Origin: Trypanosoma brucei
Taxonomy: Eukaryota
Direction: 5' to 3'
Assembly (NCBI GenBank): GCA_000002445.1
Contig: CH464491.1
Coordinates: 2,368,001-2,432,000, forward strand
Length of the DNA: 64,000 bases
Shown: in pieces, positions 1 to 64,000 of the stretch
Layout: the number at the start of each line of letters is the position of its first letter
Position numbering within the stretch: the first letter of the stretch is position 1
The notes under the pieces: model-generated
The model's input: the letters and a program-made list of their open reading frames with translations, nothing else
Told to the model about the DNA's origin: nothing
Database searches by the model: none
Translations under genes and position numbers: made by a program

Positions 1-737
1 ATACCCTCTTCTAACATGTGTCAGCTTTATTGTTCATGCGCATCTTCTTAACCGTTCCCAGTGGATTGGTTTCTTTTCCGAAAACCTTTCTCATCGCTTC
101 ACTGACGTTTGATACTATGCACATCATCTCTTTCGCACACATACATGAATTTCGTTCCGTGGGTACCCAGTGTTCAGCTAAACACGTAATCGTTCCTCTT
201 ACCGTCACTGTGGTATCCGTTTATTTTTGGTGTTTGGAGCCCTCTCTTGCATTTTGTTGTGTGTGGGTGGCGGGTGGGATTTCTATCGCTTTTTCCCTTT
301 GTTGTTTATTTCCCCTGAGGCTGCTTTCTCGCAAAGATATAACGTGAGGGGGGTTTGCCATCGAGTAATAAAAATAAAAGGTAGAAAAGCCGGCAAAGAG
401 AAAAAGGCGAAAGGTAGGACACGGCTACCAGTTCATCCAAGGCTAAGTTTTCCGGGTTTCGGTTTGTTCTGATACTAAATTGGGTTGACGGCTTCGATAA
501 ATTCCGTATCTAGAAGTCGGTGGAAAAAAAAAAAAGGAATAATTATCACCTGGCGAGTGAGTGATTTTTACTTGCTTTGTGGGACAAAGCAAAGAAAAAG
601 GTGGAACTAATACTTGTGGAGTAATTAGAAGTGTTAGTTGAGTGAGCCACAACGATTTAGACGGGTACGTGTGCCAAGGGAAAGGGATAATAGAAGGACT
701 GAGGGTAAAGCAATAAGAGGAAGAAAGAAGTGTTGTT

Positions 738-1589
738 TTGCTGTTGTTGTTTTTTTTTTTTACAATGGCGAAAGGAAGCGATTATGATGCCGTAGCGTAC
801 GAGCCAATGCCGAGGGAAGGGTTCGATGCTGGCGATGAGGGACCTTTGGTCGGTAACCATGATCAGGGATTTCTGTTCGATGACCAGGCGGATGGCGCCC
901 ACAGCACTCAGCTTACCTATATTGCGCCATCAGTCAAGAAGCCGGTATATGCACTGGGTATCACACTACTTTTTCTTCTGGTTGCTGTGGTTTTAACCGT
1001 CATTCTGCAACCCACGTTTCTCTACGGCGAAACCTGCGTTACACCCTTTGGTACCATTATTGGTGTGCACAATGGCGTTTTCGCGTATAGCAACTGCCGA
1101 AGGGATCACATCTCCACCAAAAAAAATAGCATCAAAGGTGAAGGCTCCATGGAGACTGGCATGGAATGGCAGTGCTTTGAGTACGTGAAACGCTATTGGA
1201 TCATGCGTGGAGTTCCTCAGTCTGTTATTTTACCCACTGCAAGAAAGTCCAGTGAACTTTGGTCGTTCACACAAGCAACCTTTAAAAACGGCTCAAAGGT
1301 GCAACTGGAACGGCACGACAATGGGGGGCCCCAACCACTAGTTGGTGACCTTTTGGTATATCGCGAGCAACCCGCCCTGTTGCCGGTTGGTCATGTCGCC
1401 GTTATTGTGCGCGTGGGGAAGACACATGTTTGGGTGGCCGAACAGAACTGGTTTAACAAACAATGGCACCCGCCGTTCCACAACTTTTCACGCACCATCA
1501 AGATGCATCACAATGCAGAAAGCCAAACCTACGAGTTGGAGGACATGGCGGGTACAACTATCAAGGGCTGGATGCGGTACAAGACGTAG
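738..1589 (+). CDS. Membrane-anchored CHAP-domain (glutathionylspermidine/trypanothione amidase-like) protein
   Basis: 283-aa ORF. N-terminal hydrophobic helix (ALGITLLFLLVAVVLTVIL). Motif QCFEYVKRYW resembles the catalytic-Cys region (QCVEFV) of CHAP amidases. A downstream GDLLVY...GHVAVIV block matches the conserved His region. Family call from motif memory only. Confidence 0.5.
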   Translation: MLLLFFFFTMAKGSDYDAVAYEPMPREGFDAGDEGPLVGNHDQGFLFDDQADGAHSTQLTYIAPSVKKPVYALGITLLFLLVAVVLTVILQPTFLYGETCVTPFGTIIGVHNGVFAYSNCRRDHISTKKNSIKGEGSMETGMEWQCFEYVKRYWIMRGVPQSVILPTARKSSELWSFTQATFKNGSKVQLERHDNGGPQPLVGDLLVYREQPALLPVGHVAVIVRVGKTHVWVAEQNWFNKQWHPPFHNFSRTIKMHHNAESQTYELEDMAGTTIKGWMRYKT

Positions 1590-2661
1590 TAGGGTAGTTA
1601 CGGGGCGTTGAAAGTGGCGCCGCGGTAGCGACATTCTCAGATAGGGCATATTTTGTGCTTTTTCCCTCCTGGTTGGACTCCTTTTATTTCCTTCTTGTTC
1701 TCCCTTACACAGCGGCAGAAATGAAGGATGTTGGAAGCAAGAATAAGTTGGAAGGGGAAAGTATGCACCCCATCTCCAACCAGCTGTATCAACTTTGCTT
1801 GAACAACCGTTCAGCTCGGCGCGAAGACGCGCTGGTGCTTCACGGTTAACTTGTCCCTTTTGTCTTCTTCGGAGGGGGGAAGGGACCCTTTTCAGTAGTG
1901 AATCCGAACAAACAACCCCGACGGGAGTAAATCCTTCTTTTTTACACCACTCCTTGCGCGTTTCCTTCTCATCTCGGTTTCGGTTGCGATCTTTTTGTCT
2001 CCTATACTGTGCGTTAAGAGTGTTTGTGGACTATTGGACCATATAGTGGGTTTGCGTCTTCCCCTCTTGCCCCATTCATGCGCATTCACGCTCTTGAATA
2101 CTTTATGGAAGCAGGAAAGGGAAAAGGTGAAATTATGACGGAACAGCGAGTGCCTGCCTGCGGGTGCACGCGCGTGGCGCCACCTCCACCACTGGATTGA
2201 GCCGCGACTTCCATCGATGGATTGCGCTACAGAGTTGATGGAAATGGAGCCATGCAGAGTACTGTAGCGTTGTGTGCCGCACCAAAATTGTGGAGCATGT
2301 CTTTGCTGCTCTACAACCTAAGTCTTGCGGAGCTTACTAGGCCCTTCCATCCATTGGCGTGTGCGTGTTGTGCTACAGTGCGTGTGGGATTGAGACAAGG
2401 TGTGCCGAATGATATGTTTTGCTTCCATTCTTTTGCTGTGCAATCGAGGAGTCATTCATGGCTGCGGACATTAACATCTGATGGTGATGGCGCTGCGATT
2501 ATTTCGGTTCCCCACATTTCGCTGATTTAATGTAAATAGTCGGCAAAGTGCACCCATCCAAATTTCTTTCACTCCAGTACCACTCTTTTTTTGTCGGTTC
2601 TTGTGCCGTTTGGTAGCATTCTTTTTTTAAAAAAAAGAGAGAAGGAAAGTGAGGGCAAGGG

Positions 2662-3711
2662 ATGACCTTACTCTCCCATGTAGTGGTTCTTTGTTCCCTC
2701 CTCTTCGTGCTGTCTGGTTGCGGGAGGGGGGTGCCTTTTTGTTACACGTATGAGCTAGACCGCAAGGTGAAACCGGTAGAAACTTGGACCGGACAAATGC
2801 TAACAATGGCGCAGCAAGCGCACGAGAGGGTGAAGGGAATGCGTCACTCAATTTCTTCCGTCGCCGCGGCTGTACACAAATACGCATGGATCGTCAAGAA
2901 CACAACAGAAGGGGATGCAATTTACGTAGACACCGCGACTCGACAACTGTCCAGAGCCTCGGATGCCCACGACCGGGTTGCAAACCTACAGAAGACAATA
3001 CAGGATCATCACAAAGAGGTGACGTACCTTTCTCGCAAGGCAATGGAAAGCTGTGACGAATGGGTTGTCACGCTGCACCGTCTCCGGAAGACGAGGGAAG
3101 AGAAGGACCGGACAGAACTGATGAAGAAACTTCAAACCCACGAGGCTGTAGCCAAAGAGAACATTGGCATCGCCAAGAAGGTGGCGTTACAGACAAAGCC
3201 ATTCGCGGAGCAGGTTGCGAGGAACGTCTCGACAGCGGAGAGTGCGCTCAGGTTCGCGCTAAATGTCTGGAAGAAGTTCACCTCCGTTCTTGGAGAGACA
3301 ATTGAGAAAAAGAAGGCTGAGGCCGAACGTAGAGCTCGCGAGGCAGCCGAACAAACGAACAGATCTGACAATGCCACTGATGAACCACAAGAGCAGACAG
3401 CAGATGCGGCAAACCGAACGGCCACCCTACCCGAAAAGGAGGGTTCGGCAGAGCAGAACGATGAGGAGGTGGAAGACGTGCAACAGATTCCAAAGATTGT
3501 TGACAGTTTGGATTTCAGGGACAATTTCAGTGAGGAGCGACCCACCACACAAGTGAGCACACCATCGTGGAGTGAGCAAGGGGATGAAACTGCGACGGAT
3601 ACCACACTTAAGACGAGGGCCCAATATTCCGAACTGGCTACACGGGGGTGCAGAGGGCTGTTCCATTTATCGGCTATTCTGTTCACCTATGCTCGCATTA
3701 CCGCTCCTTAA
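2662..3711 (+). CDS. Hypothetical secreted/coiled-coil protein (signal-peptide-like N-terminus, K/E/R-rich)
   Basis: 349-aa ORF in the same orientation as the upstream gene. Hydrophobic N-terminus MTLLSHVVVLCSLLFVLSGCG followed by charged heptad-like sequence. No recognisable catalytic motif. Confidence 0.4.
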   Translation: MTLLSHVVVLCSLLFVLSGCGRGVPFCYTYELDRKVKPVETWTGQMLTMAQQAHERVKGMRHSISSVAAAVHKYAWIVKNTTEGDAIYVDTATRQLSRASDAHDRVANLQKTIQDHHKEVTYLSRKAMESCDEWVVTLHRLRKTREEKDRTELMKKLQTHEAVAKENIGIAKKVALQTKPFAEQVARNVSTAESALRFALNVWKKFTSVLGETIEKKKAEAERRAREAAEQTNRSDNATDEPQEQTADAANRTATLPEKEGSAEQNDEEVEDVQQIPKIVDSLDFRDNFSEERPTTQVSTPSWSEQGDETATDTTLKTRAQYSELATRGCRGLFHLSAILFTYARITAP

Positions 3712-5773
3712 ATAGGGATCTCCTCCAATCTATCGAACGGCTGCGTCCTTTTTCCAGAAGAGTTGTATCTGTTGATTTGCCCGTGGTGGAGATGGCAAGG
3801 GTGAGTTATATATGTAACTAGCATGTGGGGTTGTACTATCCAAAGCCCATGTAGGTAGTCAATAAATGTGTACAGTTGGTTGTCGAGGTGGGGGTGTTGC
3901 GTGCGTTGGTGAGGAGGGTGTGCTTTTTGTATGCATACAACGTATGCTTACCTCCCATCCACCACAACCACAACCTCCAACCAGTCAGAATGCTCGTTTT
4001 GTTCTTCGCTTTTCACCGTATTCGGTACTGTTGCTTCTACCCAAATTTGAACACTTTGCTTTAAGTATTATCTTTTTTCTTTGTTTGCTCCGCCACGACA
4101 AGTCAACGACTGTGCCGCGACGGCGCCTTAGTGGCGGCCCCTCCGTCGTTGCCCTTTTGCTCTGTAGAAGATATGTCGCTTTCTGCTTATTTGCTGAAAA
4201 GCAAATACGGGCGCCATTCAGCTGATCCGGCGTCACGTACTGTGTGGACGGTCACTGCTAGGTTTCCAGTCTGTTTATTTCCCTCCTTTTTTTGAGCTTA
4301 GTTGGGCACTAGTTTTCTTCCCTATGCCTGAAAATAAAAATCGTGGCGTGCCTTCGCTGGGCCACCGCGGTTTGTGGCGAGACGGGGAGAAGCCCGCGCC
4401 AAACGCAACGGGTTTCAGGAGTACATATGTCGGGGCCCACTTTAATTGTAGGTTTACGCGCCCCGCTACTAAAACATGGTGGTTAGGAAATTTTAGTAAG
4501 ATGATATACCGCTGCGGGCACCAACTTACCCGCCATTGCGGTGTCAAGGTCCAGCGCCGCCCATATCGGTGGACAACAAAACGCCAGCACCTTCGACATG
4601 TCGAGCTGGTTTCGGAGGTGCATTTACAATCACCCGACGGTGCCCCAATGAGGTGCGATGGTCACTTGAGGGGAAGGAAGAAGCGTTAGTTCGCAATTCG
4701 GCATAGCGGGGCAAACCGTATGTTTAGCCTAGTGTGCAGCGAAAAGAAAGGCGTGCGCGAATTTACAATAAACTGCTTCTCGCCGGATTTGCCTTCCGGT
4801 GCACTGCCAAGGTGCTGATCCAGAGGCGACAGGATGCAAGAGCAAAAAAAGGGGAAGGATCATACAAACATACGTAGATGCACACACGTACGCTTATGCA
4901 TTTGTTGTTTGTGAATGTGGCACCGAAGAGGGAACGAATCCCAGGGGGGGGGGAGGTTTTGATCGAGTTCTGTGGGGGTGAACTGCGTTAGTAAAGAGTG
5001 TGGGAAAAAACTCCCCCGCGGCAGATGCTTCCACCGCCTCCGGGACAGCCGGGACCCCCCCCCCCTTCCTTTGACAGCGAGCTAGTGATCCGCAAAAGCG
5101 AACAACAACACCCCGCTAGGATATTCGGGATCTGGCGGGGATTGAACCCCCAGGCCGCTTCGTCTCACGGGACCGTGCCGCCGGTAGTGTCTTTAGGGGC
5201 GCCAACGGGCGGAAGCGAATGTGGATGATTCGGCTGCGGTTCTACCCTTCGCATTCGTGCCATCATGCGCAATAGTATCTACGCCACCGACGCTGCAAGA
5301 ACGCGGAGGTGTTACGAGCGGTTTGTGTATGTTGCAGAGGGGGAGAAGGAGAAAGGAAAGTATCCTTTTTTGTTTCCACTGCGGTCGCACGTGTAAGGGA
5401 TTTCGTGAGGCCAAACAGCATTCACTTCAACCTCTCACACTATCACCTTCTTTCCCTCTTTAGCTTCCATATTTTGGAGAGCTGTACAACACCTCTGCAG
5501 CGATTTTTGACACATCCTGCAAAAATCTATTTCTACCACAAACTTCGTCCGGATTGAAAAAACACCAAGAGCACTCGCCTCGAGGGCGATCCCTCATGTG
5601 GCTATAGTTTTCTCCTGGGACTTTCACTTCCAATCTTAACTCATGTTGTCGTCTGCTTTGGTGTAGCTTTCGCACCTCCAAGCTTCGCGTGCACACACAC
5701 CATGGTAGATTCACCGAGCGCAGACTCCGCGGCCATAGCAACTCAACGGTACACGGAACTTCTCTGAACCGCT

Positions 5774-5800
5774 TATAGCCTATATATATACATATATATA
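5774..5800. repeat. (TA)n / TATATACA-like simple repeat
   Basis: tatatatatacatatatatatatatac, read directly. Confidence 0.85.
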
Positions 5801-7384
5801 TATATACATTTTTTTTGCATTAAAGTTCCCAATAGTTCCCCAAACGACCTTCCAACGCCCGCCCAGCCACTCACTCGATCACGCGTGTGTAAATTTTGAC
5901 CCTCGATTCGGTTTCCTCTCATGCCCCCTTTTGGTTGTCGCAATTCACGTATTTTCGTCACGCCGCAATCCATATATACAAACTGTCCCTTGTGGCCCGT
6001 GATCCCCATTCCGCAAATACCGAGAGTGGCTCATGGCTTTCCAACGTTACACGCTCCCCTTTTCCGCAAAAGCATGAGGACCCGTAGACGACACCACCTC
6101 GTAAAGCGACTGCAGCCTGCCGCCGGGCTCGGGTACCCTCGTCCCGGTTGCGCGGGGTTTGGTTGTTTTCGCTTTCAAACCTTCCTGGAGCAAGGGCAAA
6201 TGGGGAGCTTGGTTCAGCCTCTTTTTCGCAGCGTCGACTGTCAGCCGCGGCCCTTTCAACGCCGATTTAGCTATTGCGTGTTTTCCACCGCCTCGACCGT
6301 ATGGCCTGTTCACGCTGGCTCTCCACACCATGGCAGCTCTGTTCCCACTTCTAACTCGATCTTAACTAATACAAAACCGCTACTTTCCTCAACGACAATC
6401 GCTAATGGAGTGCTGGGGTCTCGTGCGCCAAAGCTTATCGGGGAAGGAGGCTAACCCCCACCCGTGATCACGACGCGCAGCCACCTACGCCGCCAAAAGT
6501 CGCAACGCTGTCAAATGCCTTCGCTTGGCCCTCGAAAATGAGGAATTGTGGATTGAAGTTACTGCTGCCGCAGATGCTTGGGGCGGCCGAAGCCGCCATC
6601 GGCGTTGCGCGCGGTCGCCGTTTGCACGATAGCATATGCATACGATGTACATGAACTGCAACCCGCTTCGGATGTTTTACACCCGCGGCGGCGTCGCGAA
6701 ATGGCAACGCCTAAGTATGGGGTCCCCCTGGACACTTGTGTGATCCGCCGCACCCCTTACCGAAACTGGTAAGAGGAAGGGAAGCTAGCTATTGCGAATG
6801 GGCCGCAGCGGCAGCGAGCAGCCGACCTCAGAACCAAAGGAAGTGCGCTTTAGACGGATAATCGGTGCTGTTTCTTACCGAAAGGGTGAACGGATGCGCG
6901 GTGGAGGAAGGGGGAAACTGCCAAAGAGGGCTTGTGCCACCGCAAAAACGAGTGCGTACGCGACGGGAATGGTAGACAGAGATTACGAAAGCGGGGGCAT
7001 GCCCGGCGATTGTCAAATGAGAGCGAAACACCGAGTAGCGGTGAACGGGGGCCCGTCAGCACTGACTTGTTTGCAGCCGTGACCGGTTGCCAAAATTGAG
7101 CGTTACGCAGAACATTTTTTTTTTGGAATTTTCTTCGTGCCTTCGTGGGAGTTTCCCCCAACTGGCGCGGCCATCAGCCATCACCGTAGAGCCCTGAGAT
7201 GCTATCGGTCTGGCGACTGTGGCAGAGTCTCCCTTTTTTATTCAGCCTAACACACCCTCTATAATTTTTGTTGTAGCTCCGCAGTTGAACGGAATACAGC
7301 AGATGGGGCGAGAAGCCCCCACCCCAGACTCTCCAAAAGATGTCAATTAGCAATCCTTTTGTTTTGATTTTTGTTATTCGTTTA

Positions 7385-9565
7385 TTATTCTCTCATCCTT
7401 TTTCTGTTTCTGTTGCTTGTTGACTGCATACCCCCTCTGTCTCTGAGGGTGTCTGGACTATTCCTGCGTCCGGTGCTTTTCCTGCTAGCTCCACACCCGG
7501 CAATAAGGGGGGAAGTTGCAGAAGGGAGAGTGGGTTGTATGACTGTTACCTTAGGTGAGGACTTCACCTGCGGCCGGCTCCGTTCAACCGCAATGAGAAA
7601 TTGCGCCAGCCTTTTGGAGAAGCATATATCCTGCACACACTCACCTTCTACCGCAAACCTGACACGTAACTCCTCCAAACCGGGACAGCTCATCAAGTGC
7701 AACGACGTTTCTTCGCAGTCGCCGCGTTGGCTGGTAACAGCGCGCTCTACCTTCATACCGTGCATCTTCTTTTGATGTAGGGTGAGGCCAGTTTTGCTAG
7801 CACACTGCCTTCCGCATGTCGGGCACACCAACATGGATGTGTTTGTATGCGGGGAATCAGTGGCACACAATTTTGTGCTTTTGCTGCATTTAAGCTCGAC
7901 TCCCTCACCTTTGTGGAAAGCCTTACAGTGTCGGATGAGGGAGTCCCTGCAACTGAGCACTTTTTGGCACACACCACACTGCACCTCACCTTTCCCCGGG
8001 ACGTCAACGTTTCCCTCACGGGCACGCTTACGAGGGAATTGCACCACCACCACGGTACCGTCCTCCGTCACTATGCTTTTATGTTTGAATTTCTTGTGTA
8101 GTGACAGGGAAGAACGTGTACCGAAGCTCGCCTCGCGCAGGTCACATTGAAACGGCAGCTTCCGTGTATCCTTAGGGGCTGGCACTGCTGGGGCTCTACC
8201 ATCTCCTTGCAATGAGTCTTCGTTCTCTCGCCCCCTTTTCACGCGGCAACTACCGCTGCCTATGCCATGTATTGTTCTAAGGTGGTGTAATAGTCGGCCT
8301 GGCACTGCGAATTTGGAGGCACAGATGGTACAATGAAGAACCTGTGGTCTCATTGGGACTCGTGTGCTCGATGGTAAAGGAACGATCGCCACCACTGGAG
8401 GGGGCTCCGGGGGGATGTCCACTGCAGGTGTTGCATCGCCGTATTTGATCCTCCGGAGGGCATCAGCTCGCACAAAGCCGTGTTTGTTTACCATGTGCGT
8501 TACAGCACTCGAGCGGCATTGGTATGTGGCATCACATTCCGTACATTTGGTCGGTTCGAAGGTTCTCTGAAGAGTGCGTGTCGCAACAGGTGTGGTTGTT
8601 TGTGTTTGTATTGTTGGCCCTATTGCTGCATGTTGCGGGTTGCACCATCGGAACTGTGGAGGCACACTCGGGTTGATTTTTCGCAACATCCATCCATAGT
8701 ATCTTGAAGACCCAACACGAAAGCGTGCCAGTGCCGTTTCTTCTTTCCTCGTCAGTTCTTCTTTATGTTTTGTTGGAAAGTGGTTGCCCGTGATACCAAA
8801 CCTATGAGTGTTCTCATGGACTTCTTCCGANNNNNNNNNNNNNNNNNNNNNNNNNNNNNNNNNNNNNNNNNNNNNNNNNNNNNNNNNNNNNNNNNNNNNN
8901 NNNNNNNNNNNNNNNNNNNNNNNNNNNNNNAACATGATTGGGCCAAGGACAGTTCCTTGTGGCACTCCTCGCTCAAATGTTCTGCTTCTGGAGAGCTTCT
9001 CCTTGAATCTCACTCTGCCAGTTCGGTTACTCAGAAATGATACGCACCACTTCACAATGTGGGGTGATACCTTCATTCTGTGCATTTCCCTCGCAATTTT
9101 GTCGTGGTCTACTGTATCAAATGCCTTCTCGTAGTCAACGAATACAGCACCCGTACGATATTGGTGCGTGGGACGGCAGAGGGCAGCGCGGACGTGCAGG
9201 AGTTGTTCGAGCGTTGAGCATCCGGGGCGAAAGCCTGATTGCTGCGGCGTCAGCTGGGACTCAACAGTGTCTCTAAGTCTCGCGGCAATTATGCGCTCCA
9301 TGACTTTGCAGAGACAGCTCGTGAGCGTCACAGGCCTGTAAGAATCGAGGTCCTCCGCCTTTTTTCCGGCCTTCAGGATGGGGATGATAACACCAGTCTT
9401 CCATGCAGGCGGCACGACTCCCGTTCGTAGGCTCTCATTGAATAGCCTCAGCACAACATTCAGCGCTGTTCTGCCGAGATGTTGCAGTGCCTCGTTGTAT
9501 AAGCAATCAGGTCCGGCTGCGGATCCACTCGGTAGCAGTTTGATCGATCTCCGTAGTTCAGCCAT
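7385..9565 (-). CDS. ingi ORF, reverse-transcriptase region and C-terminal C2H2 zinc-finger region (interrupted by N gap)
   Basis: 726-aa ORF including X residues. RT motifs are present (GFRPGCST, VFVDYEKAFDTVDHD, GVPQGTVLGP). After the gap come Cys/His-rich C2H2-like segments (CTECDATYQCRSSAVTHMVNKHG, CTICASKF...HHLRTIHG, CGVCQKV...HCKAFH). The ORF is contiguous only because Ns translate as X. Confidence 0.8.
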   Translation of the reverse strand: MAELRRSIKLLPSGSAAGPDCLYNEALQHLGRTALNVVLRLFNESLRTGVVPPAWKTGVIIPILKAGKKAEDLDSYRPVTLTSCLCKVMERIIAARLRDTVESQLTPQQSGFRPGCSTLEQLLHVRAALCRPTHQYRTGAVFVDYEKAFDTVDHDKIAREMHRMKVSPHIVKWCVSFLSNRTGRVRFKEKLSRSRTFERGVPQGTVLGPIMXXXXXXXXXXXXXXXXXXXXXXXXXXXXXXXXXXSEEVHENTHRFGITGNHFPTKHKEELTRKEETALARFRVGSSRYYGWMLRKINPSVPPQFRWCNPQHAAIGPTIQTQTTTPVATRTLQRTFEPTKCTECDATYQCRSSAVTHMVNKHGFVRADALRRIKYGDATPAVDIPPEPPPVVAIVPLPSSTRVPMRPQVLHCTICASKFAVPGRLLHHLRTIHGIGSGSCRVKRGRENEDSLQGDGRAPAVPAPKDTRKLPFQCDLREASFGTRSSLSLHKKFKHKSIVTEDGTVVVVQFPRKRAREGNVDVPGKGEVQCGVCQKVLSCRDSLIRHCKAFHKGEGVELKCSKSTKLCATDSPHTNTSMLVCPTCGRQCASKTGLTLHQKKMHGMKVERAVTSQRGDCEETSLHLMSCPGLEELRVRFAVEGECVQDICFSKRLAQFLIAVERSRPQVKSSPKVTVIQPTLPSATSPLIAGCGASRKSTGRRNSPDTLRDRGGMQSTSNRNRKRMRE
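8831..8930. other. Assembly/scaffold gap (100 N) inside the ingi element
   Basis: Run of 100 n characters. The flanking ORF lacks the distal RT and RNase H portion, consistent with ~1.2-1.3 kb of missing sequence. Confidence 0.95.
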
Positions 9566-9643
9566 CGTGATGGGACTGAACTCACTCGCTATCGTCTTTA
9601 TGGGTGCCGGTGGGTGTGAGTCGGGGTGCCTTCTTGCGCGGGA

Positions 9644-10828
9644 CTAGTACAGTTTAATGAACCTCTCAGCTTGACGGTAGTCCGTGATGGCCGCGTTATC
9701 AACAAGTACAGCCTGTGTGGTTAGTGGTCGTGGCGCATATACCTTCTTGACAATGTGCCAACTGCAGCGGTCTGACACCGCAAGTCTGGAGCATAGCGTG
9801 CTCCATCTCTTCTTTGTGGTATGGTCCAGGATCTGCTTACGCGTGGCTACCAACTTTTCCCTTCGGTGGGAGGGTCCGCATCCAGCGATCTCTTCATCGA
9901 GTTTCGCGAGCTCAGGTGTCCAATGTGGTGGCGTTGCTCTGCAGCCACGGGGGACGGAGACCTTCGTCGCAATGCGGATGGCGGAGCTCAATTTCTGTTC
10001 CATGGTGTTGACGTTCTTCTCTCTAACAATTTTCCTGCAGAGCTCGTCAACCTTGAGACGGAAATTCCTCCAGTCAGCTTTTAGCCATGCGTACATGGGC
10101 TTTCGAAGCCGCGGGCAACTCAGTGCATCTGTGCCGTCTCCAACGATAACGTCGAAAAATATGTGATGGTGATCGCTATCGGGAGAATACAGCGATGTCC
10201 ACGTGTACACTGTGCAATTCCTTGACAGTGTCACATCAGGGGTGGACTCCCCGTGGTGGCGCGCGTACCTGGTGCACTCACCAGTGTTGCAGACCAGAAA
10301 CTGGTTGTCAATGCACCACTGTGTGAGGGTTTCACCCTTGGTATTTGGTGGGCTCGCGCGATCCCATGCCAACGCGTGTGCGTTAGCGTCTGCACCGATG
10401 AGCTGGGCACCGTCAGTCATCAGAAGCGTATCTAGGTCAGTTGCCGTGAAGGTGTGTTTTGGTGGGATGTATGCCGACGTGACAGTCAGCGCTGTTCCAC
10501 GTGCAAGGTGAATTGTTGCATGCACTTGTTCAATGCGACCAACAACGGTCATACCGGTCTCGACTGGCAGGTCCTCCCTCACTAGTATTGATACACCACC
10601 TCCTTTGCAGTTACGAGCTATTCCGTGATGTTGGTAGCCAGCAACGCTAAAGCAAGCCGCCTCTCCAGGCGTCATCCTTGTCTCGCTCAACAGACAAAAG
10701 GCGATCCGCTCATCAACAAGGGTTTTGTGGAGTGCTAATCTCTTTCCTTGAGATAGCCCGGCGCAGTTCCACTGCATCCCGCGCAACGACGGGCCGGGAT
10801 TCTCTTCCACATCACCGGACAGCAGCAT
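9644..10828 (-). CDS. ingi ORF, N-terminal part: 2A-like peptide followed by apurinic/apyrimidinic-type endonuclease domain
   Basis: 394-aa ORF beginning MLLSGDVEENPGP, the 2A-like motif known at the N-terminus of trypanosome L1Tc/ingi. Endonuclease-like residues follow (LSETRMT..., SPDSDHHHI). Directly continues upstream of the RT ORF on the same strand. Confidence 0.8.
   Translation of the reverse strand: MLLSGDVEENPGPSLRGMQWNCAGLSQGKRLALHKTLVDERIAFCLLSETRMTPGEAACFSVAGYQHHGIARNCKGGGVSILVREDLPVETGMTVVGRIEQVHATIHLARGTALTVTSAYIPPKHTFTATDLDTLLMTDGAQLIGADANAHALAWDRASPPNTKGETLTQWCIDNQFLVCNTGECTRYARHHGESTPDVTLSRNCTVYTWTSLYSPDSDHHHIFFDVIVGDGTDALSCPRLRKPMYAWLKADWRNFRLKVDELCRKIVREKNVNTMEQKLSSAIRIATKVSVPRGCRATPPHWTPELAKLDEEIAGCGPSHRREKLVATRKQILDHTTKKRWSTLCSRLAVSDRCSWHIVKKVYAPRPLTTQAVLVDNAAITDYRQAERFIKLY
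10790..10813 (-). other. 2A-like self-processing peptide motif DVEENPGP at the N-terminus of the ingi polyprotein
   Basis: Residues 6-13 of the 9644..10828 minus-strand ORF read D-V-E-E-N-P-G-P, matching the D(V/I)ExNPGP 2A consensus. Confidence 0.7.
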
Positions 10829-12321
10829 CTTAGTGCGGGTGATACTGCTGATGGCACGCTAGCCACGTGCCCAGGGACCGACAAATGAAAAACGGTGTCA
10901 CAGCAAGACGCTGCTGATCCCTGTGCTGTATGATGCCGTAGCCGGAGCACAGCAGTGTTCCCCATGAAAGGAACGCTGCTGGCTCTTGGCTTCCCCCGAT
11001 GATACGGGGTACTGGACCCTGACACCACGTTGATGTGGCCGGCATCGCCAGGGTTCAAAACATTTTTTCCCAACCTAATGAAGGCTAGTCTTTTCGCTAG
11101 GCTCCTGCGTTGATTTGCCTTACTTTCACGGACTCTCTGTTCCGGCACCCATTGTTGTGGCAGCATGTCGCCCCTATTAGGGATTGTATTTGATGTCAAC
11201 GGGCGAACAACAGATGTAATGCCCTCGTTGGAGTCTTCAAGTGCCGTCCACTCCACCTTTCCCCTATTTACGGGGCTTAATTGCGCGTTCCTTTCAGTAA
11301 TTTGGGCCAACCAGCCCCCTTTTCTGAGGAAGTAAAAGGTTGTGGAGTTTTGAAGTACATTATCCTTTTCATATCGCGCCCCACTGCTACATTGGAGGTG
11401 ATCCAACTGTGGTAGCTGTTACGGTTCCGCACCACATTCTGAACGATCACCTCACAACGCCAGAAATAGGTAACGTTTGTGTGAAACAGCCTGTCTCCCA
11501 GTGTTGTGTGTCACATTAGGTCTTCACTGCCGGTGACCATTAAACTCTTCTCCAGTTGCCAAATTTAATATCAGCTTCTCTCACTCTCTTCCTTTGGGGC
11601 GCGCGAGTTCCGGCAGCAGGGCGACAATTCGAATCCGCTCAAAATAGCCGTGGACCTTTATTTCTCCCAGTAACTCCGACCTTCCCGTGCTCACGTTAGA
11701 GTTGTCGGGGAAAGGGAAATATGTCACAGCATGCTGTTCACTACTTTCAGGCACCATTGCAACAGTGACGCTTCCCAAATCTGTGTTTGTTCTCAGACTC
11801 GTAGCTACACCACTCCAAAACGAACGTGTGTTGACGCCCTGGTGCTTTTCTCTCTAAAATGGGCAAGCCCCGTGTGTTTGCAACCATAGGAGGTGAATGG
11901 CGCGGTTCCCATAATCTTTGCGATCACCTCCTGCGTGACGGAAAGGTCCAGCGCGCCCTCGCAGAGCATTGCCGGGAGGGTCACACGTTTCCGCCTGAGA
12001 GGTGTCCCTCCGTTTCGTTAAGCTCCGATGATGGGAGCGGGAACTGGGTTCTGCTTGGTATCCCCGCTGAGGGACAAGATAACCCCGTCAACAGAGCATA
12101 AAAGTGTGCACTTTCGCCGGCATTAGGCAGTGCTTAAAGTGGGCACCTTCCCGTGGTGCTCGACTGTTGCCGCACCTAGTTGCTCTGGTTGGCTGATGTC
12201 AGGTGCCACCGCTGTGCCAATGCTCGAAGGGGGGCCTTGTTCCTTACCTTGGAGGCCGACAGCCCCTGATACCACGATGGGACGACCGGTGTTCCCACGG
12301 TTGGTGTTGATGTTCTGCGTA

Positions 12322-12564
12322 CCCTAGCAATGCCGGCCACATCAACGTGGTGTCAGAGTCCGGTACCCCGTATCATCGGGGGAAGCCAAGAGCCAGCAGC
12401 GTTCCTTTCATGGGGAACACTGCTGTGCTCCGGCTACGGCATCAAAAAGCACAGGGATCAGCAGCGTCTTGCTGTGACACCGTTTTTCATTTGTCGGTCC
12501 CTGGGCACGTGGCAGCGTGCCATCAGCAGTATCACCCGCACTAAGATGCTGCTGTCCGGTGATG
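12322..12564 (+). mobile_element. Inverted 5'-terminal fragment of ingi/RIME (first ~240 bp only)
   Basis: CCCTAGCAATGCCGGCCACATCAACGTGGTGTCAGAGTCC... is ~93% identical to the 5' end of the minus-strand element (ORF-track pair MPATSTWCQGPVPRIIGG.../MPATSTWCQSPVPRIIGG...). Similarity stops right after ATGCTGCTGTCCGGTGATG. No RIME 3' half or poly(A) follows. Confidence 0.8.
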
Positions 12565-14526
12565 ATGTTTCGAATGATGTATTTTTAGGGTGTCGAGGGG
12601 GAATGCTGCCAAATCATCCGTCACTGAAGGGCGAAACTGGATTTGACCGAGGGTGAGTCCACCGCCTGCTCGTCATCTATCATTGCTCAGGCAAGAAGTG
12701 AGTGCACGGTGACGAAAAAATGATAGACACAAGTTGTTTGTAGATACGTATACGTAGCATTCTACAAAGAATCCAACAATTCCACCAACGAATGTTGCCA
12801 TCACTGAATACTGTCCGTTTAAGCCCATTTTCAACGCGGTTACAATAAAGAGTCCCTCGGAGAGGCTTTTGTTGTACTAGAGAAAGGGGGGAGAACGAAA
12901 TTTAATTCGTGTAGTTGCAGCAGTGGCGGAGGTTGGTAAGGGTTTCTCGTCTCGATTTTGAACCGCTGCTGCCGTAAGTAGGGATTTCCTGACTAGCGGC
13001 AATCAGGATAGTCATTCCGGTCTTCTGGTGGAAAAACTTTATTAAGGATTATGGCGCTTTTTGCTCTTCAGGGTGCCGTCTGCTCTAAGAGCCACAAGGA
13101 AGAGGGAGAAAACGCGTGGCGGAGGAAGAGGCACGGGGTTTACGAGGCTTTGGGGAGACTTCGACCCCTAGTGAGCGGCAACGCGGTACACCCTTGGCCC
13201 TCCCCGTCCTACGTCCATCACCCACAGTGACCCGGCTCCTAGGGCGTGTCACCGCTGCCTGATAGCTCGAGTAGTGGCTGCTAAACGCTTGCGGTGCCGG
13301 GAAGTGCGGTCTTTGATGTGACGCCTGCCGGAGGCAGGGCTTTTTACACAGCTTGCCTAACGAAGGTCGTGATTTGGTGGTCGCTGTAAATCGTCGATTG
13401 ACGTGGTCGTTTTGTGGCAATTCAGTCTGCCGGGGGCGGTTGGTGCTACCGCCGCAGATGTAGGAGGTGCCCTACCTGGTGCTCTCGGTAGTGCCTTCGC
13501 TTCTCCTCAGTCGTTTTTTTTTGGACTGTGGTCCGACGGAGGAGAGATATGGGGCTCGTATGTGCCAAACCAAGGGTGGGGATTGGATCCAAACCGACTG
13601 CCAGCGCTTCACTCACGGGGAGTTGGTTGGGCTCTCCGGGGTGGTCCCGCACCACCCACATGGGAAATGAGACGAGGGAGATATGACAGCAACTTGCTCA
13701 CCTGGCGTTCACGGCGCGGTGCCCGCTGCGATCTACGTTCTTTTATTTTTTGTTGGGGAGGAGTTCAGTGTCTCGTTCCTTTCCTCAGCTGCTATGGCAA
13801 AAATTGTGGTTCGTGTGTGGAGTACCAAGGGTGCCGCAAACAACAAGCAACTGCGCTCCCGTAGCAACTGTCCGTGATTTTTGTCTTCCATCAGGGGATG
13901 TTGTGGAGTTCTCTAATACCGCGTTGTTCTGGCACAGCTTACCCGCTTGTCTTTGGCTATGTCCGGCACCACCGAGTTTCTGCTGCTTCCACTCATATCT
14001 AATACTAGTTTTGTATATTTGTTATAGAGAGGGGGGGGGCGCCGTGATGTTAAGGCATGGCATCTGCCCTCGGTTTTACGGGCCTTCATCCAAAATTTGC
14101 GCCGTTATTTCATCTGCTTTCTGAGCTAACCCGACCTAAGTGTCATTTCTATGTCTTATGAAGGTGGGTAAGCCGCGTATACACTAAACTTCTGTGGTCT
14201 GTGGAGCGCCACGTTCGTGGCGTTATATGATAAAGGCGTGGTTAAAGAATCTAAAGTTGTCAGTGCATCCCGTTGTTGGTCTGTTCTGTGCAAGTCGTGG
14301 TGAATACGATTAATTTCTGTCTGTGAAGGGTTCATTATATTTGTGCCGCTTTGATGGTTACTTTATCCTTTATGGTATTTGCATTCTGATGATAAACCCT
14401 ATTTTGTTGTTGGGAGGAATCATTAGCTTTGTGTAACGCTAAATCTGTTAGCATATAAACGATTTTTCGTTGTCTGCGGCAGATAAGGCCTCACACAAAG
14501 AAAGTGTGCAAGGTTAGTGAAATTCA

Positions 14527-15573
14527 ATGGCCTTTTCTGCACTAGCCGCTGTTTTTTTCACCGGTTTCTGTGTTCTGTTCGCCACTATATTAGCTTTTTC
14601 TCCGCGACAGACCCATGATAGGAAGAAGGTGCTGGCGCGGTTGAGAGCTAAATTCCCCTACTCTGTCAGTAAGATCGCTCACAGAGGGGGGAGTATATTG
14701 GGACCGGAAAATACTTTGTATGCTTTCCACAGGGCAGTGAAGGAGGGCGCGGCGGACATGCTGGAGTTAGATGTTCGCGAAACCATGGACTATCGTATTG
14801 TGGTTTGCCATGACGAGTGGCTGGAAAGACTTTGTGGGAGTGCGTACAAGCACGTGACTGTAAAAGACATCACGGTTGGCGACGATCCCAACACCAATCT
14901 CCCCCAACTGCAAAGGAATATACCTCTCCATTTTGTGTCTAGTGAGAAAACCATGTACTGTGCCACAGATTCCGTACCAGTGGACGGCACCACTCGCTTG
15001 TGCTTGCTGGAAGAAGTATTCGAAGCATTTCCTACTATCCCAATTCACATTGATATTAAATATGCGAGTTCAGATTTCACTGATCGGATATTCGATTTGA
15101 TTAAGAAATATGGACGCGAACCGGTTACATTCGTTGGCAGTAGCAACTGGAGGAATGAAATATATATTACAAGGCATATGAAAAGACTTTCTTCACAGAA
15201 GGACAAGTGTAAATTTCACACCTTCGCCGGTCCCATAGACTACGTGCTTGTGCACGTTGCTCACTATATTGGCGTGCTGCCGCTGATCCCCTTGAACTTT
15301 GATATTTTTTCTGTTCCCTTATTTACGAAACGAAAGAAACAAGAAATTCCATTTTTCTTGCGGCCGATAGCACAGCTTTTAAATTCCCCGTCCCTGTGGA
15401 TGCACTTGCAGCAGCGGGGTATTCTTGTTGTCGGTTGGGTGCTAAACGACGTCGATGAGTTCGAGGAGGCTTCTAGATGGCCAATAAATGGTGTAATGAC
15501 CGATGATCCAATATCATTCAACGGTTTCCTAATATCACACGACGTTTCTAATACGATGAATTTGCTGAACTGA
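14527..15573 (+). CDS. Glycerophosphodiester phosphodiesterase (GDPD/GP-PDE family) with N-terminal membrane anchor
   Basis: 348 aa. HRGG...GPENTLYAFHRAVKEGAADMLELDVRETMDYRIVVCHDEWL matches the GP-PDE catalytic signature (HR(G)x, E-N-T, E-x-D-V, HD). Hydrophobic N-terminus. Confidence 0.8.
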   Translation: MAFSALAAVFFTGFCVLFATILAFSPRQTHDRKKVLARLRAKFPYSVSKIAHRGGSILGPENTLYAFHRAVKEGAADMLELDVRETMDYRIVVCHDEWLERLCGSAYKHVTVKDITVGDDPNTNLPQLQRNIPLHFVSSEKTMYCATDSVPVDGTTRLCLLEEVFEAFPTIPIHIDIKYASSDFTDRIFDLIKKYGREPVTFVGSSNWRNEIYITRHMKRLSSQKDKCKFHTFAGPIDYVLVHVAHYIGVLPLIPLNFDIFSVPLFTKRKKQEIPFFLRPIAQLLNSPSLWMHLQQRGILVVGWVLNDVDEFEEASRWPINGVMTDDPISFNGFLISHDVSNTMNLLN

Positions 15574-15802
15574 AATAATGCGGAAGATGCTGTCTTTCCC
15601 TCCACCACTTAACGTGTCGTTCTGTGGGAGCACGGTTTTTTACAATTATGCCGTCTTGGAACATCATTAATTGAAGGGAAAGTACTTTCCCCTCCCGTTT
15701 TAACTTGGGAAACTATATATCTTCGTTAACAGTCAGTCTTTATATATTATTTTTCACTGAATATACTATACCACCGATTCACATTTTTTTTCCATAAAGA
15801 AG

Positions 15803-16270
15803 GTGTGTTACAACCGTCGTTGGATCTTTTGGAGGGTGTCAGCTAGGGTCATGCGGGCACTATACCAGTTCGTTGCGGGTGCCCTTTTTTCCGCCTCTTT
15901 GTTTGTCTTTGCAGACGGACTGATAGTGGCGACGCAAAATGCTCTTCCGTATAATTTTTTGATGTGGCTGCCATCGTTGTTGATGTTTTGCGGGATGTTC
16001 GTTCTTTGCTATGTCGATGCCGGAGCAATTAGCAATCGATATGATCTAATGGGTGATGGCGATTCATCACGTGACCGTGTCTTCTTCTTTGCGTCGGTCC
16101 TGTTTATGGTTAGCGGATTTGCCGTTTCTCTTTGGAAGGCAATTGATCCCTACACCAATGCTGGTGTTCCGTGGCCCGGTGCCTCTCTCGTTATTCAAAG
16201 CGCATTACTTATTGCTTCCTTTGCGCTGTTGTTTTGGCAGAAAACACAAGATAGCAATTCATTCTTGTGA
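15803..16270 (+). CDS. Small four-helix membrane protein, TMEM50/DUF872-like
   Basis: 155-aa ORF; the likely start is the internal Met at 15851 (MRALYQFVAG...). Four hydrophobic segments. The pattern YQFVAGALFSASLFVFADGLIVA ... PGASLVIQSALLIASFALLFWQKTQD resembles TMEM50A/B. Weak, from memory. Confidence 0.45.
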   Translation: MCYNRRWIFWRVSARVMRALYQFVAGALFSASLFVFADGLIVATQNALPYNFLMWLPSLLMFCGMFVLCYVDAGAISNRYDLMGDGDSSRDRVFFFASVLFMVSGFAVSLWKAIDPYTNAGVPWPGASLVIQSALLIASFALLFWQKTQDSNSFL

Positions 16271-16503
16271 GTGAATTTCGAAGCAATACTTGTCGTCATA
16301 TTTGTTTCAATTTCCCCCATCCACCTCATTTTCCTTGTGTTTTGTGTCAGCGCGACTTGCGGGCATGCCGTGTGGCTCGTTTTGCGGACGTTAGGACACC
16401 TTTGTCTTATGTTATGCGTTGACTGTTGCGGTCTTGACTATTATTTTATTGCTGTTTTTTTATGTGTAATATGGATTACAAGCAACGCCATAGTTACTAG
16501 CGG

Positions 16504-18402
16504 ATGTCTGGACCGGTTTCCCAGCTCAGTAATGAGCGTTTGAGGGAGTTACGTGCTGCCGTCCATTCGTTTCTTCAGGATTCTAGCGTCTACTCCAGTA
16601 TTCGTGACATTATAGATACCTATGTCACTGAAAATCCCGAGGGTTCGGTGACAGCATCATCTTCGGCTGACGTGATGAAAATTATACGTGAAAGAGGTCT
16701 AGTGCAGGAACTACTGAACAAGCTGCAGGATGAGAAGCGTGCGGACGCCAAGAACACAATAACTCCTTGTCATTTATGGAAGCTTCTTCCTGGTGAATAT
16801 TATTTGCATGTCCGGCTTGCAGGGGGTAAGGCATTTGTGGACAACCTTGACATAGCTCCCAGTGTAGCCCAAGACTATCATATGTACGTGGCCTTGCAAT
16901 TTGGACCCCATCGCTATCGATCCGTTTCTCAAGATGTTTCTGTGGATCCGCCCTTTCGTGATGAGTTTCTGATTCATCTTGACTACAAAGCATTTGGTAC
17001 ATCAGCCCTCGACTTGATTGAAATTTCCACCCCTTTCAATTTGGCTGTCATACGGGAGGACCGTTTTTTATCAACAGCGACAATGGTTGGTGAGAACGTT
17101 GTTGACTGGAGGAAAGTTTTACGAACTGGCTATCTTGGGTTAACCGTAGAATTGTGTGGTGAAAATCCAGGAATCCCCGCGGGTATTATAGAACTACAAA
17201 TAGAAATACTTCCCAATAAAGCGCCTCGTTTTACCGATGAAGAAATTGTCAGGAGAATTGAGTTGCAAAGGTCAGGAATAACATCAGCCGATCGCGAATT
17301 TCTTCTTTACGCACGACGTTGGTGGAAAGAATTCCAAGACATTCGACCGGGTCACAAACAGAGGAGAGTGAAAGTGTTTGCTTCTACTCCAAGTGGGAGA
17401 ATGGTTCCCACGGCCCACTTCGTCTCCGTTATTCGCTCCGAAAGGGGGATTGAAACCCCTTTCGACGCAGCAAGGTTTGTTTCGCTGTTTGCAGTGACAA
17501 CAGAAGAGCATCTTACTCAGGAAGTCCTTAGTGGTTCTGGGGGTAACAGCTCTGGGGCGACGTGGGTTTCCTTGCTTACTTTCCTCTCCCAGAGGCGTGG
17601 TGATGTCTGCAATCATTCTACACTCCTTTGTTCGCTTCTGTTGGGGTTCGGTCTCGACGCGTACTGTGCCGTGGGAAGCGATAGAAAGGGGAAGACGACA
17701 ATGTTTGTCGTGACGCGCAGGAGGGTTGTGGCCGGCACCTTTGAAGTCACTCTGTGGGAGCCCACCTCCGGGAGTCGCTTTTTACTAACAGAGCCTCACC
17801 CGTTTGAAACCATCGGCTGTATGTTTACTCACCGATCGTTTTATGCAAACATTCAGCAGTCCGATTTTGTAGTAACTACTTCATTCGATGTCGACAACGA
17901 GGAACTGTGGAAGCCCATGAATCCTCTGAAACTTCGCATGGTTCCCAAGTCACCCAACCCATCGCTCTTATGGGTTTCTCGTGATGTCAAAAAGCTAGAA
18001 AATGAGCTACAGGGATCACTCGTGCGGGAAATAACGAATTACCGTGATGCACGCGGAATCGTTTCGAACATCGATGAGCGACTTTCGTACGTTCTTTCCC
18101 AGGCTCTTTGTGCCTACGAAAACCACCGAAGGAGGGGCACACCAGAGGATTTGTCACTCTTCGAGTCTTGCGTGAAGGGAACCATTGGTGATGGCAAAAC
18201 CTTCAGAGGCGTTCCAGTTAACGTTACGCATTTGAACTCTCACAAGATACTTGCTGCATTCGGGGAGAGTACCTCGGGAAGAGAGATATTAGAGTTGAGT
18301 GCAGATGGCCTAACGCTTGGTATCCAAGTTAAGGTTTTCCCCTTCCCTGAAGAGGTGCTCTCAGTTTGGGTAATGCTGGCGGCAGCCTACAGGTCTCCAT
18401 GA
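16504..18402 (+). CDS. Conserved hypothetical protein; possible C2-like N-terminal region plus degenerate transglutaminase-like region (CEP76-like architecture)
   Basis: 632-aa ORF, well embedded in the + strand gene train. The N-terminal beta-rich segment (YYLHVRLAGGKAFVDNLDIAPSVAQDYHMYVALQFGPHRYRS) resembles a C2 fold. The middle (QRRGDVCNHSTLLCSLLLGFGLDAYCAVGSD) resembles a transglutaminase-like core. Domain assignment is tentative. Confidence 0.55.
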   Translation: MSGPVSQLSNERLRELRAAVHSFLQDSSVYSSIRDIIDTYVTENPEGSVTASSSADVMKIIRERGLVQELLNKLQDEKRADAKNTITPCHLWKLLPGEYYLHVRLAGGKAFVDNLDIAPSVAQDYHMYVALQFGPHRYRSVSQDVSVDPPFRDEFLIHLDYKAFGTSALDLIEISTPFNLAVIREDRFLSTATMVGENVVDWRKVLRTGYLGLTVELCGENPGIPAGIIELQIEILPNKAPRFTDEEIVRRIELQRSGITSADREFLLYARRWWKEFQDIRPGHKQRRVKVFASTPSGRMVPTAHFVSVIRSERGIETPFDAARFVSLFAVTTEEHLTQEVLSGSGGNSSGATWVSLLTFLSQRRGDVCNHSTLLCSLLLGFGLDAYCAVGSDRKGKTTMFVVTRRRVVAGTFEVTLWEPTSGSRFLLTEPHPFETIGCMFTHRSFYANIQQSDFVVTTSFDVDNEELWKPMNPLKLRMVPKSPNPSLLWVSRDVKKLENELQGSLVREITNYRDARGIVSNIDERLSYVLSQALCAYENHRRRGTPEDLSLFESCVKGTIGDGKTFRGVPVNVTHLNSHKILAAFGESTSGREILELSADGLTLGIQVKVFPFPEEVLSVWVMLAAAYRSP

Positions 18403-18680
18403 GCCCCAAAGGTAATCCCTAGTAGGATTTTGTGAGTGCTTTCCACTAAACGGTGATGGATGGATTCCCTTTGACTGACTTAGACCCACTGCACACCACG
18501 TTCAACCGTGTGCCTGAGGATGTGTTGGGGGTGGATTGCGCCAGTTACCAGTGGTTCCATTGTTGCTCATTCATTTAGTGAATCGTCTTGATTCATCAGA
18601 TGTATCGTTTTTAGCCCTGTTTATACACTTTATTTTTAACTTTCTTTTAGTTTTCTCTAGCTAGCATACGGCACATAAGC

Positions 18681-20321
18681 ATGAGGGCCCTGCGTTGTGT
18701 TAGGAGGGGTGTTTATCGCCAGTCAGTACGACTCTGTTATTTTATGTCGCTGGAGTGTTCACTACGTCCAATCACAGGTGCCTCCGCACGATTACTGTGC
18801 CGATTTACTGCTCCGACTTGGCCCAGAAAAAATGAGGTGGAGGAAGGGGATGTGGGGACGACAGAGTCCACTTCGCAAGATGTGCGGTCAATATTTCGTA
18901 GTAACATCGAAACACACTCCGAAGTATCGCTCGAATCCTCAGCAAGTCCAGCTTTGCCACCCAAAACTGCGGCGTTGGATGTGTCTGTTCTCGACAGTAA
19001 GGGTAACGCGGTCCCAGTGAATCCTGTTAAGCTCTTTTCTGATCTCGACAATCTACCTGATTGGCTGTCGAAGGGACTCCAGTCGTCCGGATTTTCATGT
19101 ACCACCCCCATTCAAAGCTATACTATTCCAGTCCTTGACGAGGGTCACGATATGATCGGCCTGGCTCCTACAGGTTCGGGGAAAACTGTAGCCTTCGCCG
19201 TTCCCGCCCTAAAAAAGTTTCAGTGGAGTCCGAACGGTTCACCAAGGATAGTGGTTCTCGCACCAACAAGGGAGCTAGTTCAACAAACTGCGAAAGTGTT
19301 CCATCAGTTGAGTTCGGGGAAAGTTCGTGTGTGCGAAGCGTACGGTGGTGCCCCACGTGAAGCGCAGGCCCGTCGGTTGCACAATGGTTGCGATGTTCTC
19401 GTGGCGTGCCCAGGTCGGTTGAAGGACTTCTTGCAGAACGGCGACGTGATCTTTGATGAAGTGTCGTTTTTGGTCTTCGATGAGGCTGATCGTCTACTGG
19501 ACATGGGGTTCAAGGTCCAATTAGACGACATTCTGGGTTACTTTTCGAGCCACCGCCCTGCTCAAACGATGATGTGGTCCGCTACCTGGCCCCCAGTTGT
19601 GGAGCAACTGGCCCAAGAGTATCTCTCACAGAATCGCTACGTAATCCGGTCTGGAACTGCCGGAACGGGACTTCAGGTCAACGAGAATATTAAGCAGCAC
19701 ATTTTCTTTGCTGATGCCCCCGAAGAGCGCGTGAAAACACTTGTTTCTCTCATTAAGGAGGGGAAAATTGACGAGAATACCGCTAAGATGATGATATTTG
19801 TCGAGCGTCAAACTGACACAGAGAATGCAGCCTACGCGCTGGCCCGTATGTTGGGGATTCATAGCAGATGCATTGGAGTGGTGCACGGCGGGATGCAACA
19901 GCGGCAGAGGGATCATATAATGGGCATATTCAAGGAAGGACGGATTCGGATACTTGTAGCCACTGACGTGGCCTCTCGTGGACTTGACTTCCCGGATGTA
20001 ACTTGCGTTGTTAACCTCATAGCCCCCAAGAACATTGACAGCTACTGCCACCGCATTGGTCGGACCGGAAGGGCTGGTCGCACCGGTGAGTCCTTTACCT
20101 TTATTGGGCGTTCGGATGGATCTCTGGCGAAGGACTTGATAAATTACCTGGAAAAATGTGGTATGGACGTCCCTCAGCGGTTAGTGGAGTTTGCTGAAGA
20201 GCACGCCCAAGGGGAGGAGATAAAGCGTATGAAACGACCGTGGCGCGGTAGGCAGCAGCGTGAGGGGAGGAGCCAGTCGCGGGGTGGTCGTGAGCCGGCA
20301 CCTCGTGACAGTGGTTGGTAG
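18681..20321 (+). CDS. DEAD-box ATP-dependent RNA helicase
   Basis: 546 aa. Q-motif (TPIQSYTIP), motif I APTGSGKT, Ia PTRELV, DEAD box (VFDEADRLLDMGF), SAT (SATWPP), motif V (ATDVASRGLDFP), motif VI (HRIGRTGRAGRTG). Arg-rich, acidic-free N-terminus (MRALRCVRRGVYRQSVRL) could be a mitochondrial presequence. Confidence 0.9.
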   Translation: MRALRCVRRGVYRQSVRLCYFMSLECSLRPITGASARLLCRFTAPTWPRKNEVEEGDVGTTESTSQDVRSIFRSNIETHSEVSLESSASPALPPKTAALDVSVLDSKGNAVPVNPVKLFSDLDNLPDWLSKGLQSSGFSCTTPIQSYTIPVLDEGHDMIGLAPTGSGKTVAFAVPALKKFQWSPNGSPRIVVLAPTRELVQQTAKVFHQLSSGKVRVCEAYGGAPREAQARRLHNGCDVLVACPGRLKDFLQNGDVIFDEVSFLVFDEADRLLDMGFKVQLDDILGYFSSHRPAQTMMWSATWPPVVEQLAQEYLSQNRYVIRSGTAGTGLQVNENIKQHIFFADAPEERVKTLVSLIKEGKIDENTAKMMIFVERQTDTENAAYALARMLGIHSRCIGVVHGGMQQRQRDHIMGIFKEGRIRILVATDVASRGLDFPDVTCVVNLIAPKNIDSYCHRIGRTGRAGRTGESFTFIGRSDGSLAKDLINYLEKCGMDVPQRLVEFAEEHAQGEEIKRMKRPWRGRQQREGRSQSRGGREPAPRDSGW

Positions 20322-20774
20322 TTGCTGCGCAGTTTTGTTGCTGTCAGGACTTGTGGTGACTGACATGTTTCTGTCATTTCTACTTTAGCACATTAGTTTC
20401 ACATAGTGATCCTGGCATATGATGGACCTTCTTTCCTCGTCACTGGTGCGTGAACCCCTTTTCGGTGTGAGCGTACCTTTTGTTCGTTTTTTCACGTGTG
20501 TTATTTCCTAGAGCTTCACATCTGGTGATAGGCTCACGTGGCGTTGTAGTTAAATTCTTTAAGAAACCTGCGAGAGGTATTTCTAAAATAGTACAACACG
20601 ATGGAAAAATGTTGAAATAAATCTTAAATGAAACGGCACGTTCAAATAAGGAGAAAGGAACTATCAATGACATGTTTATTCGTTAAGCACTAACTTGTCA
20701 CCGCTTTGTCCACAATGTTTTTCCATCCGAACCAATTTACCACGCGAGGAACTTAGTCAATAAATTTCTAGGCA

Positions 20775-21932
20775 TTGGGGTTTGATTGTGTCATGGCGAG
20801 GATAATTGACGTATCCGAGCTGGATTACGCAGCGCACTCCCTTACTCGTGGAGGACTAGTGGCACTTCCCACCGAGACAGTGTACGGCCTGGGTGGCAAT
20901 GCGCTCGACGAAAGGGCCGTCCAACAGATCTTTGAGGTTAAGGGGAGACCCTCCACTGACCCATTGATTTGCCATGTTCCCGATATCCAGAGAGCGGTGG
21001 GACTGTGGGATTCTAATGCTGACCCTGCAGCCCTGGAGGTAGCTAAGTGGATAGGGGATGCAATCTGGCCTGGGCCTTTGACTATCGTGTTTAGGGCGAA
21101 TTCTGTGCTACCTCCCTCGGTAACAGGGAATTCAGGGTATGTGGGCGTGCGGATACCAAATCACCCCATCGCGCTCCAGCTTCTGCAACTTGTTAACTTC
21201 CCCGTGGCTGCACCAAGCGCCAATACTTTTGGTCATGTTAGTCCTACTACAGCGGAGCATGTCCTTCGCGATTTGGGGGAAAGGTGTCCTTCGCTACTGG
21301 TCATTGACGGGGGGCACTCTAACATTGGTATCGAATCAACAGTATTGAAAGTGGCCAGTGCTACAAAGGTTGAAATTTTACGCCGTGGGAAGGTCTCGCT
21401 TGCGGATTTACAACAAGTAATATGGAAAAAGTTTGCGTGCCACATCACCGTTAGGGACACCCGGTCATGCCCAGGTACCGTCGATATGGCGATGGACGGA
21501 CCCGGTCAACTGTTGACCCACTATTCTCCCAGCGTTTTATCGGGTATGTTAACACCTAAGAGTACGAATTGCGAAGTGCATCAGAATGAACTGGACAAGG
21601 CTGTTGTAGAACTTCCCTCCACTCCCCCCTTGACAGGGGGAGTTCCGCTAAATCAAACCGTGATAATTGACTTTGGGGGGCTTTTGCAACGTTTTCAGAG
21701 GGTTTGCTTGGCATATCGTGATCTCAGCGCTGAGGGTGAGGTACAGCAGGCTTGCTTTGCTGTCTTTGAGGCGTTGCGGTGGAGTGAGACGGTTTCAGGG
21801 GCGGGTGTGGTTTTGTTTCCACTAATATCGGAGTGGCCGTGCAAAACGGGTGATGAAGAACTTTTAGCGGCCGTGGAGGATCGCCTCTTCAGGGCTGCCT
21901 CCGGTAAGATAGCTAACATTCGCTTCGGATGA
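20775..21932 (+). CDS. L-threonylcarbamoyladenylate synthase, Sua5/YrdC family (tRNA t6A biosynthesis), with Sua5-type C-terminal domain
   Basis: 385 aa. YrdC signature PTETVYGLGGNAL...IFEVKGRPSTDPLICHV, VGVRIPNHP. Length is consistent with Sua5 (YrdC domain plus C-terminal extension). Confidence 0.85.
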   Translation: MGFDCVMARIIDVSELDYAAHSLTRGGLVALPTETVYGLGGNALDERAVQQIFEVKGRPSTDPLICHVPDIQRAVGLWDSNADPAALEVAKWIGDAIWPGPLTIVFRANSVLPPSVTGNSGYVGVRIPNHPIALQLLQLVNFPVAAPSANTFGHVSPTTAEHVLRDLGERCPSLLVIDGGHSNIGIESTVLKVASATKVEILRRGKVSLADLQQVIWKKFACHITVRDTRSCPGTVDMAMDGPGQLLTHYSPSVLSGMLTPKSTNCEVHQNELDKAVVELPSTPPLTGGVPLNQTVIIDFGGLLQRFQRVCLAYRDLSAEGEVQQACFAVFEALRWSETVSGAGVVLFPLISEWPCKTGDEELLAAVEDRLFRAASGKIANIRFG

Positions 21933-22274
21933 ACAGTGCCATCATCAAATGACTGCTCTTTTCACTGCACTGTGAGACTTCGGGGGAAAATAGTGGTATT
22001 TTTTTTTTGAGCCAAAAGGAAAGGGGGGAAAGCATTAGGGCACTGCGTCTGATAGCTTTGAAGAAAAAGCAACTATAATTGTGGCAAGTAGGCATGGACG
22101 CTTGGTATAAAGATAAAACAAGTATCCTGTTTCTCCCCAAAGTCTTGCTCGTCATTTGTTAACATTCGTTTAAAAGTTCCCTTTTTTATATCTTTTCACC
22201 TCTCTTAAGCGTTTGTTGGGTCGGTGTCACTTGGTTGAAGGGAGAATAAAGACGCTCGTGACTTCCACCTCGCA

Positions 22275-22679
22275 ATGAGTTTTCACCCTCGGGATGCTTT
22301 CATCCTCCACCAAGAATACATACAACGTCTCAACGAAGGAGACGAAGTCGACACATCCGCCGAACAAAAAGTTGAACTGAACCTTCAGAGGCATGCGGAT
22401 TCCGAGTCTGCAGCGACTGTCACATTTTCTCACGAGGATCATACGCTAGGAAATCCTTTGCGTCACGTGATTATGGAAGACCCGAGTGTGACGAGTGCCG
22501 GGTACGCCATTCCGCATCCACTAGAAGCAAAAATGCAACTTCATGTTCAGTCAAGTGAGTATGCCGTCGAAACGGTAGCCAAGGGTCTGGAGCGTTTGGC
22601 CGCTATTTGCGACGAGACGTTGAAAAGTTTCAACGCTTGCGTGGAGGCCATTTCCGCAGAGGACCCTGAGGGGCACTAG
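22275..22679 (+). CDS. DNA-directed RNA polymerase small subunit, Rpb11/AC19 (RBP11-like dimerisation) family
   Basis: 134 aa. HEDHTLGNPLRHVIMEDPSVTSAGYAIPHPLE matches the Rpb11/AC19 motif (EDHTLGN.LR..L...P.V.FAGY.IPHP). Closer to the AC19/RPAC2 pattern, but the Rpb11 versus AC19 assignment is uncertain. Confidence 0.7.
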   Translation: MSFHPRDAFILHQEYIQRLNEGDEVDTSAEQKVELNLQRHADSESAATVTFSHEDHTLGNPLRHVIMEDPSVTSAGYAIPHPLEAKMQLHVQSSEYAVETVAKGLERLAAICDETLKSFNACVEAISAEDPEGH

Positions 22680-23134
22680 ACCGATGTAGCGGTGTTGCTG
22701 CTCTGTGCTGAGGGTGATGCTTCCACCCAAGGTGTTTTCACTTTTAGCGGTAGCAGTGCTGGTGTCCGCATCATCGAAAAATATTTCCGGATTATGTCGG
22801 TGGGCTTTGTTTTTCATGCATCCGGTTATATAATATTTGGATACGCACTCGGTGTAGAAGCCCCAGTTGTGGTTTTCAAATAAATAAAGGAGTTTTGAAT
22901 TCAATATCAAGATATGTTCGCTACCGCAATGTGAGCTGGATCCTTTGAATAATCTAAAACCCCCCAGAGAAGCGGCAAACTGCACGATGCTCTACCGCCT
23001 TTTAGTGTTGAGTCGAGAAACTCGTGTGTAACCCAACAAACCTCAATTTCCTCTTCCCCATTTTTGTTCAATCTCCTTACACGTCTGCGTGATGCATCAA
23101 CGTAGCTGCCAGCGTTTTTGCGCTACTCCATATT

Positions 23135-23773
23135 TTGAGAGCGAGTCCGGCTGGTGAAAAGATGAGTGTAACCCTTTCAGAGCCTAAGTCATCTGTCATT
23201 GTCAACGGACGTCGTCGCATAACATCAAAGTTTGTCGATGGCGGTGAGATGATTGAGGAATATGACGTCATTACTGATGACCTTCTACTTCGCAAGTACC
23301 GCTCAAGGACCACACTTGGAGGGTTTAGCGCTTGGGAAGTTGAGGTGGGAAATGAAGCCTCAACGCGTAACTTGGACAAAGAATTAGTTGTGGAGACAAG
23401 TGGCAGCCCAGAAGTGGTAAAACAGGATGCGTTGGAGTTTTATGTGTTCCGCATACGCAATCTTCCATACGCAAAGGAGGTGTTTAGTGTTGCCGTAGAG
23501 CATAGCAAACCAACCGATATGGGGGAAATTGTGGTGCGTACGAGCAACAAAAAATACTTCAAGAGGCTCTCCATACCTGATATGAACCGACGTAACCTTA
23601 AGTTGGATCCTGCTCAACTCTCCTTTGATGTACAGCACAACACGCTGATTATTCGGTACAAGAAGCCCCTAGTGGTTCTTGCCGCAGAAAGTGCGGCAAA
23701 GAAGGAACGAGCCTCGCTCCCAGCGAAACGCATCGATGATGCCGACTCTAGGACCAGTTGCAATCAGCAATAG
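23135..23773 (+). CDS. DPCD: DPCD (deleted in primary ciliary dyskinesia) protein homologue
   Basis: The likely start is the Met at 23162 ([11 protein letters not shown]...). Collinear similarity to remembered human DPCD: [20 protein letters not shown] vs [39 protein letters not shown] vs [39 protein letters not shown] vs [29 protein letters not shown] vs LIISYQKP. Also ~200 aa like DPCD. Confidence 0.8.
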   Translation: [212 protein letters not shown]

Positions 23774-24226
23774 GGGTGAACCAGCAGCCGATTCCGGGGT
23801 GTCGTACATGGCACTTTTCAAACTGTTGTGCGTTTGCTTCGGTGTGCGGTTGCGCATGTCTTAGATTCGCGGCTGGTCACGGAACTCCTACTTTTCCCCT
23901 CTTTGCATTCGGCATCACCAACTGGACATCCCGGAGAGTTCCTCCCTCTGCGAGGCCGGGATTTATTTTTAACATACGACGTTGTAGCGTCACCTGCCTT
24001 TGCCTTTGCATTTCTGTGCTATCTTATTCTTATGTGGGATTCGCTGCTCAGGAGGGATCTACGCCACTAGGTCATAGACAGTAAGGCGTGAGGAGCCGTA
24101 GGTAACTAGGAAACGCAGAAGTGGCAAGGTAGCATAGCGACGTTAGTTGGTAGTAGGTAAAAATTCGTTCGCATTAGTTGGGGGCGTTACGTTTGGGATA
24201 CAAGTGTGGTTTAATAACAAGGCAGA

Positions 24227-24748
24227 ATGATTCGCAAGACTCCACCACGCCTTGTACGCGACCCGGTGCCGACTGACACCAAAGCTTTTTACTCGTGGTT
24301 TAGCGGTCAGGCGTATCGGCAGGAACGTGTTATTCCCGGTGGGTACCCCGCCGTCCGCGTGTATCCGGTATATGGTAAGAGATGGTTTACGGGTCGTACT
24401 GTAATGGCGATGATTGCTGGGTTTTCGCTTTTCGGTGCTTGGCATCGACCCGAGAAGGAGCGTTACAACATGGAAATGATGATTGAGTGGTCTGAGAGGC
24501 AAGCGGCCCACCTTCCATATCAAAAAGCCGAGGTGAACCTACGCTGCCTTATTACTAGCTACAAGCGGCATCGCTACGAACAGGAAAACCTCATCGATAA
24601 AGGTTTCGTAGGTCTAACATCGGAATTCCGCAAGTTCTTCTACCACGACGATGTGTGGCGCCCCCCACTGCACGATGTTCTCATGCACCCGTACGCAAAG
24701 TATGGCGGACCGTTGTTCAGCTACAATTGGACCATAGGATACTTTTGA
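24227..24748 (+). CDS. Small conserved hypothetical protein with one predicted transmembrane helix
   Basis: 173-aa ORF in the gene train. One hydrophobic segment (TVMAMIAGFSLFGAW). Basic, Trp/Tyr-rich. No confident family assignment. Confidence 0.45.
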   Translation: MIRKTPPRLVRDPVPTDTKAFYSWFSGQAYRQERVIPGGYPAVRVYPVYGKRWFTGRTVMAMIAGFSLFGAWHRPEKERYNMEMMIEWSERQAAHLPYQKAEVNLRCLITSYKRHRYEQENLIDKGFVGLTSEFRKFFYHDDVWRPPLHDVLMHPYAKYGGPLFSYNWTIGYF

Positions 24749-25470
24749 GGTGGAATGCGGGGGGGGCCACCGGTTTGCATTTAATGAGCGTAGGTTATGC
24801 TTCTTCTTCGTTGATTCGATAGATTTTTCGTTATCTGGCGAGTGCGACGCCCGTGGGCGGTTTCTTCTTTTCTTTATTTTTTCGTCTTTCGCCGCGGTCG
24901 TCGCAGCATCGTGAGGGGAAGGCCGCAGAGGTTTGTGGAGGGTAGTGCAGGGCCCCCTCCTTTTTTTTCGAGTGTTACGCAATAAGCACACATAACCGCT
25001 GGGGGATGTAACGTTTTCACATAGGTGACCATATTCCTTTGAAGCGGGGGCTCTGTAGCAGGGGGCCGTGTTTTATGTCGTTCGTTTTGTGGGAGTATTG
25101 AACGAACGAACTGGAGAAGCGCATGGGTACACTACTGTATTCGGTTGTGCTGCGCCGCTTCTGGGAATTATCACTTACCTTCCTCGTTATGGTGAGAAGT
25201 GTAAGAAGTACATTTTGTGTCGCGATGCTGTTCCCACCACTCTCCTTGAGGCGCATTCCCTTTCCTTACCTTTGTTGTGTGAACAGCGTATCCACGCGTA
25301 CTTGTGCGTGTTTTAGGCGCGTGTTATTGCACGTATTTCATTTTTCAAAGGATTTTCACAACGCTGCTTTGCCGTGGGCAAAGGTGTCTGTTAAATCAAC
25401 CACAAAACTAGTGGGTGAGGTGGTGGCGCGGGAACTGCCGCTTTTTCACTTACTTTGATTCGTATCGTCG

Positions 25471-27147
25471 ATGGATGAGGACATGTGTGTTGCCGCTGCG
25501 GCCTTCCGTGGCACAGAAGAGTACGCAGCCGTTTTTGACCTTGAAGTATGGAAGGCTCAACAGCAAGCGCGCTTACGTAGCGAAATTAATGAGGAAAAGG
25601 CGCGACTCCAAAAGGCAGTCGCGGAAGAAGTGCGAAAAAAAGAAGCACAACGCATAAGCGAGTTGGATGCCCTACAACAGGAGCTTCAGCAGTTGGCTCG
25701 TCGCCTACAGGTGCGTGAGGAAGCGCTTCATAGGCGAATTTCGCAGTTTGAAGTTCGCGAGGCTGCATTTGAGGACCGCCGTGTGAAAGTTGCAGAACAG
25801 CACGAGCAGCACCTTCTTTCGTTAGAAACTCGAACTAGGCGGCAACGCGAGGAAGCGGCTACGCAGGTCGATGTGCTCAAGGCTCAGCTAGCGGAGCGCG
25901 ACCGATCAGTTGCTCTACTGGAAGAACGACTTTCTGCAGCAGAAAGTGAGTACGACAAGCTGCAGCGATATGTGTCCAGGGTATCGACTAGTGATGAGGA
26001 CACAACACGCACCGACGCTCTTGAGGAGCAGCTGTGCGCTGCCAACTCAGCGATGGCCAAACTTCAACTGCGGTTGAAGGAGCGTGATTCAGAGCTAGCG
26101 TTGGCATCCAGAGAACGTGATCAACTGAAGCGTACGTGTGAAGTGTACAAGGACCAACTGTATCAGCTTACCAAGCGTTACAACCACTTACAAGAACAGT
26201 GCTGTCGTCGGGAACGGATGAGATTGGATGAAGAACGAAGGCGTATTGATGATTCGAAGCGACGGTATGGGATTGTAGAGCCGCGGATGGGTATGGAGAC
26301 ACGAAGTCCGCGCTGCTACGATTTGCTTGGTACTTTAGTTGCCGGTGGAACATCAACGAGGCGGCCAGGTGATGCACTTGCGCATGATGATTGTACGTTA
26401 TTACTGCATGAATTAAAGAGCGACGTGGAGAAAGGAATGCAGAAATTTGGGCGTAGGGGAAAAGGTGTCACGCAAACAAAGAGGCGGCAGGACTTGGTGT
26501 TCGCGGAGGTCGTGGTCCGTCAAGATGAGGAAGAGCCTTTACATGTTGAAGGCGGTAGTGATAGAGTTTGCCCAGTCGCGCATGGGGGACCCGCGGTTCC
26601 TGATACGGAGCTAGACACAGGATACGCTGATGACTTCGCTAATACAACGATTTCCTCTTTGTCGCACCGTGAAGGTGAGAACCACGGAGTGGCCGTGTCA
26701 ACCTTTCCGGGGATGCCTATTGAGGAGGGCTTGGGACAGACGGATGTGGGCGACATTTCATCAACTTATTGCTACGCTGACATCGAGTCGTGGGGGTCTG
26801 GTGACGAAGAAACGCGCTGCAGACCAATTGAAAGGAAACTGAGAGGCGATGCCGCGGCTGACTTACCGCCGCTTGCGCCCGCACCTGCAATCAGTGACAG
26901 TTTCACCGACAGGTCTGCCGCACAACATGTGTCCCCGCCGAGGGAACCCATGGAAGGTCCGGGAGCGACCTCAATGGTGTCCACACGGGACTCGACGAGG
27001 GGAGAAATGATAGCATTCGTTGAAAAGCTACAAGAAAACAGGCGAAAACTACTCGACTCGGGTGTGTACAGGGAAGACGATAGTATTGTGAAGGAAATGA
27101 GTGATAAGATTGCTCTTTATGAAAATTTCCTGTCACAGAATTTTTAA
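25471..27147 (+). CDS. Coiled-coil protein (hypothetical)
   Basis: 558 aa. First ~280 aa are strongly heptad-like and rich in Q/E/R/L (RLQKAVAEEVRKKEAQRISELDALQQELQQLARRLQ). C-terminal half is acidic and Ser-rich. Confidence 0.55.
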   Translation: MDEDMCVAAAAFRGTEEYAAVFDLEVWKAQQQARLRSEINEEKARLQKAVAEEVRKKEAQRISELDALQQELQQLARRLQVREEALHRRISQFEVREAAFEDRRVKVAEQHEQHLLSLETRTRRQREEAATQVDVLKAQLAERDRSVALLEERLSAAESEYDKLQRYVSRVSTSDEDTTRTDALEEQLCAANSAMAKLQLRLKERDSELALASRERDQLKRTCEVYKDQLYQLTKRYNHLQEQCCRRERMRLDEERRRIDDSKRRYGIVEPRMGMETRSPRCYDLLGTLVAGGTSTRRPGDALAHDDCTLLLHELKSDVEKGMQKFGRRGKGVTQTKRRQDLVFAEVVVRQDEEEPLHVEGGSDRVCPVAHGGPAVPDTELDTGYADDFANTTISSLSHREGENHGVAVSTFPGMPIEEGLGQTDVGDISSTYCYADIESWGSGDEETRCRPIERKLRGDAAADLPPLAPAPAISDSFTDRSAAQHVSPPREPMEGPGATSMVSTRDSTRGEMIAFVEKLQENRRKLLDSGVYREDDSIVKEMSDKIALYENFLSQNF

Positions 27148-27514
27148 GATGCTCATACTCTTTTGCTTATTAGCTACCCTACTGTCCGTGGTGACTTGGT
27201 GCCATGGCAGCTCCCCTACCTTCCCATCTTCGCGAGTTTGTTGCAGGGAAACGGCGATCCAACTATAGATCATATTCTACCATACACACATCCGTGAGTG
27301 CGGATACGCGACGCACACGCCTTTTTGGCGTATATGTTTTTTCCCCTCCCTTTGGCAATGCTGCTTTGTGGAATGTTAGGAGACATTGAGATGGTGTTTC
27401 CACGCTGTCACCTTGATTTTCCTATATTATCCTGTTGTTTGGGTTAGTGCGGCGCTGATACTTCCATATTTTTCTCCGCAGGCATCACTTTTTGTTCCCC
27501 CATCTTAGCCTCCA

Positions 27515-28951
27515 ATGGATTTCCGCCTCCCCCTCTGCAGCGTCCTTAATTCAGAAGTGGGCCGTCGACACAAGATTCCGCACCGCACGCTTTCATTACC
27601 CAAAACTAGTCTTTTTGTTCGGTACCTTGATTCTGACGACACGCGGCTGCCTGTGCACTCGTTGTTAAATATTGTGCCGCAGCCCGCTGAAGATTATGAA
27701 ACATACACTGGTGAGGACGATTGGGAAAAGAAAGTAGATGATGCTGCAGGAGTAGTGGGGGACTGTGGTGGTATAGACGGTAATCCACCCCGTTTTGACG
27801 AGATGGTGCAGTGGGTTATCGATGCCTTAAAAGATATCGAAGGATGTGGAGGTGCCGCTTCGGACGGTGTTGTGCTCTGCGGGAGATGGGTAGTAGCAGA
27901 CGACTGCAGTTGGGTGGTGCCTTCCCGAACCCCAATACTTCACTCTCCGCGCGATGTTTTCCTCGCGATGCGCAATTCACCAAAATTTTTGCGTGATGTC
28001 CACCATCAGATACTGAGTGGGGACACGTCCTCGGCGGGAATGGGATCGACGGTAGAGTTGACACTAGCAAAAGCCGTTGGTAAAAATCCGGCAAATGACT
28101 TTCGTGTGTTTGTTCCTTATCGACTTGTCAGGGCGGAGGACACATTCCGTGTCACAATATGGGAGGGGCGTGTTTTTGCTGGCGTTTGCCAACGTTCGAC
28201 TGACGTGTGCTTCCCATCGTTAATGTCGTGGGATTTGAGAACGCATTCTGAGAACTATGATCACGTATTGCGCCATATTGAAGGAGCGAGGCTACTTGAA
28301 CGAAGCATTGAGGCTGATCCCTACCTGCGCACATTCCTTTTGCGAAAAGTGGAGGCCAATGAGGTCGAGGGTGCAGCCAGCCCTTGTTCGGTTCTCCTGC
28401 TATCCGTGGATGTGGTGTTTGAGGGTGTGTCGCTTCCCCTTTACATCGTCAGCGCCAAGGTGCGATGTTTTAAGCACGACAGGCTTCGGGACCCGCTCTG
28501 TGTTTCACCATTTATTAAGGAGGAGGACAACAACGGTTCTGAGGAAGGGGTAAACGCCGTTGGAGGTGGGGTTGATGGTGACAGGAGCGATGGCATTGAC
28601 ACGAAAGAAATGCTCGACGATTCCGTTATTTTCTTTCGACTTTTTCGCGATGTCAATAATTGGAATTTTCACGTGACGCTTTGCCTCCACCCTGACGGAG
28701 GCGAAGTTTCCGGTGACGTTGACAAAGGCGTCAATATTGTGCCCTCCCCTCAGCGAGATCGGCGCTTCTTCGTTATTGCCTCCGAGCGGAGCGACTTGGT
28801 ATTGACTAAGGAGCCGATATTGAAGCGGGGGATGCCGCTGGAGTTCCTGAGGCCGGAGCTGTTAGGAGACATTGGTGAGGGACTCCCGCAGGTATGGAAA
28901 GACCGGCTACTCCGTTGTCTATCTCTCGTACAGCGGTCACAGGAGCTTTAA
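27515..28951 (+). CDS. Hypothetical protein
   Basis: 478-aa uninterrupted ORF, co-oriented and spaced like its neighbours. No recognisable motifs. Confidence 0.5.
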   Translation: MDFRLPLCSVLNSEVGRRHKIPHRTLSLPKTSLFVRYLDSDDTRLPVHSLLNIVPQPAEDYETYTGEDDWEKKVDDAAGVVGDCGGIDGNPPRFDEMVQWVIDALKDIEGCGGAASDGVVLCGRWVVADDCSWVVPSRTPILHSPRDVFLAMRNSPKFLRDVHHQILSGDTSSAGMGSTVELTLAKAVGKNPANDFRVFVPYRLVRAEDTFRVTIWEGRVFAGVCQRSTDVCFPSLMSWDLRTHSENYDHVLRHIEGARLLERSIEADPYLRTFLLRKVEANEVEGAASPCSVLLLSVDVVFEGVSLPLYIVSAKVRCFKHDRLRDPLCVSPFIKEEDNNGSEEGVNAVGGGVDGDRSDGIDTKEMLDDSVIFFRLFRDVNNWNFHVTLCLHPDGGEVSGDVDKGVNIVPSPQRDRRFFVIASERSDLVLTKEPILKRGMPLEFLRPELLGDIGEGLPQVWKDRLLRCLSLVQRSQEL

Positions 28952-29408
28952 GTGACAAATTGCACTGTAGTGCCTTCATGGTGGAAGTGGGCGTAGCATC
29001 CAGGTCCTTTGGCTATATGTTGCGCTGTGCTACGTTTTGTCGGGTGGTGCACTTTTAAGTAAGGCCTTCTGGCACTAATTTTATCTGTTGCTCTGCGCAA
29101 CGTCTTTCTTTTCCGATTGCCTGCTTTTCTCGTGCTACTTACCACGATTTTCGCCATTACCTCTTTTTTCTTTGCTATTTTTTTTACTTTTTACAGGACG
29201 TAGCATGGTTGTGGGCTTCCGCATTTAAATTACATCTGTTGGTCGCCTTCCCTCCGTCTCTACTGTTACCGGAAGAGGGCCTTCTGCGGGTGTTGTAACT
29301 GGAACTCCGACGTCATAGGACCTAACTTTGGGATAGCGTTGCGCTGAGGAGTTGAGGCCACTCACGAACTAGACGGGAAGTTCTAAATAAGCCGATCCAC
29401 TTTATTTA

Positions 29409-31136
29409 TTGAGCAAGAGAAGACTTACGAGGGGAGAAGGTACTATACGTTTAAACCTATCCCTTGACGGAATGTCTACGGGAAAGATAATTGGTGATCA
29501 CAGATACTTGATTGAGGGCCTTATTGCAAAGGGAACCTTTAGTAATGTACATCGCTGCGTGGACTTGACAACAGACAAGGTCTACGCGGTAAAGGTTATA
29601 AGTAAATCGGTAATTGAATCGCAGAACATGAGTGTGACCGTGGTTAGAGAGGTGAGTGCTATGGAGGCTGCACCTCCTTCGCCATATTTGGTGAGGCTCG
29701 TTGACAAACTTGTTTCGTCTCGTAACTATTATCTTGTTATGAATGTGGTGGAGGGTTGCACACTTCTAGACGTCATTGAAAAAAAATATCGACCCAGACC
29801 GCCACTGCGGTGGGTACGATCTATATTTCGACAGTTGCTAAATGGCCTCTACACACTTCATGGGGCAAATGTAGTACATCGTGACATTAAGCCGGAAAAC
29901 TTGCTGCTGAATAGGAGTTACACCCGACTTGTTATATCGGATTTCGGTTTTGCCTGCTGTGCCCCACCCGGCCGATCGCTTCACCATTCGTGCGGCACGA
30001 TGAATTACTGTGCCCCTGAGTTATTAGTACCCAAACCGGCTTACGATGGCCGAAAGGTTGACGTGTGGGCTGCGGGGGTCACACTGTATGTTATGATCTT
30101 CGGCGTTCACCCTTTTCAGGCTCGTAAAGAAGGTTGTGCGGATAGCCTTGCTGAGGTAATCACCTCCGGTGCGTACACTCTTCCGCACAGTCTTCAACCT
30201 GAACTCGAGCACCTTCTTTCAGTTATGCTCGAGCCAGACCCTGCGTTGCGATGGTCTGTCAGGAAGCTGCTGAGACATGTATGGGTGCTGGGCGGTATGG
30301 TGGGCGGAGTCACGGGCCGATCATCGTTGAGGCTCACCACACCCACCCCTGGATCCACAGGAGTAGCGAATCGAGATGCAAACACGCCGGAAGACTATGT
30401 CGTGCGTTCTCGGTTCGCCCGGGCACTGCGTGCGGATGATACTGATCCTTCAGCGAGGCAGTTTCGCTCTTGCCCCGATTTGCGCCGCGAAATGAATAAT
30501 TTCCTTGATGCCTGCGATAGTGATGGGGAGGACGCCGAGTGGGATGGTGATTTTAGCAATGGCAACAGCACTCACGATGGTTACACTAAGTTTAGTAGTT
30601 TGAACGTTAGTTTAACCGATATTGAAAGGGGGAGGCAACCTTCGGACCTAGACGGCTTCTCTGAGTCTACTGCTTTCGCAACCAATGGGAGCTACAGCTC
30701 CTTGTTTTCGGCAGACCAACTGTTATTGGACCCAGACGAAACTCCAGATACACCTAAAGGTGATTTTCTGCTTACGGTGAGGGTCATCGTCAACTTTGCA
30801 CTTTTTTGTACCACCCTGGTAATTGTGGCTGCACTTCGGTTTTTGTTTGACGTCCCTGTAAGAGACCTGCCTTTGCCTCCATTTGTCATTAGTATAATGG
30901 AGTATCTGCTGGTGCCACCGCATGAAAGGCTTGCTCAGAGTTTTGAGGTGCGTCGCATGCGTCACCGCTTTCCCTGTGCTGCGCTGAGGCGGCTGGTGGC
31001 CTCTGCGGAGCGCGCCATTCAGCGATCAAGTTGGTGTCGCCGGATTATGCCGGTTCGTGGAGTTGACGAAGGGACGGATGTGCCGCTTGGGACTGGAAGA
31101 CGTGGCATTGTGCTCCGTTGGCTGGAGAAGAACTAG
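29409..31136 (+). CDS. Serine/threonine protein kinase (CAMK/AMPK-like catalytic domain) with long C-terminal extension containing a hydrophobic segment
   Basis: 575-aa ORF; the probable start is Met 29472 (MSTGKIIGDHRYL...). Kinase subdomains GTFSNV...AVK, HRDIKPENLLL, DFGFA, CGTMNYCAPE, DVWAAGV. Hydrophobic stretch FALFCTTLVIVAALRFLF lies after the catalytic domain. Confidence 0.9.
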   Translation: MSKRRLTRGEGTIRLNLSLDGMSTGKIIGDHRYLIEGLIAKGTFSNVHRCVDLTTDKVYAVKVISKSVIESQNMSVTVVREVSAMEAAPPSPYLVRLVDKLVSSRNYYLVMNVVEGCTLLDVIEKKYRPRPPLRWVRSIFRQLLNGLYTLHGANVVHRDIKPENLLLNRSYTRLVISDFGFACCAPPGRSLHHSCGTMNYCAPELLVPKPAYDGRKVDVWAAGVTLYVMIFGVHPFQARKEGCADSLAEVITSGAYTLPHSLQPELEHLLSVMLEPDPALRWSVRKLLRHVWVLGGMVGGVTGRSSLRLTTPTPGSTGVANRDANTPEDYVVRSRFARALRADDTDPSARQFRSCPDLRREMNNFLDACDSDGEDAEWDGDFSNGNSTHDGYTKFSSLNVSLTDIERGRQPSDLDGFSESTAFATNGSYSSLFSADQLLLDPDETPDTPKGDFLLTVRVIVNFALFCTTLVIVAALRFLFDVPVRDLPLPPFVISIMEYLLVPPHERLAQSFEVRRMRHRFPCAALRRLVASAERAIQRSSWCRRIMPVRGVDEGTDVPLGTGRRGIVLRWLEKN

Positions 31137-32411
31137 CCGGATTCCAGGTTTCCACTATACGCTTTTTTATCTTATTTGTTCTTGGGCATCGTCCAAAGGT
31201 ATAACGTCCTGGGTCTTCGCCATTTAGCCTTTTCCTTCTGATATATTTGCTATTTTGGCAATTGGAAGCCAAAACTCATTGTGTTCTGACTTGACCACAC
31301 CTTAGCCCTACGGTGAACCTGCAAAACGCAATGCAGTCTGCACGTTCGGGGTGCTTGTATGTGAATATATATCTTTCCGCTCACCGACAGCGCTTTGGGT
31401 CTGCGTGAATAATTGTGGTTCTGCACAGATGCGCTCACTCGATACGTCACTACCCTATGCATTGCCTTTTCCAGTTTCCCCCGTGCTGAAACGCTATAAT
31501 GTTTTTCCAGTTTTGTTTTTGAAAGCTTCGTGTTCCGCCCATGAATCATATATAACGCTGGCTGAGTACAGTTCTACGCGGTGGGAACGGACTCTCCTGG
31601 ATGAGGGTGACTGTGTCATTTTGAGGTGTGAGCCATGTTACGGGGTGCGTAATTAGGTGAAGAATCCGAATCAACGGGCTCCACGGTTCTTCAAAAATTT
31701 CCAGCATGCCGTGCAGCAAAGGTTATGCCTATCACTGACGGGTGCGGTGAGACGGTCTTCAGTGCCTACGGGCAGGTTGGGAAAGAGCCGCTCGTTCTGC
31801 CGGAGCAACCAGGTTCCTGGTGCGCTGTACGGCATATCTCTTTGGCTGAGGTATTGTGGTTCGTGGGAAAGGGAGAATGTCCTGTTGTGTTCTCGTACGC
31901 GGTAGCTGTTGTCGTCAATGTGGCTCCGCGAAACGCCATCTAAGGTTCGAAACTCCGGGTGCTGATTAGCAGGCAGATAGCGAAATGATGTGGGTGGGTG
32001 GGTTGGGGAGGACTGCGGCAAGGGCTGTTTGATAAAAATGATGATGCAATTAAGGTTATCAGACCACTGAGGTGGCCCACGAAGGAGTAAATCTTTTGTG
32101 TGCGCCCCCTCTGCGGGTGGCTCGTGCGGAGATTATGGTGCAAGCCTACTGTATAGCAGTGGTTTCTTCCCTCTTCCCTAATGGTGTTGCCATCTTTTCT
32201 ATTTTCCAGCAGACACTTATCCTCTACCAGCCTTGCCCTTGCCTTTTTCACCTTGATATCCTATTTTTCACATCGCAAAGCCATCCTTAACAGCATCCTA
32301 AAACCGGTCCCTTTGAAGGACGCAGCATCTCACAACACCGCCTTCCACGAATTAGGCGGCAGCAAGTGAAGCAGCGGCTGTTAACAAGAGTAGCATAGAG
32401 AAAGCACATAA

Positions 32412-34553
32412 ATGCATTCGAAAGCATCCTCTGTTTACATCGAGGCGTGCAAACGCGACCACGCAGAGTGTGCATTGGAGTTTGTGTACGCCTTGGATAA
32501 CAATGAGTCAGAGGTGTGTCTTTCCAACCGAACCGTGCACCTTAATGATATCGATGTGAAATGTATTGCCGAAACACTGCAGACCACTCGACACACCGTC
32601 CGCGCCCTGATCATGGAGGGAAACGCCTTCGGGTTGAATGGACTTCAGGCATTGCTTGAGGCAATAGAGGTGAACCCTGGAATTGTGCGCGAGCTGAGGC
32701 TCGGGCGGAACAAGTTGAAGGACCAAGCAGCTGTTGTTATTGGGCATGTACTCTCTCGAAGTGGTTGTGGACTACGAGTACTTGACTTGTCTGAGAACGA
32801 AATCACTAAACTGGGTGTTATACCTATAGCAGCCGCTCTAAGCAATGGCTTATGTGATATTGTAGAACTTTCCTTCCACAATAATAAGATCGAAGCTGAT
32901 GCCGCGACGTACCTTGGACAGGCTATCCGTCAGGCTGGGAAACTGAAACACCTTCATCTTGGTTACAACACCATACGCGACGAGGGTGCTGTACAGCTTG
33001 CCAAGTGCATTCCGGTTACCGTCAGTTTATCAACCCTGGATCTTACCGCAAACCGTATTGGCGCAAGCGGTGGCAGGGAACTGGCCAGAGCTTTGATGAC
33101 AACCACATGCAATATACAGCGGTTGAACCTTCGCCACAATTTATTTGATAGCGAAACAATCGAGATGTACGGTGAGGTGATTGCAAGGAATACTTCCCTC
33201 ATTCAACTCTTCTTGGGTTTTATGAACCCTGCCCCAGAGTCAGCCGCGGTGGTGCTTTCCTCGCTCAGGAAGAACCGCACGATGCTGCTGTTGGATATAT
33301 ACGGCTGGAAGCTTCCACCTGATGAGGCGTGGACCATCATTAACAGTATACAGAAATCCAACACTATCCTTATGGCCCTAGTGACTGATGCCTGTCAGAG
33401 TATAGCAAAACAGATAGACCAAGGAAATGAGGAGAGAGACTATCAAGGCCAATATCCTATATATGTCGGCCCAGACGACCGCGACGCATACATGGCCACA
33501 AAGAGTCTACGTCGTGCCTCCCGCGCGCAATCGAGACGCCAATCACGGAGCAATTCCCGCATAGCGAGTTCACGAAATGCGACTCCCTCTGCTCTCACCA
33601 CTCCCGTCAACCGAAGGCAGCACGAGCGTACCTCTTCTCGGAAGAACTCTGAGAACCAGTCACGGCAATCAGCAAGTAATTCTCAAATCGGTCGAGAACC
33701 TAACTCTCAGAGAGACCAAAGCTATGTGGTCCCTCCCCATACGACGTCCACCGACAGGTCCCAGGAGAAGCATCGCGACATTCAAAGACGCTCGAGTAGA
33801 GGACTGGATCCCAGTGCCTCATACGATGCGCGAGTTAATCAGGGGACCAACGATGCTTCCCCAATGTCCGTATTTGAACTCGCACAATCAAATAAGGCCC
33901 TTGAGAGCCTTGTTGATGAGCTGCGACGGGAAATTGCGAGGCAAAAGGAGAACTATCGTGCCCTGGAAGCCCGCGTGACCGCATTGGAGATGCAGGGTCG
34001 GTGCCCCACCGTGCCTCAGCACCGTACCTCAGGGGTCCCCTCTCGGGAGGAAACCGTTGATCTCCGTCGATTGGGGAGGCCGCCGAGCACCACGAACGAT
34101 GATGCCTCACACCCAGCGAAGTCAATTATGAGTACTCCCTGCAACAGTGAGCGGGCGTATGATTTGCCTTCCCCTGGCGACCTTCGGCGAACAAACACGC
34201 AGTCGGATTTTGCACCCCCCAACCGATCAGCCTCTGCGGTGGAGTTATATTCCTTGAGGAGGAGGCGAAGCAATGCGCTAATAACTACCGGCCACGACCT
34301 TAACCAAAGTCGAACGAGCGAGGTGGAATCTCGCGGGGCGCCTGCCGAGTACCCACAGTTGAATTCACTTCGTGGTGATCCGTCATTCCCCCCAGCTGAA
34401 CCGGTACAACTTCCAATGGAAAACAAACCACTCGAAGTGGTGCTGCAAACATCCGCGAAACCACGCGAAGAGACTACAGTCTACTTGGGGCCCGGACCGT
34501 GCAAAGATAAGGACCCACCGCGCCGTAAAGGTTCCGTCCAATCCATATATTGA
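32412..34553 (+). CDS. Leucine-rich-repeat protein (ribonuclease-inhibitor-like LRRs) with long S/R/P-rich low-complexity C-terminal half
   Basis: 713 aa. The N-terminal ~330 aa hold repeated 28-29-residue LxxLxLxxNxIxxxGaxxLaxaL units (LRVLDLSENEITKLGVIPIAAAL; LKHLHLGYNTIRDEGAVQLAKCI; LSTLDLTANRIGASGGRELARAL). The C-terminus is rich in S, R, P, T. Confidence 0.75.
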   Translation: MHSKASSVYIEACKRDHAECALEFVYALDNNESEVCLSNRTVHLNDIDVKCIAETLQTTRHTVRALIMEGNAFGLNGLQALLEAIEVNPGIVRELRLGRNKLKDQAAVVIGHVLSRSGCGLRVLDLSENEITKLGVIPIAAALSNGLCDIVELSFHNNKIEADAATYLGQAIRQAGKLKHLHLGYNTIRDEGAVQLAKCIPVTVSLSTLDLTANRIGASGGRELARALMTTTCNIQRLNLRHNLFDSETIEMYGEVIARNTSLIQLFLGFMNPAPESAAVVLSSLRKNRTMLLLDIYGWKLPPDEAWTIINSIQKSNTILMALVTDACQSIAKQIDQGNEERDYQGQYPIYVGPDDRDAYMATKSLRRASRAQSRRQSRSNSRIASSRNATPSALTTPVNRRQHERTSSRKNSENQSRQSASNSQIGREPNSQRDQSYVVPPHTTSTDRSQEKHRDIQRRSSRGLDPSASYDARVNQGTNDASPMSVFELAQSNKALESLVDELRREIARQKENYRALEARVTALEMQGRCPTVPQHRTSGVPSREETVDLRRLGRPPSTTNDDASHPAKSIMSTPCNSERAYDLPSPGDLRRTNTQSDFAPPNRSASAVELYSLRRRRSNALITTGHDLNQSRTSEVESRGAPAEYPQLNSLRGDPSFPPAEPVQLPMENKPLEVVLQTSAKPREETTVYLGPGPCKDKDPPRRKGSVQSIY

Positions 34554-35175
34554 TAGAGGATGCAAAATATATTTAAGTTGACACGTGAAGGGGAAAACTT
34601 ATTATAAAGGTTTTGCAAACCAAAGAGTGAACTTGATAGAATAGGCGTGATGGATTAGAGGGGATCGACGGATAAAAATCTGTGGGCACGACGAAGGAAA
34701 TGCTGAAACGGTGAGGGAGATTGGTGTGTAGGGTTAGACCTACCGTATAACCATCAGAAGTGGCAACAGAGGGCGGTGGAGCGTCAGAAAGGATCTGAGG
34801 ACTTGATTATTCGACGTCGTTTCGTAGACGGCGTGTCCCGTTGCATTACGAGGTGGGACCCAGTGTGGACAACGCACGTACTCGTATGTAAGGAGGATAA
34901 CATGCAATTGTTATTTCATTTGCGTTCTGCAAGGAGTAAGTTCCTCCCCACCACCACCCTGCGGTGCGATGCCTCACTTCACATAGTACTATGTGGAGTA
35001 GTCTGCTGTGCTTGTAGTAGTTCGACGTATTTTGTGCCAACTACTCTACTGCTTTTTTTTTTGACCATTTTCGGTAGTTGCGACTTGTTCTGTTTGTGTC
35101 TGACCCTTTCGATGCTTCAAAAAAAAAAAAACGGAACACATACGGTAAAAGTGTAATTAATTCACTTCCCTCATC

Positions 35176-38100
35176 TTGAATACTTGGAATGCCGCGGGGG
35201 AACTGTCGGTAATACTTAGAGTGATTCATCGTTTTTTTTTTCGTTTTCACCACCTCTACACTGTTTTCCCGGATTTCAATTTATCTTCTTTCCTCGTAAC
35301 CAGGGATAGTGACGCGGGGATGTCCGCATTTGAGTTTCTTCGGGGGAAGCTCGGCGGCAAGGTACCCGTGCGTTTGGATTGTGTACCACCTTGGACCCAG
35401 TGCTCGTCAGGGGGAAAAGTGGAAGAGGCAGATTGGCAGTCGGCACTCGATGCACTTTCCGCTGGGCAGTTGTTTCTACTCAGAGGCATTATGTCAGAAT
35501 GGCGGTCCGGTAACCTTGTTCAAGTGAATCGCTATCTTCAGGGTTGCACCGCTTACTTCGACCCCAGTAAGCCGCATCTATTGGCGTACTTCGTCGGCCT
35601 CGGTGGTATTGACTTATTCGTGACGTTATTGTGCGATGTTAATGTGCCGAATGGGGCTACTGATAGTTCTCCCCAAGCGCCCTTTAGAGCGGACTCACAA
35701 GACACGACTCCCTTCCACCTTGTCGGTGCTATCGATTTAATGTTACGTGTTCTAACGGAGCTAATGGTATGCCACAACGAACTTGGTTGGTATTATTACG
35801 ACCGATACCCCGGACTGTTTTTCCGACTACTCGAGCTTGCTAACGTGCCAGAGTTGAGATTGGTGTCTTTGATGATGCTGGAGCACCTCCTTCTTTGCGT
35901 AGGACCCGTGCTAGAGATATCAAAGGTTCCGGCGTTGCAGAAACTCATTCGTGTCGGTGACGATGTGGTGCTGGCTGTTATATGCCGCGTTGTTTCTCTT
36001 TTGATTGTGCCTGGTGTAGTGCTTGATCAGAGGGAGTCCGTTCCACACCGCCTTCTCTTTCCCGAAACCTTGCTTCCACTTCAACGCATCCAACGTGTCA
36101 TCGATAGCAACGTTTTGTGGCTCATTGGTGAGAAGGGACTCGTACAGCGCCTGGTGGCGTTGTGTGAAGTGACGGAGCCGAACAGCTTTCGCATGGCCCT
36201 TGGCAGCGAAAATCTTTCAAACTCACTTGCCGGTTACTCATTCCCTGTTTTGCTCCCGAATGAAGCTAGAGCAGCAACCCCGATTACCACCCGAGGGTTG
36301 GACGTAAACGGTTTAACCGAATACGGTCTCGGTGATCCCAATGTTCTTCAGCCTTTTGTAGCAGATGGTAATGGCGTTGACCGCGGGGAGGGTGGCCGTG
36401 TTCGTGATTATGCCAGCAGCGTGGGCGCTAACCCTGTTAGTCCAACGGCAACCTTGCCGGTTGAAGTGGTGGATACACTTCGGGCCTTCCTGCAGCCCTC
36501 ATTGGGTGTTTCGGCGGCGTTGTATCAAGATGATGATGGTGCGTCTGAAATTTCTGTTGAGACGACCGGCTCAGGTATAGATTTTAGTTGGTTTGTTGGT
36601 TGTGTGGATGCTAAGCAAAGATGGAGACTCCGCGATCTGACGCTGTGTGAGGAACTAGACGACAACCGTGTGCTTCTTTGTGGATTTGGACCACCCTCTG
36701 ATAAAAAGGCGAAAGAGAGTTTTGAGGAGAAAAACCGTGCCTTCTGGAACTTCCTTTCTCCAGTAATGCGGGTTCCCCTTACATTACACAACAGGTATGC
36801 AATTGTTGGTGCGCAAAGTGAGGTCATTTTTGTACTGAATGTCATGCTATCCACCTTCTTCGTCGGAGATGTGTGGCGGACGATGAAGGAATGCAAGTGG
36901 ATTGAGGTAGCGAGTAAATTCTACGATAGGGCATTCCAACCTCGCGGTGACAGTCAAGTTTTGTCTCCGTATCTTGAGCAGTGGCAGCACATGCAAGAAC
37001 TGCGGCTTCTCCCTCGCTTTTTAATACCTGAAAATGGCGCTGGGGAAGCCAGAAGAGCACCGAAGCAGCGCACTATTAAGCGCGGCTACGCTGCGGAGAA
37101 ATACCACAGGAACGAGGACGGTGTGGACGACAACAGTAACAGCAGTGACAGTGAGGCTGATAGTGACGATGAACGCGAAGAGGGACATCTGTTATCTGCC
37201 ATGCGACCGGGAGAGGACAAGGAGGCGTATAGGCGACCTAACAGTGGCCACATGAACGCGGATAGTGAAGAAGGAATAGACGAAAAAACTCATCATCACG
37301 AGGCGGAAACAATACGAAAATTGGAGTTGTTGCGCGGTGTGTTGGAATTCTTGAACACCCAGGACCGTTTTGAGTGCTCCATGCTTCAGCAAGGTGACAT
37401 TTTGAGTCAGGCCGCTCCATTGGCGCTTAAGGTAGCTAAGATGCTAGCAAATCGCAGTGAGGACAGCTGTGTTGAGACGACAGCTTGCCACGCACTGGAG
37501 GGTTATCTTAGGTGTTTTTCCTTTGGTTGTGTGAGTAGGAGCTCTCCAAATGAACCACAAACAGCTATTGGTGATATTCTCATGAGATCTATATTAGAGC
37601 ACCGTGTGTACAACGCTACATTCGTGCCTGGGCTCAGTGATTCTCTCACTCCCTCGAAGCGGATCGAAAGTGTATTCTCTTTGCTTGGAGAACTCGTTCG
37701 ATATCACTATGATAACCTTATGCTTCTTCAAGAGTATGTAATAGGGAACGTGGAATTATCCCACCTCAACGATCCCGCAGTCACGGTTTCATCTCATTCC
37801 CGTCAGCTACATGTTGGGTCAGGGCAAGTAGAGCAACTCATTCGTCTTCCTCCACTTGACAGAGAGGAGCATGAACCTTTCGTTCGAGTGCTCCTGCGTC
37901 GCCTGCGTGGCTACGGGTGCGACACCAACCTGTTTATGCGCAGCCTCCTGCTTTCGTTGACTCCAGGGCTGCGGTCTAAGATAAATTACATGTGGAAACC
38001 GGTCACTGAAGCCACGGTGGATGCGGGCGAGTCGCTCAGCTCCTCCTCTCGTATTGGAGACATCGTAACCGGCTACGCGCACCGGTTCAGTTACATCACC

Positions 38101-39057
38101 GCGTGTTCAAGGAGGTTCGTTGTAGTTATCAGCGAGATGCAACGAATGGAAAAGGCACTGGGAAAAGCGGCCGATGCGCCTACTTCGACTCCCGATCCAA
38201 CACGAGCGTTGGAGAATGCACGTTCCTCCTCTTTTGGACATATCGCTCACTTGACACTATGGGATATGTTGCAACTGTTATTGCGGAGCCCGCACCGCTT
38301 TTCACTGGAGGAAAGACCGTTTCCCGTGTTTTTTGACGACACCGACCGGGCAATTGTAATGGGTGAGATTGACTTGCCGCTGGTGGGCCCGCCTCCGCAT
38401 CTTGTTCAGCCTCTTTTCGAGAAGAGAGATCACTATAAGTCACTTTCGGAGCTCGAGAAAACTCTGCTCCGGGAGCCGCATGAGCTAGTATATGGCATGT
38501 TGGGGCCACTGAACGCGGAGAGAATCCACGGTACTGGGCGTCTTTGTGTGGTTACAACTTGCATTTTAGTTTTTGCTCGCGTTGCCTGTTTAGGTGGCGC
38601 TGGTGCCGTCCGCGGTGTGCTGGAAAAGCTAAAGCCGCTGGCGCGGGTAGGCTATGAGAAGTGGAAAAAGGAACGAGAAGCCCTTGGTCGAGGTGTGAAA
38701 AAAAGGAGGCGTGGCGACAGGTGGGGCCCGGGAAGGTGCTTTAATGATGATCGTGCTGCTTCTGATGGTCAGTGCCACTGTAAGGCAGAGGATGGCCGCC
38801 TCCGATGCTCTGCATTTCTACTACACGGCCACTGTAAGCCACTTGGCGCTGTTGAGTTGTACTACAGGTGCTATGGTGGGTGCTTTTTCCGAAACATGTT
38901 CCGACTTCTTTGCTTCTGGGTGGGGCACTACGGGGCATGCCAGCGCTACGTGGAGACGCTATTTTACTGCACCGAAGTGCCATTCGCCGAGTTGAAGAGT
39001 GTAATGTTGTATCTGTTCCGGCTGTTGCCTGATTACTTTCTTCCGGACATGGCGTGA
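35176..39057 (+). CDS. Large conserved hypothetical protein (~1290 aa) with internal acidic/Ser-rich insert
   Basis: Uninterrupted 3.9-kb ORF in the gene train; plausible start Met 35323 (MSAFEFLRGK...). Acidic cluster NSNSSDSEADSDDEREEGH near aa 640-670. Cys/His/Trp-rich C-terminus. No family recognised. Confidence 0.65.
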   Translation: MNTWNAAGELSVILRVIHRFFFRFHHLYTVFPDFNLSSFLVTRDSDAGMSAFEFLRGKLGGKVPVRLDCVPPWTQCSSGGKVEEADWQSALDALSAGQLFLLRGIMSEWRSGNLVQVNRYLQGCTAYFDPSKPHLLAYFVGLGGIDLFVTLLCDVNVPNGATDSSPQAPFRADSQDTTPFHLVGAIDLMLRVLTELMVCHNELGWYYYDRYPGLFFRLLELANVPELRLVSLMMLEHLLLCVGPVLEISKVPALQKLIRVGDDVVLAVICRVVSLLIVPGVVLDQRESVPHRLLFPETLLPLQRIQRVIDSNVLWLIGEKGLVQRLVALCEVTEPNSFRMALGSENLSNSLAGYSFPVLLPNEARAATPITTRGLDVNGLTEYGLGDPNVLQPFVADGNGVDRGEGGRVRDYASSVGANPVSPTATLPVEVVDTLRAFLQPSLGVSAALYQDDDGASEISVETTGSGIDFSWFVGCVDAKQRWRLRDLTLCEELDDNRVLLCGFGPPSDKKAKESFEEKNRAFWNFLSPVMRVPLTLHNRYAIVGAQSEVIFVLNVMLSTFFVGDVWRTMKECKWIEVASKFYDRAFQPRGDSQVLSPYLEQWQHMQELRLLPRFLIPENGAGEARRAPKQRTIKRGYAAEKYHRNEDGVDDNSNSSDSEADSDDEREEGHLLSAMRPGEDKEAYRRPNSGHMNADSEEGIDEKTHHHEAETIRKLELLRGVLEFLNTQDRFECSMLQQGDILSQAAPLALKVAKMLANRSEDSCVETTACHALEGYLRCFSFGCVSRSSPNEPQTAIGDILMRSILEHRVYNATFVPGLSDSLTPSKRIESVFSLLGELVRYHYDNLMLLQEYVIGNVELSHLNDPAVTVSSHSRQLHVGSGQVEQLIRLPPLDREEHEPFVRVLLRRLRGYGCDTNLFMRSLLLSLTPGLRSKINYMWKPVTEATVDAGESLSSSSRIGDIVTGYAHRFSYITACSRRFVVVISEMQRMEKALGKAADAPTSTPDPTRALENARSSSFGHIAHLTLWDMLQLLLRSPHRFSLEERPFPVFFDDTDRAIVMGEIDLPLVGPPPHLVQPLFEKRDHYKSLSELEKTLLREPHELVYGMLGPLNAERIHGTGRLCVVTTCILVFARVACLGGAGAVRGVLEKLKPLARVGYEKWKKEREALGRGVKKRRRGDRWGPGRCFNDDRAASDGQCHCKAEDGRLRCSAFLLHGHCKPLGAVELYYRCYGGCFFRNMFRLLCFWVGHYGACQRYVETLFYCTEVPFAELKSVMLYLFRLLPDYFLPDMA

Positions 39058-40553
39058 CGAAGGTGAAGTTTGGCTGCTCTATGCGCGCTATCTATGTCTA
39101 TATCTATATATTGCATACACCCGTGCACTGCTAGTTTTCCTGGTGGTTGAGTTACATCAGTACACAAGGACGGAGGGAAAAGGCTGGCTATTCGGCTTGT
39201 AAGATGCAATCCGGAAAAGGGTGTCCGTTTCGGGTAGCGTCCGTGTGGAGTTTTAAGGTGAGGTTGCCTGTAGCAGGTTGTTGGGAACTCGCGCTGGCGA
39301 AAAGTAGGGTATCTGTAACATAAATAAGGGAACGAAAGCAAGCCATAGAGGGGAAAAACATGTCAACGGGCGTGCGAGATTAATTAGCATGGGCTCGGTG
39401 GTAGCAGGTAATGGTATTAAACCGGAAATGTGAGACTGGACACAGTGGACCTCAAGAAATATATACATGCGTGTGTGTGTGTTTGTATTTCCCACGAAAA
39501 GGTGGAGCAAAGTGTCCGTGAGTTCCTCCTTTTTTGTTCCGTTTGTTGTTTACTGATTTCTCGCATTCAACATGCCCCACCCCTCCCCACTCCAAAAAAA
39601 AAAAGTGGTCGACTTAACGTGAACGACGGCTGAGTGCGGTTTAAGCGGTGATTGAGCGTGAGGGAAGGACATGCGCACATGTGTGGGAGAATTACCTTTG
39701 TTGTTATAGAGTCACCATTGCTCCCTTCGTATGATATGAGTGCCTGTGCAAACTCTTCCACGTAGCTGATTCGCGACCGAAACACGAATCAAATAAAGTT
39801 ACGAAGGGTGTATTCCTGCGACAGTCTGAGGGGGATTATTACTTTCCACACTTACTCACATTCATTCATTTATTTGCTTTGCTTTCCTTTCCGTGTTCGT
39901 TCTTTTCCTTATATCTTCTGGTTGGTTTTGAAAATTGTAGGTTGACAGGCTGAAACACGAGGGAACGTATACGTGTGTGTGTTTGTGTGTTGGGGAAGCG
40001 GGTTGTGACCGCAGGATTTGCGTGATTGTCGAGAAAACGAAGTGAGATTGTCATTTTTCCGTTTCCTCTGCTCACTTACCCTTTTTTCCACTACGTAACG
40101 GTGGACCATTTTGAGGTAAGGGGTTGTCTACCAACCCACAAGCAAGCGGATATTTATTTGTACACGTGTATATACATATACGTGGATCCTCTTGAGAAAC
40201 TCGCCGTGTACCCGACAAAGCGCCTGCAATCGAAGAGTTTGTGAGGTTCATGCGATGGGGAGGGCACGCCATTCCTCTTTTGCGCCTTTTCAACCTTCAC
40301 CGAAGTCACCACCACCATTTACTATGTAGCGTATGTGGCTGAGAACACTGCCAACATTTGGTAATGATTCTCCAATTGTATCCCTTGTTTTGTACATACA
40401 GTTGTGTTTGCTGCATTTTATCGCTTACAGGCTGTTTAGCAATACATATATTGCTTTCCCTTTTGTTTGTGGGTGCATGCACTGGGCGGTGAAAGGCTGA
40501 ACAGGGTTTAAAATACATTCAGGCAAGCAAGAAATTTCCTTTTACAATCAACA

Positions 40554-41021
40554 ATGACGCGCAAGGTGGCTATCGGTGCTGACCACATCGGCTTCCCCAT
40601 TCACGAAAGCATTGTGCGGTACGTGCGGGAAGCAGGTGAGGAATTTGAACCTGTCTACATTGGCCCGCACAGTTTGGAGAGAGTTGACTACCCCGATTAC
40701 GCCCTCAATGTGGCACGGATGGTCGCCCGTGGCGAGGCGGACGTCGGTATTCTTGTTTGCGGCAGCGGAATTGGTATGTCGATCGCGGCAAATAAAGTCC
40801 CAGGAATTCGTGCTGCGCTTTGTTTCGACCACTATACGGCGGTCATGGCAAGACAGCACAACGATGCAAATGTCGTGTGCCTCGGGGAGCGCACGACGGG
40901 GCCGGCTGTGCTCAGGGAAATTATCATGACGTTCCTGCAGACACCATACAGCGGGGAGGACCGTCACACGCAGCGGCTGGAGAAGATTAAGGCTGCCGAA
41001 TCTAACACGAATGGTTGTTAG
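40554..41021 (+). CDS. rpiB: Ribose-5-phosphate isomerase B (RpiB/LacAB family)
   Basis: 155 aa. MTRKVAIGADHIGF...GILVCGSGIGMSIAANKVPGIRAALC...HNDANVVCLGERT matches the RpiB fold and active-site regions, including the Cys in GILVCGSG and the His in DHYTA. Type-B RPI is the form known in trypanosomatids. Confidence 0.9.
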   Translation: MTRKVAIGADHIGFPIHESIVRYVREAGEEFEPVYIGPHSLERVDYPDYALNVARMVARGEADVGILVCGSGIGMSIAANKVPGIRAALCFDHYTAVMARQHNDANVVCLGERTTGPAVLREIIMTFLQTPYSGEDRHTQRLEKIKAAESNTNGC

Positions 41022-41576
41022 GCCATATTTGGTAAATGATAATCCGAAAACGTTCAGCATACGCTAAATAAGCGAGAGAAAGGGTTGACAGATTAATATG
41101 AAAGTGAAACCAGAATCGACGTCAGAAGCGTAATTGACAACAAAGACGTAGCTGCAGGGGAATATGTAAACGAAGTTGGAGGCTGAAGGGAAAGATGCGA
41201 AGGTGAGGAGGGAGAAATATACTCGTATTAGAAGTTGAGGAGGAAGAGCGTTGTGGAAGAGGATGTTGTGAGAAGGCAAGCATAAACACTACTGGCACAC
41301 CAAACTGGTTGACATATGCTTTTTGCCCTTTTTTTCGAGTCAAACATATGTTGAGGGGATTCCTCCTGGTGGCGGACCCGCCGCTGCCCCGTGCCGGTTT
41401 CCCACGACGGTAAGCCCGCCTCACGTTCCCATCCTTTACCTCTTCCTAACTTTCTTGTGCTGGTGTGGACTCTCTCTAATCAGAAGAAAAAATCTTTGCA
41501 GTAAAGTCCACCATTGTCTTTCCCTTAGTACCTAGTACCAGCCGCGTGGTTGATTAACTTTTTGTAAAGGCAATTA

Positions 41577-44228
41577 TTGGCGGTAGCCTCCTTAGTAGGG
41601 TGGGCGTATCAGACCATACGAGATCCACACACACACACACACAGAGAGAGAGAGACAGGGGGTGGTTGCCTTTTCGAAAAAGGGTCTGAGTTGCAAGGTT
41701 TTTTCTCCTTATATTATTTTACTTCACTTTTCATTTCACTCTCTTTCTGCCTAATGAGGATTCCACAGGGAGCAATGAAAGGGTTCCGGTGTGCTCCAAA
41801 TGTACGGTTGGTGGTAGCGCCATCGTGTAGTGCGATTGTTTCGGCACTTCGGTGCCTCACACAGTCTCCCCATCTTTGGTGTTCTCGCTGTTCAACTGGG
41901 CTTAAGGGTGACAAGAGCAAATTCCCAGATGCATCTACAGCACTGATACGAAACATCGGGATAGTTGCACACATCGATGCCGGAAAGACAACAACCACTG
42001 AACGTATGCTTTTTTACGCCGGAGCTGTGAAACGTGTGGGTGATGTGGATAGTGGTACCACCACAATGGATTTTATGAAAGAGGAGATGGACCGTGGAAT
42101 AACCATTCAGTCAGCGGCTGTGTCTTTTCAGTGGCGTGGTCACAGCATCCATCTTATTGACACCCCTGGTCATGTGGACTTTACAGTGGAAGTGGAGCGA
42201 GCCATGCGTGTTGTGGATGGTGTGGTTGCTCTTTTCGATGCGTCCGCTGGTGTTCAGGCCCAGAGTTATACGGTTCTTCGGCAGAGTAAGAAGTTTGGTG
42301 TACCTGTCATAGCTTTCTTGAACAAGATGGACAAGTACAACGCTGATTTTACAAAGTGCGTCAACTCGATTCGAAAAAAGTTGGAAATGGAACCTCTGTT
42401 ACTTCAGCTTCCGCTGAGTCGGGAGGATGGAAGCTTTGACGGGGTAGTTGATGTTGTGGAGCTGAAGAGCTATCGGTTTAGTGGTGACCACGGCTCAAAC
42501 GTCATCGTCGGTGATCTACGAGCGCATCGGAGCGAACCACCTCACGTTGTTGAAGCGGCCCGCGACGCCCGGCACGCCCTCCTCTCCACGTTAACCAGCG
42601 TAGACGACTCACTCGCAGACGCGGTTATCGCAGCGCTTGACGAAACTGGCGGTGACGAACAAAGAGCGGAGGACGCCATACCATGTGATGTACTGCGTGC
42701 GGCCATACGGAGGCAGACACTCCGGCAGAACAACTCACCCCGTCCGGTAATCCCCGTGCTATGTGGTGCATCGCGGCGTGACCAGGGGGTGCAGCCGGTT
42801 CTTGATGCTATCACATATTACTTACCTTCTCCGCAAGATCGTGTGCTCTACGGCTACACGAAGGATGGGGAATTGGTGCAACTGCCACCGGCAACAACCG
42901 CACCGTACGCTCCGTTCTTCGCACTCGCGTTCAAAGTTATCCACACAATGGGGCCCAAAGGTCAGCGGCAACCTTTAGTTTTTTTTCGTGTTTACAGTGG
43001 CCGAATAACAGCGCGAACGACACTTGTGAATAACAGCTCCAACAGTCACGAGAATATCGAAAAGCTTTATGTCATGCACGCAGATCATCAGGTTGAGGTT
43101 CCTCATCTCGCCGCCGGGCACATTGGTGCTGCTTTCATGCGGAACACCAAAACCGGGGCAACACTCTATCGTGAACCGCAACACGCTCAATCTGTAGTTG
43201 CAGGCTGTGGTAAGGAGGTTTTTACGCTTGAAGGTATTGATGCCCCATCACCAGTTATCTCCTTTTCTATTGAGGCCGCATCCAAGCACCAAATTTCCCT
43301 CCTGGAGGAGACACTGCAAGAGCTTAGCTTCGAGGACCCGAGTTTGCGGGTCAGCAGGAACAATTTCGGGCAAATAGTTATCAGTGGTATGGGTGAACTT
43401 CACCTGGAAATTGTTATGTCCAGATTGGAGCATTCGTACGGCCTGAAGTGCCGTCTGCTCCGTGCTATTATCGAATATCGGGAGGTAGTGCGCGAGCCGG
43501 TTGAGCTCAAGAATGTTATTGTAACAAATAACGAAGTTCCATACATTGAGTGCTCACTTAGGTTGCAGCCACTATTAGATGATGAGGGTGTCTGTGGCCC
43601 CAGTGAAGTGTGCTCATTCATTGTGGACGAAGCATTTGCAGGAAGTTTTTTATCATCCTCCGCGAACGAGGGGGGCGGTGACCGACGCCGCCGCATGGAT
43701 GACTGTCGGCGCAATGCTGTGGAAGAGCTGCGACTGATAACTGAGGTATTTAACAAAGCCTTGAGTGAATGCTTCCTCCTGGGGCCACTTGCCGGCCTCC
43801 CGCTTCACGGCGTCCGAGTGGTGTTGACGGGGTTCAGGAGGGTGGCTGCAACACAACTAACAGATCGGCCGCTTGCACAGGCCGCGCGTTCACTTTTACT
43901 TCAGCTCCTTCAGGCGGCACCGAAGACGACTTTGGCTGCGCTTGAACCTATGATGGAGGTGGAGGTGCACCTATCTGAACCCACGTACATTGGCGAGGTA
44001 GTGAGCTCCTTGAATGAGCGCAAGGCGGTTACCGTGGATATCCAGGAGGACGGAAAATCGGTAAGTGCAATCTTACCAATGCGGAACATCGTTCGTTATA
44101 CGATGGAACTGCGGAAGGCTGTGAAGGGACACGCCAACCTTTACGTCCGTTTGCATCATTACCGTACTATTGAGGACAAGGCTGTCCTTTCGAGGATCAT
44201 GAAGAACTTAGGTATATACGACAGTTAA
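41577..44228 (+). CDS. Elongation factor G-family translational GTPase, probably mitochondrial (EF-G2/RRF2mt-like)
   Basis: G1 AHIDAGKTT, G2 region RGITIQS, G3 DTPGHVDF, G4 NKMD. EF-G domain II-V-like sequence extends to ~880 aa. The first ~55 codons of the ORF cross a (CA)n(GA)n microsatellite. The real start is more likely Met 41754 or 41775 (MKGFRCAPNVRLVVAPS..., presequence-like). Confidence 0.8.
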   Translation: MAVASLVGWAYQTIRDPHTHTHRERETGGGCLFEKGSELQGFFSLYYFTSLFISLSFCLMRIPQGAMKGFRCAPNVRLVVAPSCSAIVSALRCLTQSPHLWCSRCSTGLKGDKSKFPDASTALIRNIGIVAHIDAGKTTTTERMLFYAGAVKRVGDVDSGTTTMDFMKEEMDRGITIQSAAVSFQWRGHSIHLIDTPGHVDFTVEVERAMRVVDGVVALFDASAGVQAQSYTVLRQSKKFGVPVIAFLNKMDKYNADFTKCVNSIRKKLEMEPLLLQLPLSREDGSFDGVVDVVELKSYRFSGDHGSNVIVGDLRAHRSEPPHVVEAARDARHALLSTLTSVDDSLADAVIAALDETGGDEQRAEDAIPCDVLRAAIRRQTLRQNNSPRPVIPVLCGASRRDQGVQPVLDAITYYLPSPQDRVLYGYTKDGELVQLPPATTAPYAPFFALAFKVIHTMGPKGQRQPLVFFRVYSGRITARTTLVNNSSNSHENIEKLYVMHADHQVEVPHLAAGHIGAAFMRNTKTGATLYREPQHAQSVVAGCGKEVFTLEGIDAPSPVISFSIEAASKHQISLLEETLQELSFEDPSLRVSRNNFGQIVISGMGELHLEIVMSRLEHSYGLKCRLLRAIIEYREVVREPVELKNVIVTNNEVPYIECSLRLQPLLDDEGVCGPSEVCSFIVDEAFAGSFLSSSANEGGGDRRRRMDDCRRNAVEELRLITEVFNKALSECFLLGPLAGLPLHGVRVVLTGFRRVAATQLTDRPLAQAARSLLLQLLQAAPKTTLAALEPMMEVEVHLSEPTYIGEVVSSLNERKAVTVDIQEDGKSVSAILPMRNIVRYTMELRKAVKGHANLYVRLHHYRTIEDKAVLSRIMKNLGIYDS
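41626..41656. repeat. (CA)n(GA)n dinucleotide microsatellite
   Basis: cacacacacacacacagagagagagagaca, read directly from the sequence. Confidence 0.9.
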
Positions 44229-45366
44229 CAACCATTGATCTAAGTGTTGAGTTATGGGGTTAGCATGCGCATATGGCGGCCTCTTTTTTTTTTTTTGTAA
44301 AGAAAGAAAAAACTGCTGCAGGTAGCGATCGGGGGGCGCTGTAACAACAAAAAAATGTTTGTTAGGCGAAAATAAGGTGCAACATGGCTATTTTTTATTT
44401 TTATCGCTTTGGGAGCGTGGGCATGAGCCACACCACCTTCTCTACGGGATGGCATTGCCGATACAACTTTTGCTGTCTTTGTGTCAAAGTGAATGATTCG
44501 GTTATTCCAGTTTGTCCGCTGTTTTATGATACAGTTGTGGTTGTGAAGTCGGCACTTTTGACAGGGAGGATGCTTTAAAAAGCCCCGGGGGTCATCAGCT
44601 CCCATGAGAATTGCAGTGTGTTGACCCGTCGAATCTCTCATCAGCGTTTTCGTCATTCCCTCAAGTTGAGGTCACGACTCAAGAGTAGTATTGTGTCTAT
44701 TTGTGTAAATTACGATCCATACATGTATGTGCGTAACGGAGGTTTTTACGTTTGATTTTGTTTGAGCTTCCAGTAGTTGTGGGAGTTAAAACCAGCTGGT
44801 TCCCTTAGCTTTGTGCCGTAAGGTTTGCTGGTCTTGCGTCACACTTTATTTTCCACACGCTTTCGTGCCGCTGTTAAGCAGAGATGCCCCACTGTCTCCC
44901 CGCACGGTGTCCTATTCCCCGTTAATGTGTGTTGAACGATCCCCCCGAAAGCCGTTAAATCGGCTTCGGATTACTTATGCCCCTTCGGACAGCTCACTCT
45001 TACCTCCTTTCTTTTTGCCTTTGCTTTGCCGTACTGCATTCCCTGTCCCGTAACGGACTGTCTCTTATCTCCGGTGCGTGGAAGGGGTGAGGGGAATCAG
45101 ATTACAGTTAGTTGCAGTAAGCACGTAGCGTAAGTGCGCAGAGGCCACGTGTTACCGTCAATTGAGCTCAGGATCATTTTTTATCGACGCGAACTTCACC
45201 TAGGATAATCTTGGGCAGGCACTTTTTGTTTCACTTGCTGGACAAAGAAGAATTGTTAAAGAGGAGCTGGCACAGCGACAAAGCAGGAAGAAAGTGAAGG
45301 GAGTCGCTAAATCGCGTCACCTAAGAGACAGAAAGCGGCTCTGCATATACGTGAGCTTGGCGAGGT

Positions 45367-46551
45367 GTGGGTAAAATGCTTGGAGCGAACCTTGGGATTA
45401 ACTTTCACACTGATGACGATCATGGTGATCATGGTGATCACGAGGGCCATGAGGGGCACGACATGGGGGGTTGCGCTCCAGCCGCAGGGTCGTACTCGAT
45501 GGGGCTTCACATTGCAGCCATTTTTATTCTCCTGATCGCGTCATTCCTTGGGACAGTTCTTCCCATTGCCGGGAACTATGTGCCACGATTCAAGCTGCCG
45601 CCGTTTCTTATTGTTGTTTCGAAGTGTATTTCCACAGGTGTTGTTATGTCAGTTGCCGTGTTAACACTGCTCAATCACAGCTTACACAGCTTCATGGAGA
45701 AGTGTATCCCACACGGGCTGAGTATGGAAGTGTACAGCGCTTTCGGCTTGCTGTTTATGCTGATCTCGGCTTTACTGATGCATTCATTCGACTCTGCCAT
45801 GGACCTCCTTCTTGAGGGTTGGGCGGTTCGTAAGGAAGAGGAGAAATTAGCCGACGGCGCACCGCAAGTGGCTGATAGTGTGCCGACGGCGGCGGCTCTT
45901 CCACCAACTCAATGCGGAATGAAGCGTTGCACGGCTCAACCAGGAGTATCATGTGAAACTAACGGCTGCTGCCAATCATCTCCGGGACCTGCGTACGGTG
46001 CTACCGGGTGCTGTGGAAGCCGTGGTGAAGCCGCTGCGCTGCTTACCGGTGCGCGGCGTGTTATGGCCCTAGCCTTAATGGAATTCGGTTTGGTGGTGCA
46101 CAGTATTTTTCTCGGTCTTTCCGTAGGTATTGCATCCGACTCGCGCACCAAAGTGCTGCTTGTGGCTCTTTCCTTCCATCAATTTTTTGAAGGCCTGGCT
46201 TTAGGGGCGCGGTTGGCGGAGGCGTCGCTGAAAGCCAAGTTGGAGTTATTTTTGGCCATCCTCTTTTCCATTTCTGTTCCTGTTGGTACGGCTATCGGTG
46301 CCGTTACCATGAGGGATGGCGGCAAAAGCATTACCGGCTCCAGTTACGTCACTATGAGCGCCATTGTCAATGCCATTGGTGCTGGTATTCTGCTTTACAT
46401 CGGTTTTGTCCTGCTTCTCGTTGATTTCCCAACGGATCTGCGCATATACGCGGGTGTCGGGACGCCGAATCGCTTTGTGAGACGCATTGCAATGTTTGTG
46501 GCCCTTTGGGTTGGCTTCGGTGTGATGGCGCTGCTGTCCAAGTGGCACTAG
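45367..46551 (+). CDS. ZIP-family (Zrt/Irt-like) divalent metal transporter, diverged paralogue with Cys-rich cytosolic loop
   Basis: 394 aa. Eight-TM ZIP layout with signature HSIFLGLSVG (TM4) and HQFFEGLALGARL (TM5). N-terminal His/Asp tract (HTDDDHGDHGDHEGHEGHD). The TM3-TM4 loop has CGMKRCTAQPGVSCETNGCCQSSPGPAYGATGCCGS. About 55-60% identical to the downstream array copies. Confidence 0.85.
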   Translation: MGKMLGANLGINFHTDDDHGDHGDHEGHEGHDMGGCAPAAGSYSMGLHIAAIFILLIASFLGTVLPIAGNYVPRFKLPPFLIVVSKCISTGVVMSVAVLTLLNHSLHSFMEKCIPHGLSMEVYSAFGLLFMLISALLMHSFDSAMDLLLEGWAVRKEEEKLADGAPQVADSVPTAAALPPTQCGMKRCTAQPGVSCETNGCCQSSPGPAYGATGCCGSRGEAAALLTGARRVMALALMEFGLVVHSIFLGLSVGIASDSRTKVLLVALSFHQFFEGLALGARLAEASLKAKLELFLAILFSISVPVGTAIGAVTMRDGGKSITGSSYVTMSAIVNAIGAGILLYIGFVLLLVDFPTDLRIYAGVGTPNRFVRRIAMFVALWVGFGVMALLSKWH

Positions 46552-48337
46552 GTAACGTAACTTTTTATTTACATTAATTTTTTTTCTTCACTCCCCCTAA
46601 CTTTGAGGAGTTGAATATGTTCGCACGTGGGTTAACACGTAACAAATAGTATCGCACGGAAAATGAACTCTTTACCGCGTGAGAGGCGTGTCGTGCTGAA
46701 GCGGACGCATCAGAGAAGAGGAGTAAATAAGCGAGGGATTGAGGGATGTTATGCTCACACGCTGTGTTCTGAGAGGTGGGGGAGAAGGTACTGAATTGGC
46801 ACTAAAATAGCGACGATGCGAAACAAGTAAGAAAATGAATAAGCAAAAGTTTTATGGGCAACGATTTTGAGAAAAAAAAATCAATTGCACAAATAGGCGG
46901 TAACCTCTTTATAGCTCTATCTTTTGAAACCCTATTCGCTAGTTTAGCGTTGCGGGGAAGCCGTCGTACTGATCCTAATCTCCTCACTTCCCTTCCTTCC
47001 CCTTCTATTTGTTTTTATTTACAAAATGATGGAAAGCGGGATGATTTGTTGTTCCTGGTGTGTATTCCTTTTTATTACTTATAATGATATGTTCATCATT
47101 GCTGTTATTAATTCGTTTTTGGTGTCTTATGCTATTTTTACATTTAGGGACTCTCATTTTATTTTTATTTTTTTCGAAGGTGTGTGAGTAACAACACATA
47201 CACAACTCGAGGGACTGAAGCATATCGGCGGGTATTGTATCAAGAAAAATTTTAAATTATTAACAAGCACAACACATCAGTGATGGGTCAAATGCAACGA
47301 AATCAGCGTGAAGGGTGAAATAAATAAATGAATCAAGACCTGAAGAAAACGAAATAGAAAGAGAACAGAAAAGGCAACGAATAAAATGGTGGAATGGAGA
47401 GTGAAAGTAACTTTTACAGAAAGGGAGAAGGGGAAAAGAAGAGATTAATAAAATAGGAAAATGTCGGAGGGAATCGAAGTGGCAGCACCTGAAAGAGACA
47501 GTTTAATATTAGCAGGGAAATCATTACTCATCCAATTCGCAACTCATATTCACGTGGTGAAGTGAGGCCGCGGCTTTGTTGCTATTTCTCTTACTCTTTG
47601 TGTACGTGTGTGTTTATTTTCTACGGCGTCGTTACCGGGGTTAATATCCAAAAGAAGGACTTAGTTTAACGTCATTCTAACAGATAAGTGTAATATTTGG
47701 GAGGAGACATTCTCGTATGTATTTTTGTTTTCCCCCCTTTTTGGCGTTATTTGGTGTCCGCTTGTTGGAGATTTATGTTCCTCATACATTTTTTTTTTTC
47801 AAAAAAAGCCTCAACTTGATAAATGCTCGTCCACGTGTGCCCTCCTTTGCCTTGCCTTATTTTTAACATATCTTTTTCAGTTATTCTTTGAGGTAATCTT
47901 CACAAAGTGGCACAGCAACAAAAAAAGATATATATGTATATATATCTAGCAACTGCATGATAATATTTGACATTGAAAGGTTTCAACCATCCTCAAGAGT
48001 ATATCTTCATACTTTTCCTTCACCCTTAATAAAAATCTCTCACATCCCGCTCCCCCCCGTTCCAAGGAAGAAAAAATTACACAAACACAGACACATTTCT
48101 TCACACAGCACCTACAGTCAAATAATAACAGAGCGGGGAGCTTCTAAGCAAAAGGTCCGACCAAGAAACAACCACAAAAAAAAAGGATTAAGAAATCGAA
48201 AAAATTGAAAAACATATAACTATACGACCAATTTAAAAAAAATAATAATAATTAAATTATGTAATAATAATAAAAATATATAACAACGATTCAGAAATAA
48301 AGAAAAAATATATAAAAAGCAACCAAAAACCAGGCGG

Positions 48338-48525
48338 TCGCCAGTGCTGTGTGTGGTGGGATGCTGCTGTACCTTGCTTTCTGCCTCATGTTGAGTGACT
48401 TCCCATCGGATATGCAGAAACATGCTGGGAAGGATAAGGTAAGGCGTTTCTTCAGATGCTTTGGGATGTTTGCGGCTCTTTGGCTTGGCGCTGCGTTGAT
48501 GGCCGTGTTAGGAAAATGGGTCTAA
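48338..48525 (+). pseudogene. Truncated 3' fragment (~62 codons) of a ZIP transporter gene marking the start of the tandem array
   Basis: caggcggtcgccagtgctgtgtgtggtgggatgctgctgtacc...tgggtctaa is identical to the 3' end of the copy at 49613..50797. It is fused upstream to unrelated AT-rich sequence and followed by the same 1087-bp intergenic unit. Confidence 0.8.
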
Positions 48526-49440
48526 GCACCCACTGTTCATGTGTGTGCCAATGGATTGCCCACTTCATTTTCTGTTTTCCTCGTACTCTTTTTCCAGCCC
48601 CCTTTTTCAGTTGTAATGATGCTCCCGCACGTGTGTTGCGTGGTCCGGTGAGCCATTGTGCCCTACCTGTTGCATGCGTTAGAGTTGTTCTTGAGGTGTG
48701 CTTGTGCATGTACATACATATATGTATATGTATATATACGTGTGTGTGTTTCTTGAGCTAGCGCCGAGTTGGGAGTGAGAGGAGTTGTGCTCTTCGTGTG
48801 TGCGTAGGTTTGAGCGTATGCGGACTGAGTGTCGGATGTTTAGCGGTGCGAAGCATAAGCAATTGCTCACGTGTTTGTATGCGTGTGTGTTGCGTACATG
48901 TTTCCAAACATCTACCCTGCCTTCAGGAGGGACCTGCACGAGTACATACATGAGCATATGTGCTGTGTTTACGCTTGTCCTTGATTTAGTTACAATATAC
49001 AACTGCGTACATCTACATTTTACTACTTTATGTTCGTTTGTTCATTTATTAGTATTTTTAAATAGCAATGCCCACCATCCTCGTAGTTACTCTACCGTGC
49101 TGGTGCGGGGGACGAAGCTGCAGACGCGTGGTGTACGAATATATGCATGCGTATGGATGTGTGTGCATGTGTTTCTGTGTGCGTCAATGCGCGTTTGAGT
49201 GTCTGCCTGCGCGTATATTTAAATAGTGATTTAGCGGATATCTGACTGTAGAGGGTACGACGGACGGGCTTATTTTCCACATGAGACTATTTCTTCCCCT
49301 GCTTTCTTTCTGTGCTGGTGCTGGTGCTGGTGTGTGTCTGTGTGTGCGCAGTTGTGGATGGGATGGTGGCAAATGTATCGCATTGCTGCTGTTCCCATCC
49401 CTTAGTGCCCCATTGTTTCTGCACGCTCTCGCTAAGCATT

Positions 49441-49520
49441 CCTTCTTACCCTTTTTGCCCATTGATTCTTTTTCTATGTTTGCCGTCCCTTTTTCACCTT
49501 TTTCTTTTTGGTGTGTGTAG
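49441..49520 (+). promoter_or_regulatory. Polypyrimidine tract plus downstream AG: candidate spliced-leader trans-splicing acceptor region for ZIP copy 1 (repeated before each array copy)
   Basis: ccttcttaccctttttgcccattgattctttttctatgtttgccgtccctttttcacctttttctttttgg then gtgtgtgtAG, ~95 nt upstream of the ATG. The same block recurs at 51713-51792, 53776-53860 and 55813-55897. Function inferred from kinetoplastid mRNA-processing rules, not shown by the sequence. Confidence 0.4.
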
Positions 49521-49612
49521 ATACCATAAAGTGACAGTCAGGTTTCGGTTGGTGCTGCCTTAGCTAATCTCAGCAAAAACACACTTCCTCTTTTTGTGAT
49601 ACAGTCAGAGCG

Positions 49613-50797
49613 ATGGCTAACGTTAATAACGAGACCACCGAATGTGGTGCATTGCTTTCGAATATCACTTCCCTACAGACGACGCTAACGTCTATGGGAT
49701 GCCAAGTGCCCGCCTTGCATCATCACACGCATGACCACGGCCACCATCACCATCATCATCATCATGACGATCACACCCACGGAGCGGACGACCACGAAGG
49801 TCACGGGCACAGTCACGGCGGGTGCGAAAGTGGTCATGGCACGTATTCCATTGGACTGCATGTTGTGGCGATCTTTGTTGTGTTGATTGCGTCGTTTCTG
49901 GGCACGCTGATACCGATAATCGGAAAGTACGTGCCGGCACTGCGGCTTCCTCCGTTTGTGTTTGTCCTTGGCAAGTGCATTGCAGCTGGAGTGCTACTGT
50001 CAGTGTCGACTATCCACATGATTAATGAAGCTGTAGCGCAGCTACAGGAAGATTGTGTTCCGGAGTCGTTTCGCGAATCATATGAGGCATATGCATTTCT
50101 GTTTGCTGTGGCTGGAGCGTTGCTGTTGCACATGGTGGACGTCATTGTTGACGCACGTGTGACAAACAAGAGCGATTCCAGCACCAACAAACCTGAGGGT
50201 CAACCCGATGCCGAAGAAGCTCAAGCGGCCCCGGCTGCTCTTGATGCGTACGATGGTCATCACTGCCACTACGCTGTCGGCATGCCACAGTCGAGGACCA
50301 GACGCCTCGTCTCTGCAATGTTTATGGAGTTTGCGGTAACTGTGCACAGTGTGTTCATTGGGCTGGCAGTCGGTATCGCAAGGGATGCGGAGACTAAAAC
50401 TTTACTTGTGGCTCTGGCATTTCATCAGATGTTGGAGGGCCTTGCTCTGGGCGCGCGTCTGGTGGATGCAGAGTTGAGCTTGAAGCTTGAAATGCTGTTT
50501 GCACTACTCTTCTCTGTCTCTGCGCCCCTGGGCACCGCAATTGCCGTTGGCACGATTGCGATTTGGAATGTGTCGATGGTAGGAACCGCGTTCGTGATTA
50601 CACAGGCGGTCGCCAGTGCTGTGTGTGGTGGGATGCTGCTGTACCTTGCTTTCTGCCTCATGTTGAGTGACTTCCCATCGGATATGCAGAAACATGCTGG
50701 GAAGGATAAGGTAAGGCGTTTCTTCAGATGCTTTGGGATGTTTGCGGCTCTTTGGCTTGGCGCTGCGTTGATGGCCGTGTTAGGAAAATGGGTCTAA
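49613..50797 (+). CDS. ZIP-family metal transporter, array copy 1 (type A, long His tract)
   Basis: 394 aa. N-terminal HHHTHDHGHHHHHHHHDDHTHGADDHEGHGHSHGG. TM4 HSVFIGLAVG, TM5 HQMLEGLALGARL. TM3-TM4 loop with DGHHCHY. Confidence 0.9.
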   Translation: MANVNNETTECGALLSNITSLQTTLTSMGCQVPALHHHTHDHGHHHHHHHHDDHTHGADDHEGHGHSHGGCESGHGTYSIGLHVVAIFVVLIASFLGTLIPIIGKYVPALRLPPFVFVLGKCIAAGVLLSVSTIHMINEAVAQLQEDCVPESFRESYEAYAFLFAVAGALLLHMVDVIVDARVTNKSDSSTNKPEGQPDAEEAQAAPAALDAYDGHHCHYAVGMPQSRTRRLVSAMFMEFAVTVHSVFIGLAVGIARDAETKTLLVALAFHQMLEGLALGARLVDAELSLKLEMLFALLFSVSAPLGTAIAVGTIAIWNVSMVGTAFVITQAVASAVCGGMLLYLAFCLMLSDFPSDMQKHAGKDKVRRFFRCFGMFAALWLGAALMAVLGKWV

Positions 50798-51884
50798 GCA
50801 CCCACTGTTCATGTGTGTGCCAATGGATTGCCCACTTCATTTTCTGTTTTCCTCGTACTCTTTTTCCAGCCCCCTTTTTCAGTTGTAATGATGCTCCCGC
50901 ACGTGTGTTGCGTGGTCCGGTGAGCCATTGTGCCCTACCTGTTGCATGCGTTAGAGTTGTTCTTGAGGTGTGCTTGTGCATGTACATACATATATGTATA
51001 TGTATATATACGTGTGTGTGTTTCTTGAGCTAGCGCCGAGTTGGGAGTGAGAGGAGTTGTGCTCTTCGTGTGTGCGTAGGTTTGAGCGTATGCGGACTGA
51101 GTGTCGGATGTTTAGCGGTGCGAAGCATAAGCAATTGCTCACGTGTTTGTATGCGTGTGTGTTGCGTACATGTTTCCAAACATCTACCCTGCCTTCAGGA
51201 GGGACCTGCACGAGTACATACATGAGCATATGTGCTGTGTTTACGCTTGTCCTTGATTTAGTTACAATATACAACTGCGTACATCTACATTTTACTACTT
51301 TATGTTCGTTTGTTCATTTATTAGTATTTTTAAATAGCAATGCCCACCATCCTCGTAGTTACTCTACCGTGCTGGTGCGGGGGACGAAGCTGCAGACGCG
51401 TGGTGTACGAATATATGCATGCGTATGGATGTGTGTGCATGTGTTTCTGTGTGCGTCAATGCGCGTTTGAGTGTCTGCCTGCGCGTATATTTAAATAGTG
51501 ATTTAGCGGATATCTGACTGTAGAGGGTACGACGGACGGGCTTATTTTCCACATGAGACTATTTCTTCCCCTGCTTTCTTTCTGTGCTGGTGCTGGTGCT
51601 GGTGTGTGTCTGTGTGTGCGCAGTTGTGGATGGGATGGTGGCAAATGTATCGCATTGCTGCTGTTCCCATCCCTTAGTGCCCCATTGTTTCTGCACGCTC
51701 TCGCTAAGCATTCCTTCTTACCCTTTTTGCCCATTGATTCTTTTTCTATGTTTGTCGTCCCTTTTTCACCTTTTTCTTTTTGGTGTGTGTAGATACCATA
51801 AAGTGACAGTCAGGTTTCGGTTGGTGCTGCCTTAGCTAATCTCAGCAAAAACACACTTCCTCTTTTTGTGATACAGTCAGAGCG

Positions 51885-53069
51885 ATGGCTAACGTTAATA
51901 ACGAGACCACCGAATGTGGTGCATTGCTTTCGAATATCACTTCCCTACAGACGACGCTAACGTCTATGGGATGCCAAGTGCCCGCCTTGCATCATCACAC
52001 GCATGACCACGGCCACCATCACCATCATCATCATCATGACGATCACACCCACGGAGCGGACGACCACGAAGGTCACGGGCACAGTCACGGCGGGTGTGAA
52101 AGTGGTCATGGCACGTATTCCATTGGACTGCATGTTGTGGCGATCTTTGTTGTGTTGATTGCGTCGTTTCTGGGCACGCTGATACCGATAATCGGAAAGT
52201 ACGTGCCGGCACTGCGGCTTCCTCCGTTTGTGTTTGTCCTTGGCAAGTGCATTGCAGCTGGAGTGCTACTGTCAGTGTCGACTATCCACATGATTAATGA
52301 AGCTGTAGCGCAGCTACAGGAAGATTGTGTTCCGGAGTCGTTTCGCGAATCATATGAGGCATATGCATTTCTGTTTGCTGTGGCTGGAGCGTTGCTGTTG
52401 CACATGGTGGACGTCATTGTTGACGCACGTGTGACAAACAAGAGCGATTCCAGCACCAACAAACCTGAGGGTCAACCCGATGCCGAAGAAGCTCAAGCGG
52501 CCCCGGCCGCTCTTGATGCGTACGATGGTCATCACTGCCACTACGCTGTCGGCATGCCACAGTCGAGGACCAGACGCCTCGTCTCTGCAATGTTTATGGA
52601 GTTTGCGGTAACTGTGCACAGTGTGTTCATTGGGCTGGCAGTCGGTATCGCAAGGGATGCGGAGACCAAAACTTTACTTGTGGCTCTGGTTTTTCATCAG
52701 ATGTTGGAGGGCCTTGCTCTGGGCGCGCGTCTGGTGGATGCAGAGTTGAGCTTGAAGCTTGAAATGCTGTTTGCACTACTCTTCTCTGTCTCTGCGCCCC
52801 TGGGCACCGCAATTGCCGTTGGCACGATTGCGATTTGGAATGTGTCGATGGTAGGAACCGCGTTCGTGATTACACAGGCGGTCACCAGTGCTGTGTGTGG
52901 TGGGATGCTGCTGTACCTTGCTTTCTGCCTCATGTTGAGTGACTTCCCATCGGATATGCAGAAACATGCTGGGAAGGATAAGGTAAGGCGTTTCTTCAGA
53001 TGCTTTGGGATGTTTGCGGCTCTTTGGTTTGGCGCTGCGTTAATGGCCTTTATCGGAAAGTGGATCTAA
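51885..53069 (+). CDS. ZIP-family metal transporter, array copy 2 (type A 5' part, type-B-like 3' end)
   Basis: 394 aa, >98% identical to copy 1. C-terminus reads WFGAALMAFIGKWI like copies 3/4, not WLGAALMAVLGKWV as in copy 1. Confidence 0.9.
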   Translation: MANVNNETTECGALLSNITSLQTTLTSMGCQVPALHHHTHDHGHHHHHHHHDDHTHGADDHEGHGHSHGGCESGHGTYSIGLHVVAIFVVLIASFLGTLIPIIGKYVPALRLPPFVFVLGKCIAAGVLLSVSTIHMINEAVAQLQEDCVPESFRESYEAYAFLFAVAGALLLHMVDVIVDARVTNKSDSSTNKPEGQPDAEEAQAAPAALDAYDGHHCHYAVGMPQSRTRRLVSAMFMEFAVTVHSVFIGLAVGIARDAETKTLLVALVFHQMLEGLALGARLVDAELSLKLEMLFALLFSVSAPLGTAIAVGTIAIWNVSMVGTAFVITQAVTSAVCGGMLLYLAFCLMLSDFPSDMQKHAGKDKVRRFFRCFGMFAALWFGAALMAFIGKWI

Positions 53070-53954
53070 GCACCCACTGTTCATGTGTGTGCCAATGGAT
53101 TGCCCACTTCATTTTCTGTTTTCCTCGTACTCTTTTTCCAGCCCCCTTTTTCAGTTGTAATGATGCTCCCGCACGTGTGTTGCGTGGTCCGGTGAGCCAT
53201 TGTGCCCTACCTGTTGCATGCGTTAGAGTTGTTCTTGAGGTGTGCTTGTGCATGTACATACATATATGTATATGTATATATACGTGTGTGTGCTTAGTAC
53301 ATGTTTCCAAACATCTACCCTGCCTTCAGGAGGGACCCGCACGAGTACATACATGAGCAAATGTGCTCCGTTTTTTTGTTTTATAACATACAACTGTACT
53401 ACAAAGTTCAACTCAGTATACCTAAATTTCAGTGTTTTTTTTATTGTCAACGTTTTTTTCTCGTTTTAGCAATGCCCACCATCCTCGTTGTTACTCTACC
53501 GTGCTGGTGCGGGGGACGAAGCTGCAGACGCGTGGTGTACGAATATATGCATGCGTATGGATGTGTGTGCATGTGTTTCTGTGTGCGTCAATGCGCGTTT
53601 GAGTGTCTGCCTGCGCGTATATTTAAATAGTGATTTAGCGGATATCTGACTGTAGAGGGTACGACGGACGGGCTTATTTTTTACATCATATTTGTAGTCG
53701 TTTTTGTCGTTTTTCAATTATTTTTTGTTTTTTAAAAATATTCTTACAACATTTGTGTCTATGTACGCTCTCGCTAAGCATTCCTTCTTACCCTTTTTGC
53801 CCATTGATTCTTTTTCTATGTTTGCCGTCCCTTTTTCACCTTTTTCTTTTTGGTGTGTGTAGATACCATAAAGTGACAGTCAGGTTTCGGTTGGTGCTGC
53901 CTTAGCTAATCTCAGCAAAAACACACTTCCTCTTTTTGTGATACAGTCAGAGCG

Positions 53955-55106
53955 ATGGCTAACGTTAATAACGAGACCACCGAATGTGGTGCATTGCTTT
54001 CGAATATCACTTCCCTACAGACGACGCTAACGTCTATGGGATGCCAAGTGCCCGTCTTGCATCATCATCATCGTGACAATCACACCCACGGAGTGGTCGA
54101 CGATGGAATTGATGGAGACACTCACGGCGGGTGTGAAAGTGGTCATGGCACGTATTCCATTGGACTGCATGTTGTGGCGATCTTTGTTGTGTTGATTGCG
54201 TCGTTTCTGGGCACGCTGATACCGATAATCGGAAAGTACGTGCCGGCACTGCGGCTTCCTCCGTTTGCGCTTGTCCTTGGCAAGTGCATTGCAGCTGGAG
54301 TGCTACTGTCAGTGTCGACTATCCACATGATTAATGAATCTATTTTACAGCTACAGGAAGATTGTGTTCCGGAGTCGTTTCGCGAATCATATGAGGCATA
54401 TGCATTTCTGTTTGCTGTGGCTGGAGCGTTGTTAATGCAGATGGTGGACGTAATTGTGGATAAATATGTGACAAATAAGAGCGATTCCAGCACCAACAAA
54501 CCTGAGGGTCAACCCGATGCCGAAGAAGCTCAAGCGGCCCCGGCTGCTCTTGATGCGTACGATGGTCATCACTGCCACTACGCTGTCGGCATGCCACAGT
54601 CGAGGACTAAACGTCTCGTCGCTGCAATGTTTATGGAGTTTGCGGTAACTGTGCACAGTGTGTTTGTCGGGCTGGCAGTCGGTATCGCAAGGGATGCGGA
54701 GACCAAAACTTTACTTGTGGCTCTGGTTTTTCATCAGATGTTGGAGGGCCTTGCTCTGGGTGCGCGTCTGGTGGATGCAGAGTTGAGCTTGAAGCTTGAA
54801 ATGCTGTTTGCACTACTCTTCTCTGTCTCTGCGCCCCTGGGCACCGCAATTGCCGTTGGCACGATTGCGATTTGGAATGTGTCGATGGTAGGAACCGCGT
54901 TCGTGATTACACAGGCGGTCACCAGTGCTGTGTGTGGTGGGATGCTGCTGTACCTTGCTTTCTGCCTCATGTTGAGTGACTTCCCATCGGATATGCAGAA
55001 ACATGCTGGGAAGGATAAGGTAAGGCGTTTCTTCAGATGCTTTGGGATGTTTGCGGCTCTTTGGTTTGGCGCTGCGTTAATGGCCTTTATCGGAAAGTGG
55101 ATCTAA
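53955..55106 (+). CDS. ZIP-family metal transporter, array copy 3 (type B, short His tract)
   Basis: 383 aa. N-terminal HHHHRDNHTHGVVDDGIDGDTHGG replaces the long His tract. The rest is collinear with copies 1/2. Confidence 0.9.
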   Translation: MANVNNETTECGALLSNITSLQTTLTSMGCQVPVLHHHHRDNHTHGVVDDGIDGDTHGGCESGHGTYSIGLHVVAIFVVLIASFLGTLIPIIGKYVPALRLPPFALVLGKCIAAGVLLSVSTIHMINESILQLQEDCVPESFRESYEAYAFLFAVAGALLMQMVDVIVDKYVTNKSDSSTNKPEGQPDAEEAQAAPAALDAYDGHHCHYAVGMPQSRTKRLVAAMFMEFAVTVHSVFVGLAVGIARDAETKTLLVALVFHQMLEGLALGARLVDAELSLKLEMLFALLFSVSAPLGTAIAVGTIAIWNVSMVGTAFVITQAVTSAVCGGMLLYLAFCLMLSDFPSDMQKHAGKDKVRRFFRCFGMFAALWFGAALMAFIGKWI

Positions 55107-55991
55107 GCACCCACTGTTCATGTGTGTGCCAATGGATTGCCCACTTCATTTTCTGTTTTCCTCGTACTCTTTTTCCAGCCCCCTTTTTCAGTTGTAATGA
55201 TGCTCCCGCACGTGTGTTGCGTGGTCCGGTGAGCCATTGTGCCCTACCTGTTGCATGCGTTAGAGTTGTTCTTGAGGTGTGCTTGTGCATGTACATACAT
55301 ATATGTATATGTATATATACGTGTGTGTGCTTAGTACATGTTTCCAAACATCTACCCTGCCTTCAGGAGGGACCTGCACGAGTACATACATGAGCAAATG
55401 TGCTCCGTTTTTTTGTTTTATAACATACAACTGTACTACAAAGTTCAACTCAGTATACCTAAATTTCAGTGTTTTTTTTATTGTCAACGTTTTTTTCTCG
55501 TTTTAGTAATGCCCACCATCCTCGTTGTTACTCTACCGTGCTGGTGCGGGGGACGAAGCTGCAGACGCGTGGTGTACGAATATATGCATGCGTATGGATG
55601 TGTGTGCATGTGTTTCTGTGTGCGTCAATGCGCGTTTGAGTGTCTGCCTGCGCGTATATTTAAATAGTGATTTAGCGGATATCTGACTGTAGAGGGTACG
55701 ACGGACGGGCTTATTTTTTACATCATATTTGTAGTCGTTTTTGTCGTTTTTCAATTATTTTTTGTTTTTTAAAAATATTCTTACAACATTTGTGTCTATG
55801 TACGCTCTCGCTAAGCATTCCTTCTTACCCTTTTTGCCCATTGATTCTTTTTCTATGTTTGCCGTCCCTTTTTCACCTTTTTCTTTTTGGTGTGTGTAGA
55901 TACCATAAAGTGACAGTCAGGTTTCGGTTGGTGCTGCCTTAGCTAATCTCAGCAAAAACACACTTCCTCTTTTTGTGATACAGTCAGAGCG

Positions 55992-57155
55992 ATGGCTAAC
56001 GTTAATAACGAGACCACCGAATGTGGTGCATTGCTTTCGAATATCACTTCCCTACAGACGACGCTAACGTCTATGGGATGCCAAGTGCCCGCCTTGCATC
56101 ATCATCATCGTGACAATCACACCCACGGAGTGGTCGACGATGGAATTGATGGAGACACTCACGGCGGGTGTGAAAGTGGTCATGGCACGTATTCCATTGG
56201 ACTGCATGTTGTGGCGATCTTTGTTGTGTTGATTGCGTCGTTTCTGGGCACGCTGATACCGATAATCGGAAAGTACGTGCCGGCACTGCGGCTTCCTCCG
56301 TTTGCGCTTGTCCTTGGCAAGTGCATTGCAGCTGGAGTGCTACTGTCAGTGTCGACGATCCACATGATTAATGAATCTATTTTACAGCTACAGGAAGATT
56401 GTGTTCCGGAGTCGTTTCGCGAATCATATGAGGCATATGCATTTCTGTTTGCTGTGGCTGGAGCGTTGCTGTTGCACATGGTGGACGTCCTTTCTGGTTT
56501 TTGTGTTCGTCGGGATGAAATGGTTTATAGTGATACTTCGGCAGTTGTTCCGCATGAGGTTATCGATGCCGAAGAAGCTCAAGCGGCCCCGGCTGCTCTT
56601 GATGCGTACGATGGTCATCACTGCCACTACGCTGTCGGCATGCCACAGTCGAGGACTAAACGTCTTTTTTCTGCAATGTTTATGGAGTTTGCGGTAACTG
56701 TGCACAGTGTGTTTGTCGGGCTGGCAGTCGGTATCGCAAGGGATGCGGAGACCAAAACTTTACTTGTGGCTCTGGTTTTTCATCAGATGTTGGAGGGCCT
56801 TGCTCTGGGCGCGCGTCTGGTGGATGCAGAGTTGAGCTTGAAGCTTGAAATGCTGTTTGCACTACTCTTCTCTGTCTCTGCGCCCCTGGGCACCGCAATT
56901 GCCGTTGGCACGATTGCGATTTGGAATGTGTCGATGGTAGGAACCGCGTTCGTGATTACACAGGCGGTCACCAGTGCTGTGTGTGGTGGGATGCTGCTGT
57001 ACCTTGCTTTCTGCCTCATGTTGAGTGACTTCCCATCGGATATGCAGAAACATGCTGGGAAGGATAAGGTAAGACGTTTCTTCAGATGCTTTGGGATGTT
57101 TGCGGCTCTTTGGCTTGGCGCTGCGTTAATGGCCTTTATTGGAAAATGGATCTAA
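55992..57155 (+). CDS. ZIP-family metal transporter, array copy 4 (type B with replaced TM3-TM4 loop segment)
   Basis: 387 aa. As copy 3, but loop segment VIVDKYVTNKSDSSTNKPEGQPD is replaced by LSGFCVRRDEMVYSDTSAVVPHEVID (77 nt vs 65 nt, in frame). Confidence 0.9.
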   Translation: MANVNNETTECGALLSNITSLQTTLTSMGCQVPALHHHHRDNHTHGVVDDGIDGDTHGGCESGHGTYSIGLHVVAIFVVLIASFLGTLIPIIGKYVPALRLPPFALVLGKCIAAGVLLSVSTIHMINESILQLQEDCVPESFRESYEAYAFLFAVAGALLLHMVDVLSGFCVRRDEMVYSDTSAVVPHEVIDAEEAQAAPAALDAYDGHHCHYAVGMPQSRTKRLFSAMFMEFAVTVHSVFVGLAVGIARDAETKTLLVALVFHQMLEGLALGARLVDAELSLKLEMLFALLFSVSAPLGTAIAVGTIAIWNVSMVGTAFVITQAVTSAVCGGMLLYLAFCLMLSDFPSDMQKHAGKDKVRRFFRCFGMFAALWLGAALMAFIGKWI

Positions 57156-57297
57156 ATCTAAATTGTTTTGTGAATTTGTGTATATTTTAAATTCCTGTTT
57201 TTTTCTTTGTCTTTTTCTTTGTCTTTTTCTATGTTGCTTTTTTTTTTTGTTTTTCTTTTTTGTTTTTTTTTTAATGTTAGGTTTTTTATTGTCCACT

Positions 57298-57639
57298 ATG
57301 TCCCGTGTCCCTATTAGCGAAGAACAGGCACAACAGTTGCTGATGAAGCAACAAGCGCAGGAGGAAAAGCAGGAAGCAATGAGAGAACAGAAAGAAAGTA
57401 TTTTGCGCGCCGTTGTGTCTGCTGAAGGAAGGGAACGCCTGACCCGACTGAGTCAGGTGAAAGCTGATCGTGCAACAGCTGTGGAATCTTATATCATACA
57501 AGCTGTTCGCCAAGGCAAGCTACAACCGCCCGTTTCTGATGAAATGGTGCGGGAAATTCTTGAACAAATGTCTTCTCAGTCAGCGGAATCCAAGAGCAAT
57601 ATTGTGTTTGCCCGGAAACGCATGGATGACGATTGGTGA
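57298..57639 (+). CDS. PDCD5: PDCD5/TFAR19-family protein (programmed cell death protein 5 homologue)
   Basis: Start at Met 57298 inside a longer low-complexity ORF. ILRAVVSAEGRERLTRLSQVKADRATAVESYIIQAVRQGKLQPPVSDEMVREILEQMS matches remembered PDCD5 ([50 protein letters not shown]). About 113 aa. Confidence 0.75.
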   Translation: MSRVPISEEQAQQLLMKQQAQEEKQEAMREQKESILRAVVSAEGRERLTRLSQVKADRATAVESYIIQAVRQGKLQPPVSDEMVREILEQMSSQSAESKSNIVFARKRMDDDW

Positions 57640-58454
57640 TTGGTTGTTTGGTCGTTTGGTTGGTGGCGTACATTTCTGTTTTATTAGGATTTTAATTTTG
57701 TAGTCTTTCTTAAGGTTTGTGTCCCCTATGTCTGGGTTTCATTTTTTTTTTTTACCCGACGAACTGTGCTGATGTCTCATGCTTTTGGGAATTCTTTTAG
57801 GTAATTATTCTGCTGATTTATTAGATAATGTTCCACGTCGTTGTTTCCCTCGTCCCTTACCACTTCTATTCTCTGCATCCCTCCATTGTGTTTCGTGGTT
57901 ATTCACTTATTTGCGTGTTAAGGTGGTAGTAGTTTTTTTTTCGGTTTGTTTTGTGGTTCAGGGTGTTGCCTGCATCCGTGCACTGGTGTGATGTGATTCG
58001 CGTGTGGTTGTGGGCTTGTGGATTGAAGGTGTGACAGAGTGGTGTTTTGCGTCCCGCTGCTTTTTATGTGTCTGCGTTGGACCATGCAGCTCTTTTATTT
58101 CTTGTGGTGGGGGCTGATGTCGGAAGGAAGCTGCCGTTTCTCGTTTCGAACCGGGCTTTGAGAGAGGCCGGGGCGCTGGTGTGGAATGAAGTGTTCTGGT
58201 GTTCTTTGGGACCTGCAAGATACCAAGAGGAGTGCGGCTGTGTTAATTCGCACTTAATTATTACTGTTTCTTAAGCTAGTTTTGTACAGGGTCACTTGCT
58301 GTTGCGTTTAAACGGTATTTGAACTCTCCTTTTCTGATCGTACATATTCATGGGAAGGGGAGGGGCGCTGAGAGAATCGTATTTGAGGTAATAGAAAGTG
58401 GTGAAGTGAAGGAAGCAGGAAAATACAGCGGAAAAACAGAGAGAGCGCTTAATA

Positions 58455-59648
58455 ATGCCTAAGCGCCACCGTCAGCCTGACGCTAGTTTTCTCACACCTC
58501 CGTCACATGCTTACTTGGAGCAAGTCATTGAGGACTACGGTGACTGCCACGAGGATTCGGACAGCTGTGCTAGTAACGAGTTCTTCAGCCGCAGGATGGG
58601 GGACGATGGAAACCATTCTTCTTCGGTAGCTAGCCTTACTGACTGTGATGCCACGTCATCTGACGCGAGCAGCGTCGATGACGATGAAGCGGATAGCGGC
58701 GATGTGACGGTTGTGGATGTTGACTTTGGCGTATTCGATATCAGGGAGCAGGATGTGAATGCCATCATGCACCTCATGGATCAGTTTTGTCCCGATAGGA
58801 TGAATGAGGTAGACCGAGAGGACTTAGGCACTGCGTTTCTGAAGAGCCCTTTCACATGCATTGTGAAGATCAGCAATGATTATGTCTGCAACGATGACAT
58901 CGCCAGCAGTGGGGGTGAGGAAGAGGGGGGAGTAGAGGAGGACGTCTATGGTGTGGCCAGTGTTCTCGACCTTGCTCACGATTCTCGGTTAGGTTCCCTG
59001 CTGAATCTGTTGAAAACTGATGTCTGGCGCACGGTATCCCCAGGGGTTCTCCCAACGGAACTCCTCACAACGCTTGAAGAAAAAACAGGCCGAGCGAAAT
59101 GTGTTTTTCTCGTTGGTGAGTACATTCGCAACGTCCCGCTGGAGTTAACCTCCCATATTCTGACTGACCTCGCAAAACGCTTTGAGGAAACCTTCGGAAG
59201 AAGGGTAGAAGAGAATCTTAAGTCGAAGCAGGGGAAAGACGTAATTCATGCGACGTTCCCCTGTATTTTTGCTGTCCTTTCCAAGATTCAACGGGCGACC
59301 GACAGTCCTAGTGCTGATACAGGTGCCGAGGCATCAGCCGCAGACCGTAAAGAAGGCAGAGATAAATCGTTACCTCAAAAGAGGAAGAAACGAACAGTGA
59401 CTCAACAACATGAGGAGTTGGACATGAAGCGATATGTTTTTTGGCGTGAAGAGGATTCTGTGCTCTACGAGTTCAGGGAGAAACATGTTGCGGTTGTGGC
59501 GTACCGTTGTCGTCCACAATACGACATGCAACCGGAGAACGACATTCCCATATCCATACTCTACGCCATTACATACAAGGGGTTGCAGGAAGCAATAGCT
59601 GAGATAAAGAAACGTGAAACTGCGCGGGCCAGTGTGCTGCATTACTGA
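58455..59648 (+). CDS. BCCIP/Bcp1-like protein (tentative)
   Basis: 397 aa. Acidic N-terminus, then collinear resemblance to remembered BCCIP: DVDFGVFDIREQDVNAIMHLMDQF vs NIEFEAYSLSDNDYDGIKKLLQQLF; VYGVASVLDL vs VFGFISLLNL; VGEYIRNVPLELTSHILTDLAKRF vs SERFINVPPQIALPMYQQLQKEL. Moderate, memory-based. Confidence 0.5.
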   Translation: MPKRHRQPDASFLTPPSHAYLEQVIEDYGDCHEDSDSCASNEFFSRRMGDDGNHSSSVASLTDCDATSSDASSVDDDEADSGDVTVVDVDFGVFDIREQDVNAIMHLMDQFCPDRMNEVDREDLGTAFLKSPFTCIVKISNDYVCNDDIASSGGEEEGGVEEDVYGVASVLDLAHDSRLGSLLNLLKTDVWRTVSPGVLPTELLTTLEEKTGRAKCVFLVGEYIRNVPLELTSHILTDLAKRFEETFGRRVEENLKSKQGKDVIHATFPCIFAVLSKIQRATDSPSADTGAEASAADRKEGRDKSLPQKRKKRTVTQQHEELDMKRYVFWREEDSVLYEFREKHVAVVAYRCRPQYDMQPENDIPISILYAITYKGLQEAIAEIKKRETARASVLHY

Positions 59649-60229
59649 GTTGACGTTGTCAAGGAATTGGGGCTCCTCCTCGATGGTTGAGCGGCCTTTG
59701 CGTTTCCCATCCACTTATGTACGTGGGCGTGTGCCCGTCTGCTTCAACTAACGTCCCTTTTTTAAAAAAATAGAATAGTGACGCGGCTTCAATATTCATA
59801 CCGGAATATTGTGATTGACGAAGCGGCCTTTGGATGTGCGAATGGCTTTCGCTGGGCGCTTGCGATTTGTATATTCCCCCCTCAGTCACTAACTCTCACA
59901 GTCAGGCGTGAATAAACAACAGGAGATTTGCCGCCCATGCGAGCAACTAAGTGGGGAAAGAAGGGAGTTTGGATGCTTAACATTGATCGTGAAGAGCATA
60001 AAAACGAGAACCAAGAAATATTACTGTTATATATATTTTTTCATCCCACTGCCTAGTTTGTCCACCTTCATTTATTTCTCATGTAACTGCGTGCACATGC
60101 ATGCGACTATACTTTTAGTGGCCGCGCCTTGGTGAGAGTTGCAGAACAAGACTGGAGAAGGCAAGTGCTGCAGGCCATCTTTCCAGCATCAGCCCGCTTG
60201 TTGCCTGTGCGTCGAAAAATTGTTTTCCG

Positions 60230-61375
60230 ATGGCATCGGCAGTGGTGGGATTAACCGGTGATGACCTTGTTCAGCGTATACTTATGTCCAAAGGGGAGGC
60301 AGCGATCCTATTCGGCAACAATGCTCTGCTTGAAGAAGGGGCGCTGAAAAAGGCGTATAAGCTCATGGCATTGCGCACCCATCCCGACAAGAATCCTCAT
60401 CCTAGTGCACATGAAGCCTTTCAGTTAGTGCAACAGGCGTTTGAAACGGCACTCAGGCCCCTGCAGTCCAAACCAGATCCACGGGAATCAAAACCAGCCC
60501 CAACATCAGCGAGACCGGCAACTGCAGCAAGGACAGCAAAGCCGCCATCGTCGGCTGGGGGTCCCCCGCCACCACCTTCATGGTGGAAACCCCCAGTGCC
60601 ATCACCGACGACTCCCACAAGCAGCAGTCATTCAGCGAACGATAGTCGAGCTCAACACCGCCGTCCGACAGAGAGTGGTGAACACCGTTCGTTTCGGGAT
60701 GATTTCGCGGAGGTACCGCTACCCCCGGACATCTTCAACAAGTTTGACGGCGACACTTCTCATCCACTGTCACCACCACCATCAGTGGCGAAGCGGGCCA
60801 AACCACTTCCCACTTTTGATGTATCAGGTAGCGACGACGATGGCGTTGAGGCGGAGAAACAAGGGACCTCGCGAGTAAGATCGCATTTTGCTGGGCAGCG
60901 GCAAACACCTGGTTCACACAAACCCGGTGCCAACGGCGGGAAACAGCGGTCAGTTCCTTGTAGTTTAAAGGAGCTTTTCGGGATGTTTGATATATCAGAT
61001 GATGATAATGATGATTTGATTAGTATACCGATTTCCTCTCCTACTGCTGGCGCGTCCCGTCACCCTTCGACGACGCAACCCGCACAAATGCGTGGAAAGC
61101 AATCCACGTTCGGTAGAAGACAAAATGCTTTTACTGCCGACACTCCTAGCAGGGGGCAGAAAAATGTGTCGTGTCCATTTTGCTCAGCGGGGGAGTTCCC
61201 GGCACATGTTGTATCAACTGTGGTGTGTTCTTCTTGCAGTGCTCGCTTTGTGCCCGCTGGTGTAAGGGAAATGAGTACCAGCTCCAAAGGAGTAAGATCC
61301 GGTGCGAAAGCATACCGTGGTGATCTGTGTGCGTGTGGGAAAGCAAGTAAGGGGTCATGTTTTCTTTGTGAGTGA
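60230..61375 (+). CDS. DnaJ (J-domain) protein with Pro/Ser-rich linker and Cys-rich C-terminus
   Basis: J-domain LKKAYKLMALRTHPDKNPHPSAHEAFQLVQQAFE with HPD motif at residues ~30-95. Proline-rich region follows. C-terminal CPFCSAGEF...CSSCSARF...CACGKASKGSCFLC suggests a zinc-binding module. Confidence 0.8.
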   Translation: MASAVVGLTGDDLVQRILMSKGEAAILFGNNALLEEGALKKAYKLMALRTHPDKNPHPSAHEAFQLVQQAFETALRPLQSKPDPRESKPAPTSARPATAARTAKPPSSAGGPPPPPSWWKPPVPSPTTPTSSSHSANDSRAQHRRPTESGEHRSFRDDFAEVPLPPDIFNKFDGDTSHPLSPPPSVAKRAKPLPTFDVSGSDDDGVEAEKQGTSRVRSHFAGQRQTPGSHKPGANGGKQRSVPCSLKELFGMFDISDDDNDDLISIPISSPTAGASRHPSTTQPAQMRGKQSTFGRRQNAFTADTPSRGQKNVSCPFCSAGEFPAHVVSTVVCSSCSARFVPAGVREMSTSSKGVRSGAKAYRGDLCACGKASKGSCFLCE

Positions 61376-61685
61376 GATTTCCCTGCAAAAAAATGTGTTT
61401 GACTTTTTGCTCTTATGGAACAGGTTGCGACACCACTTTTGCTACGTACCTGGTGCCGATTGAGGCTGTAACGCCGGGTATTTACGCCGTTTGGGGCTTT
61501 TTGTTGAAACCTCTATGTCACATGCTGCCTTTTACTGCTTGGTCGATTCTATCTTTGTTGCGGATCCAAACAGTGCTCTTTGTTTTGTTCCCACAATCTT
61601 TCTTTCGCAACAGATATTGTGGTGCATTGGTGGCGATACAAAAAAGTATTGAAAAATATAAATAAAAAAAAATATATTAACATTA

Positions 61686-63137
61686 TTGGCATCAGAGGGA
61701 ATTCGCTTCTCTGCACTGGGTGAAGGAATGACGGGGTTCCGTCTCCCGGTAGTTGGGCACCAGTACTGTGTCCTTTGTCCGGTGTGTAGCAACACTGTTT
61801 CGTTTAGTTGTCAGAGTGCCAATATTTACGGTGTGAAATGTTATTTGTGCCATACACACATTAATCTGCAGAACCCCTCGGAGCCACTAACCCCAGATGA
61901 CCCCGGTGTCCTTCCCAAGCACAGTTTTGATGATAGCGTTAGCAGCAGGGGAGTGCGTTATTCTATGGAGGTGAGGGAATCAAGTGGTGGCTCGGCAAGC
62001 GCCCAAGTCGCCATGCTGATAAGCAAAATGACCAAGGAGCAAAGACATATCATGTCAAAAGGTCCGTACAGCGAAGTACAAGAGGTCTTCTCGGCTCGCC
62101 GTATCCAAGCGATATCAGATAAAATATGGTTTCTGCACCCTCTGGTTTACTGTGTTGAATATCTTTTCTTTGGTGATAAACCGGTAGCGGAGGTAGGCAA
62201 TGTCCGTCTTTTTCGTCGCGAGTTTCCCGTTGTGGGCCATTTTTACATACCTGTGGTTAAAACTTCCACCTCTTCTGCCGTTCCACTCACCATTATTATC
62301 GTGTTTACAGGCGTCCTCACATACATTACACACGTTGTGGGCGAACCGCACTTGTGGCACAATATGAAGCTTATCTTTATGCTGTTTTTGCCCCTTTGTG
62401 GATCACTGTGGGCAACAGTGTACAGCGACCCTGGGTACGCGCGACCAACCTTCCCGTCCGTTCCCTCCCTAGCAGCTGATGGTCCATCGCCGTGGGAAGT
62501 GGAGGGCGGGGTGCAGCAGGAGCGTGAGAGTTCCTGGGAAGATGTAAATGGACAAAGCGTGGAACGGCGTTGGTGCAGTGCCTGCGGGATTCATCGCCCA
62601 CTTCGTGCAGCGCATTGCTATTTCTGCGGAATGTGCGTTAATGAGCAGGATCACCATTGTGGTGTTATTGGCGTGTGTGTTGGCCGTCGAAACATCGGTA
62701 TGTTCCTTTTGTTTGTCCTTATTTGCATCGCCGCTATGGTACTTACGGTCACAACTGCGGCGCTGGTGCTTCGCAGTTGTGTCTCGCAAAACATGGGTGG
62801 GATGGATGCCGCTGCCGCCGATAGTAAGGGTAGGGGATGCAAAGCGATGACACCTCTTCTCTATGCACTTTTAGTTACAACACTGGTTGTGGCTGTTTTC
62901 CTTCTTCTTGGGACACTGCCTTTGTTTGTTTCTGTGATAGCTGGTGTTTTAACAGCAACAACAACAAGGGAGCGTCTGAAACACATATACCCTAGTGGCC
63001 GGAGTCCGTTTGACAGGGGTATTCTGCGCAACGCGTGGGACTTCATAACACGAGGAAAGCCCGCCTCTATTATTGATGACAGGTTCGTTTCTCAGTGCCT
63101 AATGCAAGCGGAGAAGGCAGATGATTTCATACTGTAA
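61686..63137 (+). CDS. DHHC-type protein S-palmitoyltransferase
   Basis: CSACGIHRPLRAAHCYFCGMCVNEQDHHCGVIGVCVGRRN is the DHHC cysteine-rich domain, flanked by hydrophobic helices. 483-aa ORF; the true start may be an internal Met. Confidence 0.85.
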   Translation: MASEGIRFSALGEGMTGFRLPVVGHQYCVLCPVCSNTVSFSCQSANIYGVKCYLCHTHINLQNPSEPLTPDDPGVLPKHSFDDSVSSRGVRYSMEVRESSGGSASAQVAMLISKMTKEQRHIMSKGPYSEVQEVFSARRIQAISDKIWFLHPLVYCVEYLFFGDKPVAEVGNVRLFRREFPVVGHFYIPVVKTSTSSAVPLTIIIVFTGVLTYITHVVGEPHLWHNMKLIFMLFLPLCGSLWATVYSDPGYARPTFPSVPSLAADGPSPWEVEGGVQQERESSWEDVNGQSVERRWCSACGIHRPLRAAHCYFCGMCVNEQDHHCGVIGVCVGRRNIGMFLLFVLICIAAMVLTVTTAALVLRSCVSQNMGGMDAAAADSKGRGCKAMTPLLYALLVTTLVVAVFLLLGTLPLFVSVIAGVLTATTTRERLKHIYPSGRSPFDRGILRNAWDFITRGKPASIIDDRFVSQCLMQAEKADDFIL

Positions 63138-64000
63138 GGGTGGGCAATGTGCACCGTTGTCGAGGTATGGCACCCTCGAACTTCAACGCGGTTATTTGGT
63201 GTTGCCTCAGTCAATACTTCATTGGGTTCCCTTTACACAAATGGGGCGCCGCCCTATGGACCTCAGTTGTTGAAGGTTACCTCGTTGAAGTGAGTCTCAG
63301 GGAAATACACGCGGAGAGAACTGCAACGGCATGTCAGAAATCTCGGGGTCAAAAAGGGGAACCTCTCAAATGTTCGCTGCACACTGCGGCTGCCATGACA
63401 CACAGTGATATATACGACGATCATCATCCTTTATTTGGGTAACGGCAAAAAAACTTACCGTGTTTTGTGGAGAGATCACAAGGTTTACCCCGATGCCCTG
63501 GTGCGGACACACGATGAGGCAAAGGGCAGTGCGGCATATATATGTTACCCTTACTTCCCTCCCCTAACCACCTATGTTTTTCCATTTAAAGGAAATCTGC
63601 TTCTTGGATTGTGGCTCGTGTGACACACGTGATTTTTCCCTTCACCCCGCTTTCCTTCACCCGTTCCCACTTTCTAATCCTTCCTATGCATTCCACAACG
63701 AACGCACATGTACGCATACTTGGGTTTAAGGGGAAGCACGTAGCTGCCGTCCCTCTAACTGCTCAGTTACTGTTTCTGTGTTAGGGTGCTTGACAAGTAA
63801 ATTATACGGTTGTATTTATTTATACGCAAGCATCTGTAGAGATCACAGGGGCTATTTTTAGTAGTTTTTTTAATTTCTGCCCTTGGATTGCGACACATTA
63901 GCGCTACCCTTACGATATTAACATAGCTAAGGAGAGGGCCCGTAGTTGAAATGGGAGCCGACGACGAGCAGCAGAGGAACAAAAGCCATAAGGCCCGTGT

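What the first reader, a model, noticed from the sequence alone, without database searches (positions are those of the whole stretch)
7104..12330. Head-to-head ingi copies where the full element's 3' flank 12-mer reappears at the inverted fragment's 5' flank: possible recombination-mediated inversion footprint
- The full-length minus-strand ingi ends in poly(A) followed by ATGTTCTGCGTA (rc of 7104-7115).
- The same 12-mer, ATGTTCTGCGTA, lies on the + strand at 12310-12321, immediately 5' of the inverted ingi 5' fragment (12322-12564).
- The full element's own 5' flank reads AAATGTTTTGAA instead.
- An inversion of the ~1.27 kb between the two inverted 5' regions would produce exactly this swap of flanks. 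Before inversion the full element would have had a perfect 12-bp target-site duplication.
- ingi normally makes ~12-bp TSDs.
- The alternative is that both flanks merely reflect the known insertion-site preference of the ingi endonuclease; both contain ATGTT-TG.
Basis: partly seen in the sequence, partly recalled or inferred. Interest (0 to 1): 0.6.

Follow-up and report, generated by a model that had tools for sequence, protein, structure and literature searches.

The report
Small ingi-bounded inversion in TREU927
A 1.27-kb stretch of non-coding DNA between two facing copies of a trypanosome jumping gene lies one way round in this reference genome and the other way round in three related strains, which is an ordinary repeat-mediated flip (or possibly an assembly error) and not a new kind of biology.

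Summary
ATGTTCTGCGTA occurs exactly twice in the window: after the poly(A) of the long minus-strand ingi (7104-7115) and just 5' of the inverted ingi fragment (12310-12321).

The window is T. b. brucei TREU927 chromosome 11. In T. b. gambiense DAL972 and T. equiperdum IVM-t1, and less securely in OVI, the 1,268-bp segment 11054-12321 lies in the opposite orientation. There the 12-mer abuts the 5' end of a gap-free 5.25-kb ingi and forms an 11/12 target-site duplication.

Site preference cannot explain the match, because unrelated ingi copies have quite different 12-mers.

Two caveats apply:
- The "full-length" element in the window contains a 100-N scaffold gap hiding about 1.4 kb.
- Its interior is consensus-like and lacks 49 of 54 alleles specific to this locus in the other strains. 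This points to either whole-element gene conversion or a collapsed-repeat assembly.

A TREU927 assembly error therefore remains a live rival (about 0.28). The best reading (about 0.65) is a real, recent inversion by homologous recombination between the 245-bp inverted ingi 5' arms. This is a known kind of event of modest interest.

The parts
7104..7115 (-). 3' copy of the target-site duplication of ingi A (ATGTTCTGCGTA in element orientation)
   Evidence: Identical in OVI (L007). ATGTTCTGCATA in DAL972 and IVM-t1.
7116..11053 (-). ingi element A (poly(A) = T9 at 7116-7124; 5' end CCCTGGCGATG at 11053), interrupted by a scaffold gap
   Evidence: APE endonuclease and RT domains. 95-97 % identity to other ingi copies. 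The orthologous site in DAL972 and IVM-t1 holds a 5,256/5,247-bp element.
8831..8930 (.). 100-N assembly gap inside element A, hiding about 1.42 kb
10810..11053 (-). Inverted-repeat arm on the ingi body (ingi nt 1-244); carries B-lineage markers at nt 5, 8, 190-193 and 215
   Evidence: Its first 57 nt are identical to the OVI arm that lies next to the right flank.
11054..12321 (.). 1,268-bp non-coding segment S, inverted relative to DAL972, IVM-t1 and OVI (includes both 12-mers at its ends)
   Evidence: 98.4-98.6 % identity as reverse complement, 33 % as forward. No annotated gene in the other assemblies. No Rfam hit.
11054..11065 (-). AAATGTTTTGAA: present 5' flank of A, ancestral 5' flank of fragment B
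   Evidence: It lies next to B in DAL972, IVM-t1 and OVI.
11066..11076 (-). AGGTTGGGAAA, target-type motif upstream of B's ancestral insertion site
12299..12309 (+). GGTTGGTGTTG, target-type motif immediately upstream of A's original target site
   Evidence: GGTTGG is also present upstream of an unrelated copy (L015).
12310..12321 (+). 5' copy of A's target-site duplication, displaced to the B side by the inversion
12322..12564 (+). Fragment B: ingi nt 1-244 only (no 3' half, no poly(A)); in TREU927 its inner part carries A-lineage markers (nt 5, 8 = A,A; nt 190/193)
12565..12574 (+). ATGTTTCGAA, candidate degenerate 3' TSD of B (9/10 to ATGTTTTGAA)
   Evidence: Read directly from the sequence; not tested statistically beyond a simple estimate.

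Best explanation
Shown: two retroposon insertions predate the split of these Trypanozoon strains. One is a truncated 244-bp ingi 5' fragment (B, plus strand). The other is a full ingi (A, minus strand), inserted 1.24 kb away at GGTTGGTGTTG|ATGTTCTGCGTA with a 12-bp target-site duplication. Their 5' ends face each other and form 245-bp inverted repeats. Inferred: in the lineage of TREU927, homologous recombination (a crossover) between these arms flipped the 1,268-bp segment between them. A's 5' TSD copy, together with the innermost part of A's arm, was carried to the B side, and B's 5' flank was carried to A. Arm markers place the exchange distal to nt 193 of the 245-nt homology, with some accompanying gene conversion (nt 154, nt 215). 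The flip is balanced, lies in intergenic DNA inside a plus-strand polycistronic unit, and has no predicted effect on genes.
For: The two exact 12-mers lie at the predicted junctions. The window is TREU927 chr 11. The opposite orientation of S is seen in DAL972, IVM-t1 and OVI over its full length with no gain or loss (1,268 vs 1,269/1,267 bp). In that orientation A has an 11/12 TSD and B a 9/10 flank match. The A,A alleles at arm nt 5 and 8, absent from B arms and from three unrelated copies, sit next to the 12-mer in every genome, so in TREU927 they are on the B side; nt 190/193 behave the same way. The OVI arm next to the right flank is identical (57/57) to the TREU927 arm on the ingi body. 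nt 154 T is private to TREU927 but present on both arms, which implies arm-to-arm conversion. DAL972 and IVM-t1 were only ordered on TREU927 yet disagree with it inside gap-free sequence, so their orientation was not imposed by the reference. The 12-bp TSD is the published rule for Tbingi (PMC3820030), and ingi/RIME recombination causing rearrangements is recognised (PMC2854126).
Against: Only one assembly shows the inverted state, and that assembly has a scaffold gap 1.9 kb from the arm. The interior of its ingi is consensus-like and lacks 49 of 54 locus-specific alleles, as expected from a collapsed repeat. The arm markers are not cleanly reciprocal: nt 215 is B-type on both arms, and nt 90/109/116 are A-type on both. 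OVI is nearly identical to TREU927 in unique DNA yet is not inverted, so the event would have to be very recent; OVI's orientation also rests on a Velvet scaffold across an N gap. No raw reads could be examined.
Confidence: 0.65

Rival explanations
1. Assembly artefact. The TREU927 parasite has the same arrangement as DAL972, and the shotgun assembly joined S to the wrong arms while building a poorly resolved ingi next to a gap.
For: There is a 100-N gap inside the element. The TREU927 ingi interior is consensus-like (1.1 % from the majority of other copies vs 2.5-2.8 % for real copies; private alleles 0.5 % vs 1.7 %) and is no closer to its positional orthologs than to copies on other chromosomes. 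The apparent switch points lie in the last 51-nt stretch identical between the arms. Jackson et al. note that such rearrangements in repeats are hard to resolve in assemblies (PMC2854126).
Against: The arms are only 245 bp with 7 differences. Capillary reads (my recollection of how TREU927 chr 11 was sequenced) should span an entire arm together with unique DNA on both sides, and two reciprocal wrong joins would be needed within one contig. The locus-specific alleles are missing even within about 200-500 bp of the unique 3' flank, which fits a real sequence difference as well as a collapse.
Confidence: 0.28
2. No inversion. The two identical 12-mers reflect the target preference of the ingi endonuclease.
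For: Both flanks contain ATGTT and are preceded by GGTTGG-type motifs. The ingi clade has a relative site specificity (PMC3820030).
Against: Unrelated copies have 12-mers matching at 1, 2 and 6 of 12, and one has a perfect unrelated TSD. The recurring motif lies upstream of the duplicated 12-mer, not inside it. The whole 1,268-bp segment is physically reversed in other strains.
Confidence: 0.01
3. Reverse polarity or flip-flop. The TREU927 orientation is old, and the segment has flipped more than once or in the other lineages.
For: Strain-specific alleles shared by both arms (nt 20, nt 154) show that the arms interact repeatedly. OVI and TREU927 differ in orientation although their unique DNA is nearly identical.
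Against: Both elements have matching flanks only in the DAL972-type orientation, so that was the state when each inserted. Only four assemblies are available.
Confidence: 0.04
4. The ingi in TREU927 is an independent, younger insertion at the same hot site, followed by inversion.
For: The element interior is consensus-like and more intact, and the 12/12 TSD is perfect in TREU927 compared with 11/12 elsewhere.
Against: The rare arm alleles nt 5, 8, 190 and 193 next to the 12-mer are shared with DAL972 and IVM-t1. OVI also has the perfect 3' 12-mer. No empty allele is seen.
Confidence: 0.02

Closest known systems
Inversions by non-allelic homologous recombination between inverted transposable-element copies (for example L1/Alu in humans, Ty in yeast, IS elements in bacteria; from established knowledge)
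   Same: There are two inverted homologous arms at the breakpoints. The flip is balanced, with no sequence gained or lost. Flanks and target-site duplications are swapped, and both orientations occur among related genomes.
   Different: It is very small (1.27 kb), the arms are short (245 bp, 97 %), one arm is a solo 5' fragment, and the organism is a kinetoplastid.
ingi/RIME-associated rearrangements between T. b. brucei 927 and T. b. gambiense DAL972 (Jackson et al. 2010, PMC2854126)
   Same: It involves the same element family and the same pair of genomes, and the paper states that ingi and RIME recombine and cause rearrangements.
   Different: That paper names 55- and 110-kb inversions on chromosome 10 and ingi/RIME indels on chromosomes 9 and 11. 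This 1.27-kb chr 11 inversion is not mentioned in the passages returned by a term search of that paper; the paper was not read in full.
Large inverted-repeat siRNA loci of T. brucei (Tschudi et al. 2012, PMC3447711)
   Same: It is an inverted repeat with a spacer inside a Pol II unit, and ingi sequence is a major siRNA source.
   Different: The published loci have arms of 422-10,011 bp at 99-100 % identity, and the chr 11 locus is at 4.22 Mb. This locus is not among them, and no small-RNA data were examined.

Membership tests
Tbingi non-LTR retrotransposon (element A) | Conserved 5' terminal signature shared by ingi-clade elements | tested here: met
   The first 245 nt align with three unrelated full-length ingi copies and with the orthologous copies.
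Tbingi non-LTR retrotransposon (element A) | ORF with APE-type endonuclease and reverse transcriptase | tested here: met
   Pfam Exo_endo_phos_2 (8.8e-13) and RVT_1 (1.9e-28). The ORF is broken at 9565-9644 and by the gap.
Tbingi non-LTR retrotransposon (element A) | 3' poly(A) and 12-bp target-site duplication | tested here: met
   Poly(A) is present. The TSD is 11/12 around the orthologous copy in DAL972 and IVM-t1. In the window as assembled the two flanks match only 5/12 and become 12/12 once S is reversed.
Tbingi non-LTR retrotransposon (element A) | Length about 5.25 kb | tested here: inconclusive
   The window holds 3,838 bases plus a 100-N gap. The orthologous copies are 5,256 and 5,247 bp.
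Tbingi non-LTR retrotransposon (element A) | Conserved motif upstream of the TSD (endonuclease site) | tested here: inconclusive
   GGTTGG lies 5 nt upstream of the 12-mer at three of five sites. The published consensus (Bringaud 2004) could not be retrieved.
Inversion by homologous recombination between inverted repeats | Inverted homologous arms exactly at both breakpoints | tested here: met
   245 bp at 97.1 %. The flanks swap exactly at nt 1 of each arm.
Inversion by homologous recombination between inverted repeats | Both orientations exist in related genomes, with no gain or loss | tested here: met
   (assemblies only).
Inversion by homologous recombination between inverted repeats | Reciprocal exchange of arm markers around a single crossover point | tested here: inconclusive
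   nt 5, 8 and 190-193 are swapped. nt 215 and nt 90/109/116 are the same on both arms. Gene conversion and lineage-specific SNPs blur the map.
Inversion by homologous recombination between inverted repeats | Inverted state physically present in TREU927 DNA | not testable with these tools
   No reads or second TREU927 assembly were available.
RIME (fragment B) | ingi 5' ~250 nt joined to ingi 3' ~250 nt with poly(A) | tested here: not met
   B stops at nt 244 and is followed by unique DNA. There is no match to the ingi 3' end and no A-run. B is therefore a solo 5' fragment, not a RIME.
Twin-priming type 5' inversion of a LINE insertion | Inverted 5' piece contiguous with the 3' piece, the whole flanked by direct TSDs | tested here: not met
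   1.24 kb of host DNA that is present in all strains separates the pieces, and the two 12-mers are in inverted orientation, not direct.

The most novel reading that the evidence does not exclude
The segment is a recurrently flipping, possibly heterozygous, invertible region. In addition, the ingi at this orthologous site was replaced wholesale in TREU927 by a young consensus-like copy through ectopic gene conversion. This would mean that homologous recombination homogenises and rearranges dispersed ingi copies in T. brucei core chromosomes on the time scale of strain divergence.
Probability: 0.2. Interest if true: 0.45.

Novelty: new member of a known kind. Interest (0 to 1): 0.3.

Why it matters
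If real, this is a clean, base-pair-resolved example of a retroposon-mediated inversion polymorphism in the core of a T. brucei chromosome. It shows that displaced target-site duplications can reveal such events from a single genome. If it is an artefact, it flags a local error (orientation, gap and a consensus-like ingi) in the TREU927 reference, which is widely used as a template for other trypanosome assemblies. In either case no gene is affected, and the mechanism is the textbook one.

Tried and rejected
- Exact look-ups of the GDPD protein and a 126-aa ORF found no contigs. The collection holds only three other Trypanozoon assemblies for this locus plus very short Logan contigs, so Lister 427 and T. 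evansi could not be checked.
- Rfam found nothing in 6500-14600.
- The locus is not one of the seven published large inverted-repeat siRNA loci.
- The Bringaud 2004 and 2009 papers with the Tbingi target consensus are not held, and searches for reports of this inversion or of TREU927 misassemblies found nothing relevant.
- Locating a single crossover point failed because the arms are mosaics.
- OVI was downgraded as evidence. It is a Velvet k=33 assembly, has an N gap inside the arm, and has a probably chimeric join at window 12244.
- Site preference, twin priming and RIME identity for fragment B were considered and rejected (see the membership tests).
- Looking for junction-spanning ORFs in short-read Logan contigs was judged pointless, because the 82-nt and 63-nt stretches identical between the arms and shared with other ingi copies would break k=31 contigs.
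Full report
**1. Observation**

- The 12-mer ATGTTCTGCGTA lies on the minus strand at 7104-7115, directly after the T9 run (7116-7124) that is the poly(A) of a minus-strand ingi.
- It also lies on the plus strand at 12310-12321, directly before CCCTAGCAATG..., the first bases of a plus-strand ingi 5' fragment (12322-12564).
- These are the only exact copies in the window. Dinucleotide shuffles expect 0.01.
- The long element's 5' end is at 11053 and its flank reads AAATGTTTTGAA in element orientation.
- The facing 5' regions (10810-11054 and 12321-12564) are 97.1 % identical over 245 bp.

A run of 100 N at 8831-8930 lies inside the reverse-transcriptase ORF of the "full-length" element. About 1.42 kb is hidden, and the two ends of the element are on different contigs.

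**2. Source and context**

- The flanking genes are housekeeping genes on the plus strand: CHAP-domain protein, ESP2, GDPD, UPF0220, CEP76, a DEAD-box helicase and a ZIP transporter array.
- The GDPD protein is identical only to EAN79837.1/XP_828949.1 of T. b. brucei TREU927, on a 5.26-Mb record. The window is therefore TREU927 chromosome 11.
- The segment between the arms has no annotated gene in other assemblies and no Rfam match.

**3. Comparison with other strains**

Exact-protein look-ups fetched the syntenic locus from three assemblies:
- T. b. gambiense DAL972 (FN554974.1).
- T. equiperdum IVM-t1 (CM010682.1). Its identity is confirmed by the QSBY01 record name and the genome announcement.
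- T. equiperdum OVI (CZPT02 contigs).

Results:
- In all three, window 11054-12321 aligns only as its reverse complement. Over the full 1,268 bp the identity is 98.4 % (DAL972) and 98.6 % (IVM-t1), the same as the unique flanks (98.9 %). The forward alignment is meaningless at 33 %. Lengths are 1,268, 1,269 and 1,267 bp, so nothing was gained or lost.
- In DAL972 and IVM-t1 the long ingi is gap-free (5,256 and 5,247 bp). Its 5' end is preceded by ATGTTCTGCGTA and its poly(A) is followed by ATGTTCTGCATA, an 11/12 direct duplication differing by one CpG-to-TpG change.
- OVI, like TREU927, has the perfect 12-mer at the 3' side.
- In that orientation the short fragment B is preceded by AAATGTTTTGAA and followed by ATGTTTCGAA (9/10), which may be its own decayed duplication.

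The DAL972-type orientation is therefore the one in which both elements inserted, and the TREU927 arrangement is derived.

**4. Site preference**

- Three unrelated full-length ingi copies from IVM-t1 have 5' 12-mers TTTAGTAATAGC, TTCTCACAATGC and TTGTTGTTTCCA. They match the 12-mer at 1, 2 and 6 positions.
- One of them has its own perfect 12-bp duplication.
- What recurs is a GGTTGG-type motif in the 11 nt upstream of the duplicated 12-mer. It is seen at A's site, B's site and L015.
- This agrees with my recollection of Bringaud et al. 2004, that a conserved 11-mer precedes a 12-mer direct repeat. I could not retrieve that paper.
- The 12-bp TSD rule itself is stated in PMC3820030.
- Site preference therefore cannot give a 12/12 match and cannot explain a physically reversed segment.

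**5. Arms**

- The alleles A,A at arm nt 5 and 8 occur only on the arm next to ATGTTCTGCGTA. They are absent from every B-lineage arm and from the three unrelated copies. In TREU927 they sit on the B side, and the nt 190/193 markers behave the same way.
- The OVI arm next to the right flank is identical over its 57 assembled nt to the TREU927 arm on the ingi body, but differs at 4 positions from the other TREU927 arm.
- These markers place the exchange distal to nt 193.
- The picture is not cleanly reciprocal. nt 215 is B-type on both TREU927 arms. nt 154 T is private to TREU927 yet present on both arms. nt 20 is strain-specific on both arms.
- I read this as gene conversion accompanying or following the exchange. 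It cannot be distinguished from a switch of reads in an assembly.

**6. A complication**

- TREU927's ingi interior differs from its positional orthologs by 2.8 % (5' part) and 4.6 % (3' part). That is the same as from copies on other chromosomes (2.7-3.1 % and 4.7-5.0 %). DAL972 and IVM-t1 differ from each other by only 1.1-1.3 %.
- It is consensus-like: 1.1 % from the majority of other copies versus 2.5-2.8 % for real copies.
- It shares only 5 of 54 locus-specific alleles, and these are scattered along the element, including near the unique 3' flank.
- Either the element was overwritten by ectopic gene conversion from a young copy, or the reference sequence here is a collapsed consensus of many ingi copies next to an unresolved gap.
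- Conversion patches do exist between the two gap-free assemblies. One example is DAL972 arm nt 99-150, which is partly shared with the L016 copy. Conversion is therefore plausible.
- The finding still lowers trust in the local TREU927 assembly.

**7. Weight of the comparison assemblies**

- DAL972 is an independent capillary assembly whose contigs were only ordered on TREU927.
- IVM-t1 is a MiSeq plus low-coverage PacBio hybrid, also only ordered on TREU927.
- Both disagree with TREU927 inside gap-free sequence and agree with each other in orientation and in 54 locus-specific ingi alleles. Their arrangement is solid.
- OVI is a Velvet k=33 assembly with an N gap inside the arm and a probably chimeric join at window 12244. 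It counts only as weak support.

**8. Verdict**

- Most likely (0.65) the TREU927 lineage underwent a recent balanced inversion by homologous recombination between 245-bp inverted ingi 5' sequences.
- The main rival (0.28) is that the reference assembly, not the parasite, carries the flip.
- The event type is well known, and ingi/RIME recombination is already cited as a cause of rearrangements in T. brucei (PMC2854126).
- No gene is affected, so this is a new member of a known kind with modest interest.

Noticed in passing
window 8831-8930: A 100-N scaffold gap inside the RT ORF of the ingi hides about 1.42 kb (DAL972 element nt 2124-3544). The element's two ends are linked only by scaffolding.
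   Followed up: yes
window 7125-8830 and 8931-10809: The TREU927 ingi interior is consensus-like. It is no closer to the orthologous copies in DAL972 and IVM-t1 than to unrelated copies, and it shares only 5 of 54 locus-specific alleles. This means either whole-element gene conversion or a collapsed-repeat assembly.
   Followed up: partly
window 12322-12574 and 11054-11065: Fragment B is ingi nt 1-244 only, with no 3' half and no poly(A), and is truncated identically in DAL972 and IVM-t1. In the ancestral orientation it is flanked by ATGTTTTGAA and ATGTTTCGAA (9/10). This looks like a decayed TSD around a 3'-truncated piece, which ordinary target-primed reverse transcription does not explain.
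   Followed up: partly
window 12299-12309; 11066-11076 (minus); L015:2463-2473: A GGTTGG-type motif lies in the 11 nt upstream of the duplicated 12-mer at three of five ingi insertion sites. It is likely the endonuclease recognition site.
   Followed up: partly
L005:14400-14415; L006:14440-14455: DAL972 and IVM-t1 share a CpG-to-TpG change in the 3' TSD copy (ATGTTCTGCATA) that TREU927 and OVI lack. At this locus the two haplotype groups are DAL972/IVM-t1 and TREU927/OVI.
   Followed up: no
L001:4700-4800 (OVI contig CZPT02001628.1), equivalent to window 12244: The OVI contig joins the segment at window 12244 to unrelated minus-strand genes (DSPc phosphatase, PAP-associated). This is probably a short-read chimera, and the last 134 bp before the join are only 95.5 % identical.
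   Followed up: partly
L005 arm, ingi nt 99-150: The DAL972 arm of element A has a cluster of differences from IVM-t1, several of them shared with the unrelated copy L016 (104T, 117A, 120G). This looks like an ectopic gene-conversion patch.
   Followed up: partly
window 45367-61375: There is a tandem array of seven similar ORFs of 381-397 aa on the plus strand. The one tested (49613-50797) is a ZIP zinc transporter.
   Followed up: no

What the first reader, a model, noticed from the sequence alone, without database searches (positions are those of the whole stretch)
45367..57155. Layered tandem cluster of ZIP metal-transporter genes: diverged founder, truncated first unit, two type-A and two type-B units
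- Five complete ZIP genes plus one 3' fragment lie within 12 kb.
- Array junction at ~48338: the repeat starts ~60 codons before the stop codon of a copy and abuts unrelated AT-rich sequence, as expected for the edge of an unequal-crossover-generated array.
- Unit periods are 2272, 2272/2070 and 2037 bp.
- Type A versus type B units differ in intergenic length and in the N-terminal ectodomain. The coding sequences are otherwise near-identical, so homogenisation is ongoing while specific segments are diversified.
- Tandem amplification of a metal importer is a plausible dosage and variability mechanism for a parasite facing host nutritional immunity.
Basis: partly seen in the sequence, partly recalled or inferred. 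Interest (0 to 1): 0.6.

Follow-up and report, generated by a model that had tools for sequence, protein, structure and literature searches.

The report
Known trypanosome zinc-transporter (ZIP3) gene array

Summary
Window 45.4-57.2 kb carries five complete ZIP (PF02535) genes and one 194-nt 3' gene fragment. A head-to-tail repeat runs from 48332 to the stop codon at 57155, with periods of 2272, 2272 and 2037-2070 nt. There are two spacer and coding types, A and B.

The window is T. brucei brucei TREU927 chromosome 11. The genes are Tb927.11.8990 (ZIP3a) and Tb927.11.9000-9030 (ZIP3). The array was catalogued as Tb113 by Jackson (2007), used as a textbook example by Jackson (2014), and studied functionally by Leao et al. 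(NAR 2026). In that study ZIP3 mRNA is destroyed in zinc-replete cells through GU-repeat motifs in its 3'UTR by the nuclease ZNK1. The same paper reports 5 genes in the 927 assembly against 16 in Lister 427.

- ZIP3a is not the array's "founder". It is an ancient paralogue that holds the same 5' position in T. vivax and T. cruzi.
- The "diversified" segments also have raised synonymous divergence, so they look like old blocks that escaped gene conversion.

Small additions from this work:
- The truncated fragment is conserved across T. brucei subspecies.
- The type-B spacer has half the GU motifs of type A, and the last gene has none.
- The order A-run, B-run, terminal variant is conserved, while the A copy number varies.

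Already known; low interest.

The parts
45376..46551 (+). ZIP3a (Tb927.11.8990), the diverged 5' paralogue, 391 aa
   Evidence: Exact match to EAN79852/XP_828964. Pfam Zip E = 3e-42. 44% identical to the array genes. Groups with the 5'-most ZIP genes of T. vivax and T. cruzi.
46552..48331 (+). Unique AT-rich region X between ZIP3a and the array. It ends in an A-rich tract and presumably holds the ZIP3a 3'UTR.
   Evidence: No other copy in the window. GC is 0.42 for the 2-kb bin 46001-48000 that covers most of it. One GU motif. 98.4-99.7% conserved in DAL972 and T. equiperdum.
48332..48525 (+). Orphan 3' fragment of a ZIP3 coding sequence (64 codons plus stop) at the left edge of the array
   Evidence: 100% identical to 50604-50797 of gene 9000. 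In-frame stop at 48313 and no usable start codon. The junction is conserved in DAL972, T. equiperdum OVI and IVM-t1. Absent from the T. vivax first spacer.
48526..49612 (+). Type-A spacer, copy 0 (ZIP3 3'UTR, intergenic region and 5'UTR). It follows the orphan fragment.
   Evidence: Differs at one position from 50798-51884. Nine GTGTGTG[TC] motif starts in eight GU runs. Motif positions match the MUT1-3 description in PMC13569496.
49613..50797 (+). ZIP3 gene 1, Tb927.11.9000, type A, 394 aa
   Evidence: Exact match to EAN79853. Pfam Zip E = 1.6e-47.
50798..51884 (+). Type-A spacer, copy 1 (3'UTR of gene 9000)
51885..53069 (+). ZIP3 gene 2, Tb927.11.9010, 394 aa. Type A in its 5' part, switching to type B between 52631 and 52667.
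   Evidence: Exact match to EAN79854. Variable-site pattern.
53070..53954 (+). Type-B spacer (3'UTR of gene 9010), 885 nt
   Evidence: Relative to type A it lacks the equivalents of 48752-48892 and 49338-49399 and has diverged blocks. Five motif starts in four GU runs. It keeps the (GU)4-5 run at 3'UTR nt 215.
53955..55106 (+). ZIP3 gene 3, Tb927.11.9020, type B, 383 aa
   Evidence: Exact match to EAN79855. Short, His-poor N-terminal block.
55107..55991 (+). Type-B spacer (3'UTR of gene 9020)
   Evidence: 99.8% identical to 53070-53954. GU motifs counted.
55992..57155 (+). Terminal ZIP3 variant, Tb927.11.9030, 387 aa. It has a type-B N-terminus, a unique block in the TM3-TM4 loop (56489-56563) and a mosaic 3' end.
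   Evidence: Exact match to EAN79856. Loop block pS 0.67, pN 0.52. No nucleotide donor in the window. The same variant is the last gene in DAL972 and T. equiperdum.
57156..57297 (+). Unique 142-nt pyrimidine-rich gap between the last ZIP3 stop codon and the next gene. It has no GU motif.
   Evidence: Repeat homology ends at the TAA. ATCTAA is duplicated at the edge. No motif. Sequence shown.
57298..57639 (+). Right flank: PDCD5-like dsDNA-binding protein gene, 113 aa
   Evidence: Pfam PF01984 E = 4e-23. Same neighbour in DAL972 and T. equiperdum.
41577..44228 (+). Left flank: EF-G-like GTPase gene.
   Evidence: Pfam GTP_EFTU, EFG_III and EFG_C. Same neighbour in DAL972, T. equiperdum and T. 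vivax.

Best explanation
The region is the ZIP3 zinc-importer locus of Trypanosoma brucei brucei TREU927, chromosome 11.

**Layout.**
- An old paralogue, ZIP3a (Tb927.11.8990), sits upstream.
- It is followed by 1.8 kb of unique sequence and a relic 3' end of a lost or truncated ZIP3 copy.
- Then come four head-to-tail ZIP3 genes (Tb927.11.9000-9030), all on the + strand and so presumably within one polycistronic transcription unit.

**How the array evolves.** It grows, shrinks and is homogenised by unequal crossing-over and gene conversion between units. Interior type-A units are therefore nearly identical and vary in number between strains. Units nearer the 3' edge (type B and the terminal variant) keep older sequence blocks.

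**Function: shown in the literature, not here.** ZIP3 mRNA rises more than 4-fold when zinc is limiting. In zinc-replete cells it is degraded through its 3'UTR by the zinc-knuckle/PIN protein ZNK1. GU-repeat motifs are implicated in this control.

**Inferred here.** Each gene's 3'UTR is the spacer that follows it, so the array holds three regulatory grades:
- Gene 9000 has a type-A 3'UTR with eight GU runs.
- Genes 9010 and 9020 have a type-B 3'UTR with four GU runs, which still includes the run whose replacement abolished control in the published reporter.
- Gene 9030 has only 142 nt before the next gene and no GU motif, so it is probably expressed with little zinc control.

Copy number sets the mRNA dose, because trypanosomes cannot tune transcription gene by gene.
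For: **Identity**
- All five proteins are exact matches to TREU927 entries EAN79852-56.
- All five match Pfam Zip.
- The TM4 HS...G and TM5 HQ..EG motifs are invariant in all five.

**Array anatomy**
-.

**Independent assemblies**
- They show the same junction and the same A-run, B-run, terminal-variant order.
- T. equiperdum has 6 A + 2 B + 1 terminal gene, against 2 + 1 + 1 in 927.
- Lister 427 has 16 genes in all (PMC13569496).

**Conversion**
- Mosaic boundaries differ between strains, and strain-specific variants are shared by paralogues.
- Array copies cluster by species, while ZIP3a keeps its orthology across species (Jackson 2014).

**Regulation**
- Motif positions 16 and 215, and the absence of any 8-mer motif at 3'UTR nt 76-150, match the MUT1-3 description in the paper.
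- The paper states that GU motifs are absent or diminished in the flanking ZIP3a-c genes and that these respond less than 2-fold to ZNK1 loss.
Against: - No transport, expression or RNA-end data were generated here.
- The assignment of whole spacers as 3'UTRs follows the 888-nt 3'UTR reported for strain 427 and is not mapped in 927.
- The graded-regulation idea for type B is untested. Type B keeps the one motif shown to matter, so it may respond fully.
- The 927 copy number (4) may be an assembly collapse rather than a true count.
- DAL972 has a 100-N gap inside the array, so its mosaic gene 3 may be partly artefactual.
- An earlier paper labelled Tb927.11.8990 and 9000 as iron transporters IRT1/IRT2.
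Confidence: 0.9

Rival explanations
1. The array is an assembly artefact. Either one gene was duplicated by mis-assembly, or the copies are identical once sequencing errors are removed.
For: The 927 chromosome 11 sequence is an old clone- and shotgun-based assembly. Two units differ at only 6 of 2272 positions.
Against: - Independent assemblies of three other Trypanozoon strains carry the same junction, the same unit types and the same order.
- A long-read assembly has nine copies, and strain 427 has 16 genes in all.
- Types A and B differ by structured indels of 141, 62 and 33 nt and by in-frame coding changes that are conserved across strains.
- The likelier error is collapse, meaning too few copies in 927.
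Confidence: 0.02
2. The A/B differences in the His-rich ectodomain and the loop variant of the last gene are products of positive, diversifying selection on metal capture (host nutritional immunity), not relics that escaped homogenisation.
For: - Non-synonymous changes are concentrated in a metal-binding His-rich segment: 11 non-synonymous against 4 synonymous changes, plus an 11-codon indel.
- His content falls from 19 of 35 to 7 of 24 residues.
- Both types are kept in all strains examined.
Against: - Synonymous divergence is raised in the same blocks (pS 0.25 and 0.67 against about 0.07 elsewhere).
- pN/pS stays below 1 (about 0.6 and 0.8).
- The samples are very small, and conversion tracts confound dN/dS.
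- Retention of both types fits purifying selection on two old isoforms equally well.
Confidence: 0.15
3. The array encodes iron (or broad divalent-metal) importers rather than zinc importers.
For: - ZIP proteins often carry Fe, Mn or Zn.
- Leishmania LIT1 and T. cruzi TcIT are ZIP-family iron transporters (named).
- Tb927.11.8990 and 9000 were labelled IRT1/IRT2 in an iron-starvation study.
Against: - ZIP3 mRNA responded to zinc chelation, and only zinc, not iron, reversed the response.
- znk1 null cells with raised ZIP3 accumulate excess zinc.
- The closest characterised relative named by the authors is the zinc importer LiZIP3 (PMC13569496).
- Substrate range was not measured directly for each copy.
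Confidence: 0.1

Closest known systems
TbZIP3 / TbZIP3a locus, Tb927.11.8990-9030 (Leao et al., Nucleic Acids Res 2026, PMC13569496)
   Same: It is the same locus. The proteins are identical to the TREU927 entries. The paper describes the tandem cluster, the diverged upstream paralogue, GU-repeat 3'UTR control by ZNK1, and 5 genes in 927 against 16 in 427.
   Different: The paper treats 9000-9030 as one ZIP3 group in 927. In the text read here it does not mention the orphan 3' fragment, the type-A and type-B spacers, or the His-rich ectodomain difference. Its text has 0 occurrences of 'pseudogene', and its single use of 'histidine' concerns zinc-finger modules, not ZIP3.
Array Tb113 'cation transporter' in Jackson 2007 (BMC Evol Biol 7:54) and Fig. 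4b of Jackson 2014 (Parasitology 142:S40)
   Same: Same array. It was already classed as 'mixed dynamics', with a divergent 5' copy and a remodelled intergenic spacer. The 5' copy keeps orthology across Trypanosoma while downstream copies cluster by species. Stage-specific expression of 5' against downstream copies is also reported. My tree reproduces this.
   Different: Those papers predate long-read assemblies and the zinc/ZNK1 work. The terminal 3' variant and the A/B layering are not described in the passages retrieved.
Leishmania infantum LiZIP3 (LINF_280025700-800), a zinc-regulated zinc importer
   Same: Named by Leao et al. as the closest characterised orthologue. It is syntenic, present as a tandem pair, and its mRNA is down-regulated by zinc. 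Leishmania ZIP relatives are 36-37% identical over 82-86% of the query.
   Different: Two copies rather than 4-15. The proteins are longer (about 430-450 aa) with a larger TM3-TM4 loop. Three GU motif sites per putative 3'UTR rather than six.
Other trypanosomatid tandem arrays with differentiated end copies (Leishmania beta-tubulin and rac adenylate cyclase arrays)
   Same: The interior copies are homogenised. The differentiated copies, and differentiated terminal UTRs, lie at the ends of the array (Jackson 2014).
   Different: Different gene families. Here the terminal differentiation removes a defined metal-responsive RNA element.

Membership tests
ZIP (Zrt/Irt-like protein, SLC39) metal transporter family | Significant match to the family profile (Pfam PF02535) over nearly its full length | tested here: met
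   All five proteins score 145-163 bits against a cut-off of 35.1 and cover profile positions 2-322 of 323.
ZIP (Zrt/Irt-like protein, SLC39) metal transporter family | Conserved metal-coordinating motifs in TM4 (H-S/N-x-x-x-G) and TM5 (H-E/Q-x-x-E-G). The motif definition comes from my own knowledge of the family. | tested here: met
   HSVF(I/V)GL and HQ(M/F)(L/F)EGLALG are present. H242, S243, H268, Q269, E272 and G273 (ZIP3a numbering) are invariant in all five copies.
ZIP (Zrt/Irt-like protein, SLC39) metal transporter family | Eight transmembrane helices with a variable, His-containing cytoplasmic loop between TM3 and TM4 | tested here: inconclusive
   A crude Kyte-Doolittle scan finds hydrophobic segments at about 85-103, 116-134, 161-179, 237-255, 294-312, 320-351 and 373-391, and the loop contains DGHHCHY. 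No proper topology predictor or structure was run. PDB sequence search gave no hit at E <= 0.001.
ZIP (Zrt/Irt-like protein, SLC39) metal transporter family | Transport of Zn2+ or another divalent metal into the cytosol | not testable with these tools
   Only indirect published evidence. ZIP3 mRNA is induced by zinc chelation, and znk1 null cells with raised ZIP3 accumulate zinc.
Tandem gene array under concerted evolution (unequal crossing-over / gene conversion) | Head-to-tail units on one strand, with high identity that extends through the non-coding spacers | tested here: met
   Units are 97.9-99.7% identical over 2.0-2.3 kb, spacers included.
Tandem gene array under concerted evolution (unequal crossing-over / gene conversion) | Copy number differs between strains | tested here: met
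   4 ZIP3-type genes in 927 and 9 in T. equiperdum IVM-t1. 15 plus ZIP3a in Lister 427. Caveat: the short-read and clone assemblies may be collapsed (100-N gap in DAL972; OVI contig ends inside the array).
Tandem gene array under concerted evolution (unequal crossing-over / gene conversion) | Paralogues within a genome are more alike than orthologues between species, with mosaic conversion tracts | tested here: met
   Array copies cluster by species for T. brucei, T. vivax and T. cruzi. A/B block boundaries differ among strains, and strain-specific variants are shared among paralogues.
ZNK1-controlled ZIP3 3'UTR (Leao et al. 2026) | Multiple GUGUGUG(U/C) motifs in the 3'UTR, including the five-GU run in the third 75-nt block after the stop codon | tested here: met
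   - Type-A spacers have motif starts at nt 16, 215/217, 271, 358, 634, 805, 815 and 986.
- Type-B spacers have starts at nt 16, 215/217, 494 and 784.
- Not met for the sequence after gene 9030 (0 motifs).
- Essentially not met after ZIP3a (1 motif in 1779 nt).
ZNK1-controlled ZIP3 3'UTR (Leao et al. 2026) | Zinc- and ZNK1-dependent mRNA decay conferred by the sequence | not testable with these tools
   Shown by the authors for the ZIP3 3'UTR reporter. Not tested separately for the type-B spacer or the 9030 downstream sequence.

The most novel reading that the evidence does not exclude
The array may be a built-in graded zinc response rather than a set of equivalent copies.

**Three grades of copy**
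- His-rich type-A proteins carry the full six-site GU 3'UTR, are fully ZNK1-controlled, and vary in number between strains.
- His-poor type-B proteins carry a half-strength 3'UTR.
- A terminal isoform has an older-type cytoplasmic loop and no GU element, giving constitutive basal import.

**Orphan fragment**
- The orphan 3' fragment together with a complete type-A 3'UTR downstream of ZIP3a (48332-49612) may be processed into a non-coding, GU-rich RNA.
- Alternatively it may extend the ZIP3a 3'UTR.
- Either way it could couple ZIP3a to ZNK1 or titrate ZNK1.
Probability: 0.2. Interest if true: 0.4.

Novelty: already known. Interest (0 to 1): 0.15.

Why it matters
As a discovery it adds little. 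The genes are annotated, the array has been used since 2007 as an example of tandem-array evolution in trypanosomes, and its zinc-responsive control was published in 2026.

Its value is as a worked example of how a parasite that cannot regulate transcription gene by gene combines three things:
- copy number, which sets dose;
- 3'UTR elements, which provide metal sensing;
- differentiated end copies, which provide isoforms.

The small new details could guide follow-up reporter and uptake experiments by groups already working on ZIP3/ZNK1:
- a conserved orphan fragment that carries a full regulatory 3'UTR;
- halved GU motif content in type-B spacers;
- no GU motif after the terminal gene;
- His-rich against His-poor ectodomains.

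Tried and rejected
1. **Donor for the 9030 loop block.** I looked for a nucleotide donor in ZIP3a, in region X and in the rest of the window. Local alignment scores were at the level of shuffled controls, so a recent ectopic conversion from ZIP3a is rejected. A frameshift origin is also rejected, because no alternative frame of the A/B sequence gives the variant peptide.
2. **Region X as a repeated element.** Because of the A-rich tract at the junction, I asked whether X (46552-48331) is a repeat or retroposon remnant. It has no second copy in the window. The genome itself is not searchable with these tools, so this stays open.
3. **3' fragment in T. vivax.** I looked for an equivalent 3' coding fragment in the first T. 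vivax spacer. Only the 49 nt just upstream of the start codon are shared with the other units.
4. **PDB sequence search.** Gene 9000 found nothing at E <= 0.001. I did not go on to structure prediction, because family membership is already clear from Pfam.
5. **Failed scripts.**
6. **Other T. brucei paper.** The 8-hydroxy-naphthyridine study concerns ZnT-type Golgi transporters, not this locus.

Full report
**What is there.** ORF listing shows five same-strand ORFs of 383-394 aa between 45367 and 57155. All five match Pfam Zip (PF02535) over essentially the whole profile, with E from 3e-42 to 1e-47.

Repeat finding and self-BLAST show a head-to-tail array:
- Start-to-start spacings are 2272, 2272, 2037 and 2049 nt, or 2272, 2070 and 2037 depending on which part of the unit is used as register.
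- Identity is 99.4% over 2692 nt between the first two units.
- Identity is 97.9% over 2429 nt between the last two.

The left edge is sharp. Homology to the other units begins at 48332 (CAGGCGGTC...), 64 codons before a TAA at 48523-48525. It directly abuts an A-rich, non-ZIP sequence. The fragment has an in-frame stop at 48313 and no start codon. The right edge is equally sharp: homology ends at the TAA of the last gene (57153-57155), where the hexamer ATCTAA is duplicated.

**Anatomy of the units.** A column-by-column alignment and a protein alignment define two types.

- *Type A.* This comprises the fragment, spacer 48526-49612, gene 49613-50797, spacer 50798-51884 and most of gene 51885-53069. 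The two A units differ at 6 of 2272 positions.
- *Type B.* This comprises the last ~400-440 nt of gene 2 (from between 52631 and 52667), spacers 53070-53954 and 55107-55991, gene 53955-55106 and most of gene 55992-57155.
- *Spacer differences.* B spacers are 885 nt against 1087 nt for A. They lack the equivalents of 48752-48892 and 49338-49399 and have two strongly diverged blocks.
- *Coding differences.* B genes lack 33 nt (49718-49750 in A) and differ in a substitution cluster just downstream. The extracellular His-rich stretch drops from 19 His in 35 residues to 7 in 24.
- *The last gene.* It has a 75-nt (+12 nt) block at 56489-56563 that is almost unalignable with the other copies and changes the start of the TM3-TM4 loop. 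Its 3' end is a mosaic of A-type, B-type and private variants.

**Whose genome, and is it known.** The first array protein is 100% identical to 'cation transporter, putative' of Trypanosoma brucei. An exact look-up places all five proteins in T. b. brucei TREU927 as EAN79852-EAN79856, on a 5.26-Mb contig. That makes them Tb927.11.8990 and Tb927.11.9000-9030 on chromosome 11.

The locus is well described in three papers:
- *Jackson 2007* catalogued it as array Tb113 'cation transporter', with 'mixed dynamics' and a divergent copy at the 5' end accompanied by a remodelled intergenic spacer.
- *Jackson 2014* used it as Fig. 4b. The 5'-most copy is preferentially expressed in procyclic forms and is essential there. 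[quoted passage not shown] The differentiated copy keeps orthology across species while the others cluster by species.
- *Leao et al. 2026* named the genes TbZIP3a and TbZIP3. ZIP3 mRNA rises more than 4-fold on zinc chelation, and this is reversed by zinc but not iron. The ZIP3 3'UTR confers this behaviour on a reporter. A genome-wide RNAi screen found the nuclear zinc-knuckle/PIN protein ZNK1. A GUGUGUG(U/C) motif occurs at six places in the 888-nt 3'UTR. The array has five genes in the 927 assembly and sixteen in Lister 427.

**Checks against other genomes.** I fetched the locus from T. b. gambiense DAL972, T. equiperdum OVI and T. equiperdum IVM-t1 (a chromosome-scale assembly, taken here to be long-read).

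- The junction between unique sequence and the 3' fragment is present in all three at 98.3-99.6% identity across the breakpoint. The truncated unit is therefore real and predates the split of these subspecies.
- T. equiperdum IVM-t1 reads: ZIP3a, X, fragment, six A genes, two B genes, terminal variant, then the same downstream gene.
- 927 reads: fragment, two A, one B, terminal.
- DAL972 shows four genes but has a 100-N gap inside the array. The OVI contig stops 2.2 kb after ZIP3a. Both are signs that short-read or clone assemblies break or collapse here.
- The order A-run, B-run, terminal variant is conserved, and the variation in number lies mainly in the A units.
- A variable-site matrix of all 17 coding sequences shows that the A/B block boundaries sit at different places in different strains. 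For example, the T. equiperdum B genes carry a B-type N-terminus on an A-type TM1-3 region. Some variants are shared by all paralogues of one strain but not by other strains. That is the signature of continuing conversion and unequal exchange.

**The 'founder'.**
- ZIP3a is 44% identical in protein to the array genes and has no nucleotide similarity to them.
- In T. vivax the syntenic locus (rpiB, EF-G, ZIP genes, BCCIP, DnaJ) has a 402-aa first gene followed by four near-identical genes. T. cruzi has six ZIP genes in a row.
- In an NJ tree, ZIP3a groups with the T. vivax first gene (50/50 bootstraps). It also groups with the first two T. cruzi genes and a T. grayi paralogue (50/50). The remaining copies cluster by species.
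- ZIP3a is thus an ancient paralogue that has kept the 5' position, not a recent founder of the array. This repeats Jackson's published result.
- The first T. vivax spacer has no 3' coding fragment, so the relic is specific to the T. brucei lineage among those examined.

**Are the variable segments 'diversified'?** Nei-Gojobori counts are:

| Comparison | pS | pN |
|---|---|---|
| A vs B, whole gene | 0.080 | 0.039 |
| A vs B, His-rich block | 0.25 | 0.155 |
| A vs B, C-terminal part of the coding sequence (codons 206 to the end) | 0.072 | 0.023 |
| Loop block of the last gene | 0.67 | 0.52 |

Synonymous divergence rises together with non-synonymous divergence, and the ratio stays below 1. The simplest reading is that these are older sequence blocks that conversion has not overwritten. 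They may be retained because the isoforms differ in function. Accelerated diversification is not shown. The numbers are small, so positive selection cannot be excluded.

The loop block has no donor elsewhere in the window and is not a frameshifted version of the common sequence. Its peptide (SGFCVRRDE) loosely recalls the ZIP3a loop (EGWAVRKEE), which hints that it is the older state. That resemblance is weak.

**How it most likely works.**

*Shown elsewhere:* ZIP3 is the zinc-responsive importer system of T. brucei, and its mRNA is removed by ZNK1 through the 3'UTR when zinc is sufficient.

*Shown here:* the spacers in this window are that 3'UTR.
- The type-A spacer has motifs at nt 16 and 215, and no 8-mer motif between nt 76 and 150.
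- This matches the paper's MUT1 (one motif), MUT2 (none) and MUT3 (the five-GU run whose replacement abolished control).

Motif counts differ by unit:

| Sequence | Motif starts | GU runs |
|---|---|---|
| Type-A spacer | 9 | 8 |
| Type-B spacer | 5 (keeps nt 16 and nt 215) | 4 |
| After the last gene | 0 | 0 |
| 1779 nt after ZIP3a | 1 | not counted by the same criterion |

The last gene is only 142 nt from the start codon of the next gene.

*Inferred:* because a gene's 3'UTR is the spacer after it, gene 9000 is fully controlled. Genes 9010 and 9020 carry a reduced element. Gene 9030 is largely outside ZNK1 control. This agrees with the paper's remark that the flanking ZIP3a-c genes of strain 427 have absent or diminished motifs and change less than 2-fold in znk1 nulls.

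*Also inferred:* the orphan fragment is followed by a complete type-A 3'UTR. It is either a silent relic, part of a long ZIP3a 3'UTR, or a separate GU-rich non-coding transcript.

**Origin of the truncated unit.**
- The repeat starts inside a coding sequence and ends at a stop codon.
- A single duplication of one segment could produce this only if that segment already held a 3' gene fragment ahead of a complete gene, which merely moves the question back.
- The simplest history is an array of at least two ZIP3 genes whose first member lost its 5' 990 nt and upstream spacer by deletion or replacement with region X.
- Homogenisation of the remaining 3' end and spacer with the neighbouring A unit has continued since, and they are now identical.
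- I could not test whether X derives from a mobile element.

**Verdict.** However, the locus is annotated, has been analysed as an array since 2007, and has a published regulatory mechanism. The 'founder' label and the 'diversified segments' claim need correction. What this work adds is minor: conservation of the relic, the A/B difference in GU motif content and His content, and the conserved A-B-terminal order with variable A copy number.

Noticed in passing
window 7385-14527: Long ORFs lie on the minus strand up to about 11406 and on the plus strand from 14527 onward. This looks like a divergent strand-switch region, probably a polycistron start, about 31 kb upstream of the ZIP genes.
   Followed up: no
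window 39471-39991: Three GU runs lie within 520 nt: (GT)6T at 39471, (GT)5T at 39973 and GTGTGTT at 39985. They give five matches to the ZNK1-type motif in one kilobase, the only such cluster in the window outside the ZIP array. They sit downstream of the 1293-aa ORF at 35176-39057. I did not check whether that gene responds to zinc or ZNK1.
   Followed up: no
window 57149-57160: The hexamer ATCTAA, which contains the stop codon of the last ZIP3 gene, is directly duplicated exactly where repeat homology ends. This may be a microhomology footprint of the event that set the right edge.
   Followed up: partly
window 48040-48331: The roughly 290 nt just left of the array junction are strongly A-rich on the coding strand. 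This is unusual for trypanosome intergenic DNA upstream of a gene and is reminiscent of a retroposon tail. There is no second copy in the window, and the genome could not be searched.
   Followed up: partly
L002 13644-13743 (T. b. gambiense DAL972); L001 end (T. equiperdum OVI): DAL972 has a 100-N gap inside the ZIP3 array, and the two genes after the gap are flagged 'LOW QUALITY PROTEIN'. The OVI contig ends 2.2 kb after ZIP3a. Copy numbers from these assemblies are not reliable.
   Followed up: yes
L004/L005 merged (T. equiperdum IVM-t1), genes at merged coordinates 14545-15728, 21360-22540 and 25442-26591: Three of the nine ZIP3-type copies carry 1-4 single-base indels relative to 927 and were not called as genes. 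These are probably long-read homopolymer errors rather than true pseudogenes.
   Followed up: no
L007 1688-13039 (T. cruzi, GCA_013358655.1): T. cruzi has six tandem ZIP genes, two ZIP3a-like and four near-identical. They are flanked by a peptidase S15 gene and MCM6, not by the EF-G and BCCIP neighbours seen in T. brucei and T. vivax. The array position is therefore not fully syntenic in this assembly.
   Followed up: no
window 41626-41642: An (AC)8 run lies near the start of the ORF-tool version of the EF-G-like gene. It lies upstream of the annotated 817-824-aa start, so it is probably in the 5'UTR or intergenic region.
   Followed up: no

What the first reader, a model, noticed from the sequence alone, without database searches (positions are those of the whole stretch)
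45880..46030. Founder ZIP copy carries a Cys-rich instead of His-rich variable loop
In the upstream diverged paralogue the TM3-TM4 loop contains CGMKRCTAQPGVSCETNGCCQSSPGPAYGATGCCGS, with 8 Cys in 36 residues. The array copies have a short DGHHCHY motif in that position. A thiolate-rich loop suggests a preference for softer metals such as Cu(I), Zn or Cd, or redox regulation. This implies functional divergence, not mere redundancy, between the founder and the amplified array.
Basis: partly seen in the sequence, partly recalled or inferred. Interest (0 to 1): 0.5.

Follow-up and report, generated by a model that had tools for sequence, protein, structure and literature searches.

The report
Cysteine-only sensor loop in trypanosome ZIP3a
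One of the metal-import genes of Trypanosoma brucei (TbZIP3a, Tb927.11.8990) has replaced the usual histidine metal-binding motif in its cytoplasmic loop with a cluster of cysteines that has been kept throughout the genus Trypanosoma, which marks it as an old, functionally distinct paralogue and not a spare copy of the neighbouring zinc-transporter array.

Summary
The peptide CGMKRC...GCCGS lies at window 45913-46020, inside the ZIP gene 45376-46551 (+), which is Tb927.11.8990/TbZIP3a. It has 7 Cys in 36 residues, not 8, and no His. It sits in the disordered cytosolic TM3-TM4 loop. All four array copies carry GHHCHY at the aligned site.

A core C-x-M-x2-C-x7-C-E-x3-C-C is kept in orthologues from six Trypanosoma species. 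Four of 7 loop Cys are invariant, against 2 of 47 other loop residues, and every orthologue keeps 6-7 loop Cys. Synteny is conserved in T. cruzi and T. melophagium.

"Founder" is wrong. The gene is an ancient paralogue, monophyletic at 96% bootstrap, sister to the T. cruzi TcIT class and not to the array. Outside Trypanosoma the site reads C-x-G-H-x-H, so the Cys cluster is a genus-level remodelling of an ancestral Cys/His site. The class also lost the TM2 His reported as required for Fe transport in LIT1/IRT1.

Best explanation (inferred, not shown): a high-affinity thiolate metal sensor or autoregulatory loop. This fits published data that ZIP3a escapes the ZNK1 mRNA control acting on the array. 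Soft-metal preference remains untested. It is a new variant of a known kind, of moderate interest.

The parts
45376..46551 (+). TbZIP3a (Tb927.11.8990) coding sequence, 391 aa, ZIP-family metal transporter of 'class A'. The ORF tool starts it at GTG 45367; the first ATG is 45376.
   Evidence: ORF. Pfam Zip PF02535, E=3e-42. 99% identical to the T. b. gambiense 'cation transporter', which starts MLGANLG. Named TbZIP3a in PMC13569496. AF2 model has 8 TM helices, pLDDT 82. Foldseek matches only BbZIP structures.
45913..46020 (+). The Cys cluster, residues 180-215: CGMKRCTAQPGVSCETNGCCQSSPGPAYGATGCCGS. It has 7 Cys and 0 His and lies in the cytosolic TM3-TM4 loop.
45913..45972 (+). Genus-conserved core C180-x-M182-x2-C185-x7-C193-E194-x3-C198-C199.
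   Evidence: Invariant in 7 orthologues, except C199 in T. vivax. Cys codons differ synonymously between T. brucei and T. cruzi.
45973..46014 (+). Insertion of about 14 residues (aligned residues Q200-C213) specific to the salivarian species T. brucei and T. vivax. It ends in a second CC pair, C212-C213. The G-C-C here aligns to G-H-H of the array motif GHHCHY.
   Evidence: Alignments.
45856..46017 (+). Unstructured part of the TM3-TM4 loop, residues 161-214.
   Evidence: AF2 secondary structure and pLDDT. Positive-inside count is K+R 14 inside versus 3 outside.
45664..45666 (+). Thr97 in TM2. This is a class-A-specific replacement of the TM2 His (LIT1 H108 / TcIT H105) that classes B and C and Leishmania keep.
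   Evidence: Alignments. The role of the residue is taken from PMC8785980, citing Jacques et al. 2010.
46099..46104 (+). TM4 transport-site motif H242-S243 (HSxxxGxxxG), unchanged relative to the array.
   Evidence: Invariant columns.
46177..46191 (+). TM5 transport-site motif H268-Q269-x-x-E272 (HQxxEG), unchanged relative to the array.
   Evidence: Invariant columns.
49613..57155 (+). TbZIP3 tandem array used for comparison: four copies at 49613-50797, 51885-53069, 53955-55106 and 55992-57155. Each has GHHCHY at the site aligned to the distal CC pair.
   Evidence: Identified as Tb927.11.9000-9030 in PMC13569496.

Best explanation
The gene at 45376-46551 is TbZIP3a, a ZIP-family divalent-metal importer. 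It belongs to an old Trypanosoma-specific paralogue class that I call class A. In this class the conserved metal-binding motif of the cytosolic TM3-TM4 loop, ancestrally C-x-G-H-x-H about 15 residues before TM4, has been rebuilt into a His-free cluster of 5-7 cysteines, with one invariant Met and one invariant Glu. I propose that this disordered loop binds the transported metal through thiolates on the cytosolic side of the exit pathway and acts as a built-in, high-affinity sensor of cytosolic metal. Loading it would inhibit transport or mark the protein for removal, as the His-rich loops of BbZIP, IRT1 and hZIP4 do. Because thiolate sites are oxidisable, the sensor could also respond to redox state. 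What is shown: the ZIP fold and motifs, the loop position and cytosolic orientation, the conservation of the Cys pattern, the replacement of the His motif, the orthology and the synteny. What is inferred: metal binding by the Cys residues, the regulatory consequence, and which metal is sensed.
For: 1. ZIP identity and topology. Pfam Zip. Only BbZIP structures match the AF2 model. The loop lies between TM3 and TM4 and is predicted disordered. K+R is 14 inside versus 3 outside, which places the loop in the cytosol.

2. Selection on the cysteines. Four of 7 loop Cys are invariant across 7 orthologues, against 2 of 47 non-Cys loop positions (M182 and E194), Fisher p=0.0015. Every orthologue keeps 6-7 loop Cys even where individual positions shift. 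Cys codons differ synonymously between T. brucei and T. cruzi.

3. Fixed spacing. The C-x4-C-x7-C-x4-C-C spacing, together with an invariant Met and Glu, suggests a defined coordination geometry.

4. The site is homologous to a His motif. G-C-C aligns with G-H-H-C-H in the array, G-C-H-N-H-G in the TcIT class, and C-x-G-H-Q-H-G in Leishmania, Angomonas and other kinetoplastid homologues. Of 131 representative homologues, 96 have HxH within 40 residues of TM4. Of the 11 His-free ones, only the class A representatives carry 5 or more Cys.

5. Family precedent. Two His residues in the BbZIP loop L(3,4) form a cytosolic egress site and negatively regulate uptake. The IRT1 and hZIP4 His-rich loops sense metal and trigger degradation (PMC10256678; PMC12203963).

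6. Published regulation. ZIP3a mRNA is not under the zinc/ZNK1 control that acts on ZIP3. It lacks the GU-repeat 3'-UTR motif and was not a hit in the RIT-seq screen (PMC13569496). This leaves protein-level control as a plausible alternative.

7. Orthology. Class A is monophyletic at 96% bootstrap with a species-like topology. There is a bit-score gap of 536-681 versus 443 or less. Synteny downstream of mitochondrial EF-G holds in T. brucei, T. cruzi and T. melophagium.
Against: There is no direct evidence of metal binding. AF2 gives no structure for the loop (pLDDT below 50), and no Pfam or PDB family matches it. In BbZIP the sensing His residues lie just after TM3, whereas here the cluster lies nearer TM4, so the geometry of any fold-back may differ. 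Only six species carry the motif, so covariation-type evidence is thin. Clustered cytosolic Cys and CC pairs near a TM helix are also classic S-acylation sites. The ZIP3a substrate is unknown, and no localisation or knockout data were found in the searched literature.
Confidence: 0.45

Rival explanations
1. The Cys cluster is an S-palmitoylation (S-acylation) cassette. Several cytosolic cysteines, including CC pairs, are acylated by a DHHC enzyme. This pins the loop to the inner leaflet and directs ZIP3a to a membrane sub-domain (for example flagellar or flagellar-pocket membrane) or stabilises it. Metal binding plays no part.
For: The loop is cytosolic and disordered, with 7 Cys including two CC doublets lying 15-35 residues before TM4. 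The number of Cys (6-7) is kept even where positions shift, as expected if only 'enough acylatable Cys' matters. From general knowledge, multi-Cys strings next to membranes (SNAP-25, CSP) are typical DHHC substrates and trypanosomes use acylation for flagellar targeting.
Against: Four Cys positions and their spacing are strictly invariant, together with a Met and a Glu. Acylation does not require this. The cluster replaces, residue for residue, a His metal-binding motif conserved across the family. Literature searches found no record of the protein in a trypanosome palmitoylome, but those data sets were not really accessible, so this is weak.
Confidence: 0.17
2. The thiolate-rich loop reflects a change of substrate towards soft metals. 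ZIP3a would import Cu(I)/Cu(II) or Cd, or preferentially Zn over Fe. The Cys/Met cluster would act as a cytosolic acceptor or relay that strips the metal from the exit and passes it on to trypanothione or chaperones, like the C-terminal Cys/His motifs of CTR1 or the cytosolic Cys pair of MerT.
For: The loop has an all-S ligand set, including an invariant Met in C-x-M-x2-C. Class A also differs in the permeation domain: TM2 His to Thr at the LIT1 H108 / TcIT H105 position, and TM7 D to N and C to G. This is compatible with altered selectivity. A T. cruzi preprint reports no CTR-type copper importer in T. cruzi and suggests that a ZIP (TcIT, the sister class) carries Cu (10.1101/2024.04.12.589278).
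Against: The TM4 HSxxxG and TM5 HQxxEG transport-site motifs are identical in ZIP3a and the array. In the characterised ZIPs read here (BbZIP; IRT1 and hZIP4 as summarised in PMC10256678 and PMC12203963) the TM3-TM4 loop acts in metal sensing and regulation, and no selectivity role is described for it. The copper data concern TcIT, which has a GCHNHG loop and is the neighbouring paralogue, not the orthologue. There are no uptake data for ZIP3a.
Confidence: 0.15
3. The cluster ligates an iron-sulfur cluster, or acts purely as a redox switch, so that transporter activity reports cellular Fe-S status or trypanothione redox status and not free metal.
For: Four to five invariant Cys plus a Glu could ligate a [2Fe-2S] or [4Fe-4S] centre. 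[quoted passage not shown] ZIP3a mRNA rose modestly (about 50%) only in TPEN plus Fe (PMC13569496). The sister class, TcIT, is reported as an iron transporter (PMC8785980).
Against: The spacing matches no known Fe-S motif that I can name, and no family hit was found. There is no precedent in the ZIP family. The loop is predicted to be fully disordered.
Confidence: 0.06
4. The Cys richness is a neutral compositional quirk of a fast-evolving variable loop and has no function.
For: ZIP TM3-TM4 loops are notoriously variable. Even array copy 4 carries a unique patch of about 75 nt in its loop. AF2 finds no structure in the ZIP3a loop.
Against: The Cys pattern is conserved across the deepest split in the genus, while 45 of 47 other loop positions vary. 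The chance expectation is about 0.08 per window. Other His-free homologues do not accumulate Cys.
Confidence: 0.03

Closest known systems
TbZIP3 array (Tb927.11.9000-9030) and Leishmania infantum LiZIP3, zinc-regulated ZIP importers
   Same: They share the ZIP fold, the TM4 HSxxxG and TM5 HQxxEG motifs, a His/Asp-rich extracellular N-terminal tail and the same chromosomal cluster (PMC13569496).
   Different: Protein identity is about 42% and there is no DNA-level similarity. The loop motif is GHHCHY or C-x-GHxHG instead of a Cys-only cluster. The TM2 His is present in ZIP3 and is Thr in ZIP3a. ZIP3 mRNA is degraded by ZNK1 in zinc-replete cells and ZIP3a mRNA is not. Stage expression also differs.
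TcIT (TCDM_06386), the reported T. cruzi ZIP iron transporter, also proposed as a Cu importer
   Same: It is the sister clade of class A, with 100% bootstrap for A+B. It is the adjacent gene in the T. cruzi cluster and is about 47% identical.
   Different: It is not the orthologue. The published cloning primers match the second gene of the cluster. Its loop carries GAGCHNHGE, with one Cys and two His, and it keeps the TM2 His (H105). No class B gene was found in T. brucei or T. vivax.
BbZIP loop L(3,4) zinc sensor (Pang et al. 2023, PMC10256678)
   Same: It is a disordered cytosolic TM3-TM4 loop whose metal-ligand side chains can bind the transported ion at the cytosolic egress and inhibit uptake. 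This is the proposed working analogy.
   Different: In BbZIP the ligands are two His immediately after TM3, plus Asp and Glu from TM3 and TM7. Here they would be 5-7 Cys located nearer TM4, in an 85-residue loop. Sequence identity to BbZIP is about 13%.
Arabidopsis IRT1 and human ZIP4 His-rich regulatory loops
   Same: Both are intrinsically disordered cytosolic loops that bind non-substrate or excess metal directly and trigger phosphorylation, ubiquitination and degradation.
   Different: Their ligands are His (plus Asp) with nanomolar affinity. A thiolate cluster is expected, from general coordination chemistry, to bind Zn, Cd and Cu much more tightly and to be redox-sensitive. No Lys or Ser regulatory sites were examined here.
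Cys-rich cytosolic metal-binding tails of other metal transporters: plant HMA2/HMA4 CC-repeat and CCxxE motifs, CTR1 C-terminal Cys/His, metallothioneins (from memory, a lead and not a test)
   Same: They share CC doublets and Cys plus Glu ligands in disordered cytosolic segments next to a transport exit.
   Different: There is no sequence relationship: no Pfam hit for the loop at E up to 10. The carrier protein family is different.

Membership tests
ZIP (Zrt/Irt-like, SLC39, TC 2.A.5) metal transporters | Significant match to the Pfam Zip profile PF02535 over the whole membrane domain | tested here: met
   E=3.3e-42, 145 bits against a cutoff of 35.1, covering residues 46-390 of the 394-aa ORF.
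ZIP (Zrt/Irt-like, SLC39, TC 2.A.5) metal transporters | Eight TM helices with a long variable cytosolic loop between TM3 and TM4, and N- and C-termini outside | tested here: met
   AF2 predicts 8 helices. Hydropathy agrees. K+R is 14 inside versus 3 outside.
ZIP (Zrt/Irt-like, SLC39, TC 2.A.5) metal transporters | Conserved transport-site motifs: TM4 H-S-x3-G-x3-G and TM5 H-Q-x2-E-G | tested here: met
   H242, S243, G247, G251, H268, Q269, E272 and G273 are invariant in the 14- and 34-sequence alignments.
ZIP (Zrt/Irt-like, SLC39, TC 2.A.5) metal transporters | Fold similarity to the solved ZIP structure (BbZIP) | tested here: met
   The only significant Foldseek PDB hits are BbZIP entries 6pgi, 7z6m and 5tsa, with probability 1.00 and TM-score (target) 0.62-0.69. 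No sequence-level PDB hit was found.
ZIP (Zrt/Irt-like, SLC39, TC 2.A.5) metal transporters | Actual divalent-metal transport activity | not testable with these tools
   The searched literature holds no uptake data for Tb927.11.8990.
ZIP transporters with a His-rich TM3-TM4 sensing loop (IRT1 / hZIP4 / BbZIP type) | HxH or (HX)n motif in the TM3-TM4 loop | tested here: not met
   The loop has 0 His. 96 of 131 representative homologues have HxH within 40 residues of TM4. ZIP3a may therefore work like these loops but is not a member of the His-loop type.
Trypanosoma 'class A' ZIP (orthologues of TbZIP3a) | Monophyly, a species-tree-like topology and conserved gene position | tested here: met
   96% bootstrap in an NJ tree of 317 columns. 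Bit-score gap. It is the first ZIP gene downstream of mitochondrial EF-G in T. brucei, T. cruzi and T. melophagium.
Trypanosoma 'class A' ZIP (orthologues of TbZIP3a) | Loop motif C-x-M-x2-C-x7-C-E-x3-C-(C) | tested here: met
   Present in all 7 sequences from 6 species. Absent from classes B and C and from all non-Trypanosoma homologues inspected.
TcIT / LIT1 / IRT1-type ferrous iron ZIP transporters | TM2 His (IRT1 H96 / LIT1 H108 / TcIT H105), reported as required for Fe transport | tested here: not met
   The aligned residue is Thr97, invariant in class A. Classes B and C and Leishmania have His. The role of the residue is taken from PMC8785980, citing Jacques et al. 2010.
Metallothionein / known Cys-rich metal-binding domains | Match to a curated family profile | tested here: not met
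   Loop peptides from T. brucei, T. cruzi and T. vivax gave no Pfam hit at E up to 10.

The most novel reading that the evidence does not exclude
Class A ZIPs (TbZIP3a and its orthologues) could be the trypanosomes' dedicated route for thiophilic or redox-active metals. No CTR-type copper importer has been found in T. cruzi, according to the preprint read. Alternatively they could be a redox-gated importer. In that reading the His-free Cys7/Met loop forms a metallothionein-like cluster at the cytosolic exit that accepts the metal and hands it to the trypanothione system. Transport would then be coupled to the parasite's unusual thiol redox metabolism. The mechanism would be specific to this genus and has no described counterpart in the ZIP family.
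Probability: 0.1. Interest if true: 0.7.

Novelty: new variant of a known kind. Interest (0 to 1): 0.4.

Why it matters
ZIP transporters are usually thought to sense cytosolic metal through His-rich TM3-TM4 loops. A His-free, all-cysteine version that has been conserved across a whole parasite genus is a natural experiment on what that loop does.

For trypanosome biology, it gives a concrete molecular handle on a question raised in a 2026 paper. [quoted passage not shown] The handle consists of five invariant Cys, one Met and one Glu, together with the TM2 His-to-Thr change.

It also corrects an easy mis-assignment. The characterised T. cruzi 'iron transporter' TcIT is the neighbouring paralogue. 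The Cys-loop class is therefore functionally uncharacterised in any species.

If the loop proves to be a high-affinity or redox-sensitive sensor, it would link metal uptake in the insect-stage parasite to thiol metabolism, which is a validated drug-target area.

Tried and rejected
1. I tested whether the Cys-loop gene's T. cruzi orthologue is the published iron/copper-responsive transporter TcIT. It is not. The TcIT cloning primers match the second gene of the cluster, L001:12272-13381, whose loop is GAGCHNHGE. TcIT's functional data therefore cannot be transferred directly.

2. Searches for a known domain in the loop found nothing. Pfam with three loop peptides at E up to 10 gave no hit. PDB sequence searches with the protein and with a 34-sequence profile gave no hit.

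3. AlphaFold2 gave no structure for the loop (pLDDT below 50). It therefore neither supports nor refutes a metal-dependent fold. I did not run a second AF2 job because the tool returns no coordinates with which to inspect Cys geometry.

4. Literature searches on palmitoylation of this protein were unproductive, both with old-style gene IDs and with palmitoylome terms. The key data sets are not in the searchable library.

5. A literature search for ZIP transporters with Cys-rich intracellular loops returned only His-loop work and reviews. I found no description of this feature, but absence from an open-access subset is weak evidence.

6. The 'founder of the array' reading was rejected on the phylogeny and on the lack of any DNA similarity.

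7. I did not find T. congolense, T. rangeli or T. theileri class A orthologues. I treat this as incomplete annotation or database coverage and not as loss, because T. melophagium, the close relative of T. theileri, has one.

8. A disulfide-knot reading was rejected because the loop is on the cytosolic side.
Full report
**1. What is at the coordinates**

Window 45367-46551 (+) is a 394-codon ORF. Its first ATG is at 45376 and gives a 391-aa protein. This protein is 99% identical to the annotated T. brucei gambiense 'cation transporter', which starts MLGANLG. The exact protein also occurs in assembly GCA_001457755.2; from memory this is a Trypanozoon genome, T. equiperdum.

It matches Pfam Zip PF02535 with E=3e-42. 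A 2026 paper names this gene Tb927.11.8990 = TbZIP3a, 'a diverged paralog' that precedes the TbZIP3 tandem array Tb927.11.9000-9030 (PMC13569496). In the window the array is the four ORFs at 49613, 51885, 53955 and 55992.

The quoted peptide CGMKRCTAQPGVSCETNGCCQSSPGPAYGATGCCGS is encoded at 45913-46020. It contains 7 cysteines, not 8.

**2. Is it in the TM3-TM4 loop, and on which side of the membrane?**

Hydropathy and an AlphaFold2 model (34-sequence alignment, mean pLDDT 82, pTM 0.78) agree on eight helices. TM3 is helix 123-160 and TM4 is helix 215-252. The segment 161-214 is non-helical, with pLDDT below 50 over 179-213. The cluster (residues 180-213) is therefore in the TM3-TM4 loop, just upstream of the TM4 motif H242-S243.

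Lys plus Arg counts are 14 in the predicted inside loops against 3 outside. This matches the accepted ZIP topology, so the loop is cytosolic. The 85-residue loop has 7 Cys and no His.

Foldseek against the PDB finds only BbZIP structures (probability 1.00). Sequence searches of the PDB find nothing.

**3. More than chance?**

At the window's own Cys frequency (2.15% over 25 long ORFs), 7 or more Cys in 34 residues has P of about 7e-6 per position. About 0.08 such stretches are expected in the whole set. This is the densest Cys stretch in the window, denser than the DHHC cysteine-rich domain encoded at 61686-63137.

**4.

Homologue searches recover a sharply separated group of six species. These are T. 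brucei/gambiense, T. vivax, T. melophagium, T. grayi, T. cruzi (with T. c. marinkellei and many strain alleles) and T. conorhini. Profile scores for this group are 536-681 bits, against 443 or less for all other ZIPs.

In all of them the loop carries C-x-M-x2-C-x7-C-E-x3-C-C. Across seven orthologues, 4 of the 7 T. brucei loop Cys are invariant, against 2 of 47 other loop residues (M182 and E194); Fisher p=0.0015. Each orthologue has 6-7 loop Cys, although 2-3 of the positions move.

T. brucei and T. vivax share an insertion of about 14 residues that ends in a second CC pair. Cys codons differ synonymously between T. brucei and T. cruzi, TGC versus TGT at C185 and C198. The condition 'not conserved in orthologues' is therefore not met.

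**5. What the cluster replaced**

In the alignment the distal G-C-C of ZIP3a sits on G-H-H-C-H of the array copies. All four copies carry AYDGHHCHYAVGM. The proximal G-C-C-Q of the stercorarian orthologues sits on G-C-H-N-H-G of the TcIT class.

Outside Trypanosoma the site reads C-x-G-H-Q-H. This holds for Leishmania ZIP3 and LIT1, for Angomonas and for unnamed kinetoplastid-like contigs.

Among 131 representative homologues with a recognisable TM4, 96 have HxH within 40 residues upstream. Eleven are His-free, and only the two class A representatives combine that with 5 or more Cys. The Cys cluster is thus a remodelling of a conserved Cys/His metal-binding site. The His residues were lost, one became Cys, and three Cys were recruited upstream.

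**6. Orthology and the 'founder' idea**

A neighbour-joining tree (317 ungapped columns, 100 bootstraps) gives three Trypanosoma classes:
- Class A, the Cys-loop class, has 96% support and an internal topology that follows the species tree (T. brucei with T. vivax; T. cruzi with T. conorhini; T. grayi with T. melophagium).
- Class B contains TcIT.
- Class C contains the TbZIP3 array and its relatives.

A and B are sisters at 100% support.

Class A is the first ZIP gene downstream of mitochondrial EF-G in T. brucei (EF-G at 41577-44228), in T. cruzi (L001) and in T. melophagium (L005). ZIP3a and the array share no detectable DNA similarity and about 42% protein identity. ZIP3a is therefore an ancient paralogue that predates the radiation of the genus. 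It is not the founder from which the array was amplified.

**7. A correction to an obvious shortcut**

The reported T. cruzi iron transporter TcIT (PMC8785980) has also been proposed as a copper importer (bioRxiv 10.1101/2024.04.12.589278). It might have supplied functional data for the Cys-loop class. Its cloning primers, however, encode MNNVESSDAH... and ...LLGKWA. These match the second gene of the T. cruzi cluster (L001:12272-13381), whose loop is GAGCHNHGE. The Cys-loop gene is L001:10001-11128. The Cys-loop class is therefore uncharacterised in every species I could check.

**8. Other class-specific changes**

Class A has Thr (T97, invariant) where classes B and C and Leishmania have the TM2 His. 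[quoted passage not shown] Class A also has N-A-I-G-G-G in TM7 where the others have D-A-V-C-G-G.

The TM4 and TM5 transport-site motifs are unchanged. Divergence is thus not confined to the loop.

**9. Published context**

- Tb927.11.8990 is maximally expressed in procyclic forms. Array copies peak in stumpy forms or in salivary-gland stages (PMC5879877).
- ZIP3 mRNA rises more than 4-fold on zinc chelation and is degraded through ZNK1 and GU-repeats in its 3'-UTR.
- ZIP3a mRNA changes little (+50% in TPEN plus Fe; less than 2-fold in znk1 nulls). It lacks the motif and was not a hit in the RIT-seq screen. [quoted passage not shown]
- Neither that paper nor my other searches mention the Cys-rich loop.

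**10. Mechanism**

In BbZIP, two His residues of the TM3-TM4 loop close a cytosolic egress site and negatively regulate uptake. The IRT1 and hZIP4 His-rich loops bind excess metal and trigger degradation (PMC10256678; PMC12203963).

By analogy, and given the residue-for-residue replacement of the His motif, I consider it most likely that the ZIP3a loop is a thiolate-based metal sensor or autoregulatory element on the cytosolic face (confidence about 0.45). It would bind more tightly than a His loop and could be redox-sensitive. This would give ZIP3a protein-level feedback in place of the mRNA-level control used by ZIP3. All of this is inference; no binding or transport has been measured.

Rival explanations, with my confidence in each:
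- An S-acylation cassette (0.17).
- An Fe-S or purely redox sensor (0.06).
- Neutral drift (0.03), which the conservation data make very unlikely.

**11. Verdict**

The interpretation of functional divergence is supported by conservation, phylogeny, additional class-specific substitutions and published expression and regulation data. The soft-metal preference remains speculative.

This is a new variant of a known kind: a ZIP transporter whose regulatory loop uses Cys instead of His, conserved across the genus Trypanosoma. Interest is moderate at 0.4. It is not a surprise that overturns anything, but it is a clean, testable handle on an uncharacterised transporter class.

Noticed in passing
window 48331-49612: This stretch is 99.9% identical to 50603-51884, that is, the last 195 nt of a ZIP3 coding sequence plus the whole inter-copy spacer with its GT-repeat tracts. 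The array therefore begins with a 5'-truncated ZIP3 relic (CDS remnant at 48331-48525) upstream of the first intact copy. Much of the 3-kb 'ZIP3a 3' region' is in fact array sequence.
   Followed up: partly
window 45664-45666 (Thr97 of ZIP3a): The whole Cys-loop class has Thr at the TM2 position where classes B and C and Leishmania LIT1/ZIP3 have His (LIT1 H108 / TcIT H105). That His is reported as required for iron transport. Class A also has N-A-I-G-G-G instead of D-A-V-C-G-G in TM7. Divergence therefore extends into the permeation domain.
   Followed up: partly
window 55992-57155 (array copy 4), about 56500-56585: Copy 4 carries a unique patch of about 75-85 nt, including a 12-nt insertion, in the proximal TM3-TM4 loop. 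It encodes LSGFCVRRDEMVYSDTSAVVPHEVI and is found nowhere else in the window. Copies 3 and 4 also lack the long N-terminal His run of copies 1 and 2. The array copies are 92.6-98.8% identical and are mosaics, not uniform repeats.
   Followed up: partly
L001:12272-13381 (T. cruzi CL Brener): The published 'iron transporter' TcIT corresponds to the second ZIP gene of the T. cruzi cluster (class B, loop GAGCHNHGE), as shown by its cloning primers. No class B gene was recovered from T. brucei or T. vivax, which suggests loss in salivarian trypanosomes.
   Followed up: partly
window 50798-51884, 53070-53954, 55107-55991 versus 57156-58454: (GT)n tracts with n of 3 or more occur 6-10 times in each spacer after array copies 1-3 and not at all after copy 4. 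This is consistent with the published GU-repeat ZNK1 element being absent from the last, divergent copy.
   Followed up: partly
window 61686-63137 (+): This ORF encodes a DHHC palmitoyltransferase (Pfam PF01529, E=2e-27), about 15 kb downstream of ZIP3a. The proximity is probably coincidental, but it is worth noting given the palmitoylation rival hypothesis.
   Followed up: no
window 41577-44228, 57139-57639 and 60230-61375 (+): The flanking genes are an EF-G-like GTPase (the synteny anchor shared with T. cruzi and T. melophagium), a PDCD5-like dsDNA-binding-domain protein, and a DnaJ-domain protein with a Cys-rich C-terminus. The X-Pro dipeptidyl-peptidase gene that separates EF-G from the Cys-loop ZIP in T. 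cruzi and T. melophagium is absent from the T. brucei window.
   Followed up: partly
P0093/P0221 (Angomonas deanei), P0098, P0183 (Helicosporidium): Several non-Trypanosoma ZIP homologues have mixed Cys/His loops, for example ECPCGEQKCEAGVQPC...HTGHSHG and HCHEPCHQHCHEHG. Cys use in this loop may be more widespread in protist ZIPs than the 'His-rich loop' textbook picture suggests.
   Followed up: no

What the first reader, a model, noticed from the sequence alone, without database searches (positions are those of the whole stretch)
49700..49810. His-tract length variation in the N-terminal ectodomain of array ZIP copies
Copies 1/2 encode HHHTHDHGHHHHHHHHDDHTHGADDHEGHGHSHGG (11 amino acids longer, with a run of 8 His). 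Copies 3/4 encode HHHHRDNHTHGVVDDGIDGDTHGG (54040-54130; 56077-56167). The underlying DNA consists of CAT/CAC/GAC triplet runs, so slippage can expand or contract the metal-binding ectodomain. In ZIP transporters such His-rich segments are implicated in metal capture and sensing. Expression-wise identical transporters with different His-tract lengths may cover different metal affinities.
Basis: partly seen in the sequence, partly recalled or inferred. Interest (0 to 1): 0.55.

Follow-up and report, generated by a model that had tools for sequence, protein, structure and literature searches.

The report
His-rich tail dimorphism in TbZIP3 transporters
The four tandem zinc-transporter genes of Trypanosoma brucei (the published TbZIP3 array) carry either a long histidine-rich tail or a short histidine-poor one before the first membrane helix, and this is a stable difference between two paralogue classes with different downstream regulatory regions, not an unstable repeat.

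Summary
The window is T. brucei TREU927 chromosome 11, and the four genes are Tb927.11.9000-9030, the published zinc-regulated TbZIP3 array. Copies 1 and 2 encode a 37-residue tract with 19 His. Copies 3 and 4 encode a 26-residue tract with 7 His.

The difference has two parts. One is a clean 33-nt indel between two imperfect 18-nt direct repeats. The other is an adjacent 33-nt block with 12 substitutions that turns four His into Asp or Gly.

The tract lies in a predicted disordered segment with no Lys/Arg and no signal peptide, upstream of TM1. An outward orientation is inferred, not shown.

The tract does not behave as a slippage locus. Ten long copies from three subspecies encode the identical tract, and the longest pure triplet run is (CAT)5.

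The copies are not otherwise equivalent. They differ at more than 20 other residues. In three subspecies the long class sits mostly upstream of the GU-repeat-rich region through which ZNK1 acts. The short class has fewer GU motifs or none.

A metal-capture role is plausible by analogy with fungal ZrfC and the ZIP4 ectodomain, but it is untested. Orthologues without His show the tract is not needed for transport. Modest interest.

The parts
45376..46551 (+). TbZIP3a (Tb927.11.8990), the diverged 5'-most paralogue. It has its own His/Asp-rich N-terminus (HTDDDHGDHGDHEGHEGHDMGGC, 45406-45474).
   Evidence: Exact match to EAN79852. Pfam Zip E = 3e-42. 41% identity to copy 1. Sequence.
48328..48525 (+). 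Orphan 3' end of a ZIP3 CDS (residues 330-394 plus stop). It is followed by a full copy of the GU-rich intergenic region (48526-49612) and marks the array boundary.
   Evidence: tblastn and blastn. The same fragment is present in T. b. equiperdum. 9 GU-motif hits.
49613..50797 (+). TbZIP3 copy 1 (Tb927.11.9000), 394 aa, long-His class.
   Evidence: Exact match to EAN79853 / Q384C8. Pfam Zip E = 1.6e-47. AF2 model with 8 TM helices, pLDDT 81. Foldseek match to BbZIP 5TSA, probability 1.0.
49712..49822 (+). Long His-rich tract, ALHHHTHDHGHHHHHHHHDDHTHGADDHEGHGHSHGG (19 His in 37 aa). It is predicted to be disordered.
   Evidence: AF2 pLDDT below 50 for residues 36-68.
49718..49735 (+). Direct repeat A (CATCATCACACGCATGAC, HHHTHD), the upstream boundary of the 33-nt indel.
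   Evidence: Deleting 33 nt starting anywhere in 49718-49726 reproduces the equiperdum/gambiense short form. Starting anywhere in 49730-49736 reproduces the Logan short form.
49751..49768 (+). Direct repeat B (CATCATCATCATCATGAC, HHHHHD), 33 nt downstream of repeat A. It contains the only pure triplet run, (CAT)5.
49784..49816 (+). Substituted block, ADDHEGHGHSH in the long class. The short class has VVDDGIDGDTH at 54093-54125 and 56130-56162.
   Evidence: 12 of 33 nt differ. No other donor sequence exists in the window. The long-class ending HGHSHGGC is shared with T. vivax and T. theileri/T. melophagium.
50798..51884 (+). 1087-nt downstream/intergenic region of copy 1, with 9 GUGUGUG(U/C) hits. 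This is the GU-repeat-rich ZIP3 3'-UTR type.
   Evidence: The motif and its role are taken from PMC13569496.
51885..53069 (+). TbZIP3 copy 2 (Tb927.11.9010), 394 aa, long-His class (tract 51984-52094). It is a mosaic with a copy-3-like 3' third.
   Evidence: Exact match to EAN79854. Region-by-region divergence.
53070..53954 (+). 885-nt downstream region of copy 2, short type, with 5 GU hits.
53955..55106 (+). TbZIP3 copy 3 (Tb927.11.9020), 383 aa, short-His class (tract 54054-54131, 7 His).
   Evidence: Exact match to EAN79855..
55107..55991 (+). 885-nt downstream region of copy 3, with 5 GU hits.
55992..57155 (+). TbZIP3 copy 4 (Tb927.11.9030), 387 aa, short-His class (tract 56091-56168). It carries a replaced block in the TM3-TM4 loop.
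   Evidence: Exact match to EAN79856. Loop pS 0.37 and pN 0.22 against copy 1.
57156..58454 (+). Downstream region of copy 4. It is unrelated to the other intergenic regions and has 0 GU-motif hits.
   Evidence: The paper treats 9000-9020 as sharing the ZIP3 3'-UTR.

Best explanation
**What it is.** The tract is the disordered, Lys/Arg-free, His/Asp-rich linker between a short N-terminal helix and TM1 of the T. brucei ZIP3 zinc importers. It most probably faces the outside of the cell.

**Two classes.** The tract exists in two discrete paralogue classes that are stable across subspecies.
- The long class has 19 His. It belongs to the copies that are amplified in number and are mostly followed by the GU-repeat-rich 3' region, through which ZNK1 destroys the mRNA when zinc is plentiful.
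- The short class has 7-8 His and relatively more Asp. It belongs to the array-distal paralogues (.9020 and .9030). These have fewer or no GU motifs and more than 20 further substitutions.

**Origin (shown from sequence).** A 33-nt unequal exchange or slippage occurred between two imperfect 18-nt direct repeats. It happened at least twice, with different breakpoints. A burst of 12 substitutions in the adjacent 33 nt removed four His.

**Function (inferred).** The tail acts as an extracellular zinc-harvesting antenna at the mouth of the transporter. The starvation-induced class has the larger one. The tail is accessory, not required for transport. It is not a hypermutable contingency tract.
For: - **Identity of the locus.** The proteins match EAN79852-79856 exactly. 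The array is the published TbZIP3 locus, regulated by zinc through its 3'-UTR (PMC13569496).
- **Anatomy.** There is no hydrophobic segment in residues 1-79, which contain 0 Lys/Arg and 20 His. AF2 predicts a helix at residues 5-27, disorder at 36-68, and 8 confident TM helices. The fold matches BbZIP.
- **Orientation.** Lys/Arg are concentrated in the TM1-2, TM3-4 and TM7-8 loops. An N-x-T sequon ahead of the first Cys is conserved in T. brucei, T. cruzi and T. theileri. N-out topology is stated for LIT1, IRT1 and TcIT (PMC8785980).
- **Stability.** Ten long copies in TREU927, DAL972 and T. b. equiperdum encode the same tract.
- **Indel anatomy.** Two non-overlapping sets of exact 33-nt deletions reproduce the two short variants.
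- **Divergence hot spot.** In the tract pN is 0.19, against 0.02-0.05 elsewhere in the CDS. Fisher p = 1e-6.
- **Coupling to the downstream region.** Tract class goes with downstream-region class in three subspecies.
- **Recurrence.** His-tract length also differs between paralogues in T. vivax and T. melophagium.
- **Analogy.** The extracellular N-terminus of ZrfC, with its zinc-binding motifs, is needed for zinc scavenging in the host (PMC4343018). The ZIP4 ectodomain has a disordered His-rich loop (PMC4915132).
Against: - No experiment shows the orientation, the maturation or the metal binding of this tail.
- pN/pS is about 1 in the tract, on 15 differences, which also fits neutral drift of a low-complexity segment.
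- T. grayi and the Leishmaniinae orthologues have 0-2 His in the equivalent segment. LiZIP3 is nevertheless cited as a functional zinc importer. The tract is therefore dispensable for ZIP transport.
- The coupling to 3'-UTR class is imperfect. Copy 2 in TREU927 is long-His but has the 885-nt downstream type.
- I could not obtain the Lister 427 sequences. Equating the short class with the paper's ZIP3b-c is an inference.
- The gambiense hybrid copy is flagged low quality and may be a mis-assembly.
Confidence: 0.6

Rival explanations
1. The tract is a neutral low-complexity indel with no functional meaning. It is an unconstrained disordered linker that drifts in length and composition, and the two forms reflect only the age of the paralogue split.
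For: - pN is about equal to pS in the tract.
- The tract is absent or His-free in T. grayi, Phytomonas and the Leishmaniinae orthologues.
- AF2 predicts disorder.
- Length varies in three species through different small indels.
Against: - The long tract is conserved exactly across 10 copies and three subspecies.
- The HGHSHGGC ending is conserved between T. brucei, T. vivax and T. theileri/T. melophagium.
- The whole 79-residue tail contains no Lys/Arg, which indicates a compositional constraint.
- The substitutions in the short block are directional, His to Asp or Gly.
Confidence: 0.25
2. The tract is a hypermutable contingency tract. Triplet slippage would frequently expand and contract the His run, creating transporters of different affinity within and between strains.
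For: - A 33-nt indel sits at repeat microhomology.
- Two short variants require different breakpoints.
- HX-repeat length differences occur between paralogues in T. vivax and T. melophagium.
Against: - The longest pure run is (CAT)5, and TRF scores are 35-39.
- No length variant of the His8 run appears among 10 long copies from three subspecies. The DNA is identical apart from one synonymous change.
- Only two length classes are seen in four independent sources.
Confidence: 0.07
3. The tail has a non-capture role. It might be a zinc sensor for trafficking, endocytosis or degradation, a processed pro-segment, or an exposed epitope diversified under immune pressure, and not an uptake antenna.
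For: - His-rich segments of other ZIPs act in sensing or endocytosis (ZIP4, PMC7661102, listed).
- The tail concentrates the non-synonymous change between paralogues.
- It is predicted to be exposed and disordered.
Against: - The known sensing segments are cytosolic loops, whereas this tail is predicted to be outside.
- The cytosolic TM3-4 loop here has its own HHCH motif.
- No cleavage site or signal peptide is evident.
- Only two classes exist, which is poor diversity for immune evasion.
Confidence: 0.08

Closest known systems
TbZIP3 tandem array of T. brucei (Tb927.11.8990-9030): zinc-dependent mRNA turnover by ZNK1 (PMC13569496) and array differentiation (Jackson 2014, PMC4413820)
   Same: It is the same locus. 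The four proteins and ZIP3a match the TREU927 entries exactly. The GU-repeat motifs lie downstream of copies 1-3 and are absent after copy 4, as the paper implies when it writes '9000-9020'.
   Different: In the text available to me, those papers do not mention the N-terminal His tract or its two classes (the single 'histidine' hit concerns ZNK1). They treat 9000-9030 as one 'ZIP3' group.
Aspergillus fumigatus ZrfC / Candida albicans Zrt1: ZIP importers with a long extracellular N-terminus carrying zinc-binding motifs
   Same: ZrfC is a ZIP importer of a pathogen, induced by zinc limitation at neutral or alkaline pH. Its N-terminal extracellular extension with putative zinc-binding motifs is required for scavenging zinc in host tissue but not for basal transport (PMC4343018; PMC5751234).
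   Different: No sequence homology of the tail was detected, because Pfam matches only the Zip core at residues 81-390. No zincophore partner (Pra1/Aspf2) is known in trypanosomes. The function of the T. brucei tail is untested.
Histidine-rich loop of the ZIP4 ectodomain and the equivalent His clusters of ZIP6/ZIP10 (LIV-1 subfamily)
   Same: It is a disordered, His-rich extracellular segment upstream of the transmembrane domain, and it varies in length between paralogues (PMC4915132).
   Different: LIV-1 proteins have a folded ectodomain (HRD and PAL-motif domains) and a signal peptide. TbZIP3 has only a roughly 79-residue tail with one predicted helix and no signal peptide. It belongs to the ZRT/IRT-like branch.
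LiZIP3 (Leishmania infantum) and TcIT (T. cruzi), the characterised orthologues
   Same: They are syntenic orthologues with the same 8-TM core and the same TM4/TM5 metal residues.
   Different: The N-terminal segments of Leishmania orthologues have 0-1 His and the T. cruzi ones have 4, with fixed length across strains. TcIT was reported as an iron transporter, whereas TbZIP3 mRNA responds to zinc and not to iron.

Membership tests
ZIP (Zrt/Irt-like, SLC39, PF02535) metal transporters | Match to the Zip profile above the curated threshold | tested here: met
   All four copies and ZIP3a score 145-163 bits against a cut-off of 35.1.
ZIP (Zrt/Irt-like, SLC39, PF02535) metal transporters | Eight transmembrane helices with the BbZIP fold | tested here: met
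   The AF2 model has 8 long helices with pLDDT above 90. Foldseek top hits are BbZIP structures 5TSA, 6PGI and 7Z6M, probability 1.0, TM-score (target) 0.63-0.68.
ZIP (Zrt/Irt-like, SLC39, PF02535) metal transporters | Conserved metal-site residues in TM4 (H-S) and TM5 (H-Q-x-x-E) | tested here: met
   E239, H245, S246, H271, Q272 and E275 are invariant in 34 homologues and present in all four copies.
ZIP (Zrt/Irt-like, SLC39, PF02535) metal transporters | Transport of Zn2+ or another divalent metal into the cytosol | not testable with these tools
   Only indirect literature is available. ZIP3 knockdown was a hit in the zinc-reporter screen, and znk1-null cells overexpress ZIP3 and accumulate zinc (PMC13569496).
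TbZIP3 array (Tb927.11.9000-9030) | Sequence identity and synteny with the reference locus | tested here: met
   Exact protein matches to EAN79853-79856 on the 5.26-Mb chromosome. Flanking EF-G-like and BCCIP genes are the same as in DAL972 and equiperdum.
Slippage-prone simple-sequence (contingency) tract | Long uninterrupted short-unit repeat | tested here: not met
   The longest pure run is (CAT)5, 15 nt. TRF scores are 35-39, below the default threshold of 50.
Slippage-prone simple-sequence (contingency) tract | Repeat-unit length polymorphism between copies or strains | tested here: not met
   Ten long copies in three subspecies have the same length and amino-acid sequence. The only length step is 33 nt, giving two classes. 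The sample is small: three assemblies besides this window, plus one read set.
Extracellular His-rich metal-capture tails of ZIP importers (ZrfC-like, ZIP4-ECD loop-like) | Segment located on the extracytoplasmic side of the membrane | tested here: inconclusive
   This is inferred only. The tail has 0 Lys/Arg, against 14 in the TM1-2, TM3-4 and TM7-8 loops. N-x-T sequons are conserved. The family's topology is N-out. No experimental data exist.
Extracellular His-rich metal-capture tails of ZIP importers (ZrfC-like, ZIP4-ECD loop-like) | Clustered His or HxH motifs able to bind Zn2+ | tested here: met
   This is met for composition only: 19 His in 37 residues in the long form and 7-8 in 26 in the short form. 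Binding itself cannot be tested here.
Extracellular His-rich metal-capture tails of ZIP importers (ZrfC-like, ZIP4-ECD loop-like) | Homology of the tail to the ZrfC N-terminus or the ZIP4 ectodomain | tested here: not met
   No Pfam family matches residues 1-80. The resemblance is functional and compositional, not homologous.

The most novel reading that the evidence does not exclude
T. brucei may maintain two ectodomain classes of one zinc importer as a division of labour.

- A His-rich 'antenna' version is amplified in copy number and switched on by zinc starvation through GU-repeat/ZNK1 control.
- An Asp-enriched, His-poor version is expressed more constitutively and has different metal affinity or selectivity.

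The tail would then set the capture properties, and its His content would track an extracellular bloodstream lifestyle. His counts are highest in T. brucei and T. vivax, low in T. cruzi, and near zero in Leishmania.
Probability: 0.15. Interest if true: 0.5.

Novelty: new member of a known kind. Interest (0 to 1): 0.3.

Why it matters
The locus is the main regulated zinc-uptake system of African trypanosomes, and how the parasite wins zinc from plasma is poorly understood. If the His-rich tail raises zinc capture, the two classes would give a simple structural handle on affinity. It would be testable by tail swaps and peptide binding. The tail would also be an exposed, parasite-specific segment of an important transporter.

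The practical point for current work is narrower. Reagents and analyses that treat Tb927.11.9000-9030 as one 'ZIP3' pool two protein classes that also have different 3' regions.

Otherwise this is ordinary paralogue divergence in a low-complexity segment.

Tried and rejected
- **Assembly artefact: rejected.** The same forms occur in Sanger, PacBio and Illumina-derived assemblies.
- **Cleaved signal peptide: rejected on hydropathy.** The maximum 19-residue Kyte-Doolittle mean in the first 73 residues is 0.68. No dedicated predictor was available.
- **Donor for the short-class block elsewhere in the window (gene conversion): none found**, allowing up to 3 mismatches.
- **Second protein search with the N-terminal 128 residues, to catch strain fragments:** it returned only T. 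congolense and T. cruzi fragments and no new T. brucei variant.
- **Papers and supplements not held:** the supplements of the NAR paper, which would give the Lister 427 gene list and phylogeny, and the LiZIP3 and ZrfC primary papers.
- **Lister 427 array:** the collections do not contain it, so I could not check that ZIP3b-c are the short class.
- **Positive-inside count using AF2 helix boundaries:** this gave a weak contrast (5 in, 2 out), because the helices extend beyond the membrane. The hydropathy-based loops gave the clearer contrast.
- **Bacterial, phage and plasmid collections:** not used, because the locus is eukaryotic.

Full report
**1. What the window is**

The 394-aa ORF at 49613-50797 matches 'cation transporter, putative' of T. 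brucei exactly (EAN79853/Q384C8). The neighbouring ORFs match EAN79852 and EAN79854-79856 of T. b. brucei TREU927 on a 5.26-Mb chromosome. The locus is therefore Tb927.11.8990 (ZIP3a, 45376-46551) followed by Tb927.11.9000.9010.9020 and .9030.

This is the TbZIP3 array. Its mRNA is destroyed in zinc-replete cells by the nuclear zinc-knuckle RNase ZNK1, acting through GU repeats in the 3'-UTR (PMC13569496). The array had earlier been used as an example of paralogue differentiation in tandem arrays (PMC4413820).

All five proteins hit Pfam Zip far above threshold. An AlphaFold2 model of copy 1 has eight confident TM helices (mean pLDDT 81). Its best structural matches are the BbZIP crystal structures. 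The TM4 and TM5 metal-site residues are invariant.

**2. The observation**

It is correct.
- Copies 1 and 2 encode ALHHHTHDHGHHHHHHHHDDHTHGADDHEGHGHSHGG (49712-49822 and 51984-52094).
- Copies 3 and 4 encode (V/A)LHHHHRDNHTHGVVDDGIDGDTHGG (54054-54131 and 56091-56168).
- The long form has 19 His in 37 residues. The short form has 7 His in 26.

**3. Anatomy of the difference**

There are two adjacent changes.

*The indel.* It is exactly 33 nt. The long form contains two imperfect 18-nt direct repeats, 33 nt apart: CATCATCACACGCATGAC (49718-49735) and CATCATCATCATCATGAC (49751-49768).
- Deleting 33 nt starting anywhere in 49718-49726 reproduces exactly the short form of T. b. equiperdum and T. 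b. gambiense (HHHHHDD).
- Deleting 33 nt starting anywhere in 49730-49736 reproduces exactly the short form in a Logan assembly of run ERR7929162 (HHHTHDD).
- The TREU927 short form is the first of these plus two G-to-A/A-to-G changes (HHHHRDN).

Two non-overlapping breakpoint sets mean at least two repeat-mediated events. This is unequal exchange or slippage between the 18-nt repeats, not stepwise triplet slippage.

*The substituted block.* The next 33-nt block (49784-49816) differs at 12 positions. It turns ADDHEGHGHSH into VVDDGIDGDTH, and four His become Asp or Gly.
- Across the aligned tract pN is 0.19 and pS is 0.19. In the rest of the CDS pN is 0.02-0.05 and pS is 0.07-0.10.
- The first 33 codons are identical.
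- The excess of differences is significant (Fisher p = 1e-6 for the tract and 9e-9 for the block).
- The long-class ending HGHSHGGC is shared with T. vivax and T. theileri/T. melophagium, so the His-poor block is probably derived.
- No donor for the short block exists elsewhere in the window.

**4. Is the tract unstable?**

The evidence says no.
- The longest pure triplet run is (CAT)5, and TRF scores are 35-39.
- I retrieved the array from T. b. gambiense DAL972 and T. b. equiperdum. Together with the window this gives 10 long copies. All encode the identical tract, and the DNA has one synonymous difference.
- Copy number does vary. TREU927 has 2 long and 2 short. DAL972 has 2 long, 1 hybrid and 1 short. 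Equiperdum has 6 long and 3 short. The Lister 427 array has 16 genes.
- The DAL972 hybrid has the long insertion with two 1-nt deletions plus the short-class block. It is flagged low quality, so it may be either a recombinant or a mis-assembly.

**5. The copies are not otherwise equivalent**
- Long and short classes differ at 20-40 further residues, including positions in TM2 and TM3.
- The downstream regions differ. Copy 1 has 1087 nt with 9 GUGUGUG(U/C) hits. Copies 2 and 3 have 885 nt with 5 hits. Copy 4 has unrelated sequence with none.
- Across three subspecies, internal long copies are followed by the 1087-nt type with 8-9 hits. Short copies are followed by the 885-nt type or the motif-free type. 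The last long copy sits at the junction.
- The paper reports six GU locations in each ZIP3 3'-UTR. It reports absent or diminished motifs, and less than 2-fold derepression in znk1 nulls, for the flanking 'ZIP3a-c' genes. It refers to 'the ZIP3 3'-UTR (Tb927.11.9000-9020)'.
- I infer, but could not verify, that the short-His genes correspond to ZIP3b-c.

**6. Where the tract sits**
- Residues 1-79 contain no hydrophobic stretch. The maximum 19-residue hydropathy over the first 73 residues is 0.68. This argues against a cleaved signal peptide.
- The same residues contain no Lys or Arg, 9 Asp/Glu and 20 His.
- Lys/Arg are concentrated in the TM1-2, TM3-4 and TM7-8 loops.
- AF2 predicts a helix at residues 5-27 and disorder at 36-68.
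- An N-x-T sequon before the first Cys is conserved in T. brucei, T. cruzi and T. theileri.
- C71, which ends the tract, and C148 in the TM2-3 loop are invariant in 34 homologues.
- The family topology, with the N- and C-termini outside, is stated for LIT1, IRT1 and TcIT.

Taken together the tail is most probably extracellular and tethered next to the transporter mouth. This is inference, not demonstration.

**7. Comparative picture**

The segment varies between lineages.

| Species or group | His in the N-terminal segment |
|---|---|
| T. brucei, long class | 19 |
| T. vivax | 11-14 |
| T. theileri / T. melophagium | 7-9 |
| T. brucei, short class | 7-8 |
| T. cruzi | 4 |
| T. grayi | 0 |
| Leishmaniinae and Phytomonas | 0-2 |

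- Paralogues also differ in length in T. vivax (42 against 48 residues, through extra HS/HG/HD dipeptides) and in T. melophagium (one extra HEHG). In T. cruzi the length is fixed across many strains.
- The tract is therefore a recurrent indel site in the genus.
- It is dispensable for transport, since LiZIP3 is cited as a functional zinc importer.

**8. Mechanism**

*Shown:* the two classes, the origin of the indel at direct repeats, the substitution hot spot, stability across subspecies, and the association with downstream-region class.

*Inferred:* the tail is an extracellular His-rich zinc-capture antenna, and the starvation-induced, amplified class carries the larger one. The analogy is with the ZrfC N-terminus, which is needed for zinc scavenging in tissue but not for basal activity. 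It is also with the disordered His-rich loop of the ZIP4 ectodomain. The resemblance is functional. No homology of the tail was detected.

*Rivals:* neutral drift of a disordered linker is the main rival, since pN/pS is about 1 and the tract is absent in some orthologues. Hypermutable slippage is disfavoured. Sensing, processing or immune roles cannot be excluded.

**9. Verdict**

This is a real but modest feature of a known and recently characterised locus. The slippage mechanism and the 'otherwise identical' premise are not supported. The affinity idea remains an untested and reasonable hypothesis.

Noticed in passing
window 48328-49612: An orphan 3' end of a ZIP3 CDS (residues 330-394 plus stop) is followed by a complete 1087-nt GU-rich intergenic copy. 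It lies between ZIP3a and the first ZIP3 gene. The same fragment is present in T. b. equiperdum, so it is the true array boundary and not an assembly artefact.
   Followed up: partly
window 51885-53954: Copy 2 (Tb927.11.9010) is a mosaic. It is essentially identical to copy 1 up to about codon 270. After that, and in its 885-nt downstream region, it resembles copy 3. This looks like a crossover or gene-conversion junction inside the CDS.
   Followed up: partly
window 56500-56600 (copy 4, residues ~176-202): Copy 4 (Tb927.11.9030) has a replaced block in the cytosolic TM3-TM4 loop (LSGFCVRRDEMVYSDTSAVVPHEVI, 4 aa longer; pS 0.37 against copy 1). The block is conserved in the last array gene of DAL972 and equiperdum. 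Its origin is unknown.
   Followed up: no
window 57156-58454: The region downstream of copy 4 has no GUGUGUG(U/C) motif, against 5-9 hits after the other copies. This predicts that Tb927.11.9030 escapes ZNK1 control.
   Followed up: partly
window 45406-45474: ZIP3a has its own His/Asp repeat tail (HTDDDHGDHGDHEGHEGHDMGGC). It lacks the N-terminal helix with two Cys that the ZIP3 copies have.
   Followed up: no
proteins P0003/P0073 (T. vivax), P0005/P0008 (T. melophagium): His-tract length also differs between paralogues in T. vivax (42 against 48-residue N-terminus, 11 against 14 His) and in T. melophagium (one extra HEHG unit). In T. cruzi the length is fixed across strains.
   Followed up: yes
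copy 1 residues C71 and C148 (window 49823-49825 and 50054-50056): Two cysteines are invariant in all 34 aligned homologues, including fungal and amoebozoan ZIPs. One ends the His tract and the other lies in the TM2-TM3 loop. Both are on the predicted outer face, so they may form a conserved disulfide.
   Followed up: no
literature: PMC8785980 against PMC13569496: The T. cruzi orthologue of this array was published as an iron transporter (TcIT), while TbZIP3 mRNA responds to zinc and not to iron. The substrate assignment in this clade is not settled.
   Followed up: no
window 8831-8930: There is a run of 100 N (an assembly gap) far upstream of the array.
   Followed up: no
L001 14700-15882 (T. 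b. gambiense DAL972): The third array gene combines the long-class insertion, carrying two 1-nt deletions, with the short-class block. It is annotated as a low-quality protein. It could be a real recombinant haplotype or a collapsed assembly.
   Followed up: partly
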